Positions 1-64,000 of a stretch of DNA of 64,000 nucleotides are shown here, piece by piece. Source of the stretch: an uncultured Burkholderiaceae bacterium. Lineage in GTDB: Bacteria > Pseudomonadota > Gammaproteobacteria > Burkholderiales > Burkholderiaceae_C. The notes below the pieces were generated by a model that was not told where the DNA came from, ran no database searches, and saw only the letters and a list, made by a program, of their open reading frames with translations. Both the position numbers and the translations under genes were made by a program. Within the stretch, counting starts at the first letter, position 1; every line of letters starts with the position of its first letter. The DNA lies in NCBI GenBank assembly GCA_965284315.1, contig OZ260072.1, positions 1,869,243 to 1,933,242 on the forward strand, given 5' to 3'.

Positions 1-1
1 A

Positions 2-244
2 TCGCCCCAGGGCTGGCCCGACCGGACCGAAGACTGGCTGGCGCCCGACGCGTTGTGGAAACGCACCGAATGGGCCGCCACCTTCGCCCAACAGCACGAC
101 CAATTGGCCGATGCCCGGCAGCTGGCGACCTTGAGCCTTGGGCCAGACCTCGGGGCCGAAACCCAGCGCCAGATCGAGCGTGCCGACAGCGGTGCCCAGG
201 CCCAGGCCCTGTGGCTGGCCAGTCCAGAATTCCAGCGGAGGTAA
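2..244 (+). CDS. DUF1800 family protein, C-terminal fragment (5' end outside window)
   Basis: Frame is open from the window edge. The tail ...LWLASPEFQRR is typical of DUF1800 proteins, and the usual DUF1501 partner gene follows after 3 bp. Confidence 0.6.
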   Translation, partial: SPQGWPDRTEDWLAPDALWKRTEWAATFAQQHDQLADARQLATLSLGPDLGAETQRQIERADSGAQAQALWLASPEFQRR

Positions 245-247
245 GCC

Positions 248-1423
248 ATGCCCACGACCCTTTCACGCCGCGCCTGGCTGACCCGTGTTGCCGTGGGCAG
301 CGGCGCCGGTCTGGCATTGCAGTGGCCTGGCAGCCGGCTCGCCTTGGCCGCCACCCGCCCGGCCACCGATGACCGCCGCCTGGTGGTGGTGCTGTTGCGC
401 GGCGCCCTTGACGGTCTGGCGGCCGTGCCCCCGGTCGGTGATCCCGTCTGGTCTGCCTTGCGGCCACAGGCCGAGGCCGATCAGGTGCGTTGGGGTGCGC
501 CGCTGCCGCTCGATGCGCAATTTGCACTGCACCCCAAACTCGCCACGCTGCACCAGTGGTTTGGCGAGCGCCAGTTGCTCATTGCCCATGCGGTGGCCAG
601 CCCCTACCGCGAGCGCTCGCACTTCGACGCCCAGCAGCTGCTGGAAAGCGGCGGCAGCCGCGCCTTCGAGCTGCACACCGGCTGGCTCGGCCGTGCGATG
701 GAAATGACCCACAGCCAGGGTGTGGCGCTGAGCCCGGCCTTGCCGTTGGCCTTGCGCGGCGCGGCCAGTGCCAGCAGCTGGGCACCGTCGAGCCAGCCCG
801 GTATGGACCCCGACTTGGTCGAGCGCATCGCCCGCCTGTACGCGGGCGACGCCCAGCTCGGCCCAGCCTTCAGCCAGGCGCGAGCGCAGCGCGGCGGCGT
901 GATGGGGGACGCCAACGAAGGCAGCAACTTTGCGGCACTGGCGCGGCAGGCCGGGCGTTTCCTCGCCGCGCCGGGCGGGCCCAGCATCGCCTGGCTCGAC
1001 ACCAGCGGCTGGGACACCCACACCCAGCAGGCGCTGCGGCTGTCGCGCCAGCTCGAAGCGCTGGACCAGGGGCTGGCCGCGTTGCGCGCATCGCTCGGCC
1101 CGCGTTGGGACACCACCACCGTGCTGGTGATGACCGAATTCGGCCGTTCCGCCGCCATGAACGGCAGCGGCGGTACCGACCATGGCACGGCCGGCGTGGC
1201 CTTTCTGGCTGGTGGGCGCGTGGCCGGTGGCCGGGTGCTGACCGACTGGCCTGGCCTGGGCGCACAGCAACTGTACGAAGGGCGTGACCTGCGCCCGACG
1301 ATGGACCTGCGCGCGCTGGTCAAGCCGGTGCTGCAGCAGCAACTGGGCCTCGGCACCGCGCAACTGGACCGCGAGGTGCTACCCGGCGCACCGCGTGGCC
1401 TGACCCAGCTCTGGCGCGCCTGA
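248..1423 (+). CDS. DUF1501 domain-containing protein (Tat-exported, sulfatase-like fold)
   Basis: Twin-arginine signal SRRAWLTRVAVGSGAGLAL. TEFGR...NGSGGTDHG motif. Classic DUF1800-DUF1501 pairing. Confidence 0.85.
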   Translation: MPTTLSRRAWLTRVAVGSGAGLALQWPGSRLALAATRPATDDRRLVVVLLRGALDGLAAVPPVGDPVWSALRPQAEADQVRWGAPLPLDAQFALHPKLATLHQWFGERQLLIAHAVASPYRERSHFDAQQLLESGGSRAFELHTGWLGRAMEMTHSQGVALSPALPLALRGAASASSWAPSSQPGMDPDLVERIARLYAGDAQLGPAFSQARAQRGGVMGDANEGSNFAALARQAGRFLAAPGGPSIAWLDTSGWDTHTQQALRLSRQLEALDQGLAALRASLGPRWDTTTVLVMTEFGRSAAMNGSGGTDHGTAGVAFLAGGRVAGGRVLTDWPGLGAQQLYEGRDLRPTMDLRALVKPVLQQQLGLGTAQLDREVLPGAPRGLTQLWRA

Positions 1424-1447
1424 GCACCCGCACAAGGACACCGCTTC

Positions 1448-1888
1448 ATGCACCTGCCCCTGTCCATCCCTTTGGCGCTGGCCCTGCTGTGTGCCAGCGC
1501 TGGCGGTCAAGCCACGCCGGTGGACGTGCCCGACCTCAAAGCCTGGGCGCGGCTGAGCCCGGCCGAGCAGGCCAGCCGGCGCGCCGAGATCCAGCAACAG
1601 CTCCAGGCCGCCACGCCGCAGGAGCGCCTCGACTTTCGCCGCCAGTTGCGTGCACGCATCGAAGGCCTGTCGCCCGACGACCGCCAGGCGCTGGCAGGCC
1701 AGACCCGTGACCGCTGGCAACAGCTGCCACCCGAGGAGCGCGAGCGCCTGGCCGCCGAACGCCGGGCGCGGCTGCAGGCCATGACCCCCCAGGAGCGCCG
1801 GCAACTGCTGCAGCAGCGGCGCGAGATGCTGGACAAACTCACGCCCGAAGAACGCGCCGCGCTGCGCGAAAAGCTGCCCGAGCGCTGA
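1448..1888 (+). CDS. DUF3106-like secreted repeat protein
   Basis: Signal peptide, then repeated short LxP(E/Q)ER(x)xL motifs rich in R/Q/E. Adjacent to an ECF sigma gene, as DUF3106 proteins usually are. Confidence 0.7.
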   Translation: MHLPLSIPLALALLCASAGGQATPVDVPDLKAWARLSPAEQASRRAEIQQQLQAATPQERLDFRRQLRARIEGLSPDDRQALAGQTRDRWQQLPPEERERLAAERRARLQAMTPQERRQLLQQRREMLDKLTPEERAALREKLPER

Positions 1889-1918
1889 CAATGCGGCTGT
1901 GAACCAGGCAACTTCAGA

Positions 1919-2545
1919 ATGGACACGGTGAGCCGACTCCACCAGTGGTTGGGCGCAGCCGCCAGCGGCCTGGCCATTGCCAGCCGTGCGCCGAGTGACG
2001 ACTGGGCCTTGCTGCGCCAGGCCTGCACCGGCCACCAGCCCAGTGCCCAGAAACTGGTCAAGGCCCTGACGCCGCAGGCCTACGGCCTCGCCATCCGCAT
2101 GGTGGGCCGCCGCGAAGACGCCGAAGACGCGGTGCAGGACGCCTTCATTCGCCTCTGGCGCAGCGCGCCCGACAGCACACGCGGCGCGACGCTGTCGACC
2201 TACTTCAACACCCTCGTGCTCAACCGCTGCCGCAGCCTGCTGGGCCGCCGACGCGAGCAGGGCATGGCGCAAGACACGCTGACTGAACTGCAGGACGCGC
2301 AGCAGGCCCCGGACGAACCCCACACGCTGGCGGCACTGAGCCCGCACGCCAGCCAATCGCGTTTACTGCAGGCGCTGGACAGGCTGCCCGCCCGCCAGCG
2401 CATGGCACTCGCCATGTGGGCCTATGCCGACGCCTCGGTGGCCGACATTGCACACACGCTGGCCATCGACGCCAACGCCGCGCACCAGCTGCTGCACCGC
2501 GCCAAAGGGGCCCTGCGCGCCTGCCTCGAAGGAAACACCCGATGA
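1919..2545 (+). CDS. ECF-type RNA polymerase sigma-70 family factor
   Basis: Region 2 (DAVQDAFIRLWRS) and region 4 HTH (RQRMALAMWAY...SVADIAHTLAIDANAAHQLLHRAKGAL). Confidence 0.85.
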   Translation: MDTVSRLHQWLGAAASGLAIASRAPSDDWALLRQACTGHQPSAQKLVKALTPQAYGLAIRMVGRREDAEDAVQDAFIRLWRSAPDSTRGATLSTYFNTLVLNRCRSLLGRRREQGMAQDTLTELQDAQQAPDEPHTLAALSPHASQSRLLQALDRLPARQRMALAMWAYADASVADIAHTLAIDANAAHQLLHRAKGALRACLEGNTR

Positions 2546-2856
2546 AGACGAACCCGCCTCTTGGCGACGACGCGGCCCTCCAGCAGGCCCTCAAGGCCTT
2601 GCCCGAGCCCATGGACACACAGGCCTTGCAGCAACGGGTGCTGGCCAGCTGGCAGGCGCAACACCCAACGGCCCCCGCGCTTCCTTGGGGCGGCGTGCTG
2701 GCGCTCGGTGCGCCCAGGCGCTGGCTGCTGGGCAGTGCCACATTGGCGCTGGGCTTGGGTCTGGCCGTGGGCCTCTGGTTGCAGCGGCCCGACCCGGTGC
2801 TGCAGGAGCTGCTGCAGCTTGACGTGCTGTCGCAAATGGCCGCTGGCGAGATGTAG
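2542..2856 (+). CDS. putative membrane anti-sigma factor (small single-pass protein)
   Basis: ATG at 2542 overlaps the sigma stop (ATGA). One hydrophobic helix, WLLGSATLALGLGLAVGLWL. The longer track ORF from 2416 overlaps the sigma gene and is unlikely. Confidence 0.5.
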   Translation: MKTNPPLGDDAALQQALKALPEPMDTQALQQRVLASWQAQHPTAPALPWGGVLALGAPRRWLLGSATLALGLGLAVGLWLQRPDPVLQELLQLDVLSQMAAGEM

Positions 2857-2863
2857 CGCGGCC

Positions 2864-3238
2864 ATGGCTTCCAGCCCATCGGCCAACCACGACTTTGCAC
2901 AGTACTGCTGCGAACTGCTCGCGCCCATCGGGCCGTGCAGCGCGCGGCGCATGTTTGGCGGTTTTGGCATTGCCACCCGCGGCCTGACGGTGGCGTTGAT
3001 CGCCGACCTGGGCGAGGGCGAACGGCTTTGGCTCAAGGCCAACGACGCGAGCCGCAGCCACTTTGAGGCGGCAGGCTGCACCCGCTTCATCTACCTGGCC
3101 AAAGGCGTTGCCAAAAGCATGAACTACTACAGCGCGCCCGACGAAGCCATGGACTCCCCCCACGCGATGGCGCCGTGGGCGGAACGGGCGCTGGCAGCGG
3201 CGCTGCAGGCGCGTGCACCGAAGAAAAAGCGTCAATAG
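2864..3238 (+). CDS. TfoX/Sxy N-terminal domain family protein
   Basis: RRMFGGFGIATRGLTVALIAD...LWLKAN pattern typical of the TfoX N-terminal domain. Internal ATG at 2864 chosen; the upstream part of the track ORF overlaps the previous gene. Confidence 0.65.
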   Translation: MASSPSANHDFAQYCCELLAPIGPCSARRMFGGFGIATRGLTVALIADLGEGERLWLKANDASRSHFEAAGCTRFIYLAKGVAKSMNYYSAPDEAMDSPHAMAPWAERALAAALQARAPKKKRQ

Positions 3239-3346
3239 CGCGCGACGACAGAAGCCATGTTTCGCCGCTGGGCCGCCCCAAGGCGAAACGCGGCCCCCTC
3301 AGGGGCAGGCCGCTACACGCAGTGAGCGTGCCGTGGGGGCCACACA

Positions 3347-3988
3347 CTACACCGGCCAGACCACCCCGTTGTCGTTCAGGATCGCGTCCAGCGGCATGTC
3401 GTGCGGCTCGGGTTCCATGTCGGGCAGAAAGCCGTGGGTGAAGCCCAGGCCCACGGTGAAGGGGCGGGGTTGCAGCGTGGCCAGCGTGCGGTCGTAAAAG
3501 CCGCCGCCATAACCCAGCCGGTGGCCGCCGGCGCCGTAACCCACGCAGGGCACAAACAGCAGCGTGGGCACCACCACCTCGGTGTCTTTGGGTTTGGGGA
3601 TGCTGTAGGCGTCTTCTTCCATCGGACAACCGGGGTACCAGGCGTGGAAGACCAGGGTCTTGTGTTGTTTGTTGACCACCGGCAGGCCGATTTTCAGGGG
3701 TGAGCGGCTGGCCATGGACTCGCCCGCCAGCTGTTCGGTCGGGCTGGCGACTTCGGCCGCCTCGGCGGCTGTGAAGTCCACACCGAGCGCAGCGTCTTCC
3801 TGCCAACGGTAGAGTGCAGGCAGGGGGTCGAACTCGCCCTTGATCGGCCAGTAGGCGCCAATCACCGTGTCGGGCCGGCCCACCAGCCAGATGCGCAGCA
3901 CCTGCTGCAACAGCGCCGACCGTTCAAGCCGGTCCGGCATGTTCAAACGTTGTTCTATCAACTGCTTGCGAATGGCTGCTTTGTCCAT
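3347..3988 (-). CDS. 5-formyltetrahydrofolate cyclo-ligase
   Basis: N-terminal K..IR..L...R pattern and C-terminal GYGGGFYDRTL motif of MTHFS/YgfA. Confidence 0.8.
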   Translation of the reverse strand: MDKAAIRKQLIEQRLNMPDRLERSALLQQVLRIWLVGRPDTVIGAYWPIKGEFDPLPALYRWQEDAALGVDFTAAEAAEVASPTEQLAGESMASRSPLKIGLPVVNKQHKTLVFHAWYPGCPMEEDAYSIPKPKDTEVVVPTLLFVPCVGYGAGGHRLGYGGGFYDRTLATLQPRPFTVGLGFTHGFLPDMEPEPHDMPLDAILNDNGVVWPV

Positions 3989-3997
3989 AATCTACCC

Positions 3998-6094
3998 ATG
4001 ATGCTGAAATTGATTGTGACATTCCTCGCTGCGGCGTCCTTCTCGGCAGGGGCGCAGTCGCCAGGGGGTCCGGTCAAAGGCGACGAGGTGCTGCTGGAGA
4101 TGGGGCTGGCCTTCAAGGCCGCCGACACCGCCAAACTCACCCGCCTGCTGCCGCAGGCCAAAGGCCACCCGCTGGAAATCTGGGCGGCTTATTGGGAACT
4201 CAAGGCCCGGCTGGTCAACGCCAGCGAGCGCGAGGTGCAGGACTTCATGGCCCGCTACGCCGGCACCTACCTGGAAGACCGGATGCGCAACGACTGGCTG
4301 CTGCTGCTGGGCCAGCGGCGCCAGTGGAGCGCGCTGGCCGCCGAAGCGCCCAACTTCCGCATGAACGACGACCGCGAGGTGCGCTGCTATGTGCTGCTGG
4401 TCGAGCACCTGCGCAAAGGCCCGTCGGCGCCCGCCACGCTGGGCGACGAGGTGCAGCGCAACTGGATGCTGCAGCGCGAGGGCGACGACGGTTGCCTGCA
4501 CGCCGCCAGCGAGCTGCTGGACGCGAAAAAAATCACCCCGATCGACGTCTGGCGCAAGGCCCGCCTGTCGATGGAGCAAAACCGTGTGCGCGCCGCCCGC
4601 AACGCGGTGGAAATTGTGGCACCCGAGGTGCTGCCGCAGGTGACCGAGATCGCCGCCAACCCGGTCAAGTTTCTGGCCAGCCGCGCCACCGCCGCCGGCC
4701 AGGTGCGCAAGGAACTGGTGCTGCTGGCGCTGATCAAGGTCGCCACCAGCGACGCCGAGGCGGCCGCCAACCTCATGGAGAGCAAATGGGGCCCGCTGTT
4801 GACGGCCGAGGAGCGCAACTGGGGCTGGGGCGTGATTGGCAAGCAGGCCGCCAACCGGCTCAGCCCGACGGCGCTGGCGCACTATGCCAACGTCAGCAAA
4901 CTCAGTGACCTGCCCGACGACATGCTGGCCTGGCAGGCCCGCGCGGCGTTGCGCGCTGGCAGCACGCCCAAGTGGCCGGTGGTGCTGGCCGCCATCAACG
5001 CGATGGACGACGACAGCCGCAACGACCCGACCTGGATTTACTGGAAGGCCCGTGCCCTGCAGGCGCTGACGCCGCCGTCCAAACGCGTGGCCGCTGCGGC
5101 GCCGGTGGCCGAAGCCGCCAGCGCCACCGCATCGGGCGCGCCGGTGGAGGCCGCAGTGCCGCCTGCGAAACCCGAGTACCTGGTGCTGTTCGAGCGGATT
5201 GCCGGCGTGCGCGGCTTCTACGAGCAATTGGCGCTGGACGAACTGGGCCGCAAGGTCGGCGTGCCGGTCAAGCCCGCGCCGCCAACGGCCGAAGAGCGCG
5301 CCGCCGCGCTCAAGAACCCCGGCCTGCAGCGCGCGCTGTACGCGATTGGCATCGGCCTGCGCAGCGAAGGCGTGCGCGAGTGGAACTACCACACCAATTT
5401 CGTCAACTCCAAGAACCAGCTGGGCGCGATGAACGAGCGCGAGCTGCTGGCCGCGGCCCAGCTCGCCTGCGAGCGCCAGGTCTGGGACCGCTGCATCAAC
5501 ACCAGCGAACGCACCAAAAATGAGTTTGACGCGGACCAGCGCTACCCCATGCCCTACCGCGACGCGGTGGTCAAACGGGCGAAAGAAATCAACCTCGACC
5601 CGGCCTACGTGTATGGCCTGATCCGGCAGGAAAGCCGCTTCATCACCGACGCGCGTTCTGGCGTGGGCGCCTCGGGTCTGATGCAGGTCATGCCCGCCAC
5701 CGCCCGCTGGACGGCCAAGAAGATTGGCCTGACCGACTTCACCGCCGACCAGATCACCCACCGCGACACCAACATCGCCATCGGCACCGGCTACCTCAAG
5801 CTGGTGCTGGACGACTTTGCCGGCTCCCTGCCGCTGGCCGCCGCCGCCTACAACGCCGGCCCCGGCCGCCCGCGCAACTGGCGTGGCCAGACTGGCGAAC
5901 CGGTCTACGAGGCCGCCATCTGGGCCGAGAACGTGCCTTTCTTCGAGACCCGTGACTACGTCAAGAAAGTGCTGGCCAACACCACGCTGTACGCCGCCAT
6001 CCTGAGCGGCCAGCCGCAGTCCATCAAAAGCCGGCTCGGCACGGTGGGCCCCCGCGACACCAGCCAGCCCGAGGTCAACCGCGACCTGCCGTGA
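3998..6094 (+). CDS. slt: soluble lytic murein transglycosylase (Slt70-like)
   Basis: Signal peptide MMLKLIVTFLAAASFSAGAQS, superhelical N-terminal region, and C-terminal SLT domain (IRQESRF, GLMQVMP, AAYNAGPGR). Confidence 0.9.
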   Translation: MMLKLIVTFLAAASFSAGAQSPGGPVKGDEVLLEMGLAFKAADTAKLTRLLPQAKGHPLEIWAAYWELKARLVNASEREVQDFMARYAGTYLEDRMRNDWLLLLGQRRQWSALAAEAPNFRMNDDREVRCYVLLVEHLRKGPSAPATLGDEVQRNWMLQREGDDGCLHAASELLDAKKITPIDVWRKARLSMEQNRVRAARNAVEIVAPEVLPQVTEIAANPVKFLASRATAAGQVRKELVLLALIKVATSDAEAAANLMESKWGPLLTAEERNWGWGVIGKQAANRLSPTALAHYANVSKLSDLPDDMLAWQARAALRAGSTPKWPVVLAAINAMDDDSRNDPTWIYWKARALQALTPPSKRVAAAAPVAEAASATASGAPVEAAVPPAKPEYLVLFERIAGVRGFYEQLALDELGRKVGVPVKPAPPTAEERAAALKNPGLQRALYAIGIGLRSEGVREWNYHTNFVNSKNQLGAMNERELLAAAQLACERQVWDRCINTSERTKNEFDADQRYPMPYRDAVVKRAKEINLDPAYVYGLIRQESRFITDARSGVGASGLMQVMPATARWTAKKIGLTDFTADQITHRDTNIAIGTGYLKLVLDDFAGSLPLAAAAYNAGPGRPRNWRGQTGEPVYEAAIWAENVPFFETRDYVKKVLANTTLYAAILSGQPQSIKSRLGTVGPRDTSQPEVNRDLP

Positions 6095-6111
6095 CGCGGT
6101 GGCAGGCGATG

Positions 6112-6180
6112 TTTGCTATTGAATTTGTAGCTGTATCGCAAGGTTTTACTAAGGCTTGAAGCCAAGATGGCTTTAAATTG
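6112..6180 (+). repeat. dispersed low-GC repeat element, copy A (intergenic, after slt)
   Basis: tttgctattgaatttgtagctgtatcgcaaggttttactaaggcttgaagccaagatggctttaaattg. It aligns along its length with the copies at 8171, 17975, 21790, 44564, 54191 and 62104. Confidence 0.8.
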
Positions 6181-6225
6181 AACGCGGTTGGGGCTGGGAG
6201 GCCGCTTCAGCGCAAAATCGGGGCT

Positions 6226-7182
6226 ATGAAAAACATCCTTCTCCTCGGTGGCACCGGTTTTGTTGGCAGCCACGTGGCCGAGAAACTCGCCCGTTTGCAG
6301 TGGCGCGTGACCGTGCCCACCCGCCGGCGCGTCAACGCCCGGCACCTGCAAACCCTGCCGCTGCTGGAGGTGGTGGAGGCCGACGTGCACAGCGAAGTGG
6401 TGTTGACCGAACTCGTCAAAGCCCACGACGCGGTGGTCAACCTGGTGGCCATCCTGCACGGCAACGAACAGGCCTTCCAGAAGGCGCATGTGGCATTGCC
6501 CATGCAGCTGGCCCGCGCCTGCAGCGCAGCCGGTGTGTCGCGCGTGGTGCACATCAGCGCGCTCGGGGCCGATGCCGCAGCGCCGTCGGTGTACCAGCGC
6601 AGCAAAGCCGCCGGTGAGCAGGCCCTGCAATCGGCCGGACTGCGGTTGAGCGTGCTGCGCCCCAGCGTGATTTTTGGCGCCGAAGACAAGTTCTTGAACC
6701 TGTTTGCGCGGCTGCAACAGGTGTTCCCGGTCATGCCACTGGCCGGCGGTGCCACCCGCTTCCAGCCGGTGTGGGTGGAAGACGTGGCCGACGCGGTGCT
6801 GCGTTGCCTGCAGGACGACAGCACCATCGGCCACACCTACGAGGCCTGTGGCCCCCACGTCTTCACGTTGAAAGAGCTGGTGCAACTGGCCGGTCGCCTG
6901 GGCGGCGCCAACAACGGCCAGGGCCGCCCGGTGCTGCCACTGCCGCTGTGGGCCGGCCAACTGCAGGCGCTGCTGATGGAGCTCGCCCCCGGCGAGCCGC
7001 TGATGAGCCGCGACAACCTCGCCAGCCTGCAGGTGGACAACGTCGCCAGCGGCCGGTTGCCGGGGCTGGCAGCGTTGGGCCTCACGCCCGAGCCCTTGAG
7101 CGCGGTGGCGCCCAGCTACCTGGGCCGGCGCGGCCTGCGCACCGGCCTGCTGGCCATGCGCAAAACCGCTGGGCGCTTCTGA
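6226..7182 (+). CDS. NAD(P)H-binding NDUFA9/NmrA-like epimerase-dehydratase family protein
   Basis: MKNILLLGGTGFVGSHV Rossmann motif and YxxSK (YQRSK). Internal ATG at 6226 chosen. Confidence 0.8.
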   Translation: MKNILLLGGTGFVGSHVAEKLARLQWRVTVPTRRRVNARHLQTLPLLEVVEADVHSEVVLTELVKAHDAVVNLVAILHGNEQAFQKAHVALPMQLARACSAAGVSRVVHISALGADAAAPSVYQRSKAAGEQALQSAGLRLSVLRPSVIFGAEDKFLNLFARLQQVFPVMPLAGGATRFQPVWVEDVADAVLRCLQDDSTIGHTYEACGPHVFTLKELVQLAGRLGGANNGQGRPVLPLPLWAGQLQALLMELAPGEPLMSRDNLASLQVDNVASGRLPGLAALGLTPEPLSAVAPSYLGRRGLRTGLLAMRKTAGRF

Positions 7183-7192
7183 TCGGCACGCC

Positions 7193-7882
7193 ATGCTGAC
7201 GCTCTACATCGGCAACAAGAACTACTCGTCGTGGTCCATGCGGCCCTGGGTGCTGTTGAAGCAGGCGGGCATCCCGTTCCAGGAAACCAAGGTCCGGTTT
7301 GACTCGTTCGAGCCTGGCTCTGCGTTCAAGGAAGCGCTGGGCCGCATCAGCCCGGTGGGCAAGGTGCCGGTGTTGGTGGACGGCGACCTGGTGGTGTGGG
7401 ACACGCTGGCCATTGCCGAGTACCTGGCCGAGACAGTCCCCGACAAGCAGCTGTGGCCGGCAGACGCCGCAGCCCGCGCACGGGCCCGCAGCGTCTGCGC
7501 CGAAATGCACGCCGGCTTTGGCGCGCTGCGCCACCACTGCCCGATGAACATCGAGGCCCACCTGCCCGAGGTGGGCGCGCGCCTCTGGCGCGAACAACCC
7601 GCGCTGCAGGCCGACGTGCAGCGCCTGGTGGCCATGTGGCAAGGCCTGCTGGCGCAACATGGCGGGCCGTTGCTGTTTGGCCGCTTCAGCGTGGCCGACG
7701 CCTTTTTTGCCCCCGTCTGCAGCCGCATCCAGACCTACGCGCTGCCGGTGCCCGACGACATCCGCGCCTACATTGCCCGGGTGCTGGCGCTGCCCGGCGT
7801 GGCCGCGTGGGTGGCCGACGCGCTGGCCGAGCGCGATTTTCTGGCTTTCGAAGAACCCTACCGCAGCCACCGGCCGGCGTAG
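7193..7882 (+). CDS. glutathione S-transferase family protein
   Basis: N-terminal thioredoxin-like GST domain (LYIGNKNYSSWSMRPWVLL, VPVLVDGDLVVWDTLAIAEYL) plus a C-terminal helical domain. Confidence 0.85.
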   Translation: MLTLYIGNKNYSSWSMRPWVLLKQAGIPFQETKVRFDSFEPGSAFKEALGRISPVGKVPVLVDGDLVVWDTLAIAEYLAETVPDKQLWPADAAARARARSVCAEMHAGFGALRHHCPMNIEAHLPEVGARLWREQPALQADVQRLVAMWQGLLAQHGGPLLFGRFSVADAFFAPVCSRIQTYALPVPDDIRAYIARVLALPGVAAWVADALAERDFLAFEEPYRSHRPA

Positions 7883-7891
7883 GACCCAGCC

Positions 7892-9127
7892 ATGCAGATC
7901 TACAGGGTTGGGGGCGCGGTGCGCGACGCTTTGCTCGGCTTGCCGGTGCACGACGTGGACTGGGTCGTGGTGGGTGCCACCCCCGAAGAACTGGTCGCCG
8001 CCGGTTACCTGCCGGTGGGCAAAGACTTCCCGGTGTTCCTGCACCCCCAAACGCGCGAGGAGTACGCACTCGCCCGCACCGAACGCAAGACCGCGCGCGG
8101 TTACCGCGGCTTCACGGTCAGCGCCGCGCCCGACGTGACGCTGGAACAAGACCTGGCTCGGCGCGACCTCACTATCAATTCCATAGCGCAACCGCAAGAA
8201 AATACACAGGCTGATGGCCTGATAGACCCCTATTCAGGCCAGCAAGACCTGCGTGACCGTGTGTTGCGGCACGTGACCGACGCTTTCCGCGAAGACCCGG
8301 TGCGTATCCTGCGCGTGGCACGCTTCGCGGCGCGTTTTGCCGACTTCACCGTGGCGCCTGAAACCCTGGCGCTGATGCGCGAGATGGTGGCCGACGGCGA
8401 GGTCGATGCGCTGGTGCCCGAACGCGTCTGGCAAGAGCTGTCGCGCGGGCTGATGGCCGCCACGCCCTCGCGCATGTTCGGCGTGCTGCGCGACTGCGGC
8501 GCGCTGACAGTGCTGCTGCCCGAGGTGGACAAACTCTGGGGCGTGCCCCAACGGGCCGACTACCACCCCGAAATCGACACCGGCGTGCACCTGATGATGG
8601 TGCTGGACATGGCCGCGCAACTGGGCGCCCCGCTGACGGTGCGCTACGCCGCGCTGTGCCACGACCTCGGCAAGGGCACCACCCCGGCCGACGTGCTGCC
8701 GCGCCACATCGGCCACGAAGAGCGCAGCGTGAAGCTGCTCAAGGGCGTGAGCGAACGCCTGCGCGTGCCGACCGACTGCCGTGAACTGGCCGAGGTGGTG
8801 GCGCGCGAACACGGCAACATCCACCGCAGCGGGGAGTTTGGTGCCGCTGCACTGGTGCGCCTGTTGGAGCGTTGCGACGCCATCCGCAAACCGCAGCGTT
8901 TTGACGAGGTGCTGCTGGCCTGCGAGTGCGACGCGCGGGGCCGGCTGGGCCTGCACGACAGCCCCTACCCGCAGCGCGCCCGTTTGCGCCAGGCGCTGGA
9001 CGCGGCGCTCGCCGTGCCCACCGCGCAGGTGGCCGAACAGGCGCAGGCGGCCGGGCTCTCAGGCAAAGCGGTGGGGGAGCAGGTGGCGGCCGCACGGGTG
9101 GCGGCGGTGGCGCAGGCGCTGGGCTGA
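7892..9127 (+). CDS. cca: multifunctional CCA-adding enzyme / 2'-nucleotidase / phosphatase
   Basis: [10 protein letters not shown] and DVDWVV nucleotidyltransferase motifs, RRDLTIN, and a C-terminal HD domain (HDLGK). Confidence 0.95.
8171..8238 (+). repeat. dispersed repeat element, copy embedded in frame in cca
   Basis: actatcaattccatagcgcaaccgcaagaaaatacacaggctgatggcctgatagacccctattcagg. Low-GC codons (ata, aat, tca, tat) in an otherwise high-GC gene. Confidence 0.65.
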
Positions 9128-9131
9128 GCGT

Positions 9132-9326
9132 TCAGAGCAGTTTGGCAATGCCGGCGGCGGCCAGACTCAGCAAGATGGTGGTGGTCAGCGGGATGAACCA
9201 GTCGCGCCCGAACAGCCGGAAGCGGAAATCCCCCGGCAGCTTGCCAAACCCCAGCTTGCCCAGCAGCGGCGACAGGCCATTGATCAGCAGCAGCGCAAGG
9301 AAAGTGACGATGAGCCAGCGGATCAT
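9132..9326 (-). CDS. DUF2905 family small membrane protein
   Basis: 64 aa with two hydrophobic helices flanking the GKLPGDFRF motif. Confidence 0.7.
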   Translation of the reverse strand: MIRWLIVTFLALLLINGLSPLLGKLGFGKLPGDFRFRLFGRDWFIPLTTTILLSLAAAGIAKLL

Positions 9327-9351
9327 GCCGCCAGTGTAGGCGCAGACCGGT

Positions 9352-10221
9352 TCAGCGCTGGATGCCCCAGCGCCGCACCGTGAGCCGCTCCAGCGTCTGG
9401 AAGCCGAGGTTTTCCACCAGCAGGCCGATCAGGATCACCAGCGCCAGCCCCGCGAACACCTTGTCGGTGTACAGCTCGTTGCGGTTCTGCGCGATGTACC
9501 AGCCCAGCCCGCCGCGGCCGGACGACGCGCCAAACACCAGTTCGGCCGCGATCAGCGTGCGCCAGGCAAAGGCCCAGCCGATCTTCAGGCCCGACAGGAT
9601 GGACGGCAGCGCCGCCGGCACCAGGATCTGCAGCACGTAGTGCAGCCCGCGCAGGCCGTAGTTGCGCCCGGCCATGCGCAGCGTGTCGGGCACGCCCTGA
9701 AAACCGGCGTAGGTGGCCAGCGCCAGCGGCCACAGCACCGAATGCACCAGCACAAACACCAGGCTGCCCTGGCCCAGGCCAAACCACAGCAGCGCCAGCG
9801 GCAGCAGCGCAATGGCGGGCAGCGGGTTGAACATCGCGGTGAGGGTGGACAGCAGGTCGCGGCCCACCTGGGTGGACACCGCCAGCGTGGTCAGCACAAA
9901 AGCGGCCAGCACGCCCAGCGCATAGCCCTGCAGCAGCACGGCCAGCGAGATGCGCGCTTTCACCAGCAGCTCGCCGCCCACCAGCCCTTCGGCCAGCGCC
10001 CGGGCGGTTTGCCCGAAGGTGGGCAGCAGCAGCTCGTTGGCCTGGAAGCGCGCCACCCCTTCCCACAGGGCGGCCAGCAGCACCAGCAGCAAGCCTTTGC
10101 GCAGCCAGCCCTGTTGCCACAGGCGGGTCTTCCAGGGCAGTGGCCGTTCTGGGGCCACGTCGCCGAGCGCGGCCAGTGGCTGTTCGTACTCGGGCCGGAT
10201 CGGCGGCAACACCGCGCTCAT
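9352..10221 (-). CDS. ABC transporter permease (NitT/TauT family)
   Basis: Multi-helix BPD-type inner membrane component. 4-nt overlap with the upstream ATPase gene. Confidence 0.9.
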   Translation of the reverse strand: MSAVLPPIRPEYEQPLAALGDVAPERPLPWKTRLWQQGWLRKGLLLVLLAALWEGVARFQANELLLPTFGQTARALAEGLVGGELLVKARISLAVLLQGYALGVLAAFVLTTLAVSTQVGRDLLSTLTAMFNPLPAIALLPLALLWFGLGQGSLVFVLVHSVLWPLALATYAGFQGVPDTLRMAGRNYGLRGLHYVLQILVPAALPSILSGLKIGWAFAWRTLIAAELVFGASSGRGGLGWYIAQNRNELYTDKVFAGLALVILIGLLVENLGFQTLERLTVRRWGIQR

Positions 10222-11063
10222 GCGGCCCGCCGTGTGGCAGCGGTGGTGGGCGACGCGGCTTCGTCAAACAGCAGCCGGTGGATGCGTTCGGTGGTGGCCT
10301 GGAATTCGGCGCTGCCGGTGCTGTGCAGGCCAAAGTTGTGGGCGTTCAGCTCGGCGCGCATGCGGCCGGGGTGGGGCGACAGCAGCGCCACCCGGTGGCC
10401 CAGCACCAGCGCTTCTTCAATCGAGTGGGTGACAAACAGCAGCGTGAAGCGCACGTCGTCCCACAGCGCCAGCAGTTCTTCCTGCATCTTGCGGCGGGTC
10501 AGCGCGTCGAGTGCGGCAAAGGGCTCGTCCATCAGCAGCACGCGGGGTTGCATGGCCAGCGCACGGGCAATCGCCACCCGCTGCTTCATGCCACCGGACA
10601 GCGTGTGCGGGTAGGCGTGGGCAAAGGCCGACAGGCCCACCTTGTGCAGGCAGTCCAGCGCGCGTTCCTGTGCCTCTTGGCGCGGCAGGCGGCGCGAGGC
10701 CAGCAGCGGGAAGGCGACGTTCTGCAGCACCGTTTTCCACGGCGGGAGCTGGTCAAACTCCTGGAATACCACCACGCGGTCGGGCCCGGGTTCGGTGATG
10801 CGCTGGCCATCGAGGCGAATCTCGCCTTCCACCGGCGCCACAAAACCGGCCACCGCTTTCAGCAGCGTGGATTTGCCGCAGCCCGAGGGCCCCAGCAGCA
10901 CAAAACGCTCGCTCTCGTGCACGTCAAAACACACCCGCTGCGTGGCCCGCACCACCCGTTCGGGCGTGCGGTACTCCAGGCTCACGCTGTCCACCTGAAG
11001 CGCCGGTGTTGCCTCGCTCACGGCGGGAGCCACGGCGCGCAGCGGGGTGGCGTGCAGGACCAT
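10218..11063 (-). CDS. ABC transporter ATP-binding protein (NitT/TauT family)
   Basis: Walker A GPSGCGKST, signature LSGGMKQRVAIARAL, Walker B LLMDEPF. Confidence 0.92.
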   Translation of the reverse strand: MVLHATPLRAVAPAVSEATPALQVDSVSLEYRTPERVVRATQRVCFDVHESERFVLLGPSGCGKSTLLKAVAGFVAPVEGEIRLDGQRITEPGPDRVVVFQEFDQLPPWKTVLQNVAFPLLASRRLPRQEAQERALDCLHKVGLSAFAHAYPHTLSGGMKQRVAIARALAMQPRVLLMDEPFAALDALTRRKMQEELLALWDDVRFTLLFVTHSIEEALVLGHRVALLSPHPGRMRAELNAHNFGLHSTGSAEFQATTERIHRLLFDEAASPTTAATRRAA

Positions 11064-12091
11064 CAGTTGGCTTTGGCGTTGTGCGCGTCGTCAAAGAAAT
11101 AGTCTTTGACCGTGGGCGCGTTCTTGATGGCGCCGACCCGGTGCATGAACTGCGCCAGCGGCAGCGTGTTCTGCGGCGTGATCTGGAACTGCACGTCCTT
11201 GCTCTGCAGGATGGACAGCAGCAGCTTGCGGTCGATGTTGGACTTGTTGATGCGCAGGTAAATGTCGGCCGCCGCTTCGGGGTTGGCGCTGACAAAGCGG
11301 GCCGCCTGGGCCAGTGCGTCGGTCAGGGCCTTGTAGGTCTTGGGGTTGTCGGCGCGGTACTTCTCGGTGGCGTACAGCACCGTGGCCGAGGCCGGGCCAC
11401 CCAGCACGTCGTAAGACTTCAACACCACCCGGGCGTTGGGGTTGCCGGCCAGCAGTTGCTCCTGAAAGGGCGTGTTGCTGAAGTGCGCGGTGATCTCGGT
11501 GCCGCCCTTGAGCAACGCGGCGGTGGCGTCGGGGTGTGGCAGCGCGACCTGGTTCTTGTCGAGCTTGTTGAACTGGGCGTCGCCCCACAGCTTGGCCGAG
11601 GCCAGTTGCAGGATGCGCGACTGGACCGACACGGTGACCGCCGGCAGCGCGATGCGGTCCTTGTCGGTGAAGTCGGCAATCGTCTTGACGTTGGGGTTGG
11701 TGGTGACGAGGTAGTTGGGGAAGTTGCCGAGCGAGGCCACGCCACGCACGTTCTGCCGGCCTTTGGTGCGGTCCCAAATGGTCAGCAAGGGGCCCACGCC
11801 AGCGCCGGCGATGTCGATCTGTCCCGCCAGCAGCGCGTCGTTGATGGCCGAGCCGCCCGAGAGTTTGATGAACTCGACCTTGACGTTGTCGACCCCTTGG
11901 GCCTTGGCGTTTTTCTCAATGAGTTGCAGGTCCTGTGCGATGTTGAGCAGCAGGTAGACCACGCCAAACTGTTCGGCAATGCGGATCTGCCCTTCGGCGT
12001 GGGCCTGGCTTGGCAGGCAGGTGGCGAGCAGCAGGGCGGTGGCGGTGCCGAGTGCCGCGATGCGGCGGCGCAATGGGGTGCGGGTGGTCAT
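11063..12091 (-). CDS. ABC transporter periplasmic substrate-binding protein (sulfonate/taurine/nitrate type)
   Basis: RR-containing signal peptide and NMT1/SsuA-like sequence. 1-nt overlap with the ATPase gene. Confidence 0.85.
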   Translation of the reverse strand: MTTRTPLRRRIAALGTATALLLATCLPSQAHAEGQIRIAEQFGVVYLLLNIAQDLQLIEKNAKAQGVDNVKVEFIKLSGGSAINDALLAGQIDIAGAGVGPLLTIWDRTKGRQNVRGVASLGNFPNYLVTTNPNVKTIADFTDKDRIALPAVTVSVQSRILQLASAKLWGDAQFNKLDKNQVALPHPDATAALLKGGTEITAHFSNTPFQEQLLAGNPNARVVLKSYDVLGGPASATVLYATEKYRADNPKTYKALTDALAQAARFVSANPEAAADIYLRINKSNIDRKLLLSILQSKDVQFQITPQNTLPLAQFMHRVGAIKNAPTVKDYFFDDAHNAKAN

Positions 12092-12118
12092 GGGATTTTT
12101 TTAAGGCAATGGAAAGGG

Positions 12119-13018
12119 TCAGACGGGCACATCGCCCTCGATGGTGGTGCGGTACATCTTGCGGCGCAGGTGGTTGGGCGTGCCGCCGGCCAGGTGCATC
12201 AGCGAGCGGTTGTCCCAGAACACCAGGTCGTGCGGCGCCCACCGGTGGCGGTAGATGTGCTCGGGCCGCACGCTGTGGTCAAACAGCTGCTGCAGCAGCT
12301 CGCGGCTTTCGTCGTCGGGCAGGCCGACGATGCGCGTGGTGAAGTGTTCGCTCACAAACAGCGCCTGGCGCCCAGTTTGCGGGTGGGTGCGCACGATGGG
12401 GTGGCTGACCGGGGCGAGTTGCGCCAGTTGCGCCGGCGTCAGGTCAGGCCGCCAGGGGCTGCGTTTTTGCAGGTCGGCGTAGTGGGCCAGGTAGGTGTGC
12501 TCGGCGCGGCGGCCCTGCACAGCCCGGCGCAGCGGCGCGGGCAGCGTGTCCCAGGCCCGGTGCATGTTGGCAAACAGCGTGTCGCCACCTTCTTCGGGCA
12601 GCTCCTGGGCGTGCAGGAAGGAACCCAGGCTCGGGCGTTCCTTGTACGACAGGTCGGAATGCCAGTAGGCCCCCGCATCGCCCAAGCCTATGGGCTGGCC
12701 GTTCTCGATGATGTTGGAGACGATCAGGATGTCGGGGTGCCCGGCCAGCGCAAACTGGTGCAGCACGTGTTTTTGCAGCGGCCCGAAGCGGCGGCTGAAA
12801 TCGATGTGCTGCTGCGGGGTGATGCGCTGGTCGCGCAACACGAGCACGTGGTGCGTCAGGTGGGCCTGCACCAGCGTGGCGAAGTCGTGGTCGTCCAGCG
12901 GGTGGGACAGGTCCAACCCCAGCACCTCGGCGCCCAACGGCGCGTCGAACGCGCGGACGGTGAAAGGGCGGGCGAGTACCGGCGGGGTGCGTTCGGGCGC
13001 AAGGGTGGCAGCGGTCAT
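12119..13018 (-). CDS. TauD/TfdA family Fe(II)/2-oxoglutarate dioxygenase
   Basis: WHSDLSY...GGDTLFANM and the C-terminal ...FWDNRSLMH..R motif set. ATG at 13018 preferred; a GTG at 13069 is an alternative start. Confidence 0.88.
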   Translation of the reverse strand: MTAATLAPERTPPVLARPFTVRAFDAPLGAEVLGLDLSHPLDDHDFATLVQAHLTHHVLVLRDQRITPQQHIDFSRRFGPLQKHVLHQFALAGHPDILIVSNIIENGQPIGLGDAGAYWHSDLSYKERPSLGSFLHAQELPEEGGDTLFANMHRAWDTLPAPLRRAVQGRRAEHTYLAHYADLQKRSPWRPDLTPAQLAQLAPVSHPIVRTHPQTGRQALFVSEHFTTRIVGLPDDESRELLQQLFDHSVRPEHIYRHRWAPHDLVFWDNRSLMHLAGGTPNHLRRKMYRTTIEGDVPV

Positions 13019-13132
13019 GGTCGTCCTGAATGCGGCGTCGGGTGCGCCAGATATCTGGACTCTAGGCACCTTGGCTTCAAACAGGAACGACTGATTCTTT
13101 GGTTGCTAACTGCCAAATCATCTATGGTGCAC

Positions 13133-14242
13133 CTACAGCGTGTGGCTGCGGTCGCCGTGCGCAAACCCGAGCGGCTCCCACAGCGCCCCCTTGCAAAAGC
13201 CGATCACCTTGAACAACTCGCCCATTTCGTGCTCGGTCATCAGCTTTTGTGCCATCGCGCGTTCGGCGGTGCTGGCGTCGGCCAGCAGGTCGAGCAGGCC
13301 GCAGTTCATCAGGAAACGCGCCTGCGTGGTGTAGCCCAGCACCTGCAGCCCGGCGTCTTGCCCGGCCAGCGCGATGCCGGTGAAGTTGACGTGGGCGGTG
13401 ATGTCTTTCAGCCCCACGGCTTCCAGCGGGTCGGTGCTGGCCAGGTGTCCCTGGTGGCACATCAGCGTGCCCATGTGGCGCTGTGGGTGGTAGTACTCGC
13501 TTTCGGGAAAACCGTAGTCGAGAAAGAAGGCCGCACCGCGTTCCAGCCGGTCCGCCAGCGTGGCAATGAAGGCCTCGGCCTGGGGGTGGATTTCGGTCAG
13601 GTAGTCGTGGGGGCCGGGGATGTCCAGCGGGGCGCGCAGCGGGGTCGCTTGGTCGGCAAAGACCAGCGCGCCGTTGTCCAGCGCCACGCCACGTTCGTGC
13701 CAAATACCGCTCTGGCGAAAGAGCAGTTGCACCGGCATCGCGTCCAGCACCTCGTTGCCGACCACCACGCCGCTGAAGCGCGCAGGCAGTTCGCTGGCCC
13801 ACTGCACCCGGTCCCCGTGTGCTTGCAGCGTGGCCTGCTGGCGCGCGCGCAGGGTGCTGGAGAGGTCGACGATGGTGTAGCGGCGCACGCGGTCGCCCAG
13901 GGCGTCCAGCAGTTGCAGCGCCAGCGCGCCGGAGCCCGCACCGAATTCCCACACCTCGTCGGTGCCGGTGTGTTGCAGCGCCTCGGCCACCTGGGCAGCC
14001 AGCGTGCGGCCGAACAGCGGTGTCAGCTCCGGCGCCGTCACAAAGTCGCTGCCGGAGGCGGGCAGGGCGCCGAATTTGCGCGAGTCGTTGGCGTAGTAGC
14101 CAAGGCCAGGGGCGTACAGCGCCTGGGCCATGAAGGCGTCAAAGGGGAGCCAGCCGCCAGCGCGGGTGATGGCCTGCGCGATCTGCTGCTGCAGGGCGCT
14201 CGTTAAACTAAGGCTTGTTTCCACCCGGCGATTGTCCGCCAT
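13133..14242 (-). CDS. SAM-dependent methyltransferase, MidA/NDUFAF7 (DUF185) family
   Basis: DFVTAPELTPLFG and EFGAGSGALA motifs. The 622-aa track ORF is an upstream read-through; ATG at 14242 chosen (a GTG at 14224 is possible). Confidence 0.8.
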   Translation of the reverse strand: MADNRRVETSLSLTSALQQQIAQAITRAGGWLPFDAFMAQALYAPGLGYYANDSRKFGALPASGSDFVTAPELTPLFGRTLAAQVAEALQHTGTDEVWEFGAGSGALALQLLDALGDRVRRYTIVDLSSTLRARQQATLQAHGDRVQWASELPARFSGVVVGNEVLDAMPVQLLFRQSGIWHERGVALDNGALVFADQATPLRAPLDIPGPHDYLTEIHPQAEAFIATLADRLERGAAFFLDYGFPESEYYHPQRHMGTLMCHQGHLASTDPLEAVGLKDITAHVNFTGIALAGQDAGLQVLGYTTQARFLMNCGLLDLLADASTAERAMAQKLMTEHEMGELFKVIGFCKGALWEPLGFAHGDRSHTL

Positions 14243-14254
14243 CCATTCCCCCAC

Positions 14255-15067
14255 ATGGCCCAGCCTGCCAACCCCGTTGCATTGCCCCGCACCGTGCTCG
14301 TCACCGGCGCCGCCCGCCGGTTGGGGCGCGAGATCGCGCTGGCGCTGGCCGCCGGGGGCTGGCGGGTGGCCGTGCACTACCGGGCATCGGCCGAAGATGC
14401 TCTTAAAACCGTAGCAGACTGTGCAGCCTTGACTAAGGGCAGCGCTGCTTTTTGTGCCGATTTGTCGGACGAGGCGGCGGTGTGCGGCCTGTTGCCCCGC
14501 GTTGTGGCCGACATGGGCGCGGTGGACGCGGTGGTCAACAGCGCGTCCACTTTCGAGCACGACGACGCAGCCAGTTTTGGTTTTGCGGCGCTGGACCGGC
14601 ACCTGCGCAGCAACACCGGCGCACCGATCCTGCTGGCGCAGGCACTGCACACCCACCTGGCCACGCGCGAGGGCGCGCGCGGCGCGGTGGTGAACCTGCT
14701 CGACCAGAAACTGTGGAACCCCAACCCCGATTTCCTCAGTTACACGCTCTCCAAAGCCGCGCTGGAAGCCGCCAACACCCTGCTGGCGCTGGCGCTGGCG
14801 CCGCGTGTGCGGGTGGTTGGCGTGGCCCCAGGGCTGACGCTGACCAGCCACATGCTGAGCGATGACAAGTTCCAGGCGCTGCACAAACTGAGCCCGCTGG
14901 GTCGATCGTCCACACCGGCCGATGTGGCCAGCGCGGTGCGCTTTGCGCTGGAGAACAACTCGATCACCGGCACCACGCTGTTGGTGGATGGCGGCCAGCA
15001 CCTGATGAAATTTGAGCGCGACTTCTCGTTGATGAACCCTTGCGGGACAGACCGCAGCGCCGCGTAG
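14255..15067 (+). CDS. SDR family oxidoreductase, pteridine reductase (FolM)-like
   Basis: VLVTGAARRLGREIALAL cofactor motif and YxxxK (YTLSKAAL). Located directly upstream of folB. Confidence 0.8.
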   Translation: MAQPANPVALPRTVLVTGAARRLGREIALALAAGGWRVAVHYRASAEDALKTVADCAALTKGSAAFCADLSDEAAVCGLLPRVVADMGAVDAVVNSASTFEHDDAASFGFAALDRHLRSNTGAPILLAQALHTHLATREGARGAVVNLLDQKLWNPNPDFLSYTLSKAALEAANTLLALALAPRVRVVGVAPGLTLTSHMLSDDKFQALHKLSPLGRSSTPADVASAVRFALENNSITGTTLLVDGGQHLMKFERDFSLMNPCGTDRSAA

Positions 15068-15116
15068 CGCGCCAGCTCTGTCCCCAACTGTTCAGAACGC
15101 TTCGCCAACACACACC

Positions 15117-15488
15117 ATGTTCAACACCAAAGGCACCCAGATCCTGACGCTCACCGGGTTGCGCTTCGACGCCAACCTCGGCATCCTGGCGCACGAGAAA
15201 AACTCGCCACAGCCGATCCAGGTGGACGCCGAACTCAGCTTGGGCACCCAGCCGCTGCTGCCGCACGACGACGACATCGGCCACGTGCTGGACTACCGCA
15301 AGGTGCGGCAGATCATCATCGACGAATGCACCGCCGAGCATGTGAACCTGCTGGAGAGCCTGATTGGCAAGCTGAGCCACCGGCTGATGCAGCTGCCCGG
15401 CGTGGTCGGCGTGCGGGTGAAAATCGCGAAGCTGGAAATTTTTGACGATTGCGAAGTCGCGATCCGGGTTGAAACCGGGCAGTGGTGA
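15117..15488 (+). CDS. folB: dihydroneopterin aldolase
   Basis: 123 aa with FolB-like pattern (LRFDANLGILAHEK...PIQVD, DYRKV). Confidence 0.85.
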   Translation: MFNTKGTQILTLTGLRFDANLGILAHEKNSPQPIQVDAELSLGTQPLLPHDDDIGHVLDYRKVRQIIIDECTAEHVNLLESLIGKLSHRLMQLPGVVGVRVKIAKLEIFDDCEVAIRVETGQW

Positions 15489-15528
15489 GCGCCCACCTCG
15501 TTCCACGATTTGCCCCCCCTTCTGACAC

Positions 15529-16365
15529 ATGCCATACACCCCCGCCATTGAAGCGTCACTGTCCACGATCTGGAGTGCCCCCGACTCGCTTGCGCGCCAA
15601 CAGTTGCTGGCCAAGCCGTTCATCGCCCATACGGTTCCCGTCACCCACACCGTGTCGACCCGTCCCGGTGAGCCCTTGATCGCATTGGCGCCCCGCACAC
15701 AGGCGATACACGACGCCTTGTCACTGTTTGTGCCCAATGGGGGGGCTGGCCGCTCTGCGGTCGACTTGGGCTGCCTGGAAGGCGGCTTGTCGTTTGAGCT
15801 GCGCCGCGCGGGTTTGGATGTTCTGGGGGTGGAAGGCCGCGAAGACAATTACCAGCGCTGCCTGTTGCTGAAGGCCTACTACGCCGCGCTGGGCGGGCTG
15901 GACTTTCATCTGGGCGATGTGCGCGATTTTCGGCCTGGACGGACGTTTGACGTGGTGGTGTGTTCTGGCCTGCTGTACCACCTGGACGATCCGGCGGCCT
16001 ACATCCAGCAACTCGGTGCGTTGACATCCGGCGGCGGCTTGCTCTATTTAGACACCCATGTGGCGCCAGAAGACTGTGATCTGGCCGAATCCGTATTCCG
16101 GCCGAACCTGTCGGCCATCAAAACGGGCACCATGGGTGGACGGGATGTGCGTTTTCGCACCTACGAAGAGGACGTCTCTTTGCCGGAGTCGTCCATTGGG
16201 AACCGGCAATCGGTCTGGATGGACACGCCGTCCCACCTGGCCTTGCTCCATGCAGCGGGGTTTCACCGCGTTTTTGACATGAGTGGCTACTATGGCGCGG
16301 ACGAGCAGGGGCTCAAGCGGCGGTACCACCGCCGGTATTTTGCTGCGCTCAAGGGGGTGGTGTGA
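15529..16365 (+). CDS. class I SAM-dependent methyltransferase
   Basis: Motif [12 protein letters not shown] and post-I/II region [16 protein letters not shown]. Its stop overlaps the ttcA start. Confidence 0.7.
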
Positions 16366-17336
16366 TGGAAGAAGCACGCATGTGGGTTGATCCGGTTGAG
16401 CCTGTTCGCAACGCCAAAATCGAGCGCGAAACCCACAAGCTCGAAAAACGCCTGTGCCGCAACATGGGCCAGGCGATCATTGACTTCAACATGGTCGAAG
16501 AGGGCGACAAGGTCATGGTCTGCATGAGCGGCGGCAAGGACAGCTACGCCATGCTGGACATCCTGCTCAAGCTCAAGGCCCGTGCGCCCATTCACTTCGA
16601 CATCGTCGCCGTCAACCTCGACCAGAAGCAGCCCGGTTTTCCCGAGCATGTGCTGCCCGAGTACCTGGCCAAGGTGGGTGTGCCCTTTCACATTGAGAAC
16701 CAGGACACCTACTCCATCGTGGTGGACAAGATTGCGCCGGGCAAAACCATGTGCAGCCTGTGCAGCCGGCTGCGCCGCGGCATCCTGTACCGCGTGGCCG
16801 GCGAACTGGGCGCCACCAAGATCGCGCTCGGCCACCACCGCGACGACATGTTGCAGACTTTCTTTCTCAACATGTTTTTCGGCGGCAAGCTCAAGGGCAT
16901 GCCGCCCAAACTGGTGAGCGACGATGGCAAAAACATCGTCATCCGCCCGCTGGCCTACGCGGCCGAGAAAGACCTTGCCCGCTGGGCCGAGCACCGGCAA
17001 TTCCCCATCATTCCCTGCACGCTGTGTGGCAGCCAGGAAAACCTGCAGCGCAAGCAGGTGGCCGCCATGCTGCACGAGTGGGATAAAAAGCACCCCGGCA
17101 GGGTGGAAAGCATGTTCACCGCGCTGCAAAACGTCGTGCCCTCGCACTTGATGGACAGGCGTCACTACGGTTTTGAATATCTGCATGCCACCGGCGAGCT
17201 CAACCCCGAGGGCGACAAGGCCTTCGACAAGGACGACGATGGCTTGGTCTTCGCGCCTGCTGCGCTGCCTTCACAGCAGACGGTGGCGATGCCGGTCACG
17301 CTGAAGGTGGGGGGGCAGCAGGAGGTTGCGCCGTGA
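16365..17336 (+). CDS. ttcA: tRNA 2-thiocytidine(32) synthetase
   Basis: PP-loop [12 protein letters not shown] and CSLC / CTLCG cysteine motifs. N-terminus aligns with enterobacterial TtcA ([18 protein letters not shown]). Confidence 0.9.
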
Positions 17337-17965
17337 ACATCACCCGCTGTCTGGGCGCTGCCCTGGTGGCCGCCACGCTGGTGTTGGCCGGTTGCGCCAG
17401 TGTGGTGGTGGACAGCGAAGTCAACGCGTTCAGCAAATTGCCACCGACGCCGGTGCCGAATGCGAGTTACCGCTTCGAGGTGTTGCCCTCGCAGCAGGCT
17501 GAAGCAGGGCGCCAGGCCAAGCTGGAAGCCGCCACCCAGACCGCGCTGCAGAAAGTCGGGTTGACCCGCAATGACCGCGCCGCCCGCTACAGCGTGCAGG
17601 TCGGTGTGCGCAGCCAGGTCGTGGCGCGGGGCGGTTTCCCGGGTTATGGGGACAACGGTTTTGGCGGCTATGGCCGTTTCGGCCACCCGTACTGGCGCAA
17701 TGCCCATGACGGGCCTGGCTTCTACCCCGGCTTCGGGTTCTACCCGCCGTTTTACCCCGGTGCGTCGTCCAGTTACCGGCACGAAGTGACCTTGCTGTTG
17801 CGCGACGTGGCCAGCCAGCAGGTGGTGTTCGAGACCCAGGCGGTGCACGAGGGGTTCTGGCGCGACACCGAGCGCGTGTTGCCCGCCATGCTGGACGCCG
17901 CGCTGCGCGATTTCCCGAACCCGCCCCAGGGCGTGCGCCAGATCGAGGTGCAGCTGCCCATCTGA
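17333..17965 (+). CDS. lipoprotein (DUF4136-like)
   Basis: Lipobox LVLAGC. GTG start overlaps the ttcA stop (GTGA). Gly/Tyr/Phe-rich middle segment. Confidence 0.6.
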
Positions 17966-17974
17966 CGGGTTGTC

Positions 17975-18047
17975 CCCTGGTTTCAGTGTCAAACAGGCAT
18001 TCAGCCTCAGTAAAATCTAGCGTTTTAGCTACAAAATAAATAGCAAA
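17975..18047 (-). repeat. dispersed repeat element, copy D (intergenic, abuts the start codon of the histidine phosphatase gene)
   Basis: The reverse complement reads tttgctatttattttgtagctaaaacgctagattttactgaggctgaatgcctgtttgacactgaaacc. Confidence 0.8.
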
Positions 18048-18691
18048 TGCAAGCCGTTCGCCTGATTGCCGTGCGCCATGGCGAGACCGCCTGGAATGCC
18101 GACGGCCGCATCCAGGGCCAGTTGGACATTGGCCTCAACGACACCGGGCTGTGGCAAGCGCAACGCCTGGGCCGGGCGTTGTCAGAAGAGATGTTTCATG
18201 CCGTGCACACCAGCGACCTGCTGCGTGCCCACCAGACTGCACAAGCCCTGGCGGACGTGGCGGCTCTGCCGGTGCAGGGAAACACAGGTTTGCGTGAACG
18301 CCACCTGGGCGACTTTCAGGGGCGAACGGTGCCGGAGATCGAGGCACTGTGGCCCGACCAGTACCGCGCCTGGCGCGAGCGCGTGCCCGACTTTGCCCCT
18401 TCCGGTGGCGGTGAATCGTTGCTGCAATTCCGCGACCGCGTCATGGCCACGGTGAACACATTGGCCCGCACGCAGGGGCAAGGCCAGATCGCGGTGGTCG
18501 CGCACGGCGGGGTGATGGACATCTTGTACCGTGCGGCCACCGGCCAGGAACTGCAAACCCCACGCACCTGGACACTGGCCAACGCCGCCATCAACCGCCT
18601 GCTGTGGACGCCCGACAGCCTCACCCTGGTGGGCTGGGCCGACGCGCAGCACCTGAACCGCACAGCGCGGGACGACGACAGCCTCAGCTGA
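18047..18691 (+). CDS. histidine phosphatase (phosphoglycerate mutase) family protein
   Basis: RHGETAWN catalytic motif and a downstream ...VAHGGV histidine. Confidence 0.85.
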
Positions 18692-19739
18692 ACAGTTCGG
18701 TGCCGTTGGCGGGCGGCGCCACGCCGAGGTGCCGGTAGGCCGCCAGCGTGGCAATGCGGCCACGCGGCGTGCGCTGCAGGAAACCTTGCTGGATCAAATA
18801 GGGCTCGATCACGTCTTCGATCGTGTCGCGCTCCTCGCCAATGCTGGCGGCGATGTTGTCCAGCCCCACCGGGCCACCGTCGAATCGGTGGATCACCGCT
18901 TCCAGCAGCTTGCGGTCCATCACATCGAACCCCTGCGGGTCCACGTCCAGCATCGCCAGCGCGCGGTTGGCCATGTCCAGCGTGATCTGGCCGTTGCCTT
19001 TCACGTCGGCGTAGTCGCGCACGCGCCGCAGCAGGCGGTTGGCAATGCGCGGCGTGCCACGTGAACGGCGCGCGATCTCCATGCCACCGTCGCCCACCAG
19101 CGGCGCGTTCAGCAGTTTGGCACTGCGGGTGACGATGCGGGTCAGCTCCTCCGGCGTGTAGAACTCCAGCCGCGCGACGATGCCAAAGCGGTCGCGCAGC
19201 GGGTTGGTCAACATGCCGGCGCGCGTGGTGGCGCCCACCAGCGTGAACGGCTGCAGGTCCAGCTTGATGCTGCGCGCCGCCGGGCCTTCGCCGATCATGA
19301 TGTCGATCTGGTAGTCCTCCAGTGCGGGGTAGAGGATTTCCTCCACCACCGCCGACAGCCGGTGGATCTCGTCGATGAACAACACGTCGTTTTTTTCGAG
19401 GTTGGTCAGCAGCGCCGCCAGGTCCTTGGGTTTTTCAAGTACCGGGCCACTGGTCTGGCGCAGGTTCACGCCCAGCTCGTGCGCAATGATGTGCGACAGC
19501 GTGGTTTTGCCCAGGCCGGGTGGGCCAAACAGCAGCACATGGTCCAGCGCCTCGCCGCGCTTCTTGGCTGCACCAATGAAGATCTCCAGCTGCTCGCGCG
19601 CCTTGGTCTGGCCCACGTAGTCGTCAAACAGCTTGGGGCGCAACGCCCGTTCAATCGCCTCCTCGTTGGGCGAGGTCGGGGCGGGGGACACCACCCGTTG
19701 GGAGGGTGCCGGGGCGAAATCGTCTGTTTGTATGCTCAT
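18684..19739 (-). CDS. ruvB: Holliday junction branch migration helicase RuvB
   Basis: LRP..FDDYVGQ, Walker [16 protein letters not shown]; full-length RuvB. Confidence 0.97.
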
Positions 19740-19745
19740 GGCCGT

Positions 19746-20318
19746 TTATTTCGCCAACGCCTTCAGCGCCAGCTTGATGCCCTCGCTCACGCCCACATCG
19801 CCCGGCAGGGCTTTCAGGGCCAGCGCCGCTTCCTTGTCGCTGTAGCCCAGCGCCACCAGCGCCTGCAGGATGTCGGCCTGCGCGTCGCTGGCCAGGTTCA
19901 CCGGCAGGCCCATGTCCACGCCCAGCTTGCCCTTGAGTTCCAGCAGCAGCCGCTCGGCCGTCTTTTTGCCAATGCCCGGCACCTTGACCAGCCGGCCTGC
20001 CTCCTGCAGCGTGATGGCCTGCGCCAGCTCGGCCACCGCCATGCCCGACAGCACCGACAGCGCCATGCGCGGCCCGATGCCCGAAATCTTGATCAGTTGG
20101 CGGAAGGCGTTGCGTTCGTCGTGGGTGGCAAAGCCGTACAGCAGCTGCGCGTCTTCGCGCACCACCATGTGGGTCAACAGCGTCAGCTTCTCGCCGGGGG
20201 CGGGCAGGTTGTAGAACGTGCTCATCGGCACATCCACCTCGTAGCCGACGCCGTGGCAGTCCAGCACGATCTGTGGCGGGTTCTTGTCGCCGAGGATGCC
20301 GCTCAATCTGCCTATCAT
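19746..20318 (-). CDS. ruvA: Holliday junction DNA-binding protein RuvA
   Basis: MIGRLSG..., HhH motifs ([21 protein letters not shown]). Directly upstream of ruvB. Confidence 0.95.
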
Positions 20319-20355
20319 TGCCTACCCGATCATTTATTGACATGGAATTATCAGC

Positions 20356-21300
20356 TTGATTCTCCGACACCTCTTTTCGCCACCCAACAACGCGCGCCTG
20401 GCCAACCTCTGTGGGGCCACCGACGCGCACCTGCGCAGCATCGAGGTGGCGCTGGACGTGAAAATCGCCCACCGCCACGAGCAGTTCAAGGTCGATGGCG
20501 CCAAGGCCCGGGCGACCAAGGCGATGGAGGTGCTGCAGGCGATGTACGAGATCGCCGCCAAGCCCATAGAACCCTACACGCTGCAGCTGATGCTGGCGGG
20601 CGACAATTTGGTCACCGGTGCCGGCGACGGGCCATCGCTCGCCACCCGCCGCAGCGACCTGCGCGCCCGCACCCCCAACCAGGGCCACTACCTCGACAGC
20701 ATCGCCGGCAACGACATCACCTTTGGCATCGGCCCCGCCGGCACCGGCAAGACCTACCTGGCCGTGGCCTGCGCGGTGGACGCGCTGGAGCGCAGCACGG
20801 TGCAGCGCATCGTGCTCACCCGTCCGGCGGTGGAGGCCGGCGAGCGGCTGGGCTTTCTGCCTGGCGACATGAACCAGAAGGTCGATCCGTATTTGCGCCC
20901 GCTCTACGACGCGCTGTACGACCTGATGGGCTTTGACAAGGTGCAAAAAGCCTTTGAGCGCCAGGCGCTGGAAATCGCACCGCTGGCCTTCATGCGCGGC
21001 CGCACGCTGAACAACGCCTTCGTGATCCTCGACGAAGCGCAGAACACCACGCCCGAGCAGATGAAGATGTTTTTGACGCGCATCGGCTTTGGTGCCAAGG
21101 CCGTGGTCACCGGCGACGTGAGCCAGATCGATTTGCCCAAGACCCAGCTCAGCGGGTTGATCGAGGCCGAACGCGTGCTCAAGCGCGTCAAAGGCATTGC
21201 CATCTGCCGTTTCACCACCGCCGACGTGGTGCGCCACCCGCTGGTCGCGCGCATTGTGGACGCCTACGACGCCCAGCGCAGCCCCGAAGACGCCCACTGA
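20356..21300 (+). CDS. ybeZ: PhoH family ATPase (YbeZ)
   Basis: Walker [12 protein letters not shown] and LDEAQN motif. Followed by ybeY. Confidence 0.93.
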
Positions 21301-21304
21301 CACC

Positions 21305-21778
21305 ATGGCCCGCACCACGCTCCCTGAACTCAACCTGTCGCTGCAATTCGCCCTCGGCCATGCGGCCGAGATGGCGGCCTTGCACCGCGCCGCCCTGCCG
21401 CGCCACCAGGTGGCCCGCTGGCTTCGTCACGCCCTGGCGAGCGATGCCGACATCACGGTGCGCATCGTGGACGCCGAAGAAGCCCGTCGCCTGAACCGCG
21501 ATTACCGGCAGAAAGACTACGCCACCAACGTGCTGACCTTCGACTACGCCGCCACGCCCCGCGTCATGGCCGACCTGGTGCTGTGCGCGCCCGTGGTGGC
21601 CGCAGAGGCGCTTGACCAGCGCAAGCCCTTGCAGGCCCACTACGCCCACCTGCTGGTGCACGGCGCGCTGCACGCCCAGGGCTGGGACCACGAAACCAGC
21701 CCCCAGGACGCCGACGCCATGGAGGCCCACGAAGTGGCGGTTTTGGCCCGCCTGGGCTTCCCCAACCCCTACGCGTGA
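21305..21778 (+). CDS. ybeY: rRNA maturation endoribonuclease YbeY
   Basis: [15 protein letters not shown] zinc-binding motif. Internal ATG at 21305 chosen. Confidence 0.9.
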
Positions 21779-21789
21779 GCCCCAAACGC

Positions 21790-21860
21790 CGATTTTTTAA
21801 CGAAACCGGCCTCCAGCCTTAGTGAAGACTGGACATTCAGCTATGGAATTTGTAGTATGG
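21790..21860 (-). repeat. dispersed repeat element, copy B (intergenic, after ybeY)
   Basis: The reverse complement reads ccatactacaaattccatagctgaatgtccagtcttcactaaggctggaggccggtttcgttaaaaaatc. Confidence 0.8.
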
Positions 21861-21990
21861 AAACGACGGAACTGCACCGTGTTCAGGTGCTTCATGCGGG
21901 CATCTGCCTTCGAGGTCATGGCTAACATCCACCACAAGAGGGTCTGTGTCCACGGACCGCTATTGACAACCCGTTTCCATTGACGTTAAG

Positions 21991-22467
21991 GTGACCGCTG
22001 TGACAACCAAACATCTTTTGCTGTGCATGGCCCTGTGGTTCGGCGCTGCCGCGGGTCACGCGCAGGCGGCGGTGGAAGCCGAGGGCAAAGCCGGCACCCT
22101 GAAAGTGGTGCAGGGCGATGTGCGCGTGGTCGATGTGCGTGGCGAGCGTGCGGTGCAGCCGGGTGACACCGTCACCGTGGCCGACAGCGTGGTCACCGGC
22201 GCCAACGGTTCTGCCAGCCTGGTGCTGCGCGACGGTACCGCACTGGTGCTCGGCCCCAAAACCCGCATCGAACTGAAAGACTTTGCCTTTGACGACGTCA
22301 GCCACAAAGGCAACATGCTCGTCTCGGTGCTGCAGGGGTCGCTGCGCATGATCACCGGCCTGATTTCCAAAGCCAACCCCGGCGCTGCCGCCGTCACCAC
22401 CAAAACCGCAACCATTGGCGTGCGCGGCACCGACTTCATCGTGCAGGTGGACGAATCGGTTCAATGA
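21991..22467 (+). CDS. FecR domain-containing secreted protein
   Basis: Signal peptide and FecR-like beta-rich pattern (GTLKVVQGDVRV...GDTVTVADSVVTGANGSASLVLRDGT...). GTG start uncertain. Confidence 0.65.
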   Translation: MTAVTTKHLLLCMALWFGAAAGHAQAAVEAEGKAGTLKVVQGDVRVVDVRGERAVQPGDTVTVADSVVTGANGSASLVLRDGTALVLGPKTRIELKDFAFDDVSHKGNMLVSVLQGSLRMITGLISKANPGAAAVTTKTATIGVRGTDFIVQVDESVQ

Positions 22468-23096
22468 CGGGGGCTGTGTTCAAGCGGACTGCGGGCCTCG
22501 GCCTGCTCGTGGTGTGCGTGCTGGTCACAGGCTGCGCTTGCCGACCCACCGTTCCCACCACCACGGTGGTGTTGCTGCCGCAAGCCGATGGCTCACCGTC
22601 TTCTCTGGTCGTCACGGCCAACAGCGGTCAGACTTCCCTTGTCGCCAAACCGTACCAAAGCGCCGCCGCCACCTTGGGTGATCGGCAGGCGCCGCGTGTG
22701 GTGCAAGGCGACGCCGAAGACATCAAGCGCCGCTTTGGTTCGCTGCTGAATGCCATTCCAGCCAAACCCGAGCGGTTCACCCTGTACTTCAAGGCCGGCA
22801 GCACCGAGCTGACGGCCGAGTCCCGCATTGCGCTGTTCAACGCCATTTTTGATGCCCAGCAACGCAGCGGTGCCGAGATCGCCATCGTTGGCCACACCGA
22901 CACCACGGGCACCGCCGCCGGCAACGACCGGTTGTCCCAGCGCCGCGCCGAGGCGGTTCACGCCTTGCTGTCGGAGCGCGGCTTCACCCGTGCCATTGTG
23001 GATGTGCGGGCGCTCGGCGAGCGCGAGCCCGCCGTGCCCACCGGCAACTACGTGGCCGAACCACGCAACCGCCGGGTGGAGATCATCGTCCGCTGA
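22464..23096 (+). CDS. OmpA family lipoprotein
   Basis: Lipobox LVTGC. C-terminal OmpA/MotB peptidoglycan-binding domain (GHTDTTGTAAGNDRLSQRRAEAV...NRRVEI). ATGA overlap with the upstream gene. Confidence 0.85.
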   Translation: MTGAVFKRTAGLGLLVVCVLVTGCACRPTVPTTTVVLLPQADGSPSSLVVTANSGQTSLVAKPYQSAAATLGDRQAPRVVQGDAEDIKRRFGSLLNAIPAKPERFTLYFKAGSTELTAESRIALFNAIFDAQQRSGAEIAIVGHTDTTGTAAGNDRLSQRRAEAVHALLSERGFTRAIVDVRALGEREPAVPTGNYVAEPRNRRVEIIVR

Positions 23097-23108
23097 GTGA
23101 GTGGTCGC

Positions 23109-24377
23109 TCACGCTGTGAGCGAGACCCGGGCAAACTTGCGCTTGCCCACCTGCACCACAAACACCCCGGCGTCCAGCTTCAGCCCCTTGTCGCTGACCA
23201 CGCTGGAATCCACGCGCACGCCGCCGCCGTCGATCAGGCGGTTGGCTTCTGAGGTGGACGGTGCCAGCCCGGCCATTTTCAACAGCGCCCCAATCCCCAG
23301 TGGCGCACCCGACAGGCTGATTTCAGGCACCTCATCGGGCACACCGCCCTTGCTGCGGTTGGCAAAGTCCTGCTCGGCCGCTTCGGCCGCGGCGGCCGAA
23401 TGGAAGCGGGTGGTGATCTCGCGTGCCAACAGCACCTTGGCGTCTTTCGGGTTGCGGCCCGCAGCCACCTCGGCCCGCAGCGCGGCAATCTCGTCCAGGC
23501 TGCGGAAGCTCAGCAGGGTGAACCAGCGCCACATCAGCTCGTCGCTGATGCTCAGCACCTTGGCAAACATGGTGTTGGGGGCTTCCGAAATGCCGATGTA
23601 GTTGTTCTTGCTCTTGGACATCTTCTCCACGCCGTCCAGGCCTTCCAGCAACGGCATGGTCAAAATGCACTGCGGCTCCTGCCCGTACTCGGCCTGCAAG
23701 TGGCGGCCCACCAGCAAATTGAATTTCTGGTCGGTGCCGCCCAGCTCCAGGTCGCTTTTGAGCGCCACCGAGTCGTAGCCCTGCATCAGTGGGTACAAAA
23801 ATTCGTGCACCGAGATGGAGCGGCCTTCCTTGAAGCGCTTGCTGAAGTCGTCACGTTCCATCATGCGCGCCACGGTGTAGCGGGAGGCGAGTTCGATCAT
23901 GCCGCGCGCCCCCAGCGGGTCGCACCATTCGCTGTTGTAGCGAATTTCCGTCTTGTCAGGGTCCAGCACCATGCTGGCCTGGGCGTAGTAGGTCTGCGCG
24001 TTGGCCGCGATCTGCTCTTTGGTCAGCGGCGGGCGGGTGGTGTTGCGGCCCGACGGGTCGCCGATCATCGACGTGAAGTCGCCGATCAGGAAAATCACCG
24101 TGTGGCCCAAGTCTTGCAACTGACGCAGCTTGTTCAACACCACGGTATGGCCCAAATGAATGTCTGGCGCGGTCGGGTCCAACCCCAGCTTGATGCGCAG
24201 CGGTACGCCACTGGTTTCGGCGCGCTGCAGCTTTTTGACCCATTCGTCACGTGGCAGCAGCTCATCGCAGCCGCGCAAGCTGACCTGCAGCGCGTGGGCG
24301 ACACCCTCGCTGATGGTTACAGGTGGGGTGTTGACGGACTCGGCAGAGGTTGCGGGCGCGTTGAGTACGGTATTCAT
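23109..24377 (-). CDS. tyrS: tyrosine--tRNA ligase
   Basis: HLGH (DIHLGHTV) and KMSKS motifs, with a C-terminal S4-like domain. Confidence 0.95.
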
Positions 24378-24448
24378 AGGGTTTTTCGGCGGACATCGGC
24401 GCTCAAGGCCGATATACTCTTTTCACTCGCATTTCATGGTTTGACGCT

Positions 24449-25897
24449 GTGGATTTTAGTTGCCCAGCCGCTGGTGCTGGCCAACACGTCAAACCATTCG
24501 CCAGCCTCGCGCTGCCGCACAACCAAGTTGGGGACACTAGATTGCAAGCACACGGTCTGACTGCCGCAGGGCACGCCCTTTTCAAATTCATTTCCACCAG
24601 CATCCAGCGCCACCCCAAACGGCTCACCACCGTGCTGGCCGCGCTCATGCTCGGCGGTGGCGGCGGTGCCTTTGCCGTGGCCTCGTTGGTCCCTGACGTT
24701 GCCGACCTGCCGGTGCGCGAAGTGGTGGAAGCGGTTCAGCCGCTGCCGTACGGGCCACAAGCCGCTTTGCTCGACGTGCACAGCTTCAATCTGTTCCGCT
24801 CAGACGTCAGCCGCTCGACCGACTCTGCACAGAGCCTGTTGGCGCGTTTGGGCATTGACGATGCCGAAGCCGTGGCTTTTGTGCGCAACAACGCCTTGAT
24901 GCAAAAGAACGTGATCGGCCGCGCTGGCCGCTCCGTCACCGCCGAAGCCGACGACCAAAATGCCTTGCGCAAACTCACCACCCGCTGGAACAGTGACACA
25001 GAAGGCAGCTTCAACCGCCTGGTGATCGAGAAATCAGCCCAGGGCTTTCAGGCCCGTGTGGAAACCGCACCGCTTGCGGCATCGACCCAGCTCGCCAGCG
25101 GCACCATCCGCACCTCGCTGTTTGCCGCGACGGATGACGCCCGGATTCCCGATGCGATCGCCATCAACCTGGCCGAGATTTTCTCCAGCGAAATCGACTT
25201 CCACCGTGCGCTGCGCAAAGGGGACCGTTTCTCAGTGGTTTATGAAACCCTGGAAGCCGACGGCGAACCCGTCCGCAGTGGCCGCGTGCTGAGTGCCGAA
25301 TTTGTCAACAACGGCAAAACCTACCAGGCCATCTGGTTCCAGGAGCCTGGGCAAAAGGGGGGCTATTACACGCTCGACGGCCAAAGCCTGCGCCGCCCTT
25401 ACCTCGCTTCGCCCATGGCTTTCTCCCGCATGAGCAGCGGCTTCAAGATGCGTTTCCACCCGATCTTGAAAACCTGGCGTGCGCACTTGGGTGTGGACTA
25501 CGCTGCGCCCACCGGCACCCCTGTGCGCGCGGTGGGTGGTGGTGTGGTTGACTTCGCCGGTCGCCAAGGTGGCTTTGGCAACGTGGTGTTCATCAAGCAC
25601 CGCAACAACCACACCACGGTGTATGCCCACCTGAGCCGCATCAATGTGCGCAAAGGCCAAAGCATCGAACAAGGTGAAACCCTTGGCGCTGTCGGTGCCA
25701 CCGGCTGGGCCACCGGTCCCCACTTGCATTTTGAGTTCCGCGTCAATGGCGTGCACCAAGACCCGTTGTTGCTGGCCCGCCAGAGCGAAGCCATTCCTGT
25801 GTCCACCGCGGCACGTCCGCTGTTTGAGCGCACGTCTGCTGCCATGCGGCCACAGCTCGCTGCAGCGGCATTGGCCAGCGTCGCCAGCGCACAGTAG
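24449..25897 (+). CDS. M23 family peptidoglycan metalloendopeptidase
   Basis: HLGVDYAAP...GFGNVVFIKH...GATGWATGPHLHFE motifs. The N-terminal start (GTG at 24449) is uncertain. Confidence 0.85.
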   Translation: MDFSCPAAGAGQHVKPFASLALPHNQVGDTRLQAHGLTAAGHALFKFISTSIQRHPKRLTTVLAALMLGGGGGAFAVASLVPDVADLPVREVVEAVQPLPYGPQAALLDVHSFNLFRSDVSRSTDSAQSLLARLGIDDAEAVAFVRNNALMQKNVIGRAGRSVTAEADDQNALRKLTTRWNSDTEGSFNRLVIEKSAQGFQARVETAPLAASTQLASGTIRTSLFAATDDARIPDAIAINLAEIFSSEIDFHRALRKGDRFSVVYETLEADGEPVRSGRVLSAEFVNNGKTYQAIWFQEPGQKGGYYTLDGQSLRRPYLASPMAFSRMSSGFKMRFHPILKTWRAHLGVDYAAPTGTPVRAVGGGVVDFAGRQGGFGNVVFIKHRNNHTTVYAHLSRINVRKGQSIEQGETLGAVGATGWATGPHLHFEFRVNGVHQDPLLLARQSEAIPVSTAARPLFERTSAAMRPQLAAAALASVASAQ

Positions 25898-25910
25898 TCA
25901 GCCAATCGCG

Positions 25911-25934
25911 AGCGTGACCGTCCACGGTCACGCT
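25911..25934 (+). terminator. perfect 10-bp stem hairpin after the M23 peptidase gene (no T-tract)
   Basis: AGCGTGACCG-TCCA-CGGTCACGCT, 14 nt after the stop codon. Confidence 0.4.
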
Positions 25935-26017
25935 GGTAGAGGTGCGCTGGAAGCCGACTGAACACCATCTAAGGGTTTTCGGTGTCGGTGACAAAACTTT
26001 TCAAGCCGTTATAGGTC

Positions 26018-26042
26018 ACAAACAGCCGTCTGTGCTGTTTGT
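26018..26042. promoter_or_regulatory. perfect 9-bp inverted repeat just upstream of the 26061 gene
   Basis: ACAAACAGC-N7-GCTGTTTGT, followed by RBS CAGGAG and the ATG. Confidence 0.35.
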
Positions 26043-26060
26043 ACCGTCAGGAGCTGTTCC

Positions 26061-26555
26061 ATGTTCAAGAAAATTCCGGTTCTCGCCTTTGGCCTGGCCA
26101 CGTTGACGCTGCTGTCCGCAGTCAGCAGCCACGCGAAACAGCCGCGTGAGCGTGTCTTGAAAAATGCCGAGGTGTTTGTTGACCAGCCCGACAACCTGGC
26201 CACCCGCGTGAAGGTGCTGACCGACGCCAAAGGTGGGTTCCAGGTGACCAACCTGAAACCAGGCATGTACAGAATCGTTGTGCAGACGGGTGAGCCCCCC
26301 AAAGACAAAGACGGCAAGAACCTGGCCGCCAACGACTATGTGGGCCCACAAGGCCTGCGTGGCGCGGTTCGCTGGGGTGAGGCGCGTAAACAGTATGGCG
26401 ACATCAACTACGTCACATTGACCATGGAGCCCACGCGCAGCACTGGCCCATTCAGCCAGAACCAGAAGCTCGTCAACGGGCGAACCATGGGCGTGTTTGT
26501 CACGGTCTACAGCGACAAGGAAGTTCTCAAAGGCGTGGTGACAGGGGAGCCTTGA
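26061..26555 (+). CDS. small secreted protein with carboxypeptidase-regulatory-like (Ig-like) segment
   Basis: Sec signal peptide MFKKIPVLAFGLATLTLLSAVSSHA. The stretch VKVLTDAKGGFQVTNLKPGMYRIVVQ resembles CarboxypepD_reg repeats. Lower GC than the flanks. Confidence 0.55.
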   Translation: MFKKIPVLAFGLATLTLLSAVSSHAKQPRERVLKNAEVFVDQPDNLATRVKVLTDAKGGFQVTNLKPGMYRIVVQTGEPPKDKDGKNLAANDYVGPQGLRGAVRWGEARKQYGDINYVTLTMEPTRSTGPFSQNQKLVNGRTMGVFVTVYSDKEVLKGVVTGEP

Positions 26556-26617
26556 ACCGGGGCAAGCTTCAGGCCCACCGTTTCTTATCTGCGCGCTCAA
26601 AAATCGACAGGCAGCTC

Positions 26618-26932
26618 ATGTTCTACAAAAAATCAGCAGCTCTGATCGTTGCAACTGCCAGCCTGTGTGTACCCACCGTGTCGCAGGCGAGCTTGGGCAT
26701 TGCCAGTGCGCAAAACTGCATGGAATGCCACGCTGTTGACCGCCATTTCAACGCACCGTCTTTCAGGCAGATCGGCGCACGGTACAAGGGTGACAAAACC
26801 GCCCAGGACCGTCTGGCCAAAAAAGTCTTGACAGGTGGCGGCGGCCAATGGGGTCCGAACTCCATGCCCCCCCAGATCATTACCAAGTCCGACGCGCAGA
26901 AAGTCGTGGCCTGGATACTCACCTTGAAGTAA
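26618..26932 (+). CDS. class I c-type cytochrome (c551/c8-like)
   Basis: Signal peptide, heme motif CMECH, and distal Met region (GPNSMPP). About 104 aa. Confidence 0.8.
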   Translation: MFYKKSAALIVATASLCVPTVSQASLGIASAQNCMECHAVDRHFNAPSFRQIGARYKGDKTAQDRLAKKVLTGGGGQWGPNSMPPQIITKSDAQKVVAWILTLK

Positions 26933-26963
26933 GCCACACAACCATTCAACCAACGCGAACATG

Positions 26964-26991
26964 AAAAAGGGGCCCGAAGGCCCCTTTTTTT
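26964..26991. terminator. bidirectional rho-independent terminator
   Basis: AAAAA-GGGGCC-CGAA-GGCCCC-TTTTTTT between convergent genes. Confidence 0.85.
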
Positions 26992-27009
26992 GGAGAGAAG
27001 AATCCCTGA

Positions 27010-28239
27010 TTACAGGAATTTGCCCACCGCACCCAAGGCGATAGGGCCAGCGATTGGCACTTCCTGAACCAGGTTGGTGATGGGCACAAGGGCTGGCAAG
27101 AGCACGTCGCCAACGGGGGCCAGAAGACCTGCCGATACGCCGCCCAAACCAGTCGCCGTCAGAACCTGGTGGAAAGGCAGGTCGTTGCTCAGCTGGTCGC
27201 CACCGCCAATGCCGGCAACAATGTCGTCCACGTACACGATCTGGTCGGTCAGGCCGGTGATCAAGTCGAGCGTGGCGTTGAGTTGCTTGCCGTCGGTGAA
27301 GTCACCGATCAGAGGCAGGTCTACTAAAGCACCTTCAATCGCATTGGTCAACGAACCCAAGATACCTTGCTCGGTCACCAGGAATTGCAGGTAGTCTTCC
27401 GACAGCAAACCACCGCTGTAGGCGCCGATGAAGGCGGTGACAGCGGGCAAGTCACCACCGACGACCATGCGCGTGATTTCATTTACCAGTGGGATGCCTT
27501 CGGTGAGGGCAACAGGGCGGGTGGCGAGTTCATACAAGAGGATTTCTTCACCGACCGAGTTGCCACCCAACAGGCTTTGGGCAAGCCCAAACAAAGGCGT
27601 GCCGTACAGCGGGGTCACCAGGAAGCTGGAGAGCGAACCACCTTCAACACCTTGGCCAACGATGCCGTTGAGGGCTTCGCCTAGGATGGGGATGCCGTAC
27701 GTTGCGTCGGCTAACGTGGCCAGCAAGCCGCCGATTGGCGAAGAGCTGCTGCCGCCGACGTCGCCAGTGCCGGAAGTACCCGCACCACCGCCCAAGCCAC
27801 CCAGACCGCCGCTGAGGAGGTCAAGGCCGGGCAGGCCACCACCGCCCAGGCCGCCGAGTGCGTCCACACCAGGCAGGGCCGCTGTGGCAGTGCCGCTACC
27901 CAAACCGCCGGTCAGGCCAGACAACAGGTCCAGCGGCGAACCGCCACCGGTCAAACCACCCAGCAGGTCCAATGGCGAGCCGCCACCGGTCAAACCACCC
28001 AGCAGGTCCAGCGGCGAACCGCCACCGGTCAAACCACCCAGCAGGTCCAATGGCGAGCCGCCACCGGTCAAACCACCGAGGATGCTCAGAGGTGAAGAAG
28101 AGCCTTCTTCGCCGCCACCAGTCAGGCCGGTCAACAGGCTCAGCGGGGAACCTGCGCCACCCGACAGACCGCCCAAGAGGCCGGTCAGGCTGCCGAGTCC
28201 GCCACCTGCGCTCAACAAAGAGTCAAAAGGAAGTGCCAT
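27010..28239 (-). CDS. orphan acidic Gly/Leu-rich repeat protein
   Basis: RBS GGAGA 8 nt upstream of the ATG. Codon usage matches the two upstream genes. N-terminal third is made of GSPLDLLGGLTGG repeats. No recognisable family, signal peptide or cofactor motif. Confidence 0.6.
   Translation of the reverse strand: MALPFDSLLSAGGGLGSLTGLLGGLSGGAGSPLSLLTGLTGGGEEGSSSPLSILGGLTGGGSPLDLLGGLTGGGSPLDLLGGLTGGGSPLDLLGGLTGGGSPLDLLSGLTGGLGSGTATAALPGVDALGGLGGGGLPGLDLLSGGLGGLGGGAGTSGTGDVGGSSSSPIGGLLATLADATYGIPILGEALNGIVGQGVEGGSLSSFLVTPLYGTPLFGLAQSLLGGNSVGEEILLYELATRPVALTEGIPLVNEITRMVVGGDLPAVTAFIGAYSGGLLSEDYLQFLVTEQGILGSLTNAIEGALVDLPLIGDFTDGKQLNATLDLITGLTDQIVYVDDIVAGIGGGDQLSNDLPFHQVLTATGLGGVSAGLLAPVGDVLLPALVPITNLVQEVPIAGPIALGAVGKFL
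27892..28086 (-). repeat. in-frame 39-bp tandem repeats (core 27931-28086, four units in ABAB pattern, plus degenerate flanking units)
   Basis: Plus-strand units cagcggcgaaccgccaccggtcaaaccacccagcaggtc and caatggcgagccgccaccggtcaaaccacccagcaggtc alternate. Both encode DLLGGLTGGGSPL. Confidence 0.9.
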
Positions 28240-28260
28240 TTTAATTCTCCAATATAAGGT

Positions 28261-28833
28261 TCAACGGAATGACGGCGCAGCAGCCATCATGGCGGCGCGG
28301 ATACGTGGGTACGTACCGCAGCGGCACATGTTGGCTTGCATGGCGTTCGTGATGCCTTCATCTGTCGCGGCACCTTTGACGCGGGTCAGATACTCGTAAG
28401 CGCTCATCAACTGACCCGCCTGACAAAAACCACACTGGGCAACGTCAAACTGTTCCCATGCGGCCTGCAGTGCAGGGCCGTTGGGCAGGCCCGACAGGCC
28501 TTCGATCGTGGTGATGTTGATTGCAGGAGTGCTGCCTGCCGCGACGCCGACGTCACCAATACGCGTCACGCAAGTACGGAATTTGTTCTTTTGCGTGGTT
28601 GGCTGTGTGCCGCTGAAACGGCTGTCAGGCGAGTAAGGGCTGTTGCCATTGCCGCCTTCAGCGACGATGGGTGTTGACGAGTTGCAGGTGCAAGCACCGC
28701 AAACGCCCACGCCACAACCGTACTTGGGGCCTGTCAATTCCAGCTTGTCGCGCAGGATGTACAGGAGGTAATCGTTCTTGTCAGCTGTAACGGTGCGTGG
28801 CGTGCCGTTCACTGAAATGGTAAAAGATGCCAT
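28261..28833 (-). CDS. (2Fe-2S)-binding small subunit of a molybdopterin oxidoreductase (IorA/CoxS-like)
   Basis: Cluster I CGVGVCGAC...C and cluster II QCGFCQAGQLMS...CRCGTY. An unusual long insertion lies inside cluster I. Confidence 0.85.
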   Translation of the reverse strand: MASFTISVNGTPRTVTADKNDYLLYILRDKLELTGPKYGCGVGVCGACTCNSSTPIVAEGGNGNSPYSPDSRFSGTQPTTQKNKFRTCVTRIGDVGVAAGSTPAINITTIEGLSGLPNGPALQAAWEQFDVAQCGFCQAGQLMSAYEYLTRVKGAATDEGITNAMQANMCRCGTYPRIRAAMMAAAPSFR

Positions 28834-28854
28834 GGTATGTGTGCTCCTGAAGGA

Positions 28855-31272
28855 TTAAGCGTCGGTCAGAGGGGCCGATGGCGAGTTGTAAATCGGCAGC
28901 TCTTCGGGCATGTGCGATTCCAGGCTTGGGTTCAGTTCGCGGTTGATGTCGGCCCAGGCGTTGGCCACAGCGGCCAATGCAGAAGGGGCACTCAGTTCAC
29001 CGGCACCACCCACGCGGTTGTCATTGATGTTGACAAACACGGTTGGGTTGAACTTGTAAGCGCACTCGCGCATGCGGTTCCAGTAGTAGTTCAAGAACGT
29101 GCTTTGCTGCGCAGCGCCATCAACAAAAGTGATTTTGCTGAAGTACACCATCGCGATGGCGTCGGCCAGAGCACCTTCGGCCATGGACGCACCACCCGAT
29201 GGGTTGGTGACCTTGCCCATGTCCACGGCAGCCCAGACTTCCTTCACGGTCGGTGGCACTTTCTTGATGTCGGCGTTGCGGGCCAGTTCTGACACCACGA
29301 TCTGCATGGAAGCGCTGTTCCATTCTTCGTGGCAACCGAAACCAATGCCTTGCACGGTGCTGGCACCACTGGCGTTGTGCGCTTTAACAGCCGCTGCAGC
29401 GGCGTCGTAGGTGGCCTTCATCTCGTTGAAGATGCCACGCAGGCGCTCGGACTTGAAGTACTTGAGGCGCAGCTCAAACGGGTTTTGACCCGTTTTGCGT
29501 GCCAGCTCGTCCATGAAGATTTCCTTGCCGCCCTGGCCGCTCACGCTGTACACGGCGCGCATGGCGCCGGTTGGGAACGGTGCCACGACTTCGCGGAAAG
29601 CTTCTGTGGTGTTGAACGAGTACGGCGATGGTGCCGACAGCGGGAAATAGTCGAAACCGGTCTGGTTGGTCGCCGACAGTAGGGTTTCCGTCGGGGTGTT
29701 GTCCACGCCAGAGGGCAGTTCGCACAGGATCGAGACAAACTTGTGGTTCAGGCTCAGGATGGATTTGCCGTCAGAACCAATGTTGGCAATGTAGCGGCTG
29801 AAGGTGGGCGGACGGTATGGGCACATGCGCAGATCGTCGTTGCGCGACCACATCACCTTGATACGGTTGGTGGTCACACCCTTGGCATTGGTCAAACCAC
29901 CCATCTTGCGGACAGCATCGGCGATGCGTGCGGACTCGGCAGACGATTCCACCAGCAGGTTGCGACCGAAGTGGCCGTAACCTTGTGTCACGTTGAGCAA
30001 CACCTTGGTAGGCGACAGGTCAAGACCAACCTGTTGGGCCAACTGTTGGCGGTTGAAACGCGGTACCTGCGATGCCCACCAGGCTTGCAGGCTGGTGCAA
30101 GGCCCGCTCTTGTCGCCGTAGGCTTCTGCCACACCAGCTTGCGTACCCAGGGTACCTTGGGCGTGGAAGCCCACGAAGAAACCACGCTTCACTTGCTTTG
30201 CGGCCAGCAATTTGCCGCCAGCGGGATCAGGACCCACGGCGTCTTTCAGCTTCTGGTTCAGCATGGGGGTGCTGAAACGGGCTGCGGTGCCTGGCTTCCA
30301 GGTGATCAGGTCTCGGGCCATGATCTGGTCACGGGCTTCCAGCGCGTCACCGAATGTGTCGGCCGCAATGCCCACGCCGGTGTAAATGGTGAAACCATTT
30401 TTGTTGGAGTTGAAGGGAATCACGGCCTTGACCAGCTTCGTGCCGTCTGGCTTGGTCAGGTTCATGATGGCCGCGGTGTCCACCTTGTCTGGTGCACCAC
30501 GGGTTTGCAGTGAGTGCATCACCAGCACGTTCACCGCATCCATTTGCGTGTCGATGGTGTACTTGAGGCTACCGTTGTAGATGGCCTTGCTGTCAATGCG
30601 TGGGATGCCAGTGCCTGGAACAAGGTCCGCGCTGTTGCCGCGAATTTTCATGCCTTTGCCCAGGAGACCACCGGCTTTTTGACCGCCTGCATCAACACCA
30701 TATGCCCAGGCAGATGCCACGGGGCGCGAGCCGAGGGTTGCGGCAGCTGCAGCAGGAGCCAAAGAGGCAAAAGTTTTGCCGCCAGCGGTTGGACCACCAG
30801 CGCCAGATGCGATAGGACCGCCGACAGCCAGCATGCGGGCGCGCAGTTCAGCGCCAACGGTACGAACTGGGTCGGTCAGCAGACGGGTTGAGCCAGAAGC
30901 GCCCACCAGCGTGGTGGTGAAGGCAGTGGCTTTTGCGGTCGTGAAGGATTGGCCAATCACATCGCTGACTGGAATGCCAATTTCGTCGGCCAACAGGATG
31001 GCCATGGAGGTCAAAATGCCTTGGCCCGATTCAACGCGTGGGATCGTCAGGATCACCTTGTTGTCGCTGCGAATCGCAACGTACGCGTTCATCTCTACAG
31101 ATGTTGTTTCAGCAGCCGTGGCGTCTGATGCGTCCGTGGCGAGCTTGACGCCAATGGTCAACGCGGCTGGTGTTGCCACCACCCAGGTCATGAAATTCCG
31201 GCGGTCAACTTTTGGTGTGCTGACCTCGGCGCTTGTGTTGTCGCTCTGAGGAACAAGGAGTTCAGTGTTCAT
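28855..31272 (-). CDS. xanthine dehydrogenase family molybdopterin-binding subunit (IorB-like), Tat-exported
   Basis: Tat signal RRNFMTWVVATPAALTIGV. IorB-like N-terminal motif (VAIRSDNKVILTIPRVESGQGILTSMAILLADE). 805 aa. Confidence 0.85.
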   Translation of the reverse strand: MNTELLVPQSDNTSAEVSTPKVDRRNFMTWVVATPAALTIGVKLATDASDATAAETTSVEMNAYVAIRSDNKVILTIPRVESGQGILTSMAILLADEIGIPVSDVIGQSFTTAKATAFTTTLVGASGSTRLLTDPVRTVGAELRARMLAVGGPIASGAGGPTAGGKTFASLAPAAAAATLGSRPVASAWAYGVDAGGQKAGGLLGKGMKIRGNSADLVPGTGIPRIDSKAIYNGSLKYTIDTQMDAVNVLVMHSLQTRGAPDKVDTAAIMNLTKPDGTKLVKAVIPFNSNKNGFTIYTGVGIAADTFGDALEARDQIMARDLITWKPGTAARFSTPMLNQKLKDAVGPDPAGGKLLAAKQVKRGFFVGFHAQGTLGTQAGVAEAYGDKSGPCTSLQAWWASQVPRFNRQQLAQQVGLDLSPTKVLLNVTQGYGHFGRNLLVESSAESARIADAVRKMGGLTNAKGVTTNRIKVMWSRNDDLRMCPYRPPTFSRYIANIGSDGKSILSLNHKFVSILCELPSGVDNTPTETLLSATNQTGFDYFPLSAPSPYSFNTTEAFREVVAPFPTGAMRAVYSVSGQGGKEIFMDELARKTGQNPFELRLKYFKSERLRGIFNEMKATYDAAAAAVKAHNASGASTVQGIGFGCHEEWNSASMQIVVSELARNADIKKVPPTVKEVWAAVDMGKVTNPSGGASMAEGALADAIAMVYFSKITFVDGAAQQSTFLNYYWNRMRECAYKFNPTVFVNINDNRVGGAGELSAPSALAAVANAWADINRELNPSLESHMPEELPIYNSPSAPLTDA

Positions 31273-31418
31273 AGTACCTTCTGTAGTGCTAAAGGTTTAG
31301 GAAAATCCCAGCGCCGAGTGTAGGTAGCCATTCCCCCAGAAACTCTAGGGAAAACCATTAGCTTGGGTAAACCACTATTAAACAAATGTGAAATTTGGCA
31401 CGGTTTAGTGAGCGCAGT

Positions 31419-31433
31419 GTCTCAAATTGAGAC
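31419..31433. promoter_or_regulatory. palindrome in the long leader/promoter region of the Mo-enzyme operon
   Basis: GTCTCAA-A-TTGAGAC. A second palindrome, GCACCGGTGC, lies at 31452-31461. Confidence 0.3.
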
Positions 31434-31628
31434 TGTAACGGTCTCTTGTGTGCACCGGTGCGCAGCACAAACGCCCAGTTGTCAGTCTATTGAATTACTG
31501 TGGGCGGGCCAATGAAGCCATAGGTTCGCGCTGACAGAGCCCACCTGAATGCCATTTTGTAAGCCTTGCCGGCGCATTCCGGTAAAACTTTCTCCCTAGC
31601 CACCCGCCAATGGAACTGTTTAGGGGGG

Positions 31629-32117
31629 TTAGCGCTTGGGGGGTGTCGCGCGCGCGGCCGCCGCGTCCTTGGGGGTTGGCATGTCGAGCGTCAACACGGG
31701 GGGGCCGTCCACACTGGCAGCGAGTTGGGCGCGGCGGGGTGACACTGCGCTCAGCACCAGCCCATCGGTGACGGTGCTGCCCACCTGGTAGGGTTTGGGT
31801 GGTTTGCCGTCAATGCCAATCAACGCAGCGGCGCTGTCTTCGCCGGCAATCACGCCCAGCAATGCCAGGCGGCTGGCCACTGTCGGTGCTGCGACGATGG
31901 CCACCTGGGCTTCGACTGCTCCCATCAGTTTGGCCACGGCGGATGCATCCACCAGCGCGCCCTCGTTGTTGGGCAGCAGCGAGGCGATGGCCGCACGGTC
32001 TGCCAATGCGCTGCCAGGCATGCGTCCGCTCCACTGCAAACCCCAGGCCACAGCACTGCCCATGGCCAAAGCCCAGACCAAAAATGCCAACCCAAGAGAC
32101 CAAGTTTTGCTTTGCAT
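31629..32117 (-). CDS. gspC: type II secretion system protein GspC (HR domain only, no PDZ)
   Basis: N-terminal TM helix and HR-like segment RLALLGVIAGEDSAAALIGIDGKPPKPYQVGSTVTDGLVLSAV. Divergent from gspG. Confidence 0.65.
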   Translation of the reverse strand: MQSKTWSLGLAFLVWALAMGSAVAWGLQWSGRMPGSALADRAAIASLLPNNEGALVDASAVAKLMGAVEAQVAIVAAPTVASRLALLGVIAGEDSAAALIGIDGKPPKPYQVGSTVTDGLVLSAVSPRRAQLAASVDGPPVLTLDMPTPKDAAAARATPPKR

Positions 32118-32182
32118 GCAACGATTATGATCCAGCTCAATCACAATACCGCGTGTGCATAACCACTGACCGATTGGCTTTT

Positions 32183-32611
32183 ATGAAGTTGTCTGCAAAA
32201 CGAATGGCGCGGGGTTTTACCCTGATCGAGTTGATGGTCGTGCTGGTCATCATTGGTGTACTGGCTGCGCTGATTGTTCCCAACGTGCTGGACCGTGCTG
32301 ACGACGCGCGGGTGACCGCCGCCCGCACCGATGTCAACAACATGGTGCAGGCCCTGAAGCTCTACAAACTCGACAACCAGCGCTTTCCCACCGCCGAGCA
32401 AGGTCTGCAGGCGCTGGTGACCAAGCCCACGGTTGGGCCGATTCCACCCAACTGGCGCCCTTACCTCGACAAGTTGCCCAAGGACGCATGGGGCCAGCCA
32501 TACCAGTACCTGAATCCAGGTGTACACCAGGAAATTGACGTGTTGTCGTTCGGGGCGGACGGGCAGGCCGGCGGTGAAGGGAAAAATGCCGACATCGGCA
32601 GCTGGCAATAA
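32183..32611 (+). CDS. gspG: type II secretion major pseudopilin GspG
   Basis: Prepilin leader plus GFTLIELMVVLVIIGVLAALIVP and the conserved GspG body (DAWGQPYQY, SFGADGQ). Confidence 0.93.
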   Translation: MKLSAKRMARGFTLIELMVVLVIIGVLAALIVPNVLDRADDARVTAARTDVNNMVQALKLYKLDNQRFPTAEQGLQALVTKPTVGPIPPNWRPYLDKLPKDAWGQPYQYLNPGVHQEIDVLSFGADGQAGGEGKNADIGSWQ

Positions 32612-32633
32612 AACCACCTGGCGCCCTACGTGA

Positions 32634-33086
32634 ATGCGATGCATGAATGGCTTTTCTGTCACGTCAGACCATCGCACGCGCGGTTTCACGCTGCTCGAGT
32701 TGTTGGTCGTCATTGCCTTGATTGCCATTGCGTCTGCCAGTGTCAGCTTTGCCTTCCGTGACTCGTCCGACACCCAGCTCCAGCGTGAAGCGGACCGCCT
32801 GGCAGCGCTGCTGGACTCGGCCCGCAGCCGCTCGCGCACCTTGGGCATGCCGGTGTACTGGCGTGCTGTGCCGGGTGGTTTTCGGTTCGAAGGCCTGCCA
32901 CTGGGCACCTTGCCCGAGCGCTGGCTGGTCGATGGCACGACCGTGGTCAACAACGGTGTGCTGATCCTGGGGCCTGAGCCCATCCTCGCGCGGCAGGGGA
33001 CGGTCATCGCGCTGCAGGGACGGCGCCTGCTGGTGGCAACCGACGGTGTGCGCCCGTTTGTGGTTCTGCCAGTGGGGGCGCCATGA
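32634..33086 (+). CDS. gspH: type II secretion minor pseudopilin GspH
   Basis: GFTLLELLVVIALIAI prepilin N-terminus; position after gspG. Confidence 0.8.
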   Translation: MRCMNGFSVTSDHRTRGFTLLELLVVIALIAIASASVSFAFRDSSDTQLQREADRLAALLDSARSRSRTLGMPVYWRAVPGGFRFEGLPLGTLPERWLVDGTTVVNNGVLILGPEPILARQGTVIALQGRRLLVATDGVRPFVVLPVGAP

Positions 33087-33448
33087 CACGCCCGTATCTG
33101 TCACGCGGTTTCACATTGATTGAGGTGCTGGTCGCGCTGGGCATTGTCTCGGTGGCGCTGATTGCCGGCATGCAGGCCAGCAGCGCGCTGACACGCAATG
33201 CCCAGCGGCAGGCCGATGGCTTGTTGGCGGAACTGTGCGCTGAGAACGAGTTGGTCAAAATCCGCTTGGCCGAGCAGTTTCCTGGTGTCGGTGAGAGCAC
33301 TTTCACCTGCACCCAGGTCGAACGTGTGCTGGAGGGGCGGTTGACCGTGGCGACCACGCCCAACCCTAATTTTCTGCGTGTCGATGCGCAGGTGTTTGAT
33401 GGGCCGTACAGCCTGTTGCGCATCTCTACCGTGGTGGGGCGTTTCTGA
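33083..33448 (+). CDS. gspI: type II secretion minor pseudopilin GspI
   Basis: GFTLIEVLVALGIVSVAL. ATGA overlap with gspH. Confidence 0.85.
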   Translation: MTRPYLSRGFTLIEVLVALGIVSVALIAGMQASSALTRNAQRQADGLLAELCAENELVKIRLAEQFPGVGESTFTCTQVERVLEGRLTVATTPNPNFLRVDAQVFDGPYSLLRISTVVGRF

Positions 33449-34125
33449 TGGCACGTCTTGCAAGACCGGCTGCGGGATTCACCCTGATCGAGCTCCTGGT
33501 CACGATCAGCATCATGGCCTTGATGACCCTGCTGAGCTGGCGTGGCATCGACGGCATGATGCGAACCAAAGACCAGCTGTCGGCGCGCAGCGACCAGGTG
33601 ATGACGCTGCAGACCGCCCTGACCCAGTGGACGGTGGACCTCGACAACCTGGCCGAAACCCGCGTGGTGAGCGCGGCGGACTACGACGGCAGCGTGCTGC
33701 GCATGACACGCCGTGATGCGGTCAGCCCAGCCGAGGGCTTGCGGGTGGTGGCGTGGACCCGCCGTCTTGCGGACGGCAATGCCTTCTGGGTGCGCTGGCA
33801 GTCACCCAACGTCCGAACCCAGTCTGACTTGTTGGCGGCCTGGGCCAAGGCGCAGCAATGGGGCCGAGAGCCAACGCCCGAAGACCGCGCCTTGGACATC
33901 CCCCTCGCGGTGCTGACCGATTGGCAGCTCTTTTATTACCGCGACAATGCCTGGAGCAACCCCCTCTCCAGCGCGGCGGACCCCAACCAACCTGTGGCCA
34001 GTGGACTGAATGCGCCACCCAAAGGGGTCAGGCTGGTGTTGGCCCTGGCGCCCGGTCAGCCGTTCGCGGGTGTTTTGACCCGCGATTGGGTGAGACCGCT
34101 GGTGGGTGGCGGGAAATCGCTGTGA
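33448..34125 (+). CDS. gspJ: type II secretion minor pseudopilin GspJ
   Basis: GFTLIELLVTISIMALM. 1-nt overlap with gspI (TGATG). Confidence 0.85.
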   Translation: MARLARPAAGFTLIELLVTISIMALMTLLSWRGIDGMMRTKDQLSARSDQVMTLQTALTQWTVDLDNLAETRVVSAADYDGSVLRMTRRDAVSPAEGLRVVAWTRRLADGNAFWVRWQSPNVRTQSDLLAAWAKAQQWGREPTPEDRALDIPLAVLTDWQLFYYRDNAWSNPLSSAADPNQPVASGLNAPPKGVRLVLALAPGQPFAGVLTRDWVRPLVGGGKSL

Positions 34126-35090
34126 GCCCTAAAAATACCCAGATGGGCGCAGCGCTGCTGACGGCCATGTTGACCGTGACACTGGTCGCGAGTTTTGCTG
34201 CCACCGCGCTGTGGCAGCAGTTCCGCAGCGTTGAGGTGGAGCGTGCCGAGCGCGAGCGTGTGCAGGCGACCTGGATTTTGAACGGTGCCCTGGACTGGGC
34301 GCGCCTGATCCTGCGTGAAGACGCCCGTTCCGGTGGGGCGGATTCGTTGTCTGAACCCTGGGCGGTACCGCTGGCCGAATCGCGCTTGTCCAGCTTTCTG
34401 GCGGCCGACCGCAACAACACCGACGACGACACTTCCGACACTTTTTTGTCGGGCCAGATCGTGGATGCGCAGTCGCGTTTGAATGTGGCCAACCTGCTCG
34501 ATGGTGGCAAACCGTCCCAGCTCGGCTTGCAGAGCTTTGCCCGGTTGTTCCAGGTGCTGGGTTTGCCAGAAGGTGAATTGAACCTGTTGGTCAACAATTT
34601 CCAGTTGGCAATGACCAGCACCGGTGGCGGGGGCAATGTTCCGCTGAGGCCCTTGCGCACGGATCAGTTGATCTGGCTCGGCATTGCCCCTGAAACACTG
34701 GCCCGACTCAAGCCTTTTGTGGTGCTGCTTCCCGTCAACACACCGGTCAACCTGAACACCGCTGGTGTCGAGGTGGTGTACGCCAGCATTCCGACCATCA
34801 CAATGGCCGATGCGCGCAAGTTGGTGGAGCAGCGCACCAAAACGCCATTCCGCTCCTTGTCGGAAGTGGGCATCTTCATGGTGGAGCTCGCCGGTTTGCT
34901 GACCGAAAGTCAGCAAAGTGTGTCCAGCCGCATGTTCGAGGTGTATGGTCGGCTGCGGATTGACAAGACCGTGATCCAGGAGCTCTCGCTGGTGGAGCGA
35001 GAGAATCTCAATGTGACGGCGCTTTACCGGGAACGCAGCGCTTTCGTGGACAACCCTGCCGCGGCCCAGGCCGACAGCACTCTAAAATAA
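34122..35090 (+). CDS. gspK: type II secretion minor pseudopilin GspK
   Basis: GAALLTAMLTVTLVA N-terminal helix and GspK-like body. GTG at 34122 overlaps the gspJ stop (an ATG at 34143 is an alternative start). Confidence 0.85.
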   Translation: MSPKNTQMGAALLTAMLTVTLVASFAATALWQQFRSVEVERAERERVQATWILNGALDWARLILREDARSGGADSLSEPWAVPLAESRLSSFLAADRNNTDDDTSDTFLSGQIVDAQSRLNVANLLDGGKPSQLGLQSFARLFQVLGLPEGELNLLVNNFQLAMTSTGGGGNVPLRPLRTDQLIWLGIAPETLARLKPFVVLLPVNTPVNLNTAGVEVVYASIPTITMADARKLVEQRTKTPFRSLSEVGIFMVELAGLLTESQQSVSSRMFEVYGRLRIDKTVIQELSLVERENLNVTALYRERSAFVDNPAAAQADSTLK

Positions 35091-35094
35091 TTCA

Positions 35095-36282
35095 ATGTCT
35101 TCGCTGATCGTCGTTCTCCCTGCTCCCGGAAGCCGTGTCAGCGCTGACTACGTCTACGCACTCACGCCCGATGGGCAAAGCCTCGCTGACCATGGCGTGG
35201 CACCTGCCAACCTGTTGCCAGACGCCACCGAACTGGTGGCGGTGGTGCCGGCCAAAATGGTGTCGTGGCACCGGCCCATCATTCCCAAAGCGCCGGCCAA
35301 CCGTTTGAGCGAGGTGCTGCAAGGCGCACTCGAAGAGAACCTGCTCGACGATCCGGAAACCCTGCACCTGGCACTGGCGCCGGGCGCGCGTTCGGCGCTG
35401 GGCAGCGGCGAGCCGATCTGGGTGGCTGCGTGCGACAAGGACTGGCTGCGGGAGGTGCTGGAAGGGCTGGAAACCGTGGGTTTGCGTGTCACGCGCATCG
35501 TGCCCGAGGTGGTGCCTGAGCTGGACCAGTGGTGGGTGCATGGCACGCCGCAGTCGGCCTGGTGTGCGCAGTCAGACGCCCAGGGCGTGGCGGTGTTGCC
35601 GTTGGCGGCGGTGCCGTCGGCCACCGTGCCAGGCGTGTTTGCCGAACCCGCTGTGGCGGCTTTGGCAGAGCAGACGCTGGGCGTCAAGGTGACGATTCGC
35701 CAGATGCCGCAGCAGCTGGTGCTGGCCGCACAGACCGACTGGAACCTGGCGCAGTTTGATCTGGCCACTGCCGGTCGCAAAGGCGCCAGCCAGCGCCTGC
35801 TGCATGGCTGGCAACTGTTTGCGCTGGCGCCGCAATGGCGGGCCTTGCGCTGGGGGCTCGGTGCCCTGTTTGTGGTCCAGCTGGTGGCCATCAATGGCCT
35901 GGCCTGGAGCGAAAAATCGGCGCTGAACGCCAAGCGCGCAGAGCTGCGCAAGATTTACCTGGACACCTTCCCGCAGAGCCAGGTGGTGCTCGACCCTGTG
36001 GCGCAAATGACGCGCGATGTGTCCGCCTTGCAGCAGGCGGTGGGGCAGGTCACTTACCGTGACATGGAGGTGATGCTGTCGTACGCGGCAGTGGTCTTGC
36101 CAGCCGGGCGCACGCCCAGTGCGGTGGAGTTCAAGCCGGGTGAAATCAGGCTCAATGGCATCAGCATCACGCCAGACGAACTCAAGGGCATGGACACGCG
36201 CTTGCGCGAAGCCGGCTACCAGATGACCAGCCAGGCCGACGGGCTGGTGCTCACCTTCAACCCAAACAAGGCCCGCCTGTGA
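35095..36282 (+). CDS. gspL: type II secretion system protein GspL
   Basis: Size, position, cytoplasmic actin-like N-terminal domain, and a single TM helix (WGLGALFVVQLVAINGLAW). Confidence 0.8.
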   Translation: MSSLIVVLPAPGSRVSADYVYALTPDGQSLADHGVAPANLLPDATELVAVVPAKMVSWHRPIIPKAPANRLSEVLQGALEENLLDDPETLHLALAPGARSALGSGEPIWVAACDKDWLREVLEGLETVGLRVTRIVPEVVPELDQWWVHGTPQSAWCAQSDAQGVAVLPLAAVPSATVPGVFAEPAVAALAEQTLGVKVTIRQMPQQLVLAAQTDWNLAQFDLATAGRKGASQRLLHGWQLFALAPQWRALRWGLGALFVVQLVAINGLAWSEKSALNAKRAELRKIYLDTFPQSQVVLDPVAQMTRDVSALQQAVGQVTYRDMEVMLSYAAVVLPAGRTPSAVEFKPGEIRLNGISITPDELKGMDTRLREAGYQMTSQADGLVLTFNPNKARL

Positions 36283-36764
36283 GCCGTTTTTCCGACCTCC
36301 GCCTACCGGGTTGGTGGCAGTCCATTCCGTCCGAGACGCGCACGCTGGGTGTCCTGGTGTCGGCTGCGCTGGCCGTGGTGCTGCTGTCTGCGCTGACCAT
36401 TCTCCCGTCCCTGAAGGTGTTGCGGCTGGCGCCGGCTGACCACCAGCAACTGGATCAGCAGCTGGACCTGATGCGCAATCTGGCGACGCAGGCACAAAGC
36501 GCCAAGGCCCAGCCCAAACCCGGTGCCGACGACGCGCTGAAGTTCCTGGACACCGCGGTCAAACAGTCGCTGGCAGCGACCGCCCAAATGACAGTGTCGG
36601 GCGACCGCGCCACCATCACGCTCAAAAACGCCACGCCCGAATCGGTCACCGCCTGGCTGACCGCCGTGCGTGCTACTGGTCGGCTGTTGCCTGCCGAAGC
36701 CAAACTCAGCCGGAGCGACGCGGGTTGGAGTGGCCAGTTGGTCGTCAACCTGCCGCAGAAGTGA
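36279..36764 (+). CDS. gspM: type II secretion system protein GspM
   Basis: GTGA overlap with gspL. N-terminal TM helix plus a periplasmic domain; position in the cluster. Confidence 0.75.
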   Translation: MSRFSDLRLPGWWQSIPSETRTLGVLVSAALAVVLLSALTILPSLKVLRLAPADHQQLDQQLDLMRNLATQAQSAKAQPKPGADDALKFLDTAVKQSLAATAQMTVSGDRATITLKNATPESVTAWLTAVRATGRLLPAEAKLSRSDAGWSGQLVVNLPQK

Positions 36765-36772
36765 GCCGGACC

Positions 36773-37591
36773 ATGGTGACCCGCCCACGTTCCCCTGCCG
36801 TTGCCGCACCCGCCGGGTCGCGGACGCGCCGGCTTGCCTGGTTTGGGGCATTGACAGGTGGCCTGCTGGCCATCGTGTTCTGGATGCCAGCCCATTGGCT
36901 GACCGGCGTCGTCAACCGCGCCTCACAGCAGCGCGTGGTGCTTGAAGACGCCCGTGGCACGGTTTGGACGGGTTCGGCCCGCCTGCTCGTCAGCGGTGGC
37001 GAGGGCAGCCGCGATGTGGCCGCCTTGCCAGGTCGGGTGGACTGGCGGCTGCGCCCCACTTTCACCGGCGCCTGGCTGGAGCTGCAGTCCACCTGCTGTA
37101 CCCGCGTACCGGTCGAGATCGATGCCAGTCCGCGTTGGAACGGTGCCGTGCTGCAAGTGGGGTCGTTGCAACTGCGCTGGCCGATGGGCCTGCTGGCGGG
37201 GCTGGGGACACCCTGGAACACGGTGCAATTGCAGGGCAACCTCGACATGAATTCGGATGGCTTGACGCTGGCCTGGGACAGCGGTCGCTTGCAGGCCACC
37301 GGCCAGGTGCGCATGGAGGCGACCGACGTGGCGTCCCGGTTGTCCACCCTGCGGCCGCTTGGCAGCTACCTGCTGGAATTGGTGGCGCCCGGTCCGGGGC
37401 AGGACCCAAGCCTGAGCCTGAAAACACTCAGTGGCAATTTGATTCTCACTGGCCAGGGCCAGTGGGTGGGTGCGCGGCTCCGGTTTTCGGGTGAAGCGAC
37501 CGCCGTGGAAGGGCGCGAAGCGGCCCTGGACAATTTACTCAATATCATCGGGCGCAGAAGCGGCGCGCGCTCCATCATTACCGTGGGCTGA
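36773..37591 (+). CDS. gspN: type II secretion system protein GspN
   Basis: N-terminal TM helix (LAWFGALTGGLLAIVFW); position between gspM and gspD. A GTG at 36761 is an alternative start. Confidence 0.7.
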   Translation: MVTRPRSPAVAAPAGSRTRRLAWFGALTGGLLAIVFWMPAHWLTGVVNRASQQRVVLEDARGTVWTGSARLLVSGGEGSRDVAALPGRVDWRLRPTFTGAWLELQSTCCTRVPVEIDASPRWNGAVLQVGSLQLRWPMGLLAGLGTPWNTVQLQGNLDMNSDGLTLAWDSGRLQATGQVRMEATDVASRLSTLRPLGSYLLELVAPGPGQDPSLSLKTLSGNLILTGQGQWVGARLRFSGEATAVEGREAALDNLLNIIGRRSGARSIITVG

Positions 37592-37595
37592 CCTC

Positions 37596-39845
37596 ATGAA
37601 ACATTACCCGTTGGCGACTGTTCGCTTCTCGCTTGTGGCGCTGCTCTGCACCCCGTTGCTGCTGCAGGCGCAGACCGACCCCGCGCCCGCCACGACCGCG
37701 TCGGCGCCTGCCAAAGCGGCATCCGCCAAAGCGGCATCGGCAAAAAACACCCGGGCCACATCGCGGGCCAGTGAACAGGTGACGCTGGATTTTGCCAACG
37801 CCGACATCGAGGCGGTGGCCCGCACGATTGCCACCATCACCGGCCGCAACGTGGTGGTGGACCCGCGCGTCAAGGGCACGGTCAATCTGTCGAGCGACCG
37901 GCCGGTGTCACCTCAGGTGGCGTTCAACCAGTTCCTGGCCGCATTGCGTTTGCAGGGCTTCACCGTGGTGGAAAGCTCGGGGCTGTACAAGGTGGTGCCG
38001 GAAGCCGATGCCAAGGTGCAGGGCGGTTCGGTGAATGTGGGGTCTGTGGAACTGGGTCCACGCCTGGCGGGCAACCAGATTGCCACCCAGATTTTCCGGC
38101 TGAACTTCGAGAGTGCCAACAACTTGGTGCCAATTTTGCGGCCCTTGATCAGCCCGAACAACACCATCAACGTCAACCCTGGCAACAACTCACTGATCAT
38201 CACCGACTACGCCGAGAACCTGCAGCGGATGGGCCGCATCATTGCATCCATGGACGTGGCTAACGGCACCGACCTGGAGATCATCCCGCTGCGCTACGCG
38301 ATTGCATCCGACATCGCGCCATTGGTCCTGCGACTGATTGATTCCGGCGGCGGTGCTGCGGCGGGTCAAGGCCAGGCCGACACCTCGTTCCGCACCACCA
38401 TCGTGGCCGAGTCGCGCAGCAATGCGCTGATTGTGCGGGCCGCCAACCCGGCCCGTGTGGGCCTGGTGCGCACCTTGGTGGCCAAGCTGGACCAACCCAC
38501 CTCGTCCAGCCCGACTGGCAACGTGTATGTGGTGTACCTGAAGAATGCAGACGCCACCAAAATGGCGGCCATTTTGCGCGCCACCATTGGCGGACAAGGC
38601 GGGGCATCCGTCTCTGTGTCTGCAACACCTGCGACCTCGACACAGGCGGGCCTGGGCGCGCAGGGCGCAGCCGGTGGCCTGGGATCGGCCAGTGGGGGTC
38701 TGGGTGGGCTGGGCAGTCTGGCAGGGGGCAGTTCGTCCTCACAGGGCGGCGGAAGCTCTTTCTCGGGGGGCGGTGGTGCCCAACCGTCCACCGGCGGGCA
38801 AATCCAGGCCGACCCGTCCATCAACGCGCTGATCATCACCGCCAGCGAGCCGCAATACCGGCAAATCCGTGCGGTGATCGACCGACTGGATGGCCGCCGT
38901 GCGCAGGTGTTTCTGGAAAGCCTGATCGTTGAGGTGAACACCGACAAGGCCGCCCAGTTCGGCGTGCAATTGCAAACCCTGTTGGGCAACCGCGGTGGCG
39001 GTACTCTGGGCGCGGTGGGCAGCAATTTCAGTGGGGGCTCCACGGCCAACATCATTGGTGTGCAGACCACCGCCGCCAGCGGCAACCTGCCGTCGCTGGG
39101 GCAAGGCCTGAACCTTGGCGTGGCGACACGGCAGTCGAACGGCGCCTATGTGCTGAACGCGCTGGCCAGCTTCCTGGAGTCCTCCGGCAGCGGCAACATT
39201 CTGTCAACGCCCAACCTGCTGACGCTGGACAACGAAGAGGCCAAGATCGTGATTGGCCAGAACGTGCCATTTGTGTCGGGCTCCTTCACCAACACCGGTG
39301 GCACCGGTGGCGCAGTCAACCCGTTCCAGACGGTGGAGCGCAAAGACGTTGGCTTGACCCTGCGGGTGAAGCCACAAATCAGCGAAGACGGCACCATCAA
39401 GATGCAGATTTTCCAAGAGGTGTCGAGCGTGGACCCGGCGTCGGTCAACGCGCTGACGGGCTTGATCACCAACAAGCGCTCGATCGAATCGAACGTGGTG
39501 GTGGACGACGGTTCCATCGTGGTGCTGGGCGGTTTGTTGACCGACGAGTACTCCGGTTCGGCGCAGCAGGTGCCTTTGCTGGGCAACATCCCTTACCTGG
39601 GCAATCTGTTCAAGAACCAGAACCGCTCGCGCAAGAAAACCAACCTGATGATGTTCCTGCGCCCGGTGGTGGTGCGCGATGGCGACTCCACCGAGCGCCT
39701 GTCGCTGGACCGCTACGACTTCATGCGCCGCAAGGAAATCGAGGCCCAGCCCAAGCCCAACGCGGTGATGCAGGTCAACGAGTCGGCGCTGTTGCCCGCA
39801 TTGCGGCCTTCTTCCAGAATCCAGCCAGCGCCGGACAAGCAGTAA
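37596..39845 (+). CDS. gspD: type II secretion outer-membrane secretin GspD
   Basis: Signal peptide, N0-N3 domains, and C-terminal secretin domain (VPLLGNIPYLGNLF...LMMFLRP). Confidence 0.95.
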   Translation: MKHYPLATVRFSLVALLCTPLLLQAQTDPAPATTASAPAKAASAKAASAKNTRATSRASEQVTLDFANADIEAVARTIATITGRNVVVDPRVKGTVNLSSDRPVSPQVAFNQFLAALRLQGFTVVESSGLYKVVPEADAKVQGGSVNVGSVELGPRLAGNQIATQIFRLNFESANNLVPILRPLISPNNTINVNPGNNSLIITDYAENLQRMGRIIASMDVANGTDLEIIPLRYAIASDIAPLVLRLIDSGGGAAAGQGQADTSFRTTIVAESRSNALIVRAANPARVGLVRTLVAKLDQPTSSSPTGNVYVVYLKNADATKMAAILRATIGGQGGASVSVSATPATSTQAGLGAQGAAGGLGSASGGLGGLGSLAGGSSSSQGGGSSFSGGGGAQPSTGGQIQADPSINALIITASEPQYRQIRAVIDRLDGRRAQVFLESLIVEVNTDKAAQFGVQLQTLLGNRGGGTLGAVGSNFSGGSTANIIGVQTTAASGNLPSLGQGLNLGVATRQSNGAYVLNALASFLESSGSGNILSTPNLLTLDNEEAKIVIGQNVPFVSGSFTNTGGTGGAVNPFQTVERKDVGLTLRVKPQISEDGTIKMQIFQEVSSVDPASVNALTGLITNKRSIESNVVVDDGSIVVLGGLLTDEYSGSAQQVPLLGNIPYLGNLFKNQNRSRKKTNLMMFLRPVVVRDGDSTERLSLDRYDFMRRKEIEAQPKPNAVMQVNESALLPALRPSSRIQPAPDKQ

Positions 39846-39858
39846 GCAAGGGATTTTT

Positions 39859-41250
39859 GTGCGTTACCCGCTTCCGTACGCCTTTGCGCGCACCCACAAA
39901 CTGCTGTTGCTCGACGACGGCAAGGACCTGAGCCTGTGCCGCAGTGACGGGACTTCCCCTGGCGCGCTGGGCGAGGTGATGCGCAAGTTCGACATCCGCA
40001 CGGTGGAGCGGTTGCCAAACGATGTGCTGGTCCAGCGCATCAGCGTGGCGTATTCGCAGGGCGAGTCGAGCGCCGCCACCGTGGTCAGCGAGGTTGAGAA
40101 CGACGCCGACCTGTCACGCATGATGCAAGACTTGCCGGCGGTGGAAGACCTGCTGGAGTCGGCCGACGACGCGCCCATCATCCGCATGCTCAACGCCCTG
40201 CTGACGCAGGCCGCGCGCGACGGCGCCAGCGACATCCACATTGAGCCGTACGAGCGCCATTCGTCGGTGCGTTTCCGGGTGGACGGCACGCTGCGCGAGG
40301 TGGTGCAGCCCAACCGGGCCTTGCACGCCGCCCTGATCTCGCGCCTCAAGATCATGGCGGAACTGGACATCTCCGAAAAGCGTTTGCCGCAAGACGGCCG
40401 CATCAGCCTGCGCATCGGCACCCGCGCGGTGGACGTGCGGGTCAGTACCCTGCCCAGCGCCCATGGCGAGCGGGCGGTGCTGCGTTTGCTCGACAAGAGC
40501 GAGAGCAAGCTGAGCCTGGAATCGGTGGGTATGGAGGGCGATGTGCTGGCGCGGCTGGAAAGCCTGGTGTTGCAGCCGCACGGCATCATTCTGGTGACGG
40601 GCCCGACAGGTTCCGGCAAGACCACCACGCTCTACGCAGCGCTGCAGCGGCTCGACGCCAGCAAGCAGAACATCATGACGGTGGAAGACCCGATTGAATA
40701 CGAGCTGTCCGGCGTGGGCCAGACGCAGGTGAATGCCAAGATCGACCTGACCTTTGCCAAGGCCTTGCGCGCCATCCTGCGCCAGGACCCGGACGTGATC
40801 ATGATCGGTGAGATCCGCGACTACGAAACCGCGCAGATCGCCATCCAGGCCTCACTCACCGGCCACCTGGTGCTGGCCACGCTGCACACCAACGACGCGG
40901 CCAGCGCCGTGACCCGCCTGACCGACATGGGGGTGGAGCCTTTCCTGCTCAGCTCGTCGCTGCTGGGTGTGCTGGCGCAGCGGCTGGTGCGCAAGCTCTG
41001 CACGTCGTGCGGCGGGGCGGGCTGTGGCGAATGCGGGCAAACCGGCTACCAGGGCCGCACCGGTGTGTTCGAACTGCTGGTGACCGACGACAACATGCGC
41101 GCGTTGATCCACAACCAGGTGGCCGAAGCCGACATCCGCGCCGCGGCACTGAAGGCCGGCATGTCGCTGATGCGTGACGACGGTGAGCGGCTGGTGCGTT
41201 CCGGCATTACCTCGCGTGAAGAGCTGGTTCGCGTAACACGCGAGTCCTGA
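39859..41250 (+). CDS. gspE: type II secretion ATPase GspE
   Basis: Walker A GPTGSGKTT, Asp/His boxes, and a tetracysteine motif (CTSCGGAGCGECGQTGYQGR). Confidence 0.95.
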   Translation: MRYPLPYAFARTHKLLLLDDGKDLSLCRSDGTSPGALGEVMRKFDIRTVERLPNDVLVQRISVAYSQGESSAATVVSEVENDADLSRMMQDLPAVEDLLESADDAPIIRMLNALLTQAARDGASDIHIEPYERHSSVRFRVDGTLREVVQPNRALHAALISRLKIMAELDISEKRLPQDGRISLRIGTRAVDVRVSTLPSAHGERAVLRLLDKSESKLSLESVGMEGDVLARLESLVLQPHGIILVTGPTGSGKTTTLYAALQRLDASKQNIMTVEDPIEYELSGVGQTQVNAKIDLTFAKALRAILRQDPDVIMIGEIRDYETAQIAIQASLTGHLVLATLHTNDAASAVTRLTDMGVEPFLLSSSLLGVLAQRLVRKLCTSCGGAGCGECGQTGYQGRTGVFELLVTDDNMRALIHNQVAEADIRAAALKAGMSLMRDDGERLVRSGITSREELVRVTRES

Positions 41251-41255
41251 CCCGC

Positions 41256-42503
41256 ATGCCCGCGTACACCTTTGAAGCCATCGACGCCCAGGGCCAGACC
41301 CGCAAGGGCGTGATCGATGCCGAAACCGCGAAGGCGGCACGCAGCACGCTGCGGGCGCAGTCCCTGGTGCCATTGCTGGTGGAACCAGTCAAGGGCGGCG
41401 GTGTGCCGGGCGCGGCGGGCACGGCCAAGCGCGGTGACTGGAAGAACATCAACATCTACACCAGCCGGATCTTCAGCACCACCGCGCTGACCATCTGGAC
41501 GCGGCAGGTGGCCGGTCTGGTGTCGTCCGGCCTGCCGCTGGAACGGGCGCTGACGGCCTTGTCGGAAGAAGCGACCGACGAACGGCAACGCAACCTGGTC
41601 GCGTCGCTGCGCTCCGAGGTGAACAGCGGCTCGACCTTTTCCAAAGCCCTGAGCCAGCACCCGCGCGAGTTCTCCGACATCTACACCGCGGTGATCGGCG
41701 CCGGCGAGCAAAGCGGCAACCTTGGTGTGGTGCTGGAGCGCCTGGCCGACGACCTGGAAGAGCGCCAGGCCCTGCGCGGCAAACTGATTGGCGCCATGCT
41801 GTACCCGGCCATCGTCACGCTGATTGCCATCGTGATCGTGATGTTCCTGGTGGGCTACGTGGTGCCGCAGGTGGCCAACGTGTTCGCTGGCAGCAAGCGC
41901 GCCTTGCCGCTGTTGACGGTGGTCATGCTGGCCATCAGCGACGTGGTGAAAAACTACGGCTGGCTGGCCTTGCTAGTGTTGGTGGCGGGTGGCGTTGGGG
42001 CCAAGTTCCTGCTGGCCAACGAGGCGATCCGCCAGCGGTTTGATGCGGCCGTGCTGACCTTGCCACTGGTCGGCCCGCTGGCCCGGGGCTACAACGCGGC
42101 CCGCTTCACGGGCACGCTGGCCATGCTGGCCGGTGCCGGTGTGCCGATTCTGAAAGCCCTGCAGGCCGCGGCCGAAACCCTGGGCAACCAGGCCATGCGC
42201 GCCGATGCGCTGGACGCGCTGGTGCTGGTGCGCGAAGGCGCGCCGCTGGCGTCGGCGATGGCGCAAAAGAAACGCTTTCCCGGGCTGGTGAGCATGTTCT
42301 CGCGGCTCGGCGAGCAAACTGGCCAGCTGCCGGTGATGCTGCAACGTGCGGCCCAGCAGCTCAGCGCCGAAGTGCAACGCCGCGCGTTTGCGTTGGCCAC
42401 CATTCTGGAGCCGCTGCTGATTGTGGTGATGGGCATGGTGGTGATGCTGATCGTGCTCGCGGTGCTGCTGCCCATCATCGAGCTCAACCAGCTCGCCAGG
42501 TAG
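41256..42503 (+). CDS. gspF: type II secretion inner-membrane platform protein GspF
   Basis: Duplicated T2SSF domains and three TM helices. Confidence 0.95.
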   Translation: MPAYTFEAIDAQGQTRKGVIDAETAKAARSTLRAQSLVPLLVEPVKGGGVPGAAGTAKRGDWKNINIYTSRIFSTTALTIWTRQVAGLVSSGLPLERALTALSEEATDERQRNLVASLRSEVNSGSTFSKALSQHPREFSDIYTAVIGAGEQSGNLGVVLERLADDLEERQALRGKLIGAMLYPAIVTLIAIVIVMFLVGYVVPQVANVFAGSKRALPLLTVVMLAISDVVKNYGWLALLVLVAGGVGAKFLLANEAIRQRFDAAVLTLPLVGPLARGYNAARFTGTLAMLAGAGVPILKALQAAAETLGNQAMRADALDALVLVREGAPLASAMAQKKRFPGLVSMFSRLGEQTGQLPVMLQRAAQQLSAEVQRRAFALATILEPLLIVVMGMVVMLIVLAVLLPIIELNQLAR

Positions 42504-42504
42504 C

Positions 42505-43419
42505 ATGGGCGCATCACTCGACGGCAAGCTGGTGGTCGCGATCTCGTCGCGGGCGCTGTTCAACCTCGAAGAGGAGAACAGCCTTTTCGACACTGGCGAT
42601 CTTCAAGCCTACATGCAACTCCAGCTGGAGCGGCTGGATGTACCGGCAGCACAAGGGGTTGCGTATTCGCTGATTCAAAAGTTGCTGAGCTTCAACGCAG
42701 ATGGTCAGCAACGGGTCGAGGTCGTGATGTTGTCTCGGAACGATCCGGTTTCCGGCATGCGAATTTTCCGTTCCAGCGTGGCGGCAAAGATCAAGTTGGA
42801 GCGAGGCGTATTCACGCAAGGTCGGCCGCCTTTTGGTTATTTGCGGCCTTTGCGTGCCCATTTGTTCCTCTCGGCCAACGCGGACGATGTGCGTGACGCA
42901 CTGAGAGCGGGTTTTCCTGCCGCCAGGGTGATTGTGGAGTCCGTGCCGGCCAGCAAGGCTTGGCCCAATGAAGTGCGGATCGCATTCGACGGTGATGCGG
43001 TGCTCTTTTCTGATGAGGCCGAGCGCGTGTTTCAGTCAGAGGGTCTTGATGCATTCCAGCGGCATGAATCCAGCAAGGCGCTGTTGCCGTTGCCTGGTGG
43101 CCCTTTTAAACCGCTTTTAGAAGCATTGCACCGATTACAGCGAGCTGGCGGGACGGGCATGCGCATCCGTACGGCGTTGGTTACTGCCCGAAGTGCGCCA
43201 GCACACGAGCGTGCGATTCGTACCTTGATGAATTGGAACATCCGGGTGGACGAGGCGATGTTCCTCGGCGGCCTGCCCAAAGGGGAGTTCCTGCGCGAGT
43301 TCGAGCCCGATTTCTTTTTCGACGACCAGACCGGCCACATCGAATCGGCCGCGCAACATGTGCCCGCCGGCCATGTGGCCTCCGGCATTGCCAACCTGCC
43401 CGGCGTCCCGCCGGCCTGA
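42505..43419 (+). CDS. cytosolic 5'-nucleotidase family protein (PF06189-like)
   Basis: N-terminal KLVVAISSRALFNLEEEN pattern, as I recall it for this family. No signal peptide. Starts 1 nt after the gspF stop. Lower GC (55% in one counted line). Confidence 0.6.
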   Translation: MGASLDGKLVVAISSRALFNLEEENSLFDTGDLQAYMQLQLERLDVPAAQGVAYSLIQKLLSFNADGQQRVEVVMLSRNDPVSGMRIFRSSVAAKIKLERGVFTQGRPPFGYLRPLRAHLFLSANADDVRDALRAGFPAARVIVESVPASKAWPNEVRIAFDGDAVLFSDEAERVFQSEGLDAFQRHESSKALLPLPGGPFKPLLEALHRLQRAGGTGMRIRTALVTARSAPAHERAIRTLMNWNIRVDEAMFLGGLPKGEFLREFEPDFFFDDQTGHIESAAQHVPAGHVASGIANLPGVPPA

Positions 43420-43506
43420 GCCAGCCCAACCACCGGGTTGAACTTTCCCGGCCAGGGCAGCCTCTGTCTTGCCAGCCTCCTTTTTGCTTCTACCGAGAAC
43501 CTGCCC

Positions 43507-45285
43507 ATGCGCCTGTCTGCCAAATTCGCGTCGTTCACCGCGTTCTGCCGCAAGGTCTGGGCGCTGTCGGTGCCGTACTTCCAGTCTGACGAAAAATGGA
43601 AAGCGCGTGCGCTGCTGGCCGCCATCGTGGTGTTGAACCTGGCGGCGGTGTACATGCTGGTGCTGCTCAACGAGTGGAACCGGGTGTTTTACGACGCGCT
43701 GCAAAACAAGGACGCCGCTGTGTTCTGGGCGCAGCTGGTGCGGTTCTGCTGGCTCGCGTTCGGGCTGATTGTGATCTCGGTCTACCGCTTCTACCTGACG
43801 CAGCTGCTGGAAATGCGCTGGCGCGCCTGGATGACCGGCGCCTACCTTGGCCGCTGGTTGGCCAACCAGGCCTTCTACCGCATCGAACTGGCCCGGTACG
43901 CCGCCGCCCACGGGGCCAGCCCCGACAACCCTGACCAGCGCATCCAGCAGGACCTGAACCTGTTCACCAGCCAGACCATTTCGCTCAGCATGGGGCTGCT
44001 CAACGCGCTGGTCACGCTGGTGAGTTTTGTGGGCATCCTGTGGGGGCTGAGCGGTGCTTTCGCCTTCGATCTGGGCGGCAGCAGCTACACCATTCCCGGC
44101 TTCATGGTCTGGGCGGCGGTGGCCTACTGCGGCGTCGGCAGCGTGATCACGCACTACATTGGCCGGCCACAGATCAAGCTCAACTTCGAGCAGGAACGCG
44201 TTGAGGCCGACTTTCGCCACCACCTGGTGCGGGTGCGGGAGTACAGCGAATCGATCGCGCTCGACAAAGGCGAGGCGGTCGAACGCCAGCACCTGGGCCT
44301 GCGGTTTGACCGGGTGCTGGTGAACTACCTCCGGCTGATCAAGGCACAGAAGAACCTGACCTGGTTCACCGTGGGCTTTGGCCAGGCGGCGGTGGTGTTC
44401 CCGTTTGTGGTGGCCGCACCGCGCTTTTTCAGTGGCGCCATCCAGTTGGGTGAGCTGATCCAGATCTCGTCGGCCTTCGGCCGGGTGCAGGACTCGCTGA
44501 GCTGGTTTGTGGACAATTACGCCGGTTTGGCCAGTTGGCGGGCCACCACCGACCGTTTGACCGGGTTTGAAGCCTCTTTTAGCCGGTTGGCCTCAGTGAA
44601 ACCTGGTGGTAGTGCTATCAATACTGTAGTAAGTGACGGTTCACTCCAAGCCCACGACCTGACCTTGGCCCTGCCCGACGGCGGCCTGCTGCTCGCCAAC
44701 GCCTCGCTGCAGGCCGAGCCGGGCGAGGCGGTGTTGCTGCAGGGGCCTTCGGGCAGCGGCAAGTCCACCCTGTTCCGGGCGCTGGCGGGCATCTGGCCGC
44801 ATGCCACCGGGCAGGTGGCGCTGCCGGCCGACAGCATGTTCCTGCCGCAACGCCCCTATTTCCCCAACGGCCCGCTGCGCGACGCGCTGGCCTATCCCCT
44901 GCCCGCTGCACAGTACAGCGACGCGGCGCTGAAACAGGCGCTGACCGACGCGCTGTTGCCCGATTTGGCCGACAGCCTCGACGAAGAAGGCGCCTGGGGC
45001 CAAAAACTCTCGGGCGGGGAGCAGCAGCGCCTGGCGGTGGCGCGGGTGCTGTTGAAACGGCCCAAGTGGGTGTTTGCCGACGAGGCCACCAGCGCGCTGG
45101 ACGAAGCGGCCGAAGCCACCCTCTACCAGCGCCTGCAGGCGCTGGTGCAGTCAACCGGCGGGGCCTTGGTGTCCATCGCGCACCGGCCCGGCGTGGCGGC
45201 ATTTCACAACCGCCAGTGGGTGCTCACGCCGCAGGCCAACGGCGCGCCCGCCGCCTACGGGTTGAGCGCCACGCCGGCGGTGTAA
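43507..45285 (+). CDS. ABC transporter ATP-binding protein/permease (SbmA/BacA-type TMD fused to NBD, YddA-like)
   Basis: N-terminal SbmA_BacA-like membrane domain. C-terminal NBD with [35 protein letters not shown]. Confidence 0.85.
44564..44637 (-). repeat. dispersed repeat element, copy embedded in frame in the ABC transporter linker
   Basis: The reverse complement reads cttactacagtattgatagcactaccaccaggtttcactgaggccaaccggctaaaagaggcttcaaaccc. It encodes [26 protein letters not shown]. Confidence 0.7.
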
Positions 45286-45971
45286 CGAGCGTGGCCGGCG
45301 GCGCGCAGCGCGCAGGCCGGGCAGCTGCCGCAGCCGTAGCCCCAGCCGTGGCGGTGTTCGCGGTCGCCCAGGTAGCAGGTGTGGGTGTGTTCGACGATCA
45401 GGTCGATCAGGGGCTGGCCGCCCAGGTCGTGTGCCAGTTGCCAGGTTTGCGCCTTGTCGATCCACATCAGTGGCGTGTCGATCAGAAAGCGCTTGTCCAT
45501 GCCGAGCGAGAGCGCGAGCTGCATCGCCTTCATGCTGTCGTCGCGGCAGTCGGGGTAGCCGGAGAAGTCGGTCTCGCAGACGCCCGTGACGATCACCTCC
45601 AGGTCGCGCCGGTAGGCGAGCGCCGCCGCCAAGGTGAGGAACAACAGGTTGCGGCCCGGCACAAAGGTGTTGGGCAGGCCGGAGCTTTCCATTTTGAAAG
45701 CCGTGTCACGCGTGAGTGAGGTCTCGCTCACCTGGCCGAGCACTGCCAGGTCGAGCAGGTGGTCTTCGCCCAGCTTGGGCGCCCAGTGCGGGAACTGCCG
45801 CTTGATCTGGTCCAGCACCTGCAACCGCGCCTGCAGCTCGACGCTGTGGCGTTGCCGGTAGTCGAAAGCGACCGTCTCGACCCGTTCGTAGCGCGACAGC
45901 GCCAACGCCAGGCAGGTGGTGGAGTCTTGCCCGCCCGAGAACAAGACCAGGGCGTTTTTGTGCATGGCCAC
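45255..45971 (-). CDS. queC: 7-cyano-7-deazaguanine synthase
   Basis: PP-loop [11 protein letters not shown] and C-terminal zinc cysteines (CYLG...GCGSCPAC). Confidence 0.93.
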
Positions 45972-45980
45972 GTCAGACTT

Positions 45981-46643
45981 TCAACCCAGCACGCGCAGCA
46001 AAAAGCGGTTGATGTCGGCGATCTCTTCGGCGCAGACCGAGTGCGGCATCGGGTACTCGTGCCATTCGGGTGCGTAGCCCAGCGCCTGCAGCGCATCGCG
46101 GGAGGCCACGGCGCGGGCCAGGGGCACCACCGGGTCCACCCGGCCGTGGGCCAGAAAAATCGGCACGTCGGCGTTGGCGGCATGGCGCTCGGCGGCGGTG
46201 GTGGCGGCCAGTGGCAAGTAGCCCGACAGGCCCACGATGCCGGCCAGCCGTTCGCTGTGGCGCAAACCGGCCATCAGCGCCATGGCGCAGCCCTGAGAGA
46301 AGCCCATCAGCACAATGCGCGAGGCCGGGATGCCACGCGCCACTTCGGCGGCCATCAGCGCGTCGATCTGCGCTTGCGAGGTGCGCAGGCCGCCTTCGTC
46401 TTCCCGCCGAACCAAGTCGGTGCCGAGAATGTCGTACCAGGCGCGCATGACGTAGCCGCCGTTGATGGTCACCGGGCGGGTGGGCGCGTGGGGGAACACA
46501 AAACGAACCGCGCCCACGGCACGCAGGTCCAGCTCGTGCGCCACCGGCACGAAGTCGTTGCCATCGGCGCCCAGGCCGTGCAGCACGATGACGCTGGCGG
46601 TGGCTGGGCTGGTGGGGTTGATTTCAATCGTTTCGAGCGGCAT
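45981..46643 (-). CDS. carboxylesterase/phospholipase family alpha/beta hydrolase
   Basis: VLHGLGADGNDF and nucleophile elbow GFSQG. Internal ATG at 46643 chosen. Confidence 0.85.
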   Translation of the reverse strand: MPLETIEINPTSPATASVIVLHGLGADGNDFVPVAHELDLRAVGAVRFVFPHAPTRPVTINGGYVMRAWYDILGTDLVRREDEGGLRTSQAQIDALMAAEVARGIPASRIVLMGFSQGCAMALMAGLRHSERLAGIVGLSGYLPLAATTAAERHAANADVPIFLAHGRVDPVVPLARAVASRDALQALGYAPEWHEYPMPHSVCAEEIADINRFLLRVLG

Positions 46644-46758
46644 GGGGCGGGGCAGGGTTGGCAAAAGGCAAACTGTAGCGCATGCTTTGGGGTGGCCATC
46701 TGCAGGCACAGAGCGCCAAAATCCTGCATCATGAAGGCCTCAACCCAAGGAGCCCACC

Positions 46759-47229
46759 ATGTTGAACCGGTTTGTCAGAACGGGCTGGCTGTGGCTGCTG
46801 GCCACGGTGGTGGTGTGCAGCCATGCGGCAGGAGAAAAAACCGTTGCGGCCACAGAAGCCAAGGCGGTACAGACCGTGGTGATGGCACAGCTCGACGCGT
46901 TCGCGCGGGGCGACGCCGCCAAGGCGTTTTCCTATGCCAGCCCTGAGGTCCGCAAGGTGTTCAGCACGCCCGACCGTTTCATGACCATGGCGCGGCTGGG
47001 TTACCCCGCGCTGTTCCAGCCAGCCACGGTGACCTTCTTCAAGCCGGAACAGGCCGGCAATGGCATTCTGCAGCGGGTGCAATTGGCCGATGCCCAAGGC
47101 GTGTTGTGGGTGGCCATGTACAGCCTGCAGCGCCAGCCCGACAAGCTGTGGCGCATCACTGGCTGCACCATTGGCGTGAGCGAAGGACTGCAGACCCGGC
47201 GACGGGACGTGCCCGCCGTCAGCGTGTGA
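46759..47229 (+). CDS. DUF4864 domain-containing secreted protein
   Basis: Signal peptide and DUF4864-like pattern (QLDAFARGDAAKAFSYASPEVRKVFSTPDRFMTM). Confidence 0.6.
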   Translation: MLNRFVRTGWLWLLATVVVCSHAAGEKTVAATEAKAVQTVVMAQLDAFARGDAAKAFSYASPEVRKVFSTPDRFMTMARLGYPALFQPATVTFFKPEQAGNGILQRVQLADAQGVLWVAMYSLQRQPDKLWRITGCTIGVSEGLQTRRRDVPAVSV

Positions 47230-48193
47230 TGCTGCCGCAGCCGTTGGTGGCCCGGTCGGCTTGCTGGACGGCCGCTTCAATGAACGCTGCCGTGCGCGCC
47301 ACCTGCGTCACCGGCAGCATGTGCCCGCCGTCGACCAGCGTCAGCTGTGTGTGGGGCACTTTCTTGACAAATGCCGTGGCCTGCAGCTGTGGGTCGAGCA
47401 CCAGGTCACCTTTGCCATAGAGCATGGACACCGGCAGTTTCAGGCTGGCGTAAGTGGCTTCCAGCGCTGGCAGGCTGTCAGGAATGGCGGCGAGGTCGGT
47501 CGATGCCGCAATGAACTGCGAGGGCTTGAGGCTCATCAACCCGCCGGCGCGGGTGGCGAAGTCCTTGGGGTGGGTTTCCGGCGAGAACAAAAACTTCATG
47601 ATGGCCGGGCTGCGGACGATGAAGGCGGGCACCGCCGCCGTCCATGCCACCGCCTTGCGCAACCAAGGCGAGGCGATGTCCAGGCCGCGGAAGGGCGTGG
47701 GCAGGCCCTCGGGGGTGTGGGTCAAGGGCGCCACCAGGGCCAGGGCGTTCACCCGCTGTGGGTGGCGGGCCGCCAGCATCAGCGAAATGGCGCCACCCAG
47801 CGAGTGGCCCACCACCGTGGCTTGGGCCACGCCCAGCTTGTCCAACAAGGCGGCCAGGGCGTCGGCCTGGGCCTCCATCGAGGCGCTGGCGCCGGCATGG
47901 CGCAGCGAATGGCCAGAGCCGGGCCGGTCGACCGCGATGACACGGCACTGCGACGCCAGCCGTTTTTCAATGCCGTAGGTAAAGTGGCGCAGTTGGCCGC
48001 CTAGGCCGTGCACCATCAGCACGACCGGGCCGGTGCCACGGTCGACCACATGCAGTCGGGCGCCGGGCACGTCCACAAAGCGGCCGATGGGTTTGAAGCC
48101 AGCGTCGATGCGGCGGTTGGTGGTCCAGGCAAACAGCACCAGGCCGGCGGTGAGCGCGACCGCGCCGACCAGGGCCCACAGTGCGGCGTTCAC
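47219..48193 (-). CDS. alpha/beta fold hydrolase
   Basis: N-terminal TM helix, HGLGG oxyanion motif, and nucleophile elbow GHSLGG. GTGA overlap with the upstream SDR gene. Confidence 0.8.
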   Translation of the reverse strand: MNAALWALVGAVALTAGLVLFAWTTNRRIDAGFKPIGRFVDVPGARLHVVDRGTGPVVLMVHGLGGQLRHFTYGIEKRLASQCRVIAVDRPGSGHSLRHAGASASMEAQADALAALLDKLGVAQATVVGHSLGGAISLMLAARHPQRVNALALVAPLTHTPEGLPTPFRGLDIASPWLRKAVAWTAAVPAFIVRSPAIMKFLFSPETHPKDFATRAGGLMSLKPSQFIAASTDLAAIPDSLPALEATYASLKLPVSMLYGKGDLVLDPQLQATAFVKKVPHTQLTLVDGGHMLPVTQVARTAAFIEAAVQQADRATNGCGSITR

Positions 48194-49005
48194 AGCTTCA
48201 GCCCCCGGCCCAGCAGGCCCCAGTAGCCCACTGGCATCAGCCGCTCAATGAGCGCGGCAAACCAGGCGTCCCAGCCAACGATGACGCGGGCCTTGTCCTG
48301 CTCGATGGCGCGCACAATGATCGCTGCCGCTTTCTCGGGCGGCATGCGCAGCAGCTTTTTGCTCAGGGCCTGACGCTTGGCCACGTCCGCCGACGACAGG
48401 CCATCGGCCATGCGGGCGCTGCTGGCGATCTGGGTGGCCACACCACCGGGGTGCACCACGGTCACGCCCACGGTCGAGCCGGCCATGGCCAGTTCGTGGC
48501 GCAGCGCGTTGGAGAAACCGCGCACCGCAAACTTGCTGGCCGAGTAGGCGCACTGCTCGGGCGGTGCGATCAGGCCGAACAGGCTGGACAGATTCACGAT
48601 GCGCGCCGCATTGCGCTGGCGCAGCAGCGGCAAAAAGGCACGGGTCATGCGCACCAGGCCGTTGAAGTTGATGTCCATCAGCCAGTCGAAATCGCGCTCG
48701 CTGACCTGTTCGAAGTTGCCCGCCATCGCCACGCCGGCGTTGTTGATGAGCAGGTCGACCTGGCCATGTGCGGCCAGCACGGCGTCGGGCAGGGCGGCCA
48801 CGGCGTCGCGGCTGGCCACGTCCAGTGCGTGCTGGCTGACCCGCACGCCCAGCGGTTGCACCAGCGCGGCGGTCTCCATCAGCGCGGCGGGGTTGATGTC
48901 GGCCAGCGCGAGGTGGCAGCCCTTCTGGGCCAGCAACAGCGCCAGTGCGCGGCCAATGCCGCTGCCGGCGCCAGTGAGCACGGCCACTTTATTGTGCAGG
49001 TTCAT
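48190..49005 (-). CDS. SDR family oxidoreductase
   Basis: TGAGSGIGRA, NNAG, YSASK motifs. Confidence 0.9.
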   Translation of the reverse strand: MNLHNKVAVLTGAGSGIGRALALLLAQKGCHLALADINPAALMETAALVQPLGVRVSQHALDVASRDAVAALPDAVLAAHGQVDLLINNAGVAMAGNFEQVSERDFDWLMDINFNGLVRMTRAFLPLLRQRNAARIVNLSSLFGLIAPPEQCAYSASKFAVRGFSNALRHELAMAGSTVGVTVVHPGGVATQIASSARMADGLSSADVAKRQALSKKLLRMPPEKAAAIIVRAIEQDKARVIVGWDAWFAALIERLMPVGYWGLLGRGLKL

Positions 49006-49014
49006 GGGTTTCTT

Positions 49015-50496
49015 TCAGCGGGAGAACTGCACCACGCCGTCGGCGATGCGGCTGTAGCGGATGCTGAGCATGTCCAGCAGGTAGTTCTGGTACACCTGCC
49101 AGGGGCGGCGCGAGCCCTGCTTGGGCAGCAGGCCGGCGGCCCGCTGCACGTAGCCGGAGCTGAAGTCGAGGAAAGGTTGCGGCTCGACGTCGTTGCCTGG
49201 ACGGGCCACGGCAGTGCGCAGGCCCTGGGCGTCCATGTGGTTGAGCAGACGGCACACGCGCTCGGCGGTGAGGTCGGCCTTGAGCGTCCACGACGCATTG
49301 GTGTAGCCAAAAGCCATCGCCAGGTTGGGTACATCGCTGAGCATCATGCCGCGGTACACCAGTGTCTGGTTGGCGTTGCAGGCACGGCCATCCACCGTGA
49401 CGGCAATGTCGCCCAGTGCGTTGAGTTTCAGGCCGGTGGCGGTGACCACGATGTCGGCCTTCAGTTCTTTGCCGGAATGGAGCTTGATGCCGGTCGGCGT
49501 GAAATGGTCAACCGTGTCGGTCACCACACTGGCCTTGCCGGCGCGCAACTGGCGGAACAAATCTCCGTCGGGCACCACACACACGCGCTGGTCCCAGGGC
49601 TTGTATTTGGGCGTGAAATGGGCGGCGTCCACCTGGCCACCCGCCTGTTTTTTGGCCAAGTGCACAAGAACCTGCTTGACCTTGTTCGGCCGGCGCCGTG
49701 CGAGCTGGAAAAAGAACATGCCCAGGCCGACGTTTTTCCAGCGGGTCAGCGCGTAAGCCAGGCGGTCCGGCAGCAGGCGCTGCAGGCGCTGGGCCAAGCC
49801 GTCTTCGGCCGGGCGGCTGATCACGTAGGTGGGGGAGCGCTGCAGCATGGTCACGTGCGCGGCAGTGTCGGCCATGGACGGTACCAGCGTCACCGCAGTG
49901 GCGCCGCTGCCAATTACCACCACCTGTTTGTTCGCGTAGTCCAGCTTTTCGGGCCAGAACTGCGGGTGCACCACCTGGCCCTGAAAGTCGGCCTGGCCGG
50001 CAAACTCGGGGGCGTGGCCTTCGGCGTAGCTGTAGTAGCCGCTGCACAGGTAGAGAAAACGTGCCTGGATCTGCACGGTGGTCTTCACGCCGTCGTCCAG
50101 CTGCTGTTCGCATTCCACCGTCCACAAAGCGTCTGCCGACGACCACGCCGCGCGCTTGACCATGTGGCGGTAGCGGATGTGCTGGGTGACACCGGTTTCT
50201 TCGGCGGCCGAGCGGATGTAGTTCAGGATGGAGGGGCCGTCGGCAATCGCTTTGGCGGCGGTCCAGGGCTTGAAGCTGTAGCCCAGGGTGTGCATGTCCG
50301 AGTCGGAGCGGATGCCGGGGTAGCGGAACAGATCCCAGGTACCGCCCAGCGCCGCGCGGCCCTCCAGCAGCGCAAAGGTTTTGCCGGGGCAGCGCTGCTG
50401 CAGGTGGCGGGCGGCGCCAATGCCGGACAGGCCGGCACCGACGATGAGGACGTCCAGCGGGGCCGCAGGGGCGGTGGAAGAAGCGGGGTGGGCCAT
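49015..50496 (-). CDS. flavin-containing (Baeyer-Villiger/EthA/AlmA-like) monooxygenase
   Basis: FAD motif VGAGLSGIG, FRYPGIRSDSD fingerprint, and a second dinucleotide motif VIGSGATA. ATG at 50496 with an AGGAG RBS preferred over the TTG at 50523. Confidence 0.9.
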   Translation of the reverse strand: MAHPASSTAPAAPLDVLIVGAGLSGIGAARHLQQRCPGKTFALLEGRAALGGTWDLFRYPGIRSDSDMHTLGYSFKPWTAAKAIADGPSILNYIRSAAEETGVTQHIRYRHMVKRAAWSSADALWTVECEQQLDDGVKTTVQIQARFLYLCSGYYSYAEGHAPEFAGQADFQGQVVHPQFWPEKLDYANKQVVVIGSGATAVTLVPSMADTAAHVTMLQRSPTYVISRPAEDGLAQRLQRLLPDRLAYALTRWKNVGLGMFFFQLARRRPNKVKQVLVHLAKKQAGGQVDAAHFTPKYKPWDQRVCVVPDGDLFRQLRAGKASVVTDTVDHFTPTGIKLHSGKELKADIVVTATGLKLNALGDIAVTVDGRACNANQTLVYRGMMLSDVPNLAMAFGYTNASWTLKADLTAERVCRLLNHMDAQGLRTAVARPGNDVEPQPFLDFSSGYVQRAAGLLPKQGSRRPWQVYQNYLLDMLSIRYSRIADGVVQFSR

Positions 50497-50528
50497 GGTT
50501 GGGGGCTCCTGAGTTTCTGACAAAGCAA

Positions 50529-50549
50529 ATTGTCAAATGAATTGACAAT
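50529..50549. promoter_or_regulatory. candidate TetR operator: perfect 8-bp inverted repeat
   Basis: ATTGTCAA-N5-TTGACAAT in the 74-bp divergent region between the monooxygenase and tetR starts. A second, imperfect palindrome GTCACAATTGCGAC lies at 50557-50570. Confidence 0.6.
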
Positions 50550-50570
50550 CTTTCATGTCACAATTGCGAC

Positions 50571-51206
50571 GTGGGCACCGATTCTGTCATTGAAACCAAC
50601 GCCGACGGCGCGCGGCCCTACCGCGGCCTGGCGCCGGACGAACGCCGGGCGCAGCGCCGTGCAGCGCTGATTGACGCGGCCATCGAGACCTATGGCGAAC
50701 GCGGTTACCGGGCCTCCACCGTCAAGGGCGTGTGTGCGGCGGCAGGGTTGACCGAACGCTATTTCTACGAATCTTTCGAGAGCAGCGAAGCGCTGCTGAT
50801 GGCCTGTTACCACCACGTCAACGCGCAGCTGTTCATGCAGATCGCCGAAGCCGCCGAAGCCGCCGGCGGCGACACCCAGGCGCGCGGTCGCGCGATGCTG
50901 AGCGCTTATTTCTCGGCGCTGCAGGCCCAGCCGCGGCCGGCGCGGGTGTTTTTGATGGAGATTCGCGGCGTCAGCCCGGCGGTGGATGCGGCCTTTGACG
51001 AAGCGCTGGCCCAGATGGGTGCAGCCGCCGCAGAGGTGATTGCCCCCGGCAACACCGCCCCCAACACCCTGCTGCAGACCGGCGTGACCGGTGGCGTGGT
51101 GCACATTGCCATGCGCTGGATACGCGACGGCTACCAGCCGCCGCTGGCCGAGGTGGTGGAAACCGCGCTGGAGCTGGGCCTGGTGCTGACCCGGCCCGCG
51201 AAATAA
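50571..51206 (+). CDS. TetR/AcrR family transcriptional regulator
   Basis: N-terminal HTH (AAIETYGERGYRASTVKGVCAAAGLTERYFYESF). GTG start. Confidence 0.85.
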   Translation: MGTDSVIETNADGARPYRGLAPDERRAQRRAALIDAAIETYGERGYRASTVKGVCAAAGLTERYFYESFESSEALLMACYHHVNAQLFMQIAEAAEAAGGDTQARGRAMLSAYFSALQAQPRPARVFLMEIRGVSPAVDAAFDEALAQMGAAAAEVIAPGNTAPNTLLQTGVTGGVVHIAMRWIRDGYQPPLAEVVETALELGLVLTRPAK

Positions 51207-51210
51207 GCGC

Positions 51211-52326
51211 TCAGGCGAACACGCCGGCCGTGTCCTGCATGCGGGCCGACACCTCGCCCAGGTGGTGCAGGCTGTCGCCCAGCGTCATTTCCAGTTGGGT
51301 GAGTTTCTTGAAGTAGTGGCTGACGATGTACTCGTCGGTCACGCCGATGCCGCCGTGCAGCTGCACCGCCTGCTGGCCGACAAAACGCATCGACTGGCCG
51401 AGCTGGTATTTGGCGCGGGCCAAGGCGCGGCGGCGTTCCTCAGAAGGCGCGTTGAGCTTGAGTGAGGCGTAGTAGCTCATCGAACGGGCCAGCTCCAGTT
51501 GCATCTTCATGTCGGCCACGCGGTGCCGCAGCGCCTGGAAAGTGGCAATGGCCACGCCAAACTGCTTGCGGGTGTTCATGTACTCCACCGTCACGTCCAG
51601 CGTTTTGTCCATCACGCCCACGGCTTCGGCGCAGAGCGCGGCAATGCCCACGTCCACCGCGTGTTCCAGTGCGGTCAGGCCCTCGGTGGTGATCAGGGTG
51701 GCGGGGCTGTTGGCGCAGGTGAGTTCGGCGGCGCGGCCACCGTCTTGCGTGCCGTAGCCGCGGGTAGTGACACCTGCGGCAGTGCGCTCCACCAGGAACA
51801 GCGCGATCTTGTCGCCAATCTTGGCGGGTACGATGAAGGCGTCGGCCGCATCGCCTGCGGGTACCACGCTTTTGCTGGCAGTCAATGCATATCCGGCGCT
51901 GGCCTGTGTGGCGTCGGCTTCGCACATGTCAAGCCGGTAGCGGGCTTTTCGCTCGGTGTGGGCCAGCACCACCAGCGCCTCACCGCTGGCAATTTTCGGC
52001 AGCCAGGCGGCCTGCACATCGGCGGGGGCGTAGCCGCCCAGCACCGCGCTGGCAATCAAGGTTTGCGCAAACGGCTCCAGAACGATGCCGCGCCCCAGTT
52101 CTTCCATCACCACCATGCCTTCAACGGGGCCCATGCCCAGACCCTCGTGCGCCTCGGGCACGTACAGGCCACACAGGCCCAGTTCGGCAATCTCGCCATA
52201 GGCCTCGCGCGAGAAGCCGCCGGCTTTGACCGTGCCGCGCCGGCGCTCGAAGGTGTAGCCCTTGTCCACCCACTTGCGCACCGCGTCGCGCAGCGATGCC
52301 TGGTCGTCAGAGAAGTCGAAGTCCAT
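51211..52326 (-). CDS. acyl-CoA dehydrogenase family protein
   Basis: MDFDFSDDQ start with an AAGGAG RBS; ACAD N/M/C domains; GGIGVTDEY near the C-terminus. The 627-aa track ORF is a read-through into the upstream gene. Confidence 0.88.
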   Translation of the reverse strand: MDFDFSDDQASLRDAVRKWVDKGYTFERRRGTVKAGGFSREAYGEIAELGLCGLYVPEAHEGLGMGPVEGMVVMEELGRGIVLEPFAQTLIASAVLGGYAPADVQAAWLPKIASGEALVVLAHTERKARYRLDMCEADATQASAGYALTASKSVVPAGDAADAFIVPAKIGDKIALFLVERTAAGVTTRGYGTQDGGRAAELTCANSPATLITTEGLTALEHAVDVGIAALCAEAVGVMDKTLDVTVEYMNTRKQFGVAIATFQALRHRVADMKMQLELARSMSYYASLKLNAPSEERRRALARAKYQLGQSMRFVGQQAVQLHGGIGVTDEYIVSHYFKKLTQLEMTLGDSLHHLGEVSARMQDTAGVFA

Positions 52327-52337
52327 TTTTATTCTCC

Positions 52338-53516
52338 TTAGCCCAGAACGACCTGGGACACGATGTTGCGTTGGACCTCGTTCGAGCCCCCGTAAATCGT
52401 CGTCTTGCGCATGTTGAAATAGTTCGCCGCCAGCGGCGCGCAGTGCGCGGGCCCGACATGGTCGCCTTGCCAACCGGCCTCCATCGCCTCGTAAATGAAA
52501 GGCAAGCTCGACGGGCCGGCCGCCAGCATCATCAGCTCGGTGTAGCGCTGCTGGATTTCGCTGCCGCGGATCTTCAGCAGGCCGGCGATGTCCAGGCTCT
52601 GCTTGCCGGATTTCTCGGCGCTCAGCACCCGCAGCACCAGCATTTCCAGCGCCACCACGTCCACCTCCAGCTTGGCCACTTCGTCCCGGAAGCGCTGGTC
52701 GTCGTACACGCCTTCGGCTTTGGCGATGCGCTTGAGGCGCTCCAGCTCGCGCTTGGCGCGGTTCACGTCGGCAATGTTGGTGCGCTCGTGGCTGAGCAGG
52801 TGCTTGGCGTAGGTCCAGCCCTTGTTTTCTTCGCCAATCAGGTTGTGGGCGGGTACTTCGACGTTGTCGAACCAGACCTCGTTCACCTCGGGCTCGCCGT
52901 CCATCAGCACGATGGGCCGCACGCTCACGCCGGGGCTTTTCATGTCGATCAGCAGAAAGCTGATGCCAGTCTGTGGCTTGCCTTCGTTGCTGGTGCGCAC
53001 CAGGCAGAAAATCCATTCGCCGTACTGGCCCAGCGTGGTCCAGGTTTTCTGGCCGTTGACGATGTACTTGTCGCCCTGGCGCTCGGCCTTGCATTTGACC
53101 GAGGCCAGGTCCGAGCCCGAGCCCGGCTCAGAGTAGCCCTGGCTCCACCAGACCTCGCCGCTGGCGATGCCGGGCAGAAAGCGCTGTTGCTGCTCGGCGT
53201 TGCCAAACGCCATGATGACTGGCGCCACCATCACCGGGCCGAAGGGCACCACGCGGGGCGAGCCGGCCAGCGCGCATTCTTCCTCGAACAAATGCTTCTG
53301 CACCGCGTTCCAGCCCGGGCCGCCAAACTCCTTGGGCCAGCCCCAGCCCAGCCAGCCTTTCTTGCCGAGGATCTTGGCCCAGCGCTGCATGTCGTCACGG
53401 CCCAGGCGCTGGGCGTTGAACACTTTCTGCGAAATGTCGGCCGGCAGGTGGCTGCGGACCCAGGCGCGGATATCCTCGCGAAAGGCCTGTTCTTCGGGGG
53501 TGAATGCCAAATCCAT
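52338..53516 (-). CDS. acyl-CoA dehydrogenase family protein
   Basis: MDLAFTPEEQAFRE start. WSQGYSEPGSGSD and YGGSNEVQRN motifs. Confidence 0.9.
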   Translation of the reverse strand: MDLAFTPEEQAFREDIRAWVRSHLPADISQKVFNAQRLGRDDMQRWAKILGKKGWLGWGWPKEFGGPGWNAVQKHLFEEECALAGSPRVVPFGPVMVAPVIMAFGNAEQQQRFLPGIASGEVWWSQGYSEPGSGSDLASVKCKAERQGDKYIVNGQKTWTTLGQYGEWIFCLVRTSNEGKPQTGISFLLIDMKSPGVSVRPIVLMDGEPEVNEVWFDNVEVPAHNLIGEENKGWTYAKHLLSHERTNIADVNRAKRELERLKRIAKAEGVYDDQRFRDEVAKLEVDVVALEMLVLRVLSAEKSGKQSLDIAGLLKIRGSEIQQRYTELMMLAAGPSSLPFIYEAMEAGWQGDHVGPAHCAPLAANYFNMRKTTIYGGSNEVQRNIVSQVVLG

Positions 53517-53618
53517 GGGGTTGTCTCCAGAGCTGCGGCTTTGTAGCACGCAGGGTGCTGTGGCGCATGTCGAGGTGGTGACATGGCTGGCGATAATGTC
53601 GGGTTACCGATTCCACCC

Positions 53619-54197
53619 ATGAAAAACATCGTCATCCTGATTTCCGGCAGCGGCTCCAACATGGCGGCCATTGTGGAAACTGCCCAGCGCGAGCGCTGGT
53701 CCGACACGCTGGGCGCCACAGTGGCGGCGGTCATCAGCAACAAGCCGGCGGCAGCCGGTCTGGCGGTGGCCAATGCGCTGGGCGTGCCCACACAGGTGCT
53801 GGACCACACCGGTTTTGCCAACCGCGAGGCGTTTGACGTCGCCTTGGCCCAGGCCATCGACGTTCACACCCCAGCGCTGGTGGTACTGGCCGGCTTTCTG
53901 CGCATTCTCACGCCGGCTTTTGTGAACCACTACGCCGGCCGGCTGGTCAACATCCACCCTTCGCTGTTGCCAGCTTTTCCGGGGCTGAACACGCACCAGC
54001 GGGCCATCGACAGCGGCTGCCGCTTCGCCGGTGCCACCGTGCACCGCGTGACGGCTGAACTGGACCACGGCCCCATCCTCGACCAGGCGGTGGTGCCAGT
54101 GCTTCCCGGCGACACGGCGGCCACGCTGGCCGCCCGGGTGCTGGCGCAAGAGCACCGCATCTACCCCCAGGCGGTTAAAACGCTCCTGAAAGCATAG
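53619..54197 (+). CDS. purN: phosphoribosylglycinamide formyltransferase
   Basis: ILISGSGSNM, NIHPSLLP and HRVTAELDHGPI motifs. Confidence 0.92.
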   Translation: MKNIVILISGSGSNMAAIVETAQRERWSDTLGATVAAVISNKPAAAGLAVANALGVPTQVLDHTGFANREAFDVALAQAIDVHTPALVVLAGFLRILTPAFVNHYAGRLVNIHPSLLPAFPGLNTHQRAIDSGCRFAGATVHRVTAELDHGPILDQAVVPVLPGDTAATLAARVLAQEHRIYPQAVKTLLKA

Positions 54198-54250
54198 CTG
54201 TACCGCAAGGTTTCACTAAGGCTCAAGCCGTATTGGGCTTGAAATCGGCC
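54191..54250 (+). repeat. dispersed repeat element, copy C (left-truncated; spans the purN stop and the DUF1653 gene 3' end)
   Basis: catagctgtaccgcaaggtttcactaaggctcaagccgtattgggcttgaaatc. It contains a 7-bp stem hairpin, tcaagcc-gtattg-ggcttga. Confidence 0.75.
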
Positions 54251-54492
54251 GCCGCAGACGCTGCCACCGGCGCAAACCGGGCCTGGGAGCGGCCAGCCAC
54301 CTCCACCGTGCTGTTGAACATCGTCGCTGGCCGCACCCACAGGCCGTGTTCACCGTACAGCGCACGGTAGAGCGTCAAGTATTCCTGTGTTTCGCTGTGG
54401 CGCACGGTGTCTATCACCTCGTACAAATTCCCTTTGTAGTGGCGGTACAGGCCGGGTGGGGTGATGAGCGGGGGCAGGTGGTCGTCAGACAT
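54223..54492 (-). CDS. DUF1653 domain-containing protein
   Basis: GLYRHYKGNLYEV...HSETQEYLTLYRALYG core. Internal ATG at 54492 chosen. Confidence 0.75.
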   Translation of the reverse strand: MSDDHLPPLITPPGLYRHYKGNLYEVIDTVRHSETQEYLTLYRALYGEHGLWVRPATMFNSTVEVAGRSQARFAPVAASAAADFKPNTA

Positions 54493-54535
54493 GGGCGTAT
54501 TCCGGGAAAAACAGAGCGCGTGGGACAATCGGAGG

Positions 54536-55807
54536 ATGCATCCTAAAGCCCTGCTCGACGCCTGCAGTGAACTGGTCAAGCTGGCGCTTCAATTCGACCA
54601 CCCCACCGACGGGACCGTGTCCCGTTTTTTCCGCGACAACCGCCAACTCGGGCCGCGCGAGCGTGCGACCCTGGCCGACACGGTCTACAACGTGCTGCGC
54701 CACAAGCTGCGTTTTGAGCACTTTGCCCCCTCCGGCAGCGGCCCCAAAGAGCGCCGGCTGGCCATCCTCGGCTTTGCCGCGCCGCGCGACTTTCTGCTCG
54801 GTGCGCTGAACGACGTCGAGAAAAACTGGCTCGCCCAGTGCGACCGCATCCAGCCCGGCGACCTGCTGGAACGCCACCGCCACAACCTGCCCGAGTGGCT
54901 GGTGACCGAACTCAAGGCCCAGTTGGGCGACGATTTCTGGCCACTGGTGAACAGCCTGGACACCCAGGCGCCACTCGATCTGCGCGTCAACGCCCTGACC
55001 GACAAGCGTGCCGACGTTCAGCAAGAGCTGGCCCAGGCCGGTGTCAAAACCCAGGCCACCCCGTGGTCACCCTGGGGGCTGCGGGTGGACGGCAAACCGT
55101 CTTTGTCGCAGGTGGCGGCGTTCGTGCGCGGCGCGGTCGAGGTGCAGGACGAGGGTTCTCAGGTGCTGGCCTTGCTGCTCGACGCCAAACGCGGCGAGAT
55201 GGTGGCCGACTTCTGTGCCGGTGCCGGTGGCAAGACGCTGGCGATCGGCGCCAGCATGCGCAACACCGGCCGGCTGTACGCGTTCGACACCTCCGCCCAC
55301 CGGCTCGATGCGCTCAAGCCCCGGCTGGCGCGCAGTGGCCTGTCCAACGTCCACCCGGCGGCCATTGCCCATGAGCGGGACGACCGCATCAAACGCCTGG
55401 CCGGCAAGATCGACCGGGTGCTGGTCGACGCGCCGTGTTCTGGCCTGGGCACCTTGCGCCGCAACCCGGCGTTGAAATGGCGGCAAAACCCGGCGGCTGT
55501 GGCCGAGGCGGCTGCGCTCCAGGCCACCATTTTGCAAAGCGCCGCCCGCCTGCTGAAGCCCGGTGGCCGGCTGGTGTACGCCACCTGCAGCCTGTTGCCG
55601 GCCGAAAACGAGGCCATCGCCGCGGCTTTCTCCGCCGCCAACAGCGACTTCACCCCTCTTGAAGTGGCCGACATCCTGACCCATCTGAAGGTGGAAGGCG
55701 CTGCCAGCCTGTGCAGCGGCCCGGTTTCCGGCGGCGAATACCTCCGCCTGTGGCCCCACCGGCACCGCACCGACGGTTTTTTTGCCGCCGTCTGGCAGAA
55801 AAAATGA
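54536..55807 (+). CDS. RsmB/NOP family class I SAM-dependent RNA m5C methyltransferase
   Basis: GGAGG RBS before the ATG at 54536. DFCAGAGGKT, VLVDAPCSGLGTLRRNP and YATCSL motifs. Confidence 0.85.
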   Translation: MHPKALLDACSELVKLALQFDHPTDGTVSRFFRDNRQLGPRERATLADTVYNVLRHKLRFEHFAPSGSGPKERRLAILGFAAPRDFLLGALNDVEKNWLAQCDRIQPGDLLERHRHNLPEWLVTELKAQLGDDFWPLVNSLDTQAPLDLRVNALTDKRADVQQELAQAGVKTQATPWSPWGLRVDGKPSLSQVAAFVRGAVEVQDEGSQVLALLLDAKRGEMVADFCAGAGGKTLAIGASMRNTGRLYAFDTSAHRLDALKPRLARSGLSNVHPAAIAHERDDRIKRLAGKIDRVLVDAPCSGLGTLRRNPALKWRQNPAAVAEAAALQATILQSAARLLKPGGRLVYATCSLLPAENEAIAAAFSAANSDFTPLEVADILTHLKVEGAASLCSGPVSGGEYLRLWPHRHRTDGFFAAVWQKK

Positions 55808-55908
55808 CGTGTAACCGGCATTTAGAGGCGCACGACTGGCGAAACTTCCCCGAAACAACGCGAAAGTACGACAATACGGGGTTATTTGTATGAGAAACAC
55901 TGTTGACT

Positions 55909-57123
55909 ATGTTGCTTCCTGACTGGACTGTGCTGAACGCGGCAATTGATTTGATGGCCCACGGCCTGTGGGACCTGACGTGGTGGCAGATCGTGCTGTA
56001 CACGCTGGTGACCACCCACATCACCATTGCCGGCGTGACGATTTTCCTGCACCGCTCGCAATCCCACCGCGCGCTGACGCTGGGGCCCATCCCTTTCCAT
56101 TTTTTCCGCTTCTGGATGTGGATTGGTACCGGCATGGTCACCAAGGAGTTTGTGGCCATTCACCGCAAGCACCACGCCAAGGTTGACACCGAAGAAGATC
56201 CCCACAGCCCGCAGACCCGTGGCCTGAAAAAGCTGCTGCTGGAAGGTGTGGAGCTGTACCGCGCGGAGTCGAAGAACGCCGAAACCATGCTCAAGTACGG
56301 TTCGGGCACGCCCGACGACTGGCTGGAGCACAACCTCTACACCCGCTACAGCTGGCAAGGCGTGGGCCTGATGCTGATCCTCAACCTGGCCCTGTTCGGC
56401 GCCATTGGCCTGGCTGTCTGGGCGGTGCAGATGGCCTGGATTCCCATCATGGCCACCGGCGTGATCAACGGCATTGGCCACTACTGGGGGTACCGCAACT
56501 TCGAGTCACCCGATGCCAGCACCAACGTGTCGTTCTGGGGCATCGTCATCGGCGGTGAAGAGTTGCACAACAACCACCACACCTACCCCACATCGGCCAA
56601 GTTTTCGGTCAAAAAATACGAGTTCGACATCGGCTGGTTTTACATCTCGCTGATGGAGAAAATCGGCTGGGCCACCGTCAAGAAGGTTGTGCCCAAGATG
56701 CAGCTCGGCGACATCCAGCCGGTGGCCGATGAAAAGACGCTGGAAGCGTTGATCGCCAACCGCTACGAAGTCATGGCCGGCTATGCCCGTGAAATGCGCC
56801 GTGCCTGCAAGACCGAGATCGCGCAGCTCAAGGCCCGCCAGGCCGACATCTCGGTGCTTGAAGCCGCCAAGCGCTGGATGCACCGCGACGACGACAAAGT
56901 GCCCGCCACCGCCCGCACGCAGCTGGCGCAGGCCCGCGCTGCCCACCCGGTGCTGGACAAGATGGTCACCATGCGCGAAGAGCTGCGCCAGATGTGGCTC
57001 AACACCTCGCACTCGCGTGAACAGTTGGCTGCGGATTTGGCGGCCTGGTGCCACCGGGCTGAGGAAAGCGGTATTGCTGCCTTGAAAGAGTTTTCAATGA
57101 AGCTGCGCGCCGCCCGCGTCTGA
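55909..57123 (+). CDS. membrane fatty-acid (delta-9, DesA-type) desaturase with C-terminal helical extension
   Basis: His boxes HRSQSH, HRKHH and HNNHH; TM helices. ATG at 55909 preferred over the TTG at 55903. Confidence 0.88.
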   Translation: MLLPDWTVLNAAIDLMAHGLWDLTWWQIVLYTLVTTHITIAGVTIFLHRSQSHRALTLGPIPFHFFRFWMWIGTGMVTKEFVAIHRKHHAKVDTEEDPHSPQTRGLKKLLLEGVELYRAESKNAETMLKYGSGTPDDWLEHNLYTRYSWQGVGLMLILNLALFGAIGLAVWAVQMAWIPIMATGVINGIGHYWGYRNFESPDASTNVSFWGIVIGGEELHNNHHTYPTSAKFSVKKYEFDIGWFYISLMEKIGWATVKKVVPKMQLGDIQPVADEKTLEALIANRYEVMAGYAREMRRACKTEIAQLKARQADISVLEAAKRWMHRDDDKVPATARTQLAQARAAHPVLDKMVTMREELRQMWLNTSHSREQLAADLAAWCHRAEESGIAALKEFSMKLRAARV

Positions 57124-57136
57124 CCTGACCCGGTTA

Positions 57137-57192
57137 CCCGCCACGCACTGTGGCGGGCAACAAAAAAGCCGCTGAACTTCAGCGGCTTTTTT
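57137..57192. terminator. bidirectional terminator: two tandem hairpins, the second flanked by A- and T-tracts
   Basis: CCCGCCAC-GCACT-GTGGCGGG, then AAAAAA-AGCCGCTGA-ACT-TCAGCGGCT-TTTTT, between the convergent desaturase and rpmG genes. Confidence 0.85.
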
Positions 57193-57209
57193 GTTGGGGA
57201 AGCGCCAAA

Positions 57210-57380
57210 TTACTTCAGCTTGATTTCCTTGTAGTCGACATGCTTGCGAGCTTTGGGATCAAATTTCTTGATCAGCATCTTCTCGGGCGTGGTCTTCTTG
57301 TTTTTGGTCGTGGTGTAGAAATGGCCGGTACCCGCAGTGGATTCCAGCTTGATTTTTTCGCGTCCGCCTTTGGCTGCCAT
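57210..57380 (-). CDS. rpmG: 50S ribosomal protein L33
   Basis: Not in the ORF track (56 aa). My translation is [56 protein letters not shown]. Confidence 0.93.
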
Positions 57381-57397
57381 GGTCGTGCTCCTTTAGA

Positions 57398-57631
57398 TTA
57401 AGCCTGACCACGGGCGCGCAGGTCTGCGAGCACGGCGTCGATGCCATTTTTGTCGATCAACCGCAGGGCGGCGCTGGAAACACGCAGGCGAACCCAGCGG
57501 TTTTCGGTCTCGACCCAGAAACGGCGGTATTGCAGGTTCGGCAGGAACCGGCGCTTGGTTTTGTTGTTGGCGTGGGAAACGTTGTTCCCGACCATCGGGC
57601 CTTTACCCGTTACTTCGCAGACGCGTGCCAT
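57398..57631 (-). CDS. rpmB: 50S ribosomal protein L28
   Basis: [34 protein letters not shown]... Internal ATG at 57631 chosen. Confidence 0.95.
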
Positions 57632-57750
57632 CAGGACACTCCGATACGTTTTAAACGGCCGCCACAAGCAGTGGGGGCCTCACCTCGCCAGAAGGGTGGC
57701 GGTAACCCAGCTGAATGGGTGCCTCACGGCAGAATTCAGCAAAGCCAAGG

Positions 57751-57756
57751 ATTATA
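57751..57756 (-). promoter_or_regulatory. candidate -10 box (TATAAT) of the rpmB-rpmG promoter
   Basis: The minus strand reads TTAGGA-N18-TATAAT about 120 nt upstream of rpmB. Confidence 0.35.
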
Positions 57757-57776
57757 GCGTTTTCCTGATTCGCGTC

Positions 57777-59593
<1,817 letters not shown>

Positions 59594-59676
59594 CACGGTA
59601 TCTGCCCTGTGAAGGGCGGGCAAAGTCCCCTCGGGCCAACGCGCCTTGGGGTAAGCTTGCGCGATTGTTCTGACTT

Positions 59677-62064
59677 ATGACGTATTCCCTCAACACTCTG
59701 GGTTCCTCTGGCGGCAACCCGGTCCGCCAGGCCACAGGCCGGTCGGCTGGCAAGGCTGCGGCCGCCGCCCGCGCGCAGGCCAGCGCGCCGCGTGCCGGGG
59801 CCAGCCGTTTTCTTGGCGAACTGGGCCTGCTGGCCGGCTTTGTGCTGCTGGTGTTCTGGTGGCTGGCCATGCTCAGCTACAGCCCACAAGACGCGGCCTG
59901 GTCGACTTCTGGCGCGGGTACACCGTTGCACAACTGGGTCGGCCGCCTGGGCGCCTGGCTGGCCGACGGCAGCTATTTTCTGTTCGGGTTTTCGGCCTGG
60001 TGGGCCTTGTTGGCGGGGGTGAAAGCCTGGCTGGGCGCGCTGGCGACCTGGCTGCGTTCGCCACAAGATGCCGGCAATGACCCCGAACCCGCCTGGCGTG
60101 GCCGCGCGCTGTTCTGGGGCAGCCTGGTGGTGTTGCTGCTGGCCAGTACCGCCATGGAGTGGTCGCGCCTGTACCGGTTCGAGGGCTTTTTGCCCGGCCC
60201 GGCAGGCGGTGCGTTGGGCTACCTGATGGGGCCCATGGGCGACAAGTGGCTGGGCTTCACCGGCTCCGGCCTGTTCTGGATTGTGCTGGGTGTGCTCAGC
60301 GCCGCGCAGGTGTTCCGCTTCACCTGGACGCAGCTGGCCGAGCGCATTGGGCGCGCGCTGGACGGCCTGTGGTTGGCCTGGGCGCACAAGCGCGAGAAGG
60401 CGCAAGACCTGGAGGTGGGCCTGCGCGCGGCGCGGGAGCGCGAGGAAATCGTGCTCGAACACCGCGCCGACGTGCGCGAACAGCCCGCTGCGCCGGTGTT
60501 CATCGAGCCGGTGCAGGCCGAAGTGCCGCAAAGCCTGCGGGTGGCGAAAGAGCGGCAAAAACCGCTGTTCACCGAGCTGCCAGACAGCAAGCTGCCGCAG
60601 GTGGACCTGCTGGACGGCGCTTTGAGCCGCCAGGAAACTGTGTCCAGCGAAACACTGGAAATGACCAGCCGGCTGATCGAGAAGAAGCTGAAAGACTTTG
60701 GGGTGGAGGTGCGGGTGGTGATGGCCTCGCCCGGCCCGGTGATCACCCGCTACGAGATTGAGCCGGCCACCGGCGTCAAGGGCTCGCAGGTGGTGAATTT
60801 GGCGCGTGACTTGGCGCGCTCGCTGAGTCTGGTGTCGATCCGCGTGATCGAGACCATTCCCGGCAAGAACTACATGGCGCTGGAGTTGCCCAACGCCAAG
60901 CGCCAAACCATCAAACTCAGCGAAATCCTTGGTTCGCAGGTGTACAACGAAGGCAAGTCGCTGCTGACCATGGGCCTGGGCAAGGACATCATTGGCAATG
61001 CCGTGGTGGCCGACCTCGCCAAGATGCCGCACGTGCTGGTGGCCGGCACCACCGGCTCCGGCAAGTCGGTGGGCATCAACGCGATGATCCTGAGCCTGCT
61101 CTACAAGGCCGAGGCGCGCGACGTGCGGCTCTTGATGATCGACCCCAAGATGCTGGAAATGAGCGTCTACGAGGGCATTCCGCACCTGCTGGCGCCGGTG
61201 GTGACCGACATGCGGCAGGCCGCGCACGGCCTCAACTGGTGCGTGGCCGAGATGGAACGCCGCTACAAGCTGCTGAGCAAGCTGGGCGTGCGCAACCTGG
61301 CCGGCTACAACGCCAAGATCGACGAAGCCAAGGCGCGCGAAGAGTTCATTTACAACCCCTTCAGCCTGACACCCGAGAGCCCCGAGCCGCTGGAGCGCCT
61401 GCCGCACATCGTGGTGGTGATCGACGAGCTGGCCGACCTGATGATGGTGGTCGGCAAGAAGATCGAGGAACTGATCGCCCGGCTGGCGCAGAAGGCCCGT
61501 GCCGCCGGCATCCATTTGATTCTGGCCACCCAGCGGCCCAGCGTGGACGTGATCACTGGCCTGATCAAGGCCAACATCCCCACCCGCATCGCCTTCCAGG
61601 TCAGCAGCAAGATCGACAGCCGCACCATCCTCGACCAGATGGGGGCCGAAGCGCTGCTGGGCATGGGCGACATGCTGTACATGCCCAGCGGCACCGGTTA
61701 CCCGATCCGGGTGCACGGTGCTTTTGTGAGTGACGAGGAAGTCCACCGCGTGGTGAGCTACCTGAAGTCCCAGGGCGAACCCAACTACGTGGAGGGTGTG
61801 CTCGAAGGCGGCGTGGCCGACGGCGACGGGGAGATGGGCGAGGGCGGTGACGGTGCCGGCACCGAGAAAGACCCGATGTACGACCAGGCGGTCGAGGTGG
61901 TGCTGAAAAACCGCAAGGCCAGCATCTCGCTGGTGCAGCGACACCTCAAGATTGGTTACAACCGCTCTGCCCGCATGCTCGAAGAAATGGAAAAATCCGG
62001 CCTGATCAGTGCCATGAGCGGCAGCGGCCAACGCGACATTCTGGTGCCTCAGCGTGCCGAATAA
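59677..62064 (+). CDS. ftsK: DNA translocase FtsK
   Basis: N-terminal TM helices, linker, motor domain (Walker [20 protein letters not shown]), and C-terminal gamma domain ([23 protein letters not shown]). Confidence 0.95.
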
Positions 62065-62074
62065 GGAATTTTCT

Positions 62075-62737
62075 GTGACCTCTTTGTTGCCAGGACGCAT
62101 CCTTTTTGCTTCTGTATTGATAGCATCATCGCTAGGTTTGGCTAAGGCTGATGGGCTAAAAAGCCTTGAATCCTTTGTCAAAGGCACCCACAGTGGCCGT
62201 GCCGACTTCGTGCAGACCGTGACCTCGCCCGCCAAAGACGGCCAGGCGCCCAAGGCCCGCACGTCCAGTGGCAGCTTCGAGTTCCAGCGCCCGAACCGTT
62301 TCCGCTTCAACTACAAAAAACCCTTTGAGCAAACCATCGTGGCCGACGGGCAAACCCTGTGGCTGCACGACGTGGATTTGAACCAGGTCACCGTCCGGAA
62401 ACAGTCGCAGGCGCTGGGCAGCACGCCCGCCGCGCTGATCGCCGCAGCGCCCGATCTGCGCGCGCTGCAGACCGACTTCACGCTGCAGTCCGCGCCCGAC
62501 AAAGACGGCCTGCAATGGGTCAGCGCCACGCCCAAAAACAAGGACGGCCAGTTGCAGAGCGTGCGTGTCGGCTTCAAACCGAACGACAAGGCGGCCGAAC
62601 TGGCCGTGCTGGAGATACTGGACGGCTTTGGCCAGCTGTCGCGCATCGTTTTCAGCCAGTCCGAGGTCAACCCGGTGCTGCCGAAAACCACCTTCCAGTT
62701 CAAACCCCCGGCCGGGGCCGACGTGATTCGGCCATGA
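62075..62737 (+). CDS. lolA: outer-membrane lipoprotein chaperone LolA
   Basis: Signal peptide and LolA pattern (LESFVKGTHSGRADFVQTV...FRFNYKKPFEQ). GTG at 62075 with an AAGGAA RBS preferred over the GTG at 62054. Confidence 0.85.
   Translation: MTSLLPGRILFASVLIASSLGLAKADGLKSLESFVKGTHSGRADFVQTVTSPAKDGQAPKARTSSGSFEFQRPNRFRFNYKKPFEQTIVADGQTLWLHDVDLNQVTVRKQSQALGSTPAALIAAAPDLRALQTDFTLQSAPDKDGLQWVSATPKNKDGQLQSVRVGFKPNDKAAELAVLEILDGFGQLSRIVFSQSEVNPVLPKTTFQFKPPAGADVIRP
62104..62175 (+). repeat. dispersed repeat element, copy embedded in the lolA signal-peptide region
   Basis: tttgcttctgtattgatagcatcatcgctaggtttggctaaggctgatgggctaaaaagccttgaatcc. It encodes FASVLIASSLGLAKADGLKSLES. Confidence 0.65.
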
Positions 62738-64000
62738 GTGCTGCCGGGGCGCGTGCTGCCAACCTCGGCCACACCCCGTTGGCCGAAAGACTTCGGCCGC
62801 AGACGCTGGGCGACGTGATCGGCCAGCAGCACCTGCTTGGCGCCGACATGCCCTTGCGCATTGCCTTCGAGTCCGGCCAGCCGCACAGCTGCATCCTCTG
62901 GGGGCCCCCTGGCGTGGGCAAAACCACCATCGCCCGGCTGATGGCGGACGCGTTTGAGGCGCACTTCATCACCATCAGCGCGGTGCTGGGCGGGGTGAAA
63001 GACATCCGTGAGGCGGTGGAGCAGGCGCAACTGGCCCAGGCCAAGGGCCTGCGCACCATCGTGTTTGTGGACGAGGTGCACCGCTTCAACAAAAGCCAGC
63101 AGGACGCGTTTTTGCCACACGTGGAAAGCGGCCTGTTCACCTTCATTGGCGCCACCACCGAAAACCCGTCATTCGAGGTCAACTCGGCTTTGCTCTCGCG
63201 TGCGGTGGTGTATGTGCTGCAGCCGCTCACAGCGCCAGATTTAGAGCAAATAGTGGCCAAGGCCCAGGCAATTGCTGGTATTCCTGCTATTGAAAAGGAA
63301 GCGTCCCAGCGGCTGGTGGCCTACGCCGACGGCGACGCACGCCGGCTGCTGAACACGCTGGAAATGCTGGCTGTGGCCGCCGTCAAAGACCGGCTCGCCG
63401 AGATCACCGACGCCTGGGTGCTGCGGGTGCTGGGCGAGAAAATGCGCCGCTACGACAAGGGTGGCGAGCAGTTCTACGACAGCATCAGCGCGCTGCACAA
63501 GTCGGTGCGCGGCTCCGACCCGGACGCCGCGCTGTACTGGTTTGTGCGCATGCTCGACGGCGGTGCCGACCCGCGCTACATGGCACGCCGGCTGGTCCGC
63601 ATGGCCAGCGAAGACATTGGCCTGGCCGACCCGCGTGCATTGCGCCTGGCGCTGGACGCCGCCGAGACCTACGAGCGCCTGGGTTCACCCGAGGGCGAGT
63701 TGACCTTGGCACAGTGTGTGCTGTACTTGGCCATGGCCCCCAAATCCAACGCCGCCTACAAGGCCTTCAACGAAGCCAAGGCGCTGGTCAAGAAAGACGG
63801 CACCCGGCCCGTGCCGCTGCACCTGCGCAACGCGCCCACCCAGCTGATGAAGCAACTCGACTACGGCCGTGACTACCGCTACGCCCACAACGAGGAAGGT
63901 GGTTTTGCCGCCGGCGAAAACTACTTCCCCGACGGCATGGGCGCCCCCGAGTTCTACCGCCCGGTCGAGCGGGGGCTGGAGATCCGCATTGCCGAACGGC
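62734..64000 (+). CDS. rarA: replication-associated recombination protein A (3' end outside window)
   Basis: Not in the track because the frame is open at the window end. ATGA overlap with lolA. My translation is MSAAGARAANLGHTPLAERLRPQTLGDVIGQQHLLG...ILWGPPGVGKTT; later FVDEVHRFNK and MGS-like C-terminal motifs. Confidence 0.92.
   Translation, partial: MSAAGARAANLGHTPLAERLRPQTLGDVIGQQHLLGADMPLRIAFESGQPHSCILWGPPGVGKTTIARLMADAFEAHFITISAVLGGVKDIREAVEQAQLAQAKGLRTIVFVDEVHRFNKSQQDAFLPHVESGLFTFIGATTENPSFEVNSALLSRAVVYVLQPLTAPDLEQIVAKAQAIAGIPAIEKEASQRLVAYADGDARRLLNTLEMLAVAAVKDRLAEITDAWVLRVLGEKMRRYDKGGEQFYDSISALHKSVRGSDPDAALYWFVRMLDGGADPRYMARRLVRMASEDIGLADPRALRLALDAAETYERLGSPEGELTLAQCVLYLAMAPKSNAAYKAFNEAKALVKKDGTRPVPLHLRNAPTQLMKQLDYGRDYRYAHNEEGGFAAGENYFPDGMGAPEFYRPVERGLEIRIAER

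Follow-up and report, generated by a model that had tools for sequence, protein, structure and literature searches.

The question raised by this 64,000-nt stretch of an uncultured Burkholderiaceae genome (hereafter the window) is what a short, AT-rich sequence that recurs along it represents: a sequence-only reading had picked out seven sites and likened them to REP, MITE and terminator-associated elements. The repeat is real: the window holds six certain copies, and a doubtful one inside cca, of a ~70-bp AT-rich element. Profiles from which each copy in turn had been left out recovered every claimed copy with nhmmer, and support for the dispersed family came also from an independent profile, made of 25 copies from other genomes and containing no window sequence (Table 1). 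On the latter, A, B, C, D, F and G stood firm (E-values 1.6e-17 to 3e-10) while the seventh claimed site, copy E, was marginal (2e-3). Three stretches taken for degenerate pieces were not significant in the window (14396-14438, E 0.07-1; 14203-14218, E>1; 63275-63304 on the minus strand, E 0.8-1.8). A common core is visible in the alignment of the seven claimed copies, and the consensus drawn up by eye proved essentially right; that of 31 copies is TTTGCTATtgaatTcATAGCTgtAcCGCcAGGTTTCACTAAGGCTTGAGGCCaATTTGGCTTGAAAA, from an alignment whose conservation profile is inflated, 21 of its copies having been retrieved through an exact pattern. The low GC content was borne out as well, the claimed sites forming islands of 40% GC in a window of about 65%. 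That the copies look alike only by chance, or through the base composition of AT-rich intergenic DNA, an idea encouraged by the choice by eye of AT-rich islands in a GC-rich genome, has next to no probability, since leave-one-out and fully independent profiles reach E-values down to 1e-17, other AT-rich islands of the window give no match and 25 further copies lie in other genomes; it is refuted for the six certain copies and possible only for copy E, 14396-14438 and 63232-63304.

Table 1. Copies of the repeat and an element-like stretch in the window, with nhmmer E-values and gene context.
Feature	Extent	Strand	Extent matched by independent profile	E, independent profile	E, leave-one-out	Context
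Copy A	6112-6183	+	6112-6181	1.6e-17	1.4e-12	Intergenic; 17 nt after SLT transglycosylase stop (6094)
Copy E (doubtful)	8167-8239	+	8169-8225	2e-3 (marginal)	2.8e-4	Inside cca
Copy B	17975-18046	-	17979-18049	1.9e-12	7e-11	Fills 81-nt spacer from DUF4136 gene (stop 17965) to gpmB
Copy C	21786-21861	-	21788-21858	6e-13	3e-7	8 nt after ybeY stop (21778); upstream of FecR-like gene
Copy F	44560-44636	-	44561-44634	3e-10	1.3e-8	Inside fused SbmA/BacA-type ABC transporter gene (43504-45285, +)
Copy D	54179-54252	+	54179-54250	8.7e-17	9e-10	Between convergent purN and DUF1653 genes
Copy G	62104-62177	+	62105-62170	1.6e-10	1.1e-9	Inside lolA (GTG 62075; SD AAGGAA 62063-62068)
Element-like stretch	63232-63304	-		0.8-1.8 (not significant)		Antisense of rarA/mgsA

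The best matches of the RuvB and LolA proteins bore the names Polaromonas, Rhodoferax and Albidiferax, which places the host within Comamonadaceae. An exact core pattern, TAGCNNNANCNCNAGNTTTNACTRAGGC, scanned over 185,579 species genomes, found 28 loci. The MAG JAZKIY01 ('Pseudomonadota bacterium') accounts for 21 of these and an uncultured Burkholderiaceae MAG for one; the remainder (Microcoleus, Lentisphaeria, Hyunsoonleella) are partial and chance-like matches. nhmmer applied to the 28 loci retained 25 full copies, all in the congeneric JAZKIY01 and the one Burkholderiaceae MAG. Further copies do, then, exist in related genomes, and the family is peculiar to one small clade within the uncultured Comamonadaceae. 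Viral contigs and plasmids yielded no match, on which ground carriage of the repeat by phage or plasmid was rejected. Rfam 15 gave no match at gathering score across the whole window, and only noise for copy A and a hairpin-bearing relative at E up to 10; a literature search on Comamonadaceae repeats found only an unrelated GC-rich element, BRE. The repeat is thus undescribed, being absent from Rfam and from the literature searched.

Syntenic loci of 8-20 kb from close relatives were retrieved through the DUF4136 protein and LolA, both suitable for ranking relatives, RuvB being too conserved for this purpose. In order of nucleotide identity to the window, the relatives are L030 (GCA_017495185.1, ~98%), L033 (GCA_964605005.1, ~92-94%), L013 (JAZKIY01, 87-94%), L120 (ERZ26165800, ~89%), L038 (Logan SRR7414939, ~88-90%), L036 (ERZ26165887, ~83-85%), L037 (GCA_027490925.1, ~82%) and L029 (GCA_040384165.1, ~80%); Rhodoferax ferrireducens (L039) serves as outgroup, with no identity figure.

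Comparison of these loci also bears on other parts of the window, which contains no tRNA genes. A block of tauD, NMT1-type binding protein and ABC transport genes (~9340-13135) is present in the window and L036 and absent from the 98%-identical L030, and so is a strain-level indel. The 406-aa ORF at 55903-57123 (+) joins an N-terminal fatty-acid desaturase part to a Pfam DDE_Tnp_ISL3 domain (aa 283-403); since the same architecture, of 404 aa, is found in L037, L038 and L120, it has the appearance of a conserved gene, not of an inserted IS. Repetition of other kinds is seen at 27905-28192, where a 409-aa ORF without Pfam match (27010-28239, minus strand) contains five head-to-tail 39-nt (13-codon) repeats (identity to the reference copy 73-100% for the first four, 60% for the fifth), and at 32212-33515 and 42437, where a 42-nt stretch encoding a prepilin-type N-terminus (GFTLIELMVV..) recurs in four consecutive small genes belonging to a type II secretion / type IV pilin-like cluster.

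The four intergenic copies had been described as sitting just downstream of a stop codon. All of them do lie within 0-16 nt of the upstream stop; they also nearly fill their short spacers, and so abut the next gene equally. Copy A ends 44 nt 5' of the ATG (6228) of an NAD-epimerase gene, the flanking genes being identified by Pfam, and has an orthologue in L030/L031 and L033. Copy B directly abuts the ATG of gpmB (18047) with its left end, ATAGCAAA on the plus strand, and no Shine-Dalgarno sequence precedes this ATG. It is orthologous in L030-L036, and the 24 nt beside the ATG are nearly invariant even in L036, where the drift of the remainder has left the copy reduced to these 24 nt; in the more distant L029 the site is empty, 92 nt long and GC-rich. 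Copy C, orthologous in L030, L033 and L036, is the sole copy with a weak terminator-like and a weak promoter-like match. In the window clade it follows ybeY and the next gene is FecR-like; in L029 it is the dtd-ybeY spacer (7690-7790) that carries a repeat, a different AT-rich one with the same left arm (GCTACTGTTTTAATAGCATGTCGCGCTAGTCC..), which adjoins ybeY. Copy D reaches into both of its neighbours: the purN stop TAG (54195-54197) is the TAG of its left-arm ATAGC, and its right arm holds the stop of the DUF1653 gene (TCA 54223-54225, minus strand) together with the last ~8 codons, the Pfam DUF1653 domain ending at aa 103 of 118. It is orthologous in L038 and L120; in L037 it has decayed beyond detection except for the left arm, which encodes the PurN C-terminus. 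JAZKIY01 widens the range of contexts, with copies in either orientation between tandem, convergent (Asd/Amt, AsmA/cytochrome c) and divergent genes, the last including the Pfam-confirmed pairs DUF938/MsrA (L016) and FadL/DUF1223 (L010).

About one copy in six is intragenic. In the forward orientation the consensus, as read from the sequence, contains TAG, TAA and TGA, one in each frame, so that it truncates any gene it enters; in reverse a single frame is free of stops (..QALVKPGGxAI..), and this is the frame read in every reversed intragenic copy. Copy F, conserved at the JAZKIY01 locus L013, is read in this frame and encodes a 28-residue linker, with a GC3 of 38% against about 85% for the ABC-transporter gene. 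Copies in JAZKIY01 genes for WaaA (L022), an AddA/UvrD-like helicase (L021) and a Wzy-type ligase (L028) are likewise reversed with respect to the gene and, like F, give ..(P/R)QALVKP(G/S)(G/D)SAI.. in the same frame. The stretch of WaaA bearing the copy is, by our count, ~17 aa longer than in E. coli WaaA, and the alignment of WaaA to PDB structures begins only after the copy. The ABC-transporter linker is of the same length in 13 homologues, and copy F is therefore not a simple insertion. The doubtful copy E encodes the conserved DLTINSIAQ...LIDPYSG of the cca nucleotidyltransferase head domain at a GC3 of 48%; the Pfam PolyA_pol domain spans aa 4-126 without excess length, so the copy adds none. 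Taken together with the LolA case considered below, copies have been co-opted as the stops of purN and the DUF1653 gene, as a leader without Shine-Dalgarno sequence for gpmB, as an ABC-transporter linker and as part of the LolA signal peptide.

By their defining features, none of the labels REP, MITE and terminator applies to the family. The mini-palindrome noted in the left arm, GCTAY-N7-RTAGC, is present as 5-bp arms around a 7-nt loop, and RTAGC, mostly ATAGC and sometimes GTAGC, occurs in every copy, though TAGC belonged to the pattern by which 21 copies were sought. The hairpin proposed for the right arm is weak and not conserved. RNAalifold found no consensus structure and no pairs in the 31 copies, and prediction of the fold of the consensus, which had been suggested as a check, gave nothing better than its shuffles in either orientation (z -0.7 and -0.1); the central 39 nt average z -0.53 in window-clade copies versus -3.9 in relatives from other genera. 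A structured RNA or REP palindrome was rejected on these results: the imperfect palindrome of about 20-40 nt, able to form a stable hairpin, that goes with the REP/BIME label is found only in the other-genus relatives. Nor are the marks of a MITE present: the left end, TTTGCTATTG, does not match the reverse complement of the right end, ATTTTTCAAG, as terminal inverted repeats would, and across 32 copies the longest match between a copy's two flanks has a mean length of 2.75 nt, against 2.44 nt when flanks are swapped, giving no sign of target-site duplication. Within the window, no IS bearing such ends came to light. A scan for terminators (5-23 kb) found 21, against 15.3 +/- 4.6 expected from shuffles, and of the copies hit only C, weakly; neither terminators nor promoters were enriched. 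This result, and the placing of copies in either orientation between divergent, convergent or tandem genes, rules out a plain terminator role. Two other candidates were discarded: sigma-70 or sigma-54 promoters in either orientation, as no conserved hexamers could be discerned by eye and -10-like positions fall in the variable loop, and a conserved small ORF in the forward frame, as upstream start codons are not conserved in the alignment.

Beyond the window clade, 80 metagenome lolA loci, 761 kb of diverse Comamonadaceae, were examined. These and R. ferrireducens carry related elements with the same left arm and tail and, in addition, a central GC hairpin whose stems covary (AAGCGCTTAT..ATAAGCGCT, CTCGCGCCGT..ACGGCGCGAG, CTGGCGCTT..AAGCGCCAG). 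Family-wide, the element has three modules: an AT-rich mini-palindrome TTGCTAY-N7-RTAGC, a central GC-rich hairpin and a tail GGCC-N5-GGCTTGAAA. In this light the window clade has its own, hairpin-less derivative of a REP-like element. Some relatives form perfect palindromes that carry a T-run and lie between convergent genes (L039 ~5790, L100 18576, L098 19187). In many genera a full copy lies right after the lolA stop, and the 5-12-nt spacer at this place contains a discrete ~73-bp unit in L089 and L104 that is absent from L065, L100 and L098.

The lolA-rarA junction is a 4-nt overlap in the window clade (62734-62737), and in many other genera (compared in L076, L087 and L103) it is an element-bearing spacer of ~75 nt; the L109 spacer is of the same length, but now GC-rich. 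Within rarA/mgsA, the antisense segment listed in Table 1 has the element layout ATTGCTAC..GATAGCTGGTACCGC..GGCCACAATTTGCTTCAAATC, seen also at L042 3372, L070 12996 and L090 12996, among others; it is conserved coding sequence (..LKQIVARAL..PAIE.VA..) in unusually AT-rich codons, and its equivalents in L090 and L070 (12931-13000, minus strand) match the family model at E 4e-4 to 1e-3. In R. ferrireducens a forward-oriented variant (L039 2466-2535) lies in pcm (2397-3215), in the called N-terminal extension of protein-L-isoaspartate methyltransferase, and is open in the lolA frame (..SASGLKSLKP..).

The hairpin-bearing relatives lend some appeal to the view that the copies are cis-acting RNA elements, as in REP/BIME, that is terminators, 3' stabilisers or intercistronic attenuators: the hairpins covary and are stable (mean z -3.9), the palindromes ending in a T-run lie between convergent genes, the copy right after the lolA stop has been kept across genera, and a stop codon lies closely 5' of all four intergenic window copies. 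For the window family we nonetheless hold this view to be very improbable. Its copies share no consensus structure, none of their stems is followed by a T-run, they occupy tandem gene pairs in both orientations as well as spacers between divergent genes, the terminator scan was not enriched and picked out only C, Rfam offered nothing even at E up to 10, and the sequences drift in a near-neutral way.

This drift is apparent from the relatives. Copies A, B, C, D, F and G occupy the same sites in all relatives whose loci extend over them, at ~98%, 88-93% and 82-85% nucleotide identity, and the relatives' loci examined contain no copies of their own. Element identity slightly exceeds that of 4-fold degenerate sites, by about 2 SE (0.877 v 0.82 in L033; 0.759 v 0.68 in L036). 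Stronger purifying selection on the core block was rejected: substitutions between orthologues run at 0.138 for the 20 core positions and 0.136 for the other element positions. The copies are therefore fixed at orthologous sites and decaying at about the neutral, synonymous-site rate, and such shared sites, diverging without extra constraint on the core, fit old copies left by a copy-and-paste process.

A quite different reading is that the copies are functional DNA-level sites maintained in place by selection or drive, for instance targets of a protein that organises the nucleoid or chromosome, or a long motif akin to an uptake signal. It would explain copies within coding DNA that do not change its length (F, G and possibly E lie as GC3-poor patches in permissive protein segments); conservation is at the level of sequence rather than structure; location is independent of orientation; the 40% GC persists across species splits in a 65% GC genome; and there is the slight excess over 4-fold sites. 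Yet core and non-core positions change equally between orthologues, decay has gone beyond detection in L037 and GC-wards in L036 and L109, a density of ~1 per 10 kb and a length of 70 bp are unlike any known uptake or organising site, and the intergenic copies are clearly copy-paste units with discrete ends. We consider this reading unlikely.

The explanation that we prefer, and regard as on balance probable, is that the family is a ~70-bp AT-rich, non-palindromic short interspersed element, a clade-specific and decaying relic of copy-and-paste spread, with several copies since co-opted. Most likely the element is non-autonomous and in decay, and the family as a whole probably has no host function. 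Spread would have occurred in the ancestor of the clade through a trans-acting copy-and-paste activity, one that can do without terminal inverted repeats and does not duplicate its target site; our best guess is an HUH transposase of the RAYT or IS200/IS605 type acting on single strands. The copies are now fixed and decaying as essentially neutral relics, with local exaptation where one came to form the start or end of a gene. The filled and empty post-lolA sites of the ~73-bp unit, the occurrence of copies in all orientations and contexts, their shared reverse frame, the longer WaaA stretch at one copy and the contrast between the structureless window clade and the covarying hairpins of other genera speak for this explanation. 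No insertion polymorphism was seen inside the window clade, and thus we infer mobility rather than observe it. Against the explanation stand the excess conservation over 4-fold sites, small as it is, and the retention of all ~20 core positions in four of the six window copies, somewhat above what neutral decay predicts. Moreover, F and G do not lengthen their host proteins, the ABC transporter and LolA, so simple insertion does not explain them.

Known repeats offer partial parallels to the short interspersed element thus defined. Like REP/BIME sequences and REPINs (RAYT, Y1 HUH), it is tens of bp long, numerous, mostly intergenic and free of terminal inverted repeats and target-site duplications; the RTAG(C) before its central region may correspond to the GTAG/GTGG at the 5' end of REP palindromes, though TAGC helped to define the pattern behind 21 of the copies. 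In its relatives from other Comamonadaceae a GC-rich imperfect palindrome follows RTAGC as one follows GTAG in REPs, and the effects on operon RNA to be expected in those hairpin-bearing relatives resemble those of REPs too. Unlike REP/BIME, the window family has lost the palindrome, is AT-rich instead of GC-rich, forms no inverted doublets and has in-frame intragenic copies. The last trait recalls Rickettsia palindromic elements (RPE), which are inserted in frame into genes for proteins. The window-type family likewise lies inside ORFs in a single permissive frame, and may there supply or substitute a short peptide where the protein tolerates it (WaaA, the AddA-like and Wzy-like proteins, the ABC-transporter linker and the LolA signal peptide); there is no sequence relation to RPE, however, the element is not palindromic, the hosts differ at about phylum level and two intragenic copies bring no lengthening. 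MITEs such as Correia/NEMIS of Neisseria are alike in size class and dispersal, in the way they remodel gene ends and in having now and then a promoter- or terminator-like side effect, but the present repeat shows no terminal inverted repeats, no target-site duplication and, as far as was seen, no related IS. Uptake sequences (USS/DUS) similarly occur in both orientations, in permissive coding segments without change of length and in lineage-specific 'dialects'; they have cores of 9-12 bp at about 1 per kb, kept up by uptake bias, as opposed to 70 bp, ~1 per 10 kb and neutral decay. From Comamonadaceae themselves comes BRE, a betaproteobacterial repeat element of ~90 bp and 69% GC, often in tandem arrays (VNTR), found in Bordetella and in Polaromonas, Rhodoferax, Acidovorax and Delftia, and mostly intergenic, with some copies overlapping gene ends or sitting in ORFs (Hot et al. 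2011, PMC3110155). The present repeat resembles BRE in being short and mostly intergenic with some gene-end-overlapping and intra-ORF copies, and is set apart by that description in its length of ~70 bp, its 40% GC, lower than the window's 65% where BRE exceeds the genome average, and the solitary state of all its copies.

The alternative that survives best concerns origin, and can coexist with the copy-and-paste explanation: the family would be in direct genetic continuity with the 5' part of lolA, either because this segment or a lolA-adjacent copy is the master or because dispersed copies have repeatedly overwritten lolA by gene conversion. In LolA, copy G accounts for the core of the signal peptide, the cleavage site AKA and the start of the mature protein (LFASVLIASSLGLAKA followed by DGLKSLES). 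It matches a model that contains no lolA sequence, as do the lolA genes of L038 (E 1.8e-7) and L120 (1e-10). The encoded stretch, LFASVLIASSLGLAKADGLKSLES, is orthologous to LFATVLIAASAGVACADGLESLEN in other Comamonadaceae genera, and its mature part aligns with solved LolA structures of other bacteria; it is thus native LolA and not an insertion. In other genera, lolA 5' segments match non-lolA DNA 35 times (19 of 81 queries); the seven remaining lolA segments do so 1-14 times (median 3) and shuffles not at all (0). The best match is 80% over 65 nt (E 1e-7). In several genera, then, the start of the lolA coding sequence resembles dispersed elements, and with the match of copy G to the lolA-free model this makes element and lolA 5' end homologous: the gene may have supplied the master, may have taken up the element in an ancient exaptation, or may exchange with it by gene conversion. 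The resemblance extends to lineage-specific detail: lolA of the window clade carries the clade-specific block AGGTTTGGCTAAGGCT, and that of R. ferrireducens instead matches the local palindromic element at 26 of 29 positions. The full element copy directly after the lolA stop in many genera points the same way.

Other observations tell against continuity with lolA. Compared with lolA, the consensus contains an additional base that puts a TGA in frame, so present-day lolA is not the immediate master; lolA of other genera is only marginal with the window-clade model (E 0.03-0.09); the lineage-specific co-variation comes from two lineages only; and within-genome co-variation between the lolA 5' end and the rarA antisense segment failed (permutation p 0.87), a result on which long-range RNA pairing or concerted evolution of these two segments was also rejected. 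We know of no mechanism for dispersing a 70-nt gene fragment. It is accordingly doubtful, if a real possibility, that the family descends from or is in exchange with the gene. In its fullest form, to which we give the same tentative standing, a 70-nt piece of lolA would be the living master, or a recurrent conversion partner, of a Comamonadaceae-wide repeat superfamily, dispersed copies tracking the lolA of their own genome and patching other genes without change of length. The piece would be the signal-peptide core, cleavage site and first helix residues, and the patched targets the ABC-transporter linker and possibly cca. The homology with lolA and the length-neutral coding patches are the unexplained, and the most interesting, parts of the case.

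Short interspersed repeats make up a large share of the DNA between bacterial genes and are poorly catalogued. This family breaks the usual REP and MITE definitions, having neither palindrome nor terminal inverted repeats nor target-site duplication. It shows how the ends of genes can be rewritten, by stops for two convergent genes, a leader without Shine-Dalgarno sequence, a linker and a signal peptide. In practice it is a clade marker, and a source of mis-annotated gene starts and stops in Comamonadaceae MAGs. If the link to lolA is true, this would be a repeat family that, unusually, arose from an essential gene or was homogenised with one, and it would provide a handle on patch-wise sequence replacement in bacteria.

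Follow-up and report, generated by a model that had tools for sequence, protein, structure and literature searches.

What does a protein without any cofactor contribute to the operon of an exported molybdenum hydroxylase? This question is raised by a locus in a 64,000-nt stretch of DNA from an uncultured Burkholderiaceae bacterium, herein referred to as the window. Three co-directional genes are located there on the minus strand, encoding a molybdenum-binding (Mo) subunit, an iron-sulfur (FeS) subunit, and an orphan protein named ORF3. The gene order is Mo, FeS, ORF3, and both gaps are exactly 21 nt long. An earlier sequence-only reading had described this tightly spaced trio, and each of its elements was found where that reading had placed it. 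The locus includes the following features.

31273..31628, minus strand: intergenic region 5' of the Mo gene, 356 nt
28855..31272, minus strand: Mo-binding large subunit, 805 aa (ORF); divergent IorB-type, xanthine-oxidase family
31114..31272, minus strand: Tat signal peptide, Mo residues 1-53; RR at 31201-31206; n-region MNTELLxPQS...
28834..28854, minus strand: Mo/FeS spacer, 21 nt; AGGAG ribosome-binding site, read directly from the sequence
28261..28833, minus strand: 2x[2Fe-2S] small subunit, 190 aa; IorA-type, without signal peptide
28570..28683, minus strand: FeS insertion, about 35 aa long, located between Cys3 and Cys4 in the first cluster (...SRFSGxQPT...KFRxC)
28240..28260, minus strand: FeS/ORF3 spacer, 21 nt; GGAG ribosome-binding site, read directly from the sequence
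27010..28239, minus strand: ORF3, 409 aa (ORF); acidic, Gly/Leu-rich orphan accessory protein matching no known family or structure
26964..26991, no strand assigned: bidirectional intrinsic terminator (A-tract, 6-bp GC stem, 4-nt loop, T-tract)
26552..26932, plus strand: monoheme cytochrome c551/c552-type gene (Pfam Cytochrom_C), tail-to-tail with ORF3
26061..26555, plus strand: periplasmic CarboxypepD_reg-like protein, 164 aa; Pfam match below cutoff; 4-nt overlap with the cytochrome c gene

Operon structure and the molybdenum enzyme

No promoter was found in the region upstream of the Mo gene, where the minus strand has no sigma-70 consensus, and no Rfam element, the Moco riboswitch included, was detected there. 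At the other end, the terminator (fold energies -23.5 and -19.6 kcal/mol; z -2.2 and -3.2) is predicted to stop transcription of the Mo operon as well as of the cytochrome c operon that converges on it.

The Mo subunit matches the Pfam family MoCoBD_2 (E 3.6e-12; 46.8 bits, cutoff 27), and its match to MoCoBD_1 is just under the cutoff (25.0 bits, cutoff 27). The motifs E80-x-GQG, FGR436, W474xRxDD, R571, D587-E588, and GxGE758 are kept as in ordinary IorB, and eleven residues (E80, G82, G84, R436, R476, R571, D587, E588, G755, G757, and E758) are invariant in comparison with six ordinary IorB proteins. E758 of GxGE is presumably the catalytic Glu. The Tat motif is DRRNFMTW, with R23 and R24 invariant in alignment A3, and the putative signal cleavage site, judged by eye, lies between ATA and AE. 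The mature subunit has a net charge of +9. The closest solved relative is 8GY3_C (E 4e-14, two regions matched), the large subunit of the Gluconobacter membrane aldehyde dehydrogenase, a three-component periplasmic Mo enzyme with which the RRNF motif is shared.

In the FeS subunit, which has a net charge of +3, both Fer2_2 (E 7.7e-22) and Fer2 (E 4.4e-08) were matched. Its eight cluster-ligand Cys residues (C-x4-C-x2-C...C and C-x2-C...C-x-C) are kept in all FeS members of the clade. The conservation of these ligands, together with that of the catalytic and Moco motifs, points to a competent enzyme.

Judged by sequence comparison, the Mo and FeS subunits are an isolated, rare, and divergent branch of exported Mo oxidoreductases from freshwater betaproteobacteria. 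Identity within the clade is at least 46-49% (at least 46% for Mo); outside it, identity drops to 23-25% for Mo (ordinary IorB) and 40-47% for FeS (ordinary IorA). The FeS clade consists of some 24 long forms, 180-198 aa in length, next to which come ordinary IorA proteins (152-158 aa). The insertion of about 35 aa is found in all clade members and, according to this length jump, is absent from ordinary IorA. Members of the Mo clade also differ from ordinary IorB by a C-terminal tail and by the signal n-region before RR, which is conserved in the clade and has a length of 21-25 residues, in contrast to 2-13 in ordinary IorB. Finally, Mo precedes FeS in the window and in all 11 other clade loci, whereas FeS precedes Mo in the ordinary IorAB loci L018 and L020; no ORF3-like gene was found in these two operons. 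Thus, the sequence-only reading was right in assigning an IorB-like Mo subunit with a twin-arginine signal (ORF, MoCoBD_2 match, and invariant RR) and a [2Fe-2S] subunit, and its claim that the usual FeS-first order is reversed here was verified against the two ordinary loci.

Genomic contexts and the neighboring cytochrome c

The order Mo, FeS, ORF3 was found in 12 of the 12 distinct loci with upstream DNA, belonging to four genomic contexts. Identity values for the three proteins rise and fall together across the loci, and their families are all similarly small and isolated to the same degree. The best explanation of the locus, as suggested by these sequences, is a divergent, horizontally mobile branch of IorAB-type, Tat-exported Mo-hydroxylases.

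The cytochrome c gene probably starts at the ATG of MFYKK (about 26618); its product has the heme motif CMECH, a signal peptide as judged by eye, and a mature net charge of +6. Among its 18 PDB matches, 16 are of the c551/c552 type (E 4e-16 to 6e-12), in keeping with a class I cytochrome c. The gene is located tail-to-tail with ORF3 in the window and in loci L002-4/10, L006, L007, L008, L012, and L013. In three of the four contexts it accompanies the trio when it moves, and in L012 both were inserted together. No adjacent cytochrome c was found in context 2 (L001/L011, L005), although ORF3 is kept there. The CarboxypepD_reg-like gene was found in context 1 only, being absent from L012 and L013; it is context-specific and lies outside the core module.

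Judged by this distribution, the c551-type cytochrome c is the probable electron acceptor and a probable part of the mobile module. A cytochrome also accompanies the IorAB-like deoxyribose dehydrogenase of Pseudomonas simiae (PS417_10890/10885/10880; PMC6365646). Like IorAB and that enzyme, the system described here combines a Mo subunit of the xanthine-oxidase family, which bears the Tat motif, with a 2x[2Fe-2S] subunit that has no signal; a c-type cytochrome is the likely acceptor. Unlike in IorAB, the cytochrome is a soluble monoheme c551 encoded on the opposite strand, and an orphan third gene is obligatory. In the periplasm, electrons leaving Moco would travel by way of the two [2Fe-2S] clusters to this soluble cytochrome and then to the respiratory chain. 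Since the c551-type cytochrome c adjoins ORF3 and moves with the trio, ORF3 need not replace a cytochrome subunit. The earlier view of a new periplasmic Mo-hydroxylase variant with an uncharacterized partner is supported, with the amendment that the system does include a cytochrome. The sequence-only reading had mentioned neither this cytochrome c gene nor, for ORF3, the tandem repeat and the extremely acidic and hydrophobic composition described below.

The ORF3 family

The ORF3 family comprises about 36 clusters. No match to ORF3 was found in Pfam and NCBIfam at E<=0.1 or among PDB sequences at E<=10 (3ON5 and 2WE8 included). Nine ORF3 C-terminal domains gave no match to XdhC_CoxI or XdhC_C at E<=10, and no similarity to the TorD/DmsD/NarJ or NapD families was found in Pfam, NCBIfam, or PDB. 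A profile search against 1.84 billion representatives recovered only the four clusters of ORF3 itself. The dN/dS ratio of the gene is 0.14-0.20 at dS 0.4-1.2, equal to that of both enzyme genes, and codon-position GC in the region for the C-terminal domain has a coding signature; judged by these sequence measures, ORF3 is a real gene under purifying selection. A 323-aa antisense ORF overlaps it, being a Pro-rich mirror image of the Gly codons. Three parts can be distinguished in the protein.

28204..28239, minus strand: N-terminal short motif MA-x-x-LP-F/L-D-x-LL; P4 and L8 invariant in alignment A1
27745..28203, minus strand: variable low-complexity linker, residues 13-165; 39% Gly, 25% Leu
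27013..27744, minus strand: C-terminal domain of about 245 aa, conserved and free of indels (alignments A1 and A2)

The N-terminal motif is kept even in the linker-less homolog of L013. The linker (153 residues, GRAVY +0.51, pLDDT <50, no secondary structure predicted) differs in length and sequence between homologs and is nearly absent in L013. In the window, it includes an in-frame tandem repeat (39 bp x3.9 at 27925-28077, TRF) encoding four copies of GGLTGGGSPLDLL. The C-terminal domain is conserved down to 37% identity, with an hhalign probability of 100% to the most divergent homologs, and contains the motifs GGNSxGxE, AFIGxxxGGLxSEDxLQ, and TDQIxYVDDxxAGxxGGDxLS as well as the C-terminal QEVxIAGxIxxGxxGK. 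AlphaFold2 gave no confident fold for this domain; helices were placed at the same positions in two runs, with low confidence. In a fused AlphaFold2 model built without the signal peptide and without the N-terminus of ORF3, ORF3 was not docked on Mo/FeS.

ORF3 has no Cys and no Trp, a net charge of -30, and a GRAVY of +0.63; Cys and Trp are absent from all its homologs, which have nearly no His or Met. Neither a signal peptide nor a credible TM helix was found. The protein is thus unlike the third subunit of the Gluconobacter membrane aldehyde dehydrogenase, which is a multi-heme cytochrome c serving as membrane anchor: ORF3 has no Cys, no CxxCH heme motif, and no TM helix.

Most of what the sequence-only reading had said about ORF3 is confirmed by these results: a genuine coding gene, syntenic with Mo/FeS genes in its homologs, whose 409-aa product has no recognizable domain, signal peptide, or clear TM helix and lies outside XdhC and other known accessory families. 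The reasoning that a Cys-free protein can carry neither heme c nor FeS holds for all homologs, and no Cytochrom_C match was found. ORF3 remains a cofactor-less, uncharacterized partner; it is not featureless, having a three-part architecture and a very unusual composition.

Possible roles of ORF3

ORF3 is very probably a dedicated functional partner of this Mo enzyme. By analogy with known systems, we tentatively propose that it may be a cytoplasmic, system-specific escort or maturation factor, and we infer both its location and a chaperone role. The default location of a protein without signal peptide or TM helix is the cytoplasm, and the absence of ORF3 from ordinary IorAB operons fits a need specific to the divergent clade. 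The Mo subunit bears the Tat signal, and the signal-less 2x[2Fe-2S] subunit would bind it in the cytoplasm and be co-exported. The acidic, hydrophobic C-terminal domain of ORF3 would hold the basic apo Mo-FeS dimer, the net charges of ORF3 and of the two subunits being complementary, while the flexible Gly/Leu linker and the N-terminal motif may engage the long conserved signal peptide, whose extended n-region is counted here for an escort. ORF3 would stay bound through cofactor insertion and dimer assembly and would be released before Tat export. Gly-containing hydrophobic low-complexity segments are found in chaperones, such as the GGM tail of GroEL and the G/F region of DnaJ.

PaoD (YagQ; PMC3909100) and XdhC (PMC10609526) are each encoded by the last gene of an operon, are specific to one enzyme, and stay outside the mature enzyme. 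ORF3 is likewise encoded last and dedicated to one enzyme, a position that by analogy favors an escort. It differs from both in lacking sequence similarity and any nucleotide-binding signature and in being low-complexity, acidic, and Cys-free. XdhC proteins bind Moco and contain Rossmann-like domains (PMC10609526); ORF3 has neither such a domain nor any Cys with which to handle Moco, so an XdhC-like cofactor role is unlikely for it. Dedicated chaperones of Tat-exported molybdoenzymes bind not only the signal peptide but also a second site, and belong to structurally unrelated families (PMC10609526). Since this is true of TorD/DmsD/NarJ and NapD, a further unrelated family is plausible. These chaperones are small, well-folded proteins serving enzymes of the DMSO-reductase family, with no homology to ORF3. 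Several points speak against an escort: the composition of ORF3 is unlike that of any known molybdoenzyme chaperone, 409 aa is large for such a protein, the signal n-region is itself acidic, so that its binding to acidic ORF3 is not favored, and AlphaFold2 predicted neither a fold of the C-terminal domain nor docking. Co-inheritance fits a stoichiometric subunit equally well.

Somewhat less likely, ORF3 could be such a subunit, the third and cofactor-less one, which would bind the Mo-FeS dimer in the cytoplasm and hitch-hike via Tat. In the periplasm it would act as an acidic docking protein or tether, with the C-terminal domain on the basic enzyme and the elastic linker and N-terminal motif reaching another partner. 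Strict co-inheritance, co-variation, and equal selective constraint agree with this, as does the location of ORF3 in the slot of the third subunit in related enzymes (PMC6365646; 8GY3). Clade-specific insertions in both Mo and FeS could form the interface, the charge of ORF3 (-30) also complements that of the mature cytochrome c (+6, besides +9 for Mo and +3 for FeS), the cytochrome c gene travels with the trio, and all ORF3 members are devoid of Cys and Trp and have hardly any His or Met. One such partner could be the basic c551 cytochrome, recruited as by the acidic hinge subunit of the bc1 complex. The latter (QCR6/UQCRH) is a cofactor-less, highly acidic protein that helps a basic c-type cytochrome to dock; it differs from ORF3 in sequence, size, architecture, and enzyme class, and the analogy applies only if ORF3 is a subunit. 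However, ORF3 is kept in context 2 without an adjacent cytochrome c, and the fused model, within its limits, has no docking. Unstructured hydrophobic segments are poor Tat passengers, as the linker of about 150 residues would presumably be. A subunit also leaves the long conserved signal n-region unexplained, and none of this kind is known in any enzyme of the xanthine-oxidase family.

It is rather improbable that ORF3 serves an independent function and is merely co-transcribed with the enzyme. It could be an acidic protein secreted or exposed on the surface by a signal-peptide-independent route, with a composition resembling type I secretion substrates; a matrix or metal-binding protein handling the enzyme product; or a cytoplasmic inhibitor silencing the enzyme before export. 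The acidic, Gly-rich, Cys-free sequence without an N-terminal signal and with a strongly conserved extreme C-terminus would suit such roles, and in two arrangements the module borders on a type II secretion cluster. This adjacency is explained by two insertion points in one conserved chromosomal region, and is absent in contexts 2 and 4; the module takes no secretion genes along when it moves. The close spacing of the genes and their unbroken co-inheritance with a single enzyme clade speak instead for a physical or maturation link. An RTX substrate was rejected: no RTX or HemolysinCabind match was found in Pfam, and the ORF3 repeats (GGLPGLDxL or GGLTGGGSPLDLL) do not line up with the RTX consensus, the nonapeptide GGxGxDxUx. 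Despite the low-complexity N-terminal 40%, the antisense overlap, and the lack of an AlphaFold2 fold, a chance non-functional ORF in G+C-rich, repeat-containing DNA is effectively ruled out by the dN/dS values, the coding signature, the ribosome-binding site and terminator, and the conserved indel-free domain, the antisense ORF being only a mirror of Gly codons.

As an escort, ORF3 would be functionally analogous to TorD, DmsD, NapD, XdhC, and PaoD while being unrelated to any of them. Most likely, ORF3 represents a novel type of helper or partner dedicated to a Mo enzyme.

Organization of the locus

The genes for the IorB-like molybdenum-binding subunit (Mo), the IorA-type 2x[2Fe-2S] subunit (FeS), and the orphan protein (ORF3), together referred to as the trio, were found as three minus-strand ORFs at exactly the positions proposed in the sequence-only reading. 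The following features were found in and around this locus:

26061-26932 (+), two-gene unit: signal-peptide CarboxypepD_reg-like protein (164 aa) and c551-type cytochrome c, with a 4-nt overlap
26552-26932 (+), monoheme c551/c552-type cytochrome c gene with a signal peptide, convergent with the ORF3 gene
26964-26991, bidirectional intrinsic terminator, A5-GGGGCC-CGAA-GGCCCC-T7, serving both the ORF3 gene and the convergent cytochrome c gene
27010-28239 (-), ORF3 gene, 409 aa
27925-28077, in-frame tandem repeat in the ORF3 linker, 39 bp x 3.9 copies, with a 100% identical 78-bp unit; encodes GGLTGGGSPLDLL
28261-28833 (-), FeS gene, 190 aa
28855-31272 (-), Mo gene, 805 aa
Upstream of the Mo gene, intergenic region of 356 nt
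31629-45285, complete type II secretion cluster including flank genes: gspC (-); gspG-K, L, gspD, gspE, and gspF (+)
37470-39845 (+), secretin gene gspD
42505-43419, PF06189 5'-nucleotidase gene, downstream of the type II secretion cluster
43438-45285, SbmA/BacA-like ABC transporter gene

Both gaps between the trio genes are 21 nt long, as had been claimed, and contain the ribosome-binding sites AGGAG and GGAG. All three genes (27010-31272) lie in one reading frame, with a stop codon and 7 codons (21 nt) between them. A stop-codon read-through fusion was rejected, since the gaps in other loci vary from 18 to 27 nt and are not always multiples of three; the common frame is probably a coincidence and not programmed read-through. 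The terminator is strong and was confirmed by folding, having been missed by the consensus terminator scan. In the 356-nt region upstream of the Mo gene, neither a sigma-70 promoter recognizable by consensus scan nor any Rfam element, including the Moco riboswitch, was found. The G+C content is 59-60% in the module region vs. 62-72% in its flanks; taken over the module and its immediate neighbors (24001-34000), it is 59-62% vs. 63-72% elsewhere, a dip that fits a horizontal acquisition of the module. Elsewhere in the window, a 560-aa ORF (19651-21333, minus strand) has no Pfam match at E<=1e-5 and overlaps a 524-aa ORF on the opposite strand.

The two-gene unit at 26061-26932 converges on the Mo operon. 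Its cytochrome matches c551/c552 structures in the PDB with E-values of 1e-15 to 1e-16. In related IorAB-like enzymes, an operon-encoded cytochrome c was proposed as the electron acceptor (PMC6365646). The mature c551, Mo, and FeS proteins are all basic, with net charges of +6, +9, and +3, respectively.

Molybdenum-binding and iron-sulfur subunits

The Mo protein matches the Pfam domain MoCoBD_2 (E 3.6e-12), and its match to MoCoBD_1 is just under the cutoff. Among solved structures, the nearest relative is 8GY3_C (E 4e-14), the large subunit of membrane aldehyde dehydrogenase from Gluconobacter, in which the RRNF Tat motif is also present; the second-nearest is quinoline 2-oxidoreductase. In the database search, the clade of Mo comprises about 23 clusters with at least 46% identity, beyond which the identity falls abruptly to 23-25%, corresponding to ordinary "isoquinoline 1-oxidoreductase beta" proteins. 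In an alignment of Mo with six ordinary IorB proteins, the RR pair, E80-x-GQG, FGR436, W474xRxDD, R571, D587-E588, and GxGE758 are invariant; because these motifs are retained, the Mo-hydroxylase looks catalytically competent. The Mo clade is set apart by several insertions, by a tail at the C-terminus, and by the signal peptide (residues 1-53 in the window protein), whose n-region (MNTELLxPQS...) is long and conserved, with 21-25 residues ahead of the RR pair vs. 2-13 in ordinary IorB.

The FeS protein has the Fer2 and Fer2_2 domains with all eight expected Cys residues. Its relatives include about 24 long forms (180-198 aa, at least 49% identity), followed by ordinary IorA proteins of 152-158 aa at 40-47% identity. 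The additional length comes from about 35 conserved residues inserted between the first cluster's Cys3 and Cys4 (FeS residues 51-88). The gene order is Mo-FeS in every member of the new clade and FeS-Mo in two ordinary IorAB loci, which bears out the unusual order noted earlier. In one ordinary IorAB locus used for comparison (L018, 6210-9449), iorB is followed by the gene for a 1079-aa BNR/Sortilin-Vps10-like protein, another unusual third gene.

By its domains, motifs, Tat signal, and FeS subunit, the predicted enzyme resembles the IorAB-type periplasmic dehydrogenases. It differs from this family in the gene order, the degree of divergence, and the accessory gene.

The third gene and its distribution

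For the conserved C-terminal part of ORF3 (C-domain), comparison with two closer relatives gave dN/dS values of 0.20 and 0.14 at dS of 0.38 and 1.19. The values for Mo (0.16 and 0.15) and FeS (0.18 and 0.14) in the same comparisons match these, and ORF3 is under purifying selection. Additionally, the C-terminal half of ORF3 has the coding signature GC1>GC2<GC3. The third gene is therefore genuine, as the sequence-only reading had assumed, and a non-coding artefact is excluded. An antisense 323-aa ORF (27428-28399, plus strand) was rejected as an artefact: it is a Pro-rich mirror of Gly codons (GGN to NCC) without the coding GC-position signature.

About 36 ORF3 clusters (287-428 aa) were found among 5.8 billion proteins; none of them is named or has a Pfam domain, and weaker matches in this search are of low complexity. 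A profile of the C-domain found only four clusters among 1.84 billion representatives, all belonging to the ORF3 family. Nothing outside this family was found in Pfam, in NCBIfam, or in the PDB, which was searched with both sequences and profiles, in agreement with the earlier statement that the protein has no recognizable domain, and no placement in an XdhC-like family was found. The ORF3 gene is present in only 6 of 185,579 species-representative genomes, all of them Comamonadaceae/Burkholderiaceae-type MAGs. Three short loci were the only additions from 241 million scanned metagenome records. With few exceptions, the related loci are from MAGs or metagenome contigs. No description of a third component like ORF3 was found in literature searches.

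Proteins of the ORF3 family are tripartite, with a short motif conserved at the N-terminus (MA-x-x-LP-F/L-D-x-LL), a linker, and the C-domain. The linker is acidic, of low complexity, and highly variable in length; it contains 39% Gly and 25% Leu in the window protein and is nearly missing in the most divergent homolog (L013, 287 aa). Since close relatives differ in the number and arrangement of its repeats, the sequences point to recent in-frame growth and shrinkage of the linker. The C-domain (245 residues) is essentially free of indels family-wide and contains numerous invariant Gly, Asp, and Glu residues. The extreme C-terminus, QEVxIAGxIxxGxxGK plus two residues, is strongly conserved. 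Its ...LGxxGK ending presumably resembles encapsulin cargo-loading peptides; the examined loci showed no encapsulin shell gene.

The lack of Cys, pointed out for the window protein, extends to every homolog, as does the lack of Trp; the homologs have 25-43 Asp+Glu vs. 3-8 Lys+Arg. The window protein has a net charge of -30 yet a GRAVY of +0.63. A membrane anchor was rejected: the sole hydrophobic segment (residues 367-385, KD 1.71) lacks conservation and includes an Asp as well as three Pro, so the earlier view that a clear TM helix is absent stands. RTX calcium-binding repeats were also rejected, as no Pfam match was found.

An AlphaFold2 model of ORF3 alone, based on an alignment of 23 sequences, had a mean pLDDT of 44.7. 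Mature Mo, FeS, and ORF3(150-409) were joined into a fusion of 1199 aa, thus without the signal peptide and the ORF3 N-terminus, and modeled with an unpaired alignment; pLDDT was below 50 for ORF3, 75-89 for FeS, and up to 93 for parts of Mo, and no docking of ORF3(150-409) on Mo or FeS was seen in this model. Helices were predicted at the same ORF3 positions in both runs, weak evidence that the C-domain may be all-alpha.

The order Mo-FeS-ORF3, with gaps of about 18-27 nt, was found in all 12 distinct loci with DNA upstream of the ORF3 homolog: the window and, in other genomes and metagenome contigs, L001/L011, L002-4/L010, L005, L006, L007, L009, L012, L013, L021, L022, and L023, the last retaining only the end of the FeS gene. 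These loci include the two most divergent members of the Mo clade (49 and 46% identity), whose unannotated third genes are ORF3 homologs according to profile comparison (probability 100%; 43 and 37% identity). Equal lengths of the longest contig in the three protein searches suggest at least seven further co-occurrences of the three proteins, and the identities of Mo, FeS, and ORF3 co-vary among the loci. The proposed association of the third gene with the Mo-enzyme genes is thus upheld in 12 of 12 loci and in four genomic contexts:

Context 1 (that of the window): M23 peptidase/TyrRS ... CarboxypepD_reg-like gene and cytochrome c, module, gspC
Context 2: metW, module, nitroreductase
Context 3 (L012): 5'-nucleotidase, cytochrome c and module, SbmA-like ABC transporter
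Context 4 (L013): cytochrome c and module beside a GlmU-like gene

The cytochrome c gene is tail-to-tail with the ORF3 gene in contexts 1, 3, and 4 and absent in context 2. The 164-aa CarboxypepD_reg-like gene accompanies it only in context 1, being absent from L012 and L013. In L012, the module lies between the 5'-nucleotidase and SbmA-like genes, which are direct neighbors in the window; the cytochrome c gene and the trio were therefore inserted as one unit in context 3. A link with type II secretion was rejected as the main reading because of this insertion and because no type II secretion genes were found near contexts 2 and 4. The position of the module edge at the type II secretion cluster in two arrangements needs no functional link, given the insertion between genes adjacent in the window. 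Two diverged copies of the trio (L007 and L011) were found in the MAG JAIXXF01 (Comamonadaceae bacterium D4_MAG_00044); the copy in context 1 is accompanied by cytochrome c, and the copy in context 2 is not. Their ORF3 C-domains are 77 and 50% identical to that of the window. The two enzymes thus look like paralogs that possibly differ in substrate and have one cytochrome between them.

Possible role of the third protein

The locus encodes a Tat-exported Mo-hydroxylase that looks competent, together with its FeS partner, a c551 linked to it, and an orphan protein that is obligatory and under purifying selection. From knowledge of the family, FeS would hitch-hike on the Tat signal of Mo, and electrons would pass from Moco via both [2Fe-2S] clusters to c551.

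Our tentative preference, with less than even confidence, is that ORF3 would act in the cytoplasm as an escort or maturation factor specific to this system. The protein has no export signal, and its gene is the last in the operon, like the genes for PaoD and XdhC (PMC3909100; PMC10609526). Moreover, this clade has acquired a long n-region, conserved in its signal peptides, of the type that dedicated chaperones recognize. No membership of ORF3 in the XdhC/PaoD, TorD/DmsD/NarJ, NapD, cytochrome c, or RTX families was found; it may still function in the manner of a dedicated chaperone, and chaperones of this kind stem from unrelated folds (PMC10609526). An acidic, hydrophobic protein would suit the holding of a basic apo-enzyme and its signal peptide. 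The escort role is also favored by the long unstructured hydrophobic linker, as such a linker is expected to be a poor Tat passenger.

The main rival, only somewhat less likely, is that ORF3 is a hitch-hiking acidic subunit that docks on or tethers the enzyme and recruits c551. Charge complementarity and the insertions in both Mo and FeS agree with such a subunit, but context 2, the nature of the linker, and the lack of docking in the AlphaFold2 fusion (unpaired alignment; signal peptide and ORF3 N-terminus left out) speak against it. A function of ORF3 independent of the enzyme is improbable.

A bolder proposal, unlikely though far from negligible, is that ORF3 founds a new class of cofactor-less partners for exported redox enzymes. 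It would be flexible and strongly acidic yet hydrophobic, with an N-terminal docking motif, an elastic Gly/Leu tether, and an all-alpha C-domain. Two versions share this modest expectation. In version A, ORF3 and the Mo-FeS dimer would be exported together through Tat, and once in the periplasm, ORF3 would tether the enzyme and recruit the basic c551; in version B, it would be a Tat escort chaperone with a new fold, the first to serve an enzyme of the xanthine-oxidase family.

Mo-hydroxylases of the xanthine-oxidase family usually draw on a limited and familiar set of components, namely Mo and FeS subunits, modules with FAD or cytochromes, and chaperones of the XdhC type. In this clade, both core subunits, the signal peptide, and the gene order have diverged, and an obligatory protein without detectable relatives among 1.84 billion representatives has been added. 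The enzyme class is familiar, and the partner protein is a sequence orphan. As an escort, ORF3 would give this enzyme family its first dedicated partner for Tat proofreading, built on a new architecture; as a subunit, it would provide a new way of coupling a periplasmic dehydrogenase to a soluble cytochrome. Version A or B, if true, would be a type of component new to molybdoenzyme biology. The four-gene module, comprising the trio and the convergent cytochrome c gene, is compact and mobile, so its heterologous expression should be straightforward. The enzyme itself may represent an unrecognized oxidation step in freshwater Comamonadaceae.

Follow-up and report, generated by a model that had tools for sequence, protein, structure and literature searches.

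Molybdoenzymes of the xanthine oxidase family are known in a small set of subunit plans, in which Mo and FeS components, with or without FAD or cytochrome c, are combined and are accompanied by XdhC-type chaperones. The cassette of three genes reported here (L, S and X) has the nearest solved relatives of its L and S products in AldFGH of Gluconobacter oxydans (8GY3), which is a three-subunit aldehyde dehydrogenase, and in IorAB. The third AldFGH subunit we take to be a multi-haem cytochrome c. Our cassette resembles these enzymes in the IorB-type domain layout and the N-terminal twin-arginine signal of L, in the two [2Fe-2S] domains of S, in the absence of an FAD subunit, and in the c-type cytochrome as the presumed acceptor. 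It differs from them in the gene order, which is L-S-X and not small-then-large; in L, which is deeply divergent and only 23–25% identical to its closest relatives outside the cassettes, namely ordinary IorB proteins encoded in small-then-large order without X; in S, which has an insertion of about 34 aa; and in the third gene, since the Cys-free X cannot bind haem c and the cytochrome is a separate, small and basic protein of the c551 type encoded convergently.

Export of untagged partners together with a Tat substrate (hitch-hiking) is established, and the signal-less X beside a Tat-signalled cofactor enzyme resembles such cases as FdnH with FdnG, hydrogenase large subunits, and PaoB/PaoC with PaoA (PMC10924467). 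The hydrophobic C-terminus of X is a further likeness, but the C-tails of the FdnH type are true TM helices and X has none. To our knowledge, the Tat hitch-hikers known so far are redox or catalytic subunits of ordinary composition. The chaperones TorD/DmsD/NarJ, NapD and XdhC/PaoD are like X in being encoded in the operon, lacking signal and cofactor, being specific to one molybdoenzyme, often occupying the last gene, and being acidic, whereas X is unrelated to them in sequence, is about twice the size of TorD, and has a low-complexity repeat half with an extreme amino-acid bias. Qcr6/UQCRH, the very acidic 'hinge' subunit of the mitochondrial bc1 complex, is small and cofactor-less and is thought to promote the docking of basic cytochrome c; its likeness to X would be a functional analogy only, put forward as a hypothesis, with sequence, size and organism unrelated.

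The L-S-X cassette and its genomic context

The window, i.e., the whole stretch of 64,000 nucleotides that was analysed, contains the cassette and its neighbours as follows.

31629..32021, (-): gspC (T2SS), 356 nt upstream of L on the same strand; the remaining T2SS cluster diverges from there
28855..31272, (-): gene L, 805-aa IorB/AldH-like molybdopterin-binding large subunit, pI 8.85 (Pfam MoCoBD_2, MoCoBD_1)
31183..31209, (-): twin-arginine motif VDRRNFMTW of L (residues 22–30), preceded by the conserved n-region MNTELLxPQS
28261..28833, (-): gene S, small subunit of the IorA/AldG type (190 aa, pI 8.4) that has two [2Fe-2S] domains (Pfam Fer2 and Fer2_2)
27010..28239, (-): gene X, 409-aa hyper-acidic Gly/Leu-rich protein, last (third) gene of the cassette (ORF, composition and 36+ homologues)
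26964..26991, no strand assigned: GC-rich hairpin GGGGCC-TTCG-GGCCCC with A-run and T-run flanks, separating X from the cytochrome c gene that converges on it
26618..26932, (+): convergent gene for a monohaem cytochrome c of the c551 type, 104 aa with a Sec-type signal and a pI of about 9.8 when mature (Pfam Cytochrom_C; NCBIfam c551)

L scores 46.8 bits with MoCoBD_2 (above the cut-off) and 25 bits with MoCoBD_1 (just below it), and its best PDB match is 8GY3_C (E 4e-14); the best match of S is 8GY3_B (E 2.6e-28), and a gap in this alignment reveals that the aforementioned insertion is specific to the family and lies in the first domain. When nine cassettes were compared, ESGQG was found in eight of the nine L proteins (EAGQG in L010), the EGA active-site Glu also in eight, and all eight cluster Cys were conserved in S; because these residues are kept, the L-S enzyme looks catalytically competent. 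With MoCo domains, the active-site Glu, two [2Fe-2S] domains and a predicted twin-arginine signal, L and S can be assigned to the IorAB/AldGH type. The motif VDRR[ND]F[MI]TW, with a hydrophobic stretch after it, is present in nine L proteins, and the n-region MNTELLxPQS is conserved across L proteins that are 47–80% identical. No signal sequence was found on S or X, and L bears the sole export signal of the cassette. Both enzyme subunits are basic in the nine cassettes (pI 7.6–8.9 for L and 8.4–9.0 for S; 8.3–9.0 for both except one L at 7.55). An Rfam scan of the whole window, covering for example a Moco riboswitch upstream of L, gave no match.

S lies directly upstream of X in all 24 loci with upstream sequence, L lies upstream of S in all 23 loci reaching far enough, and the intergenic gaps within the order L, S, X are 18–27 nt in nine diverse cassettes (21 nt between S and X in the window). 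This linkage persists across different neighbourhoods: next to gspC of the T2SS cluster, an arrangement of the window that recurs in L003, L018, L019 and L020; beside metXW; and, in L007, past gspF, where the T2SS cluster has its opposite end. We regard gspC as context, and its membership in the L-S-X system is not implied. The L clade and the X family have the same extent, and when pairwise identities are compared as matrices, those of L, S and the X C-terminal domain correlate with r = 0.84–0.94. In one MAG there are two cassettes whose L, S and X genes have all diverged, and this indicates duplication or transfer of the cassette as a unit.

At seven loci, the two most remote among them, a homologous cytochrome of the c551 type lies convergently downstream; it has a Sec signal and a mature pI of 9.6–10.1. 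The cytochrome of the window is the likely electron acceptor of L-S; the paralogous cassettes in the metXW context have no adjoining cytochrome c. The hairpin 3' of the X stop codon was read directly from the sequence and is absent from the output of a consensus promoter/terminator scan; it is likely to be a bidirectional intrinsic terminator for X and the cytochrome c gene. No XdhC-like or TorD-like gene was seen in the cassette or its flanks, and in the literature we found no paper that ties IorAB-type enzymes to T2SS or to an X-like partner.

Gene X and its family

X contains 98 Gly (24%) and 84 Leu (21%), with a pI of at most 4.05 and a GRAVY of +0.63. The initial annotation of this DNA gave about 35 Asp+Glu against 4 Lys+Arg, one His, and no Cys or Trp, and our recount agrees with it except that D+E is 34. 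In all of the 36 close homologues D+E is 28–43, K+R is 3–5, and Cys and Trp are absent; as all 36 are alike, chance in a single ORF does not account for this composition. The net charge of X is -20 to -38 in nine cassettes. Few costly or reactive residues are present in the protein.

The view that X has neither a Sec nor a Tat signal holds, with no RR pair in the protein and no K/R within residues 1–30, and X is neither RTX nor collagen-like, a regular-expression search for GGxGxD having found none. No membrane-spanning segment was detected: the summed dGapp of the best 19-mer is +4.5 kcal/mol in X, at least +3.7 kcal/mol in every member of the family, and +5.0 to +9.6 kcal/mol when the last 60 residues of nine members are considered. 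A tail anchor or TM helix at the hydrophobic C-terminus is ruled out by these dGapp scans together with Kyte-Doolittle scans. Inspection by eye also led us to dismiss an N-terminal bacteriocin leader of the double-glycine type, since its hydrophobic and acidic positions are not matched and a C39 ABC exporter is not nearby, and an EF-hand-like Ca2+ loop.

X was formerly thought to be an orphan, and this can no longer be maintained: we found about 40 homologues with identity down to 36–39%, all from uncultured Comamonadaceae/Burkholderiaceae. These amount to four clusters at 50% identity, the only ones returned by an exhaustive phmmer search with the X C-terminal domain against 1.84 billion representative proteins; a profile search with a 12-sequence alignment of this domain added no further remote relatives, and the family was found in 7 of 185,579 species genomes. 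X has no Pfam or NCBIfam match at E<0.1, 16 family members have none at E<1, and the best PDB profile match has an irrelevant E of 0.96, so that the architecture is as unrecognised as was first stated. The repeat sequence of X was found in no paper. The X family is rare, lineage-restricted and undescribed, and has a clear genomic partner. Its hosts are known from metagenome-assembled genomes only, at least one of which is from a pond; they are a few uncultured freshwater bacteria.

Several known classes were tried for X and rejected. As a cytochrome c subunit it lacks Cys in 36/36 members (no CxxCH) and a Sec signal; as an FAD-binding medium subunit (CoxM/PaoB/XdhB) it has no match to FAD_binding_5 or CO_deh_flav_C; as a homologue of XdhC/PaoD or TorD/NarJ it has no match to PF02625, PF13478 or PF02613, and its best PDB profile match is the aforementioned one; and as an FdnH-type C-tail-anchored hitch-hiker it is signal-less and lies beside a Tat substrate, yet lacks the C-terminal TM helix.

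X is a genuine gene, as had been argued from its ribosome-binding site among other features.

28246..28250, (-): Shine-Dalgarno sequence GGAGA, 7 nt 5' of the X ATG, read from the sequence

The dN/dS of X is 0.14–0.20 against the orthologues of L011 and L018, the sense frame is unbroken in every homologue, and GC3 is 0.69 in X and 0.65 and 0.70 in the two genes upstream. Another explanation is that the X ORF is spurious owing to high GC, or that a Pro-rich antisense frame at 27428–28399 (+) is the true product, a possibility raised in the initial annotation. Long ORFs do arise on either strand of GC-rich DNA, the window has 323 open codons in the antisense frame, and the two frames have third-codon positions in common, so that wobble-dominated variation alone cannot separate them. 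However, the substitutions by codon position (27/10/61 and 55/25/119) have their minimum at sense position 2, which is antisense position 1, and this counts against an antisense product. Furthermore, the C-terminal domain of X keeps 42 invariant residues in a sense frame intact in all homologues, whereas in the eight orthologues examined the antisense frame is broken by 5–12 stops in L019, L003, L006 and L010 and by 2–5 in the other four; in the window it also overruns the X ribosome-binding site and the intergenic gap, into the 3' end of the Pfam-supported 2Fe-2S gene. The probability of this explanation is negligible, and the comparative data have already refuted it.

Repeats, conserved domain and predicted structure

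X can be divided into the following parts.

28198..28239, (-): conserved N-terminal peptide M-A-(I-A)-L-P-F-D-x-L-L-x-G-G (residues 1–14), from homologue alignments
27745..28197, (-): low-complexity G/L/S/P/T/D region (residues 15–165), an array of [GS]-[SL]-P-(G)-L-D-x-L-x-G-L with Gly-run spacers
27925..28077, (-): 39-nt tandem repeat x3.9 (78-nt unit x2.0, 100% identity; TRF)
27013..27744, (-): conserved non-repetitive C-terminal domain (residues 166–409), with 42 invariant columns in 12 sequences down to 38% identity

The N-terminal peptide, in which P4 and L8 are nearly invariant in three alignments, is the founding copy of the 'LPxLDxL' motif, and it persists in P0060, a remote X homologue poor in repeats. 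Residues 1–165 consist solely of G60 L41 S20 T12 P9 A8 D8 E2 V2 M1 F1 I1. The tandem repeat codes for four perfect GSPLDLLGGLTGG 13-mers (GSPLDLL[GS]GLTGG) starting at residues 61, 74, 87 and 100, which confirms the 13-mer organisation described earlier; one degenerate 13-mer was matched at residue 30, and another was seen by eye at about residue 48. This tandem repeat is a recent duplication, and the length of the low-complexity region and the motif copy number differ among homologues. The 13-mer motif of X is also present in the unrelated P0037, the N-terminus of which resembles a signal peptide by eye; the genomic context of an Acinetobacter protein with a similar repeat gave no clue to secretion or an enzyme.

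The C-terminal part was correctly described as non-repetitive, and hhalign of sub-segments of its approximately 245 aa found no significant internal repeats (all probabilities <9%). The domain has a net charge of -20 and a conserved tail, QEVxIAGPIxLGxxGK-phi-phi. It is predicted to be all-alpha, being helical in the AlphaFold2 (AF2) models, yet with a pLDDT of only 45–46 (44.9 for full-length X with a 36-sequence MSA; 46.1 for the domain alone with a 12-sequence MSA), values which provide no usable fold or docking surface. In the low-complexity region the pLDDT is <50, and short helices are predicted at the first motifs only.

Possible roles of X

We give a probability of roughly 0.7 to a dedicated role of X as physical partner of L-S, either as a subunit or as a chaperone. 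What the data show is that X is a real and conserved gene, that it is strictly linked to L and S in the operon and diverges along with them, that its charge is complementary to theirs, and that it lacks a signal, cofactor ligands and a TM helix; binding to L-S, joint export and docking of the cytochrome are inferred. As the more specific form we tentatively favour a Tat hitch-hiker and acidic adaptor that docks the basic cytochrome, i.e., a dedicated cofactor-less third component of L-S-X. According to this model, L-S-X would be a three-gene periplasmic molybdenum dehydrogenase module with X as its non-cofactor component. The helical, strongly anionic C-terminal domain of X would bind the basic L-S heterodimer in the cytoplasm, and X would be exported along with it as a hitch-hiker. 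Once periplasmic, X would act as a non-redox acidic adaptor in the slot that the cytochrome c or FAD subunit has in related enzymes, its negative surface uniting the basic enzyme with the equally basic c551-type cytochrome c. The 'S/L-P-L-D-L-L' capped amphipathic short helices of the N-terminal region, with their Gly linkers, may form a flexible, length-variable and multivalent arm. Because Cys, Trp and His-rich sites are absent, none of the known ways of holding haem, Fe-S or FAD is available to X. The charge complementarity between basic L/S and acidic X, seen in 9/9 cassettes, is circumstantial, and the cheap, unreactive composition of X and the occurrence of the 13-mer in P0037 would fit an extracytoplasmic life.

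Several observations count against this adaptor model. Tat quality control tends to refuse substrates in which unstructured hydrophobic stretches are exposed, and the Gly/Leu-rich 150 aa of X may be such a stretch. The cassettes in the metXW context have no cytochrome c neighbour, and a tail without a TM anchor leaves a membrane tether unexplained. A signal-less last gene of a Mo-enzyme operon is, moreover, in the classical position of a cytoplasmic maturation chaperone, and torD, narJ, paoD and xdhC use this last-gene slot of their operons.

The latter point leads to a nearly as likely, if somewhat doubtful, alternative, in which X is not exported and serves in the cytoplasm as a chaperone for maturation or Tat proofreading, with a function analogous to that of TorD/DmsD/NapD or XdhC/PaoD. 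X might then bind the basic, hydrophobic Tat signal and/or apo-L-S, and might act as an electrostatic shield from the anionic membrane until Moco/Fe-S insertion and L-S assembly are done. The final position of X in the operon, its lack of a signal peptide and of K/R in residues 1–30, its acidity opposite basic clients, and the absence of an XdhC/TorD-like gene from cassette and flanks are all in favour of this; the C-terminal domain is predicted to be all-alpha like the TorD-family chaperones, and the unusually conserved n-region of L suggests a specific binder. On the other hand, X has no similarity to TorD/NarJ (PF02613) or XdhC (PF02625/PF13478), known chaperones are ordinary in composition, and a chaperone role would leave unexplained why K, R, C, W and H are almost absent, why an array of low complexity extends over 150 aa and why its repeats turn over rapidly, and would give no part to the conserved basic cytochrome neighbour.

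We also examined whether X, alone or with L-S, might be bound for the surface or the medium, as Tat-then-T2SS cargo, a surface tether, or a secreted acidic Gly-rich protein of harpin or T1SS type that only happens to be encoded in the operon of the enzyme. T2SS genes flank the cassette in several lineages in two arrangements (after gspC, and beyond gspF in L007), the X composition resembles that of proteins exported unfolded, and its repeats vary rapidly, as is typical for surface proteins. Harpins (HrpN, HrpZ, PopA and Hpa1) are Gly-rich, acidic, Cys-free and without a cleavable signal, several of them being about 340–400 aa long (PMC6945534, PMC3571957), and X agrees with this descriptive definition. 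However, X matches no harpin, RTX or other secreted-protein family, is far richer in Leu and poorer in K/R than harpins, and is always tied to a Mo enzyme. It was rejected as a harpin, with no hrp/T3SS genes in nine neighbourhoods, and as an RTX/T1SS substrate, with neither GGxGxD nonapeptides nor a neighbouring T1SS gene; at no locus do the 8–10 kb on either side contain T3SS or T1SS genes, and nothing, such as a sign of a plant-pathogen host, ties these uncultured Comamonadaceae/Burkholderiaceae MAGs to plants. T2SS substrates require the Sec or Tat route and X by itself has neither, metXW-context cassettes have no T2SS neighbour, and among close relatives the adjacency may be inherited synteny. 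A secreted X is very unlikely.

We mention a further reading that we regard as unlikely: X would be a new class of subunit, a polyanionic, half-disordered 'sticker-and-spacer' protein whose multivalent array of LPxLDLL helices assembles the enzyme and the basic cytochrome, possibly in a condensate. If this is true, X, with virtually no Lys, Arg, Cys, His or Trp and thus without nucleophilic side chains, would be immune to reactive aldehyde substrates and would organise a periplasmic molybdenum aldehyde/heterocycle dehydrogenase electrostatically, and the 13-mer in unrelated acidic proteins (of Acinetobacter, an actinobacterium and others) would be a widespread undescribed structural module.

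Implications

The X family is very rare, and no long-standing question depends on X. The cassette nevertheless adds to the known enzymes a subunit plan in which a third component has an extreme composition and neither cofactor ligands nor a known fold, and X co-evolves strictly with an IorB-like branch so divergent that Pfam barely recognises L. The analysis also flags an undescribed 13-residue repeat motif that is common to unrelated acidic proteins. As an exported adaptor, X would be a Tat hitch-hiker with neither redox nor catalytic function, the first of such a kind, and would exemplify charge-bridging that joins a basic enzyme to a basic cytochrome; as a chaperone, it would represent a new factor in Tat/Moco maturation with no relation to TorD or XdhC. 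In both cases the three genes of the cassette, together with c551, provide a concrete target from uncultured freshwater Comamonadaceae for heterologous expression.

Reality of the gene and composition of its product

X had been described as a minus-strand frame for a hyper-acidic Gly/Leu-rich protein, and the presence of the frame, residue counts, and motif and membrane scans confirmed this account of its reading frame, composition, repeats and missing motifs. The frame and the features on its 3' side are as follows.

27010-28239, minus strand: open reading frame of X, 409 residues
27925-28077, minus strand: tandem repeat within X with a 39-nt unit, also a 78-nt unit present twice at 100% identity
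26964-26991, separating X from the convergent cytochrome c gene: perfect hairpin GGGGCC-TTCG-GGCCCC set between an A-run and a T-run
26618-26932, plus strand: small c551-type monohaem cytochrome c with a Sec-type signal, convergent with X across the shared hairpin

The product contains Gly 98, Leu 84, Ser 32, Ala 29, Thr 29, Val 24, Pro 23, Asp 21, Ile 19, Glu 13, Lys 2, Arg 2, Met 2 and His 1 and neither Cys nor Trp, i.e., 34 acidic residues against 4 basic ones, with a pI of at most 4.05 and a GRAVY of +0.63. Residues 1-165 are nearly exclusively G, L, S, T, P, A and D and carry four perfect copies of the 13-mer GSPLDLL[GS]GLTGG; the N-terminal half has also one degenerate copy found by pattern match and a second one recognized by eye. 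The two identical 78-nt units point to a recent duplication. No internal repeat was detected in the last 245 residues by profile-profile comparison, and the scans of X found no GGxGxD motif, no RR pair, no basic residue in positions 1-30 and no plausible membrane-spanning 19-mer. A Shine-Dalgarno sequence, GGAGA, is located 7 nt 5' of the ATG, and the stop codon is followed by a GC hairpin with a T-run; the hairpin at 26964-26991, which a consensus terminator scan did not list, is likely a bidirectional terminator.

The initial annotation regarded X as a real gene, with an antisense Pro-rich frame (27428-28399, plus strand) as the competing product. Because the two frames have their wobble positions in common, third-position variation is unable to separate them. 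Substitutions against two orthologues at sense-frame codon positions 1/2/3 number 27/10/61 and 55/25/119, and the minimum at position 2 is as expected of coding DNA in the X frame; dN/dS is 0.20 and 0.14 for the same two orthologue pairs, which are unsaturated. Among eight orthologues, four interrupt the antisense frame with 5-12 stop codons, and in the window this frame crosses the ribosome-binding site of X and enters the Pfam-supported 2Fe-2S gene. These orthologue stops, the crossing and the substitution pattern rule out the antisense product, and X is a real gene in the minus-strand frame, conserved and under selection.

A small and rare protein family

X is not the orphan it was first taken for. 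A word-indexed search of 5.8 billion clusters gave 36 full-length relatives with 50-88% identity in the conserved half and, beneath them, low-complexity matches only, while an exhaustive phmmer search of 1.84 billion 50%-identity representatives gave four clusters in all for the C-terminal domain, including two remote members, P0059 (43%) and P0060 (39%). A profile search with the family added nothing more distant. The family was found at 7 loci among 185,579 species-representative genomes, all of them MAGs labelled Comamonadaceae, Burkholderiaceae or Pseudomonadota, and in 5 of 241 million metagenome records. No member searched matched Pfam or NCBIfam, and the family profile found nothing in the PDB. 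All 36 relatives have 28-43 D+E against 3-5 K+R, about 22% Gly and about 18% Leu, with Cys and Trp absent; the odd composition is a trait of the family, which is genuine, rare, tiny and undescribed. A separate record, P0058 (152 aa; 86-kb NCBI contig), is a shortened copy of the C-terminal domain with an internal frameshift: an Arg/Trp/Cys-rich out-of-frame stretch separates two in-frame segments 96% identical to the window X. Either a close relative carries a pseudogene or the frameshift arose in sequencing or assembly.

The alignments show that the very first residues, M-A-(I-A)-L-P-F-D-x-L-L-G-G, are conserved and that the variable region after them consists of copies of [GS]-[LS]-P-(G)-L-D-x-L-x-G-L with Gly runs between them. 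The same motif occurs in the N-terminal peptide and in the variable region, and its pattern suggests an N-capped (S/N-P-x-D/E) short amphipathic helix. The low-complexity region varies greatly in length, from about 150 aa in the window to about 35 aa in P0060. In the C-terminal domain (about 245 aa), 42 columns are invariant even among sequences as little as 38% identical, with conserved stretches including GGN(S/T)xG(D/E)E, YSGGxLSEDxLQ and TDQxxYVDD, and the domain closes with QEVxIAGPIxLGxxGK-phi-phi. In the AlphaFold2 predictions the first motifs form short helices, the repeats are disordered and the C-terminal domain is all-helical; since the mean pLDDT reached only 44.9 with 36 sequences for the full length and 46.1 with 12 sequences for the domain, no fold can be claimed.

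The tandem 13-mer, as G-[SN]-P-L-[DENS]-[LV]-[LVI]-x-G-[LIV]-[TV]-G-G, was also found in the unrelated proteins P0037, P0043, P0048 and P0056, none of which has a Pfam match on the repeat. These are a 715-aa Acinetobacter 'beta strand repeat-containing protein' (GNPLEVITDIIGGVTGG), itself hyper-acidic, K/R-poor and Cys/Trp-free; a 512-aa protein (GSPLDLLGGLTG, GSPLNVVTGLVGG) whose N-terminus looks signal-peptide-like by eye; a Nocardioidaceae protein; and a 277-aa protein (NPLDLLGGLTGGN). The 13-mer looks like an undescribed, recurrent short-helix repeat module, convergent or mobile.

Association with a molybdenum dehydrogenase

Wherever a fetched locus includes upstream sequence, X comes third in a cassette, L-S-X; S lies immediately upstream of X in 24 loci, and L upstream of S in 23. 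Intergenic gaps are 18-27 nt in the nine cassettes compared.

28261-28833, minus strand: S, small subunit, 190 aa, both [2Fe-2S] domains with all cluster Cys
28855-31272, minus strand: L, large subunit, 805 aa, Pfam MoCoBD_2 and weakly MoCoBD_1 (under the Pfam cut-off)

The closest solved relative of L is 8GY3_C, the large subunit of Gluconobacter aldehyde dehydrogenase, and compared with 8GY3_B, S has a conserved insertion of about 34 aa in the first [2Fe-2S] domain. Eight of nine L orthologues retain ESGQG, and eight of nine retain the EGA context of the active-site Glu. In the remote L of locus L007 (GCA_964551485.1), Thr (NATGALADAV) occupies the aligned position of the catalytic Glu present in the other eight, which may reflect a shifted alignment or a genuinely altered chemistry. 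L begins with a conserved n-region, MNTELLxPQS, followed by VDRRNFMTW, which reads as a good twin-arginine motif.

By domains, cluster ligands, catalytic Glu and Tat signal the cassette belongs to the IorAB/AldGH-type xanthine-oxidase family, but as a very divergent member, with the large-subunit gene placed ahead of the small one in an inverted order. The next relatives of L are ordinary IorB proteins at 23-25% identity, and the one such locus examined has the canonical small-then-large order and no X. The L clade and the X family are co-extensive, and pairwise identities of L, S and the X C-terminal domain correlate at r = 0.84-0.94; together with same-genome cassettes that differ in all three genes, this indicates that L, S and X travel and diverge as a unit. 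X is inseparable from a Tat-signalled Mo/Fe-S dehydrogenase.

Genomic neighbourhoods and the convergent cytochrome

The cassette remains intact in three different genomic settings.

Window, L003, L018, L019 and L020: downstream of gspC, beside the type II secretion (T2SS) cluster
L005 and L006: adjoining metXW
L007: at the far end of a T2SS cluster, beyond gspF
Window, 31629-42503: complete T2SS cluster directly upstream of the cassette (gspC minus strand; gspG-N, gspD, gspE and gspF plus strand), with Pfam support for gspC and gspG-N only, gspD/E/F being assigned from ORF length, position and the labelled clusters in L007 and L018

One genome, GCA_027490925.1 (Comamonadaceae MAG D4_MAG_00044), has two complete cassettes: L018, at the gspC/T2SS site with the cytochrome c, and L005, beside metXW with neither cytochrome c nor T2SS. 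Provided that the bin is not chimeric, their identities (L 61%, S 64%, X 52%) indicate that the whole unit was duplicated or transferred long ago. Across lineages, the T2SS genes next to the cassette are arranged in two ways, and their adjacency is either functional or inherited synteny. This recurrence, together with the composition of X, would suit a surface or secreted protein, T2SS-linked or harpin-like; we consider this improbable, as X is homologous to no harpin or RTX family, has no T3SS or T1SS genes around it and lacks an autonomous route to the periplasm.

A convergent cytochrome c homologue occupies the same position at seven loci (window, L003, L007, L010, L018, L019 and L020), including the two most remote; the only loci that lack it are the metXW-context paralogues and those whose contigs stop short of its position. 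All copies have an approximate mature pI of 9.6-10.1; the classical c551 of Pseudomonas is acidic. The window copy overlaps the stop of a gene for a CarboxypepD_reg-like periplasmic protein (26061-26555), and the two seem to make up an operon. Both L (pI 7.6-8.9) and S (pI 8.4-9.0) are basic in each of the nine cassettes analysed, and X, at a net -20 to -38, is opposite in charge to these operon partners.

Possible role of X

X lacks an export signal, a membrane helix and any haem, Fe-S or flavin ligands of known kinds, and every membership test run was negative. It was rejected as a cytochrome c subunit (Cys absent), as an FAD subunit, XdhC/PaoD or TorD/NarJ (homology absent in each case), as an FdnH-type tail anchor (transmembrane helix absent) and as an RTX protein (RTX repeats absent); harpins match it in composition but not in homology or genomic context. 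X may work like a hitch-hiker subunit or like a redox-enzyme maturation protein.

Comparative genomics supports well the reading of X as a partner of a putative novel branch of periplasmic molybdenum dehydrogenases, and we put at roughly 0.7 the probability that it is in some way a dedicated physical partner, binding L-S. In the version we favour, tentatively, X would assemble with L-S in the cytoplasm and be exported by riding on the twin-arginine signal of L, a route reviewed in PMC10924467. Once in the periplasm it would be an acidic adaptor linking the basic enzyme to a basic c551 acceptor, filling the slot held by a cytochrome or FAD subunit in related enzymes, with the motif array as a flexible arm free to vary in length. 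Nearly equal to this, though still doubtful, is a cytoplasmic maturation or Tat-proofreading chaperone, for which the operon position, the missing signal, the predicted helicity and the unusually conserved n-region of the L signal peptide speak; such a role leaves the bizarre composition and the repeat turnover unexplained. With X, the Mo-hydroxylase operon described here has a novel third component.
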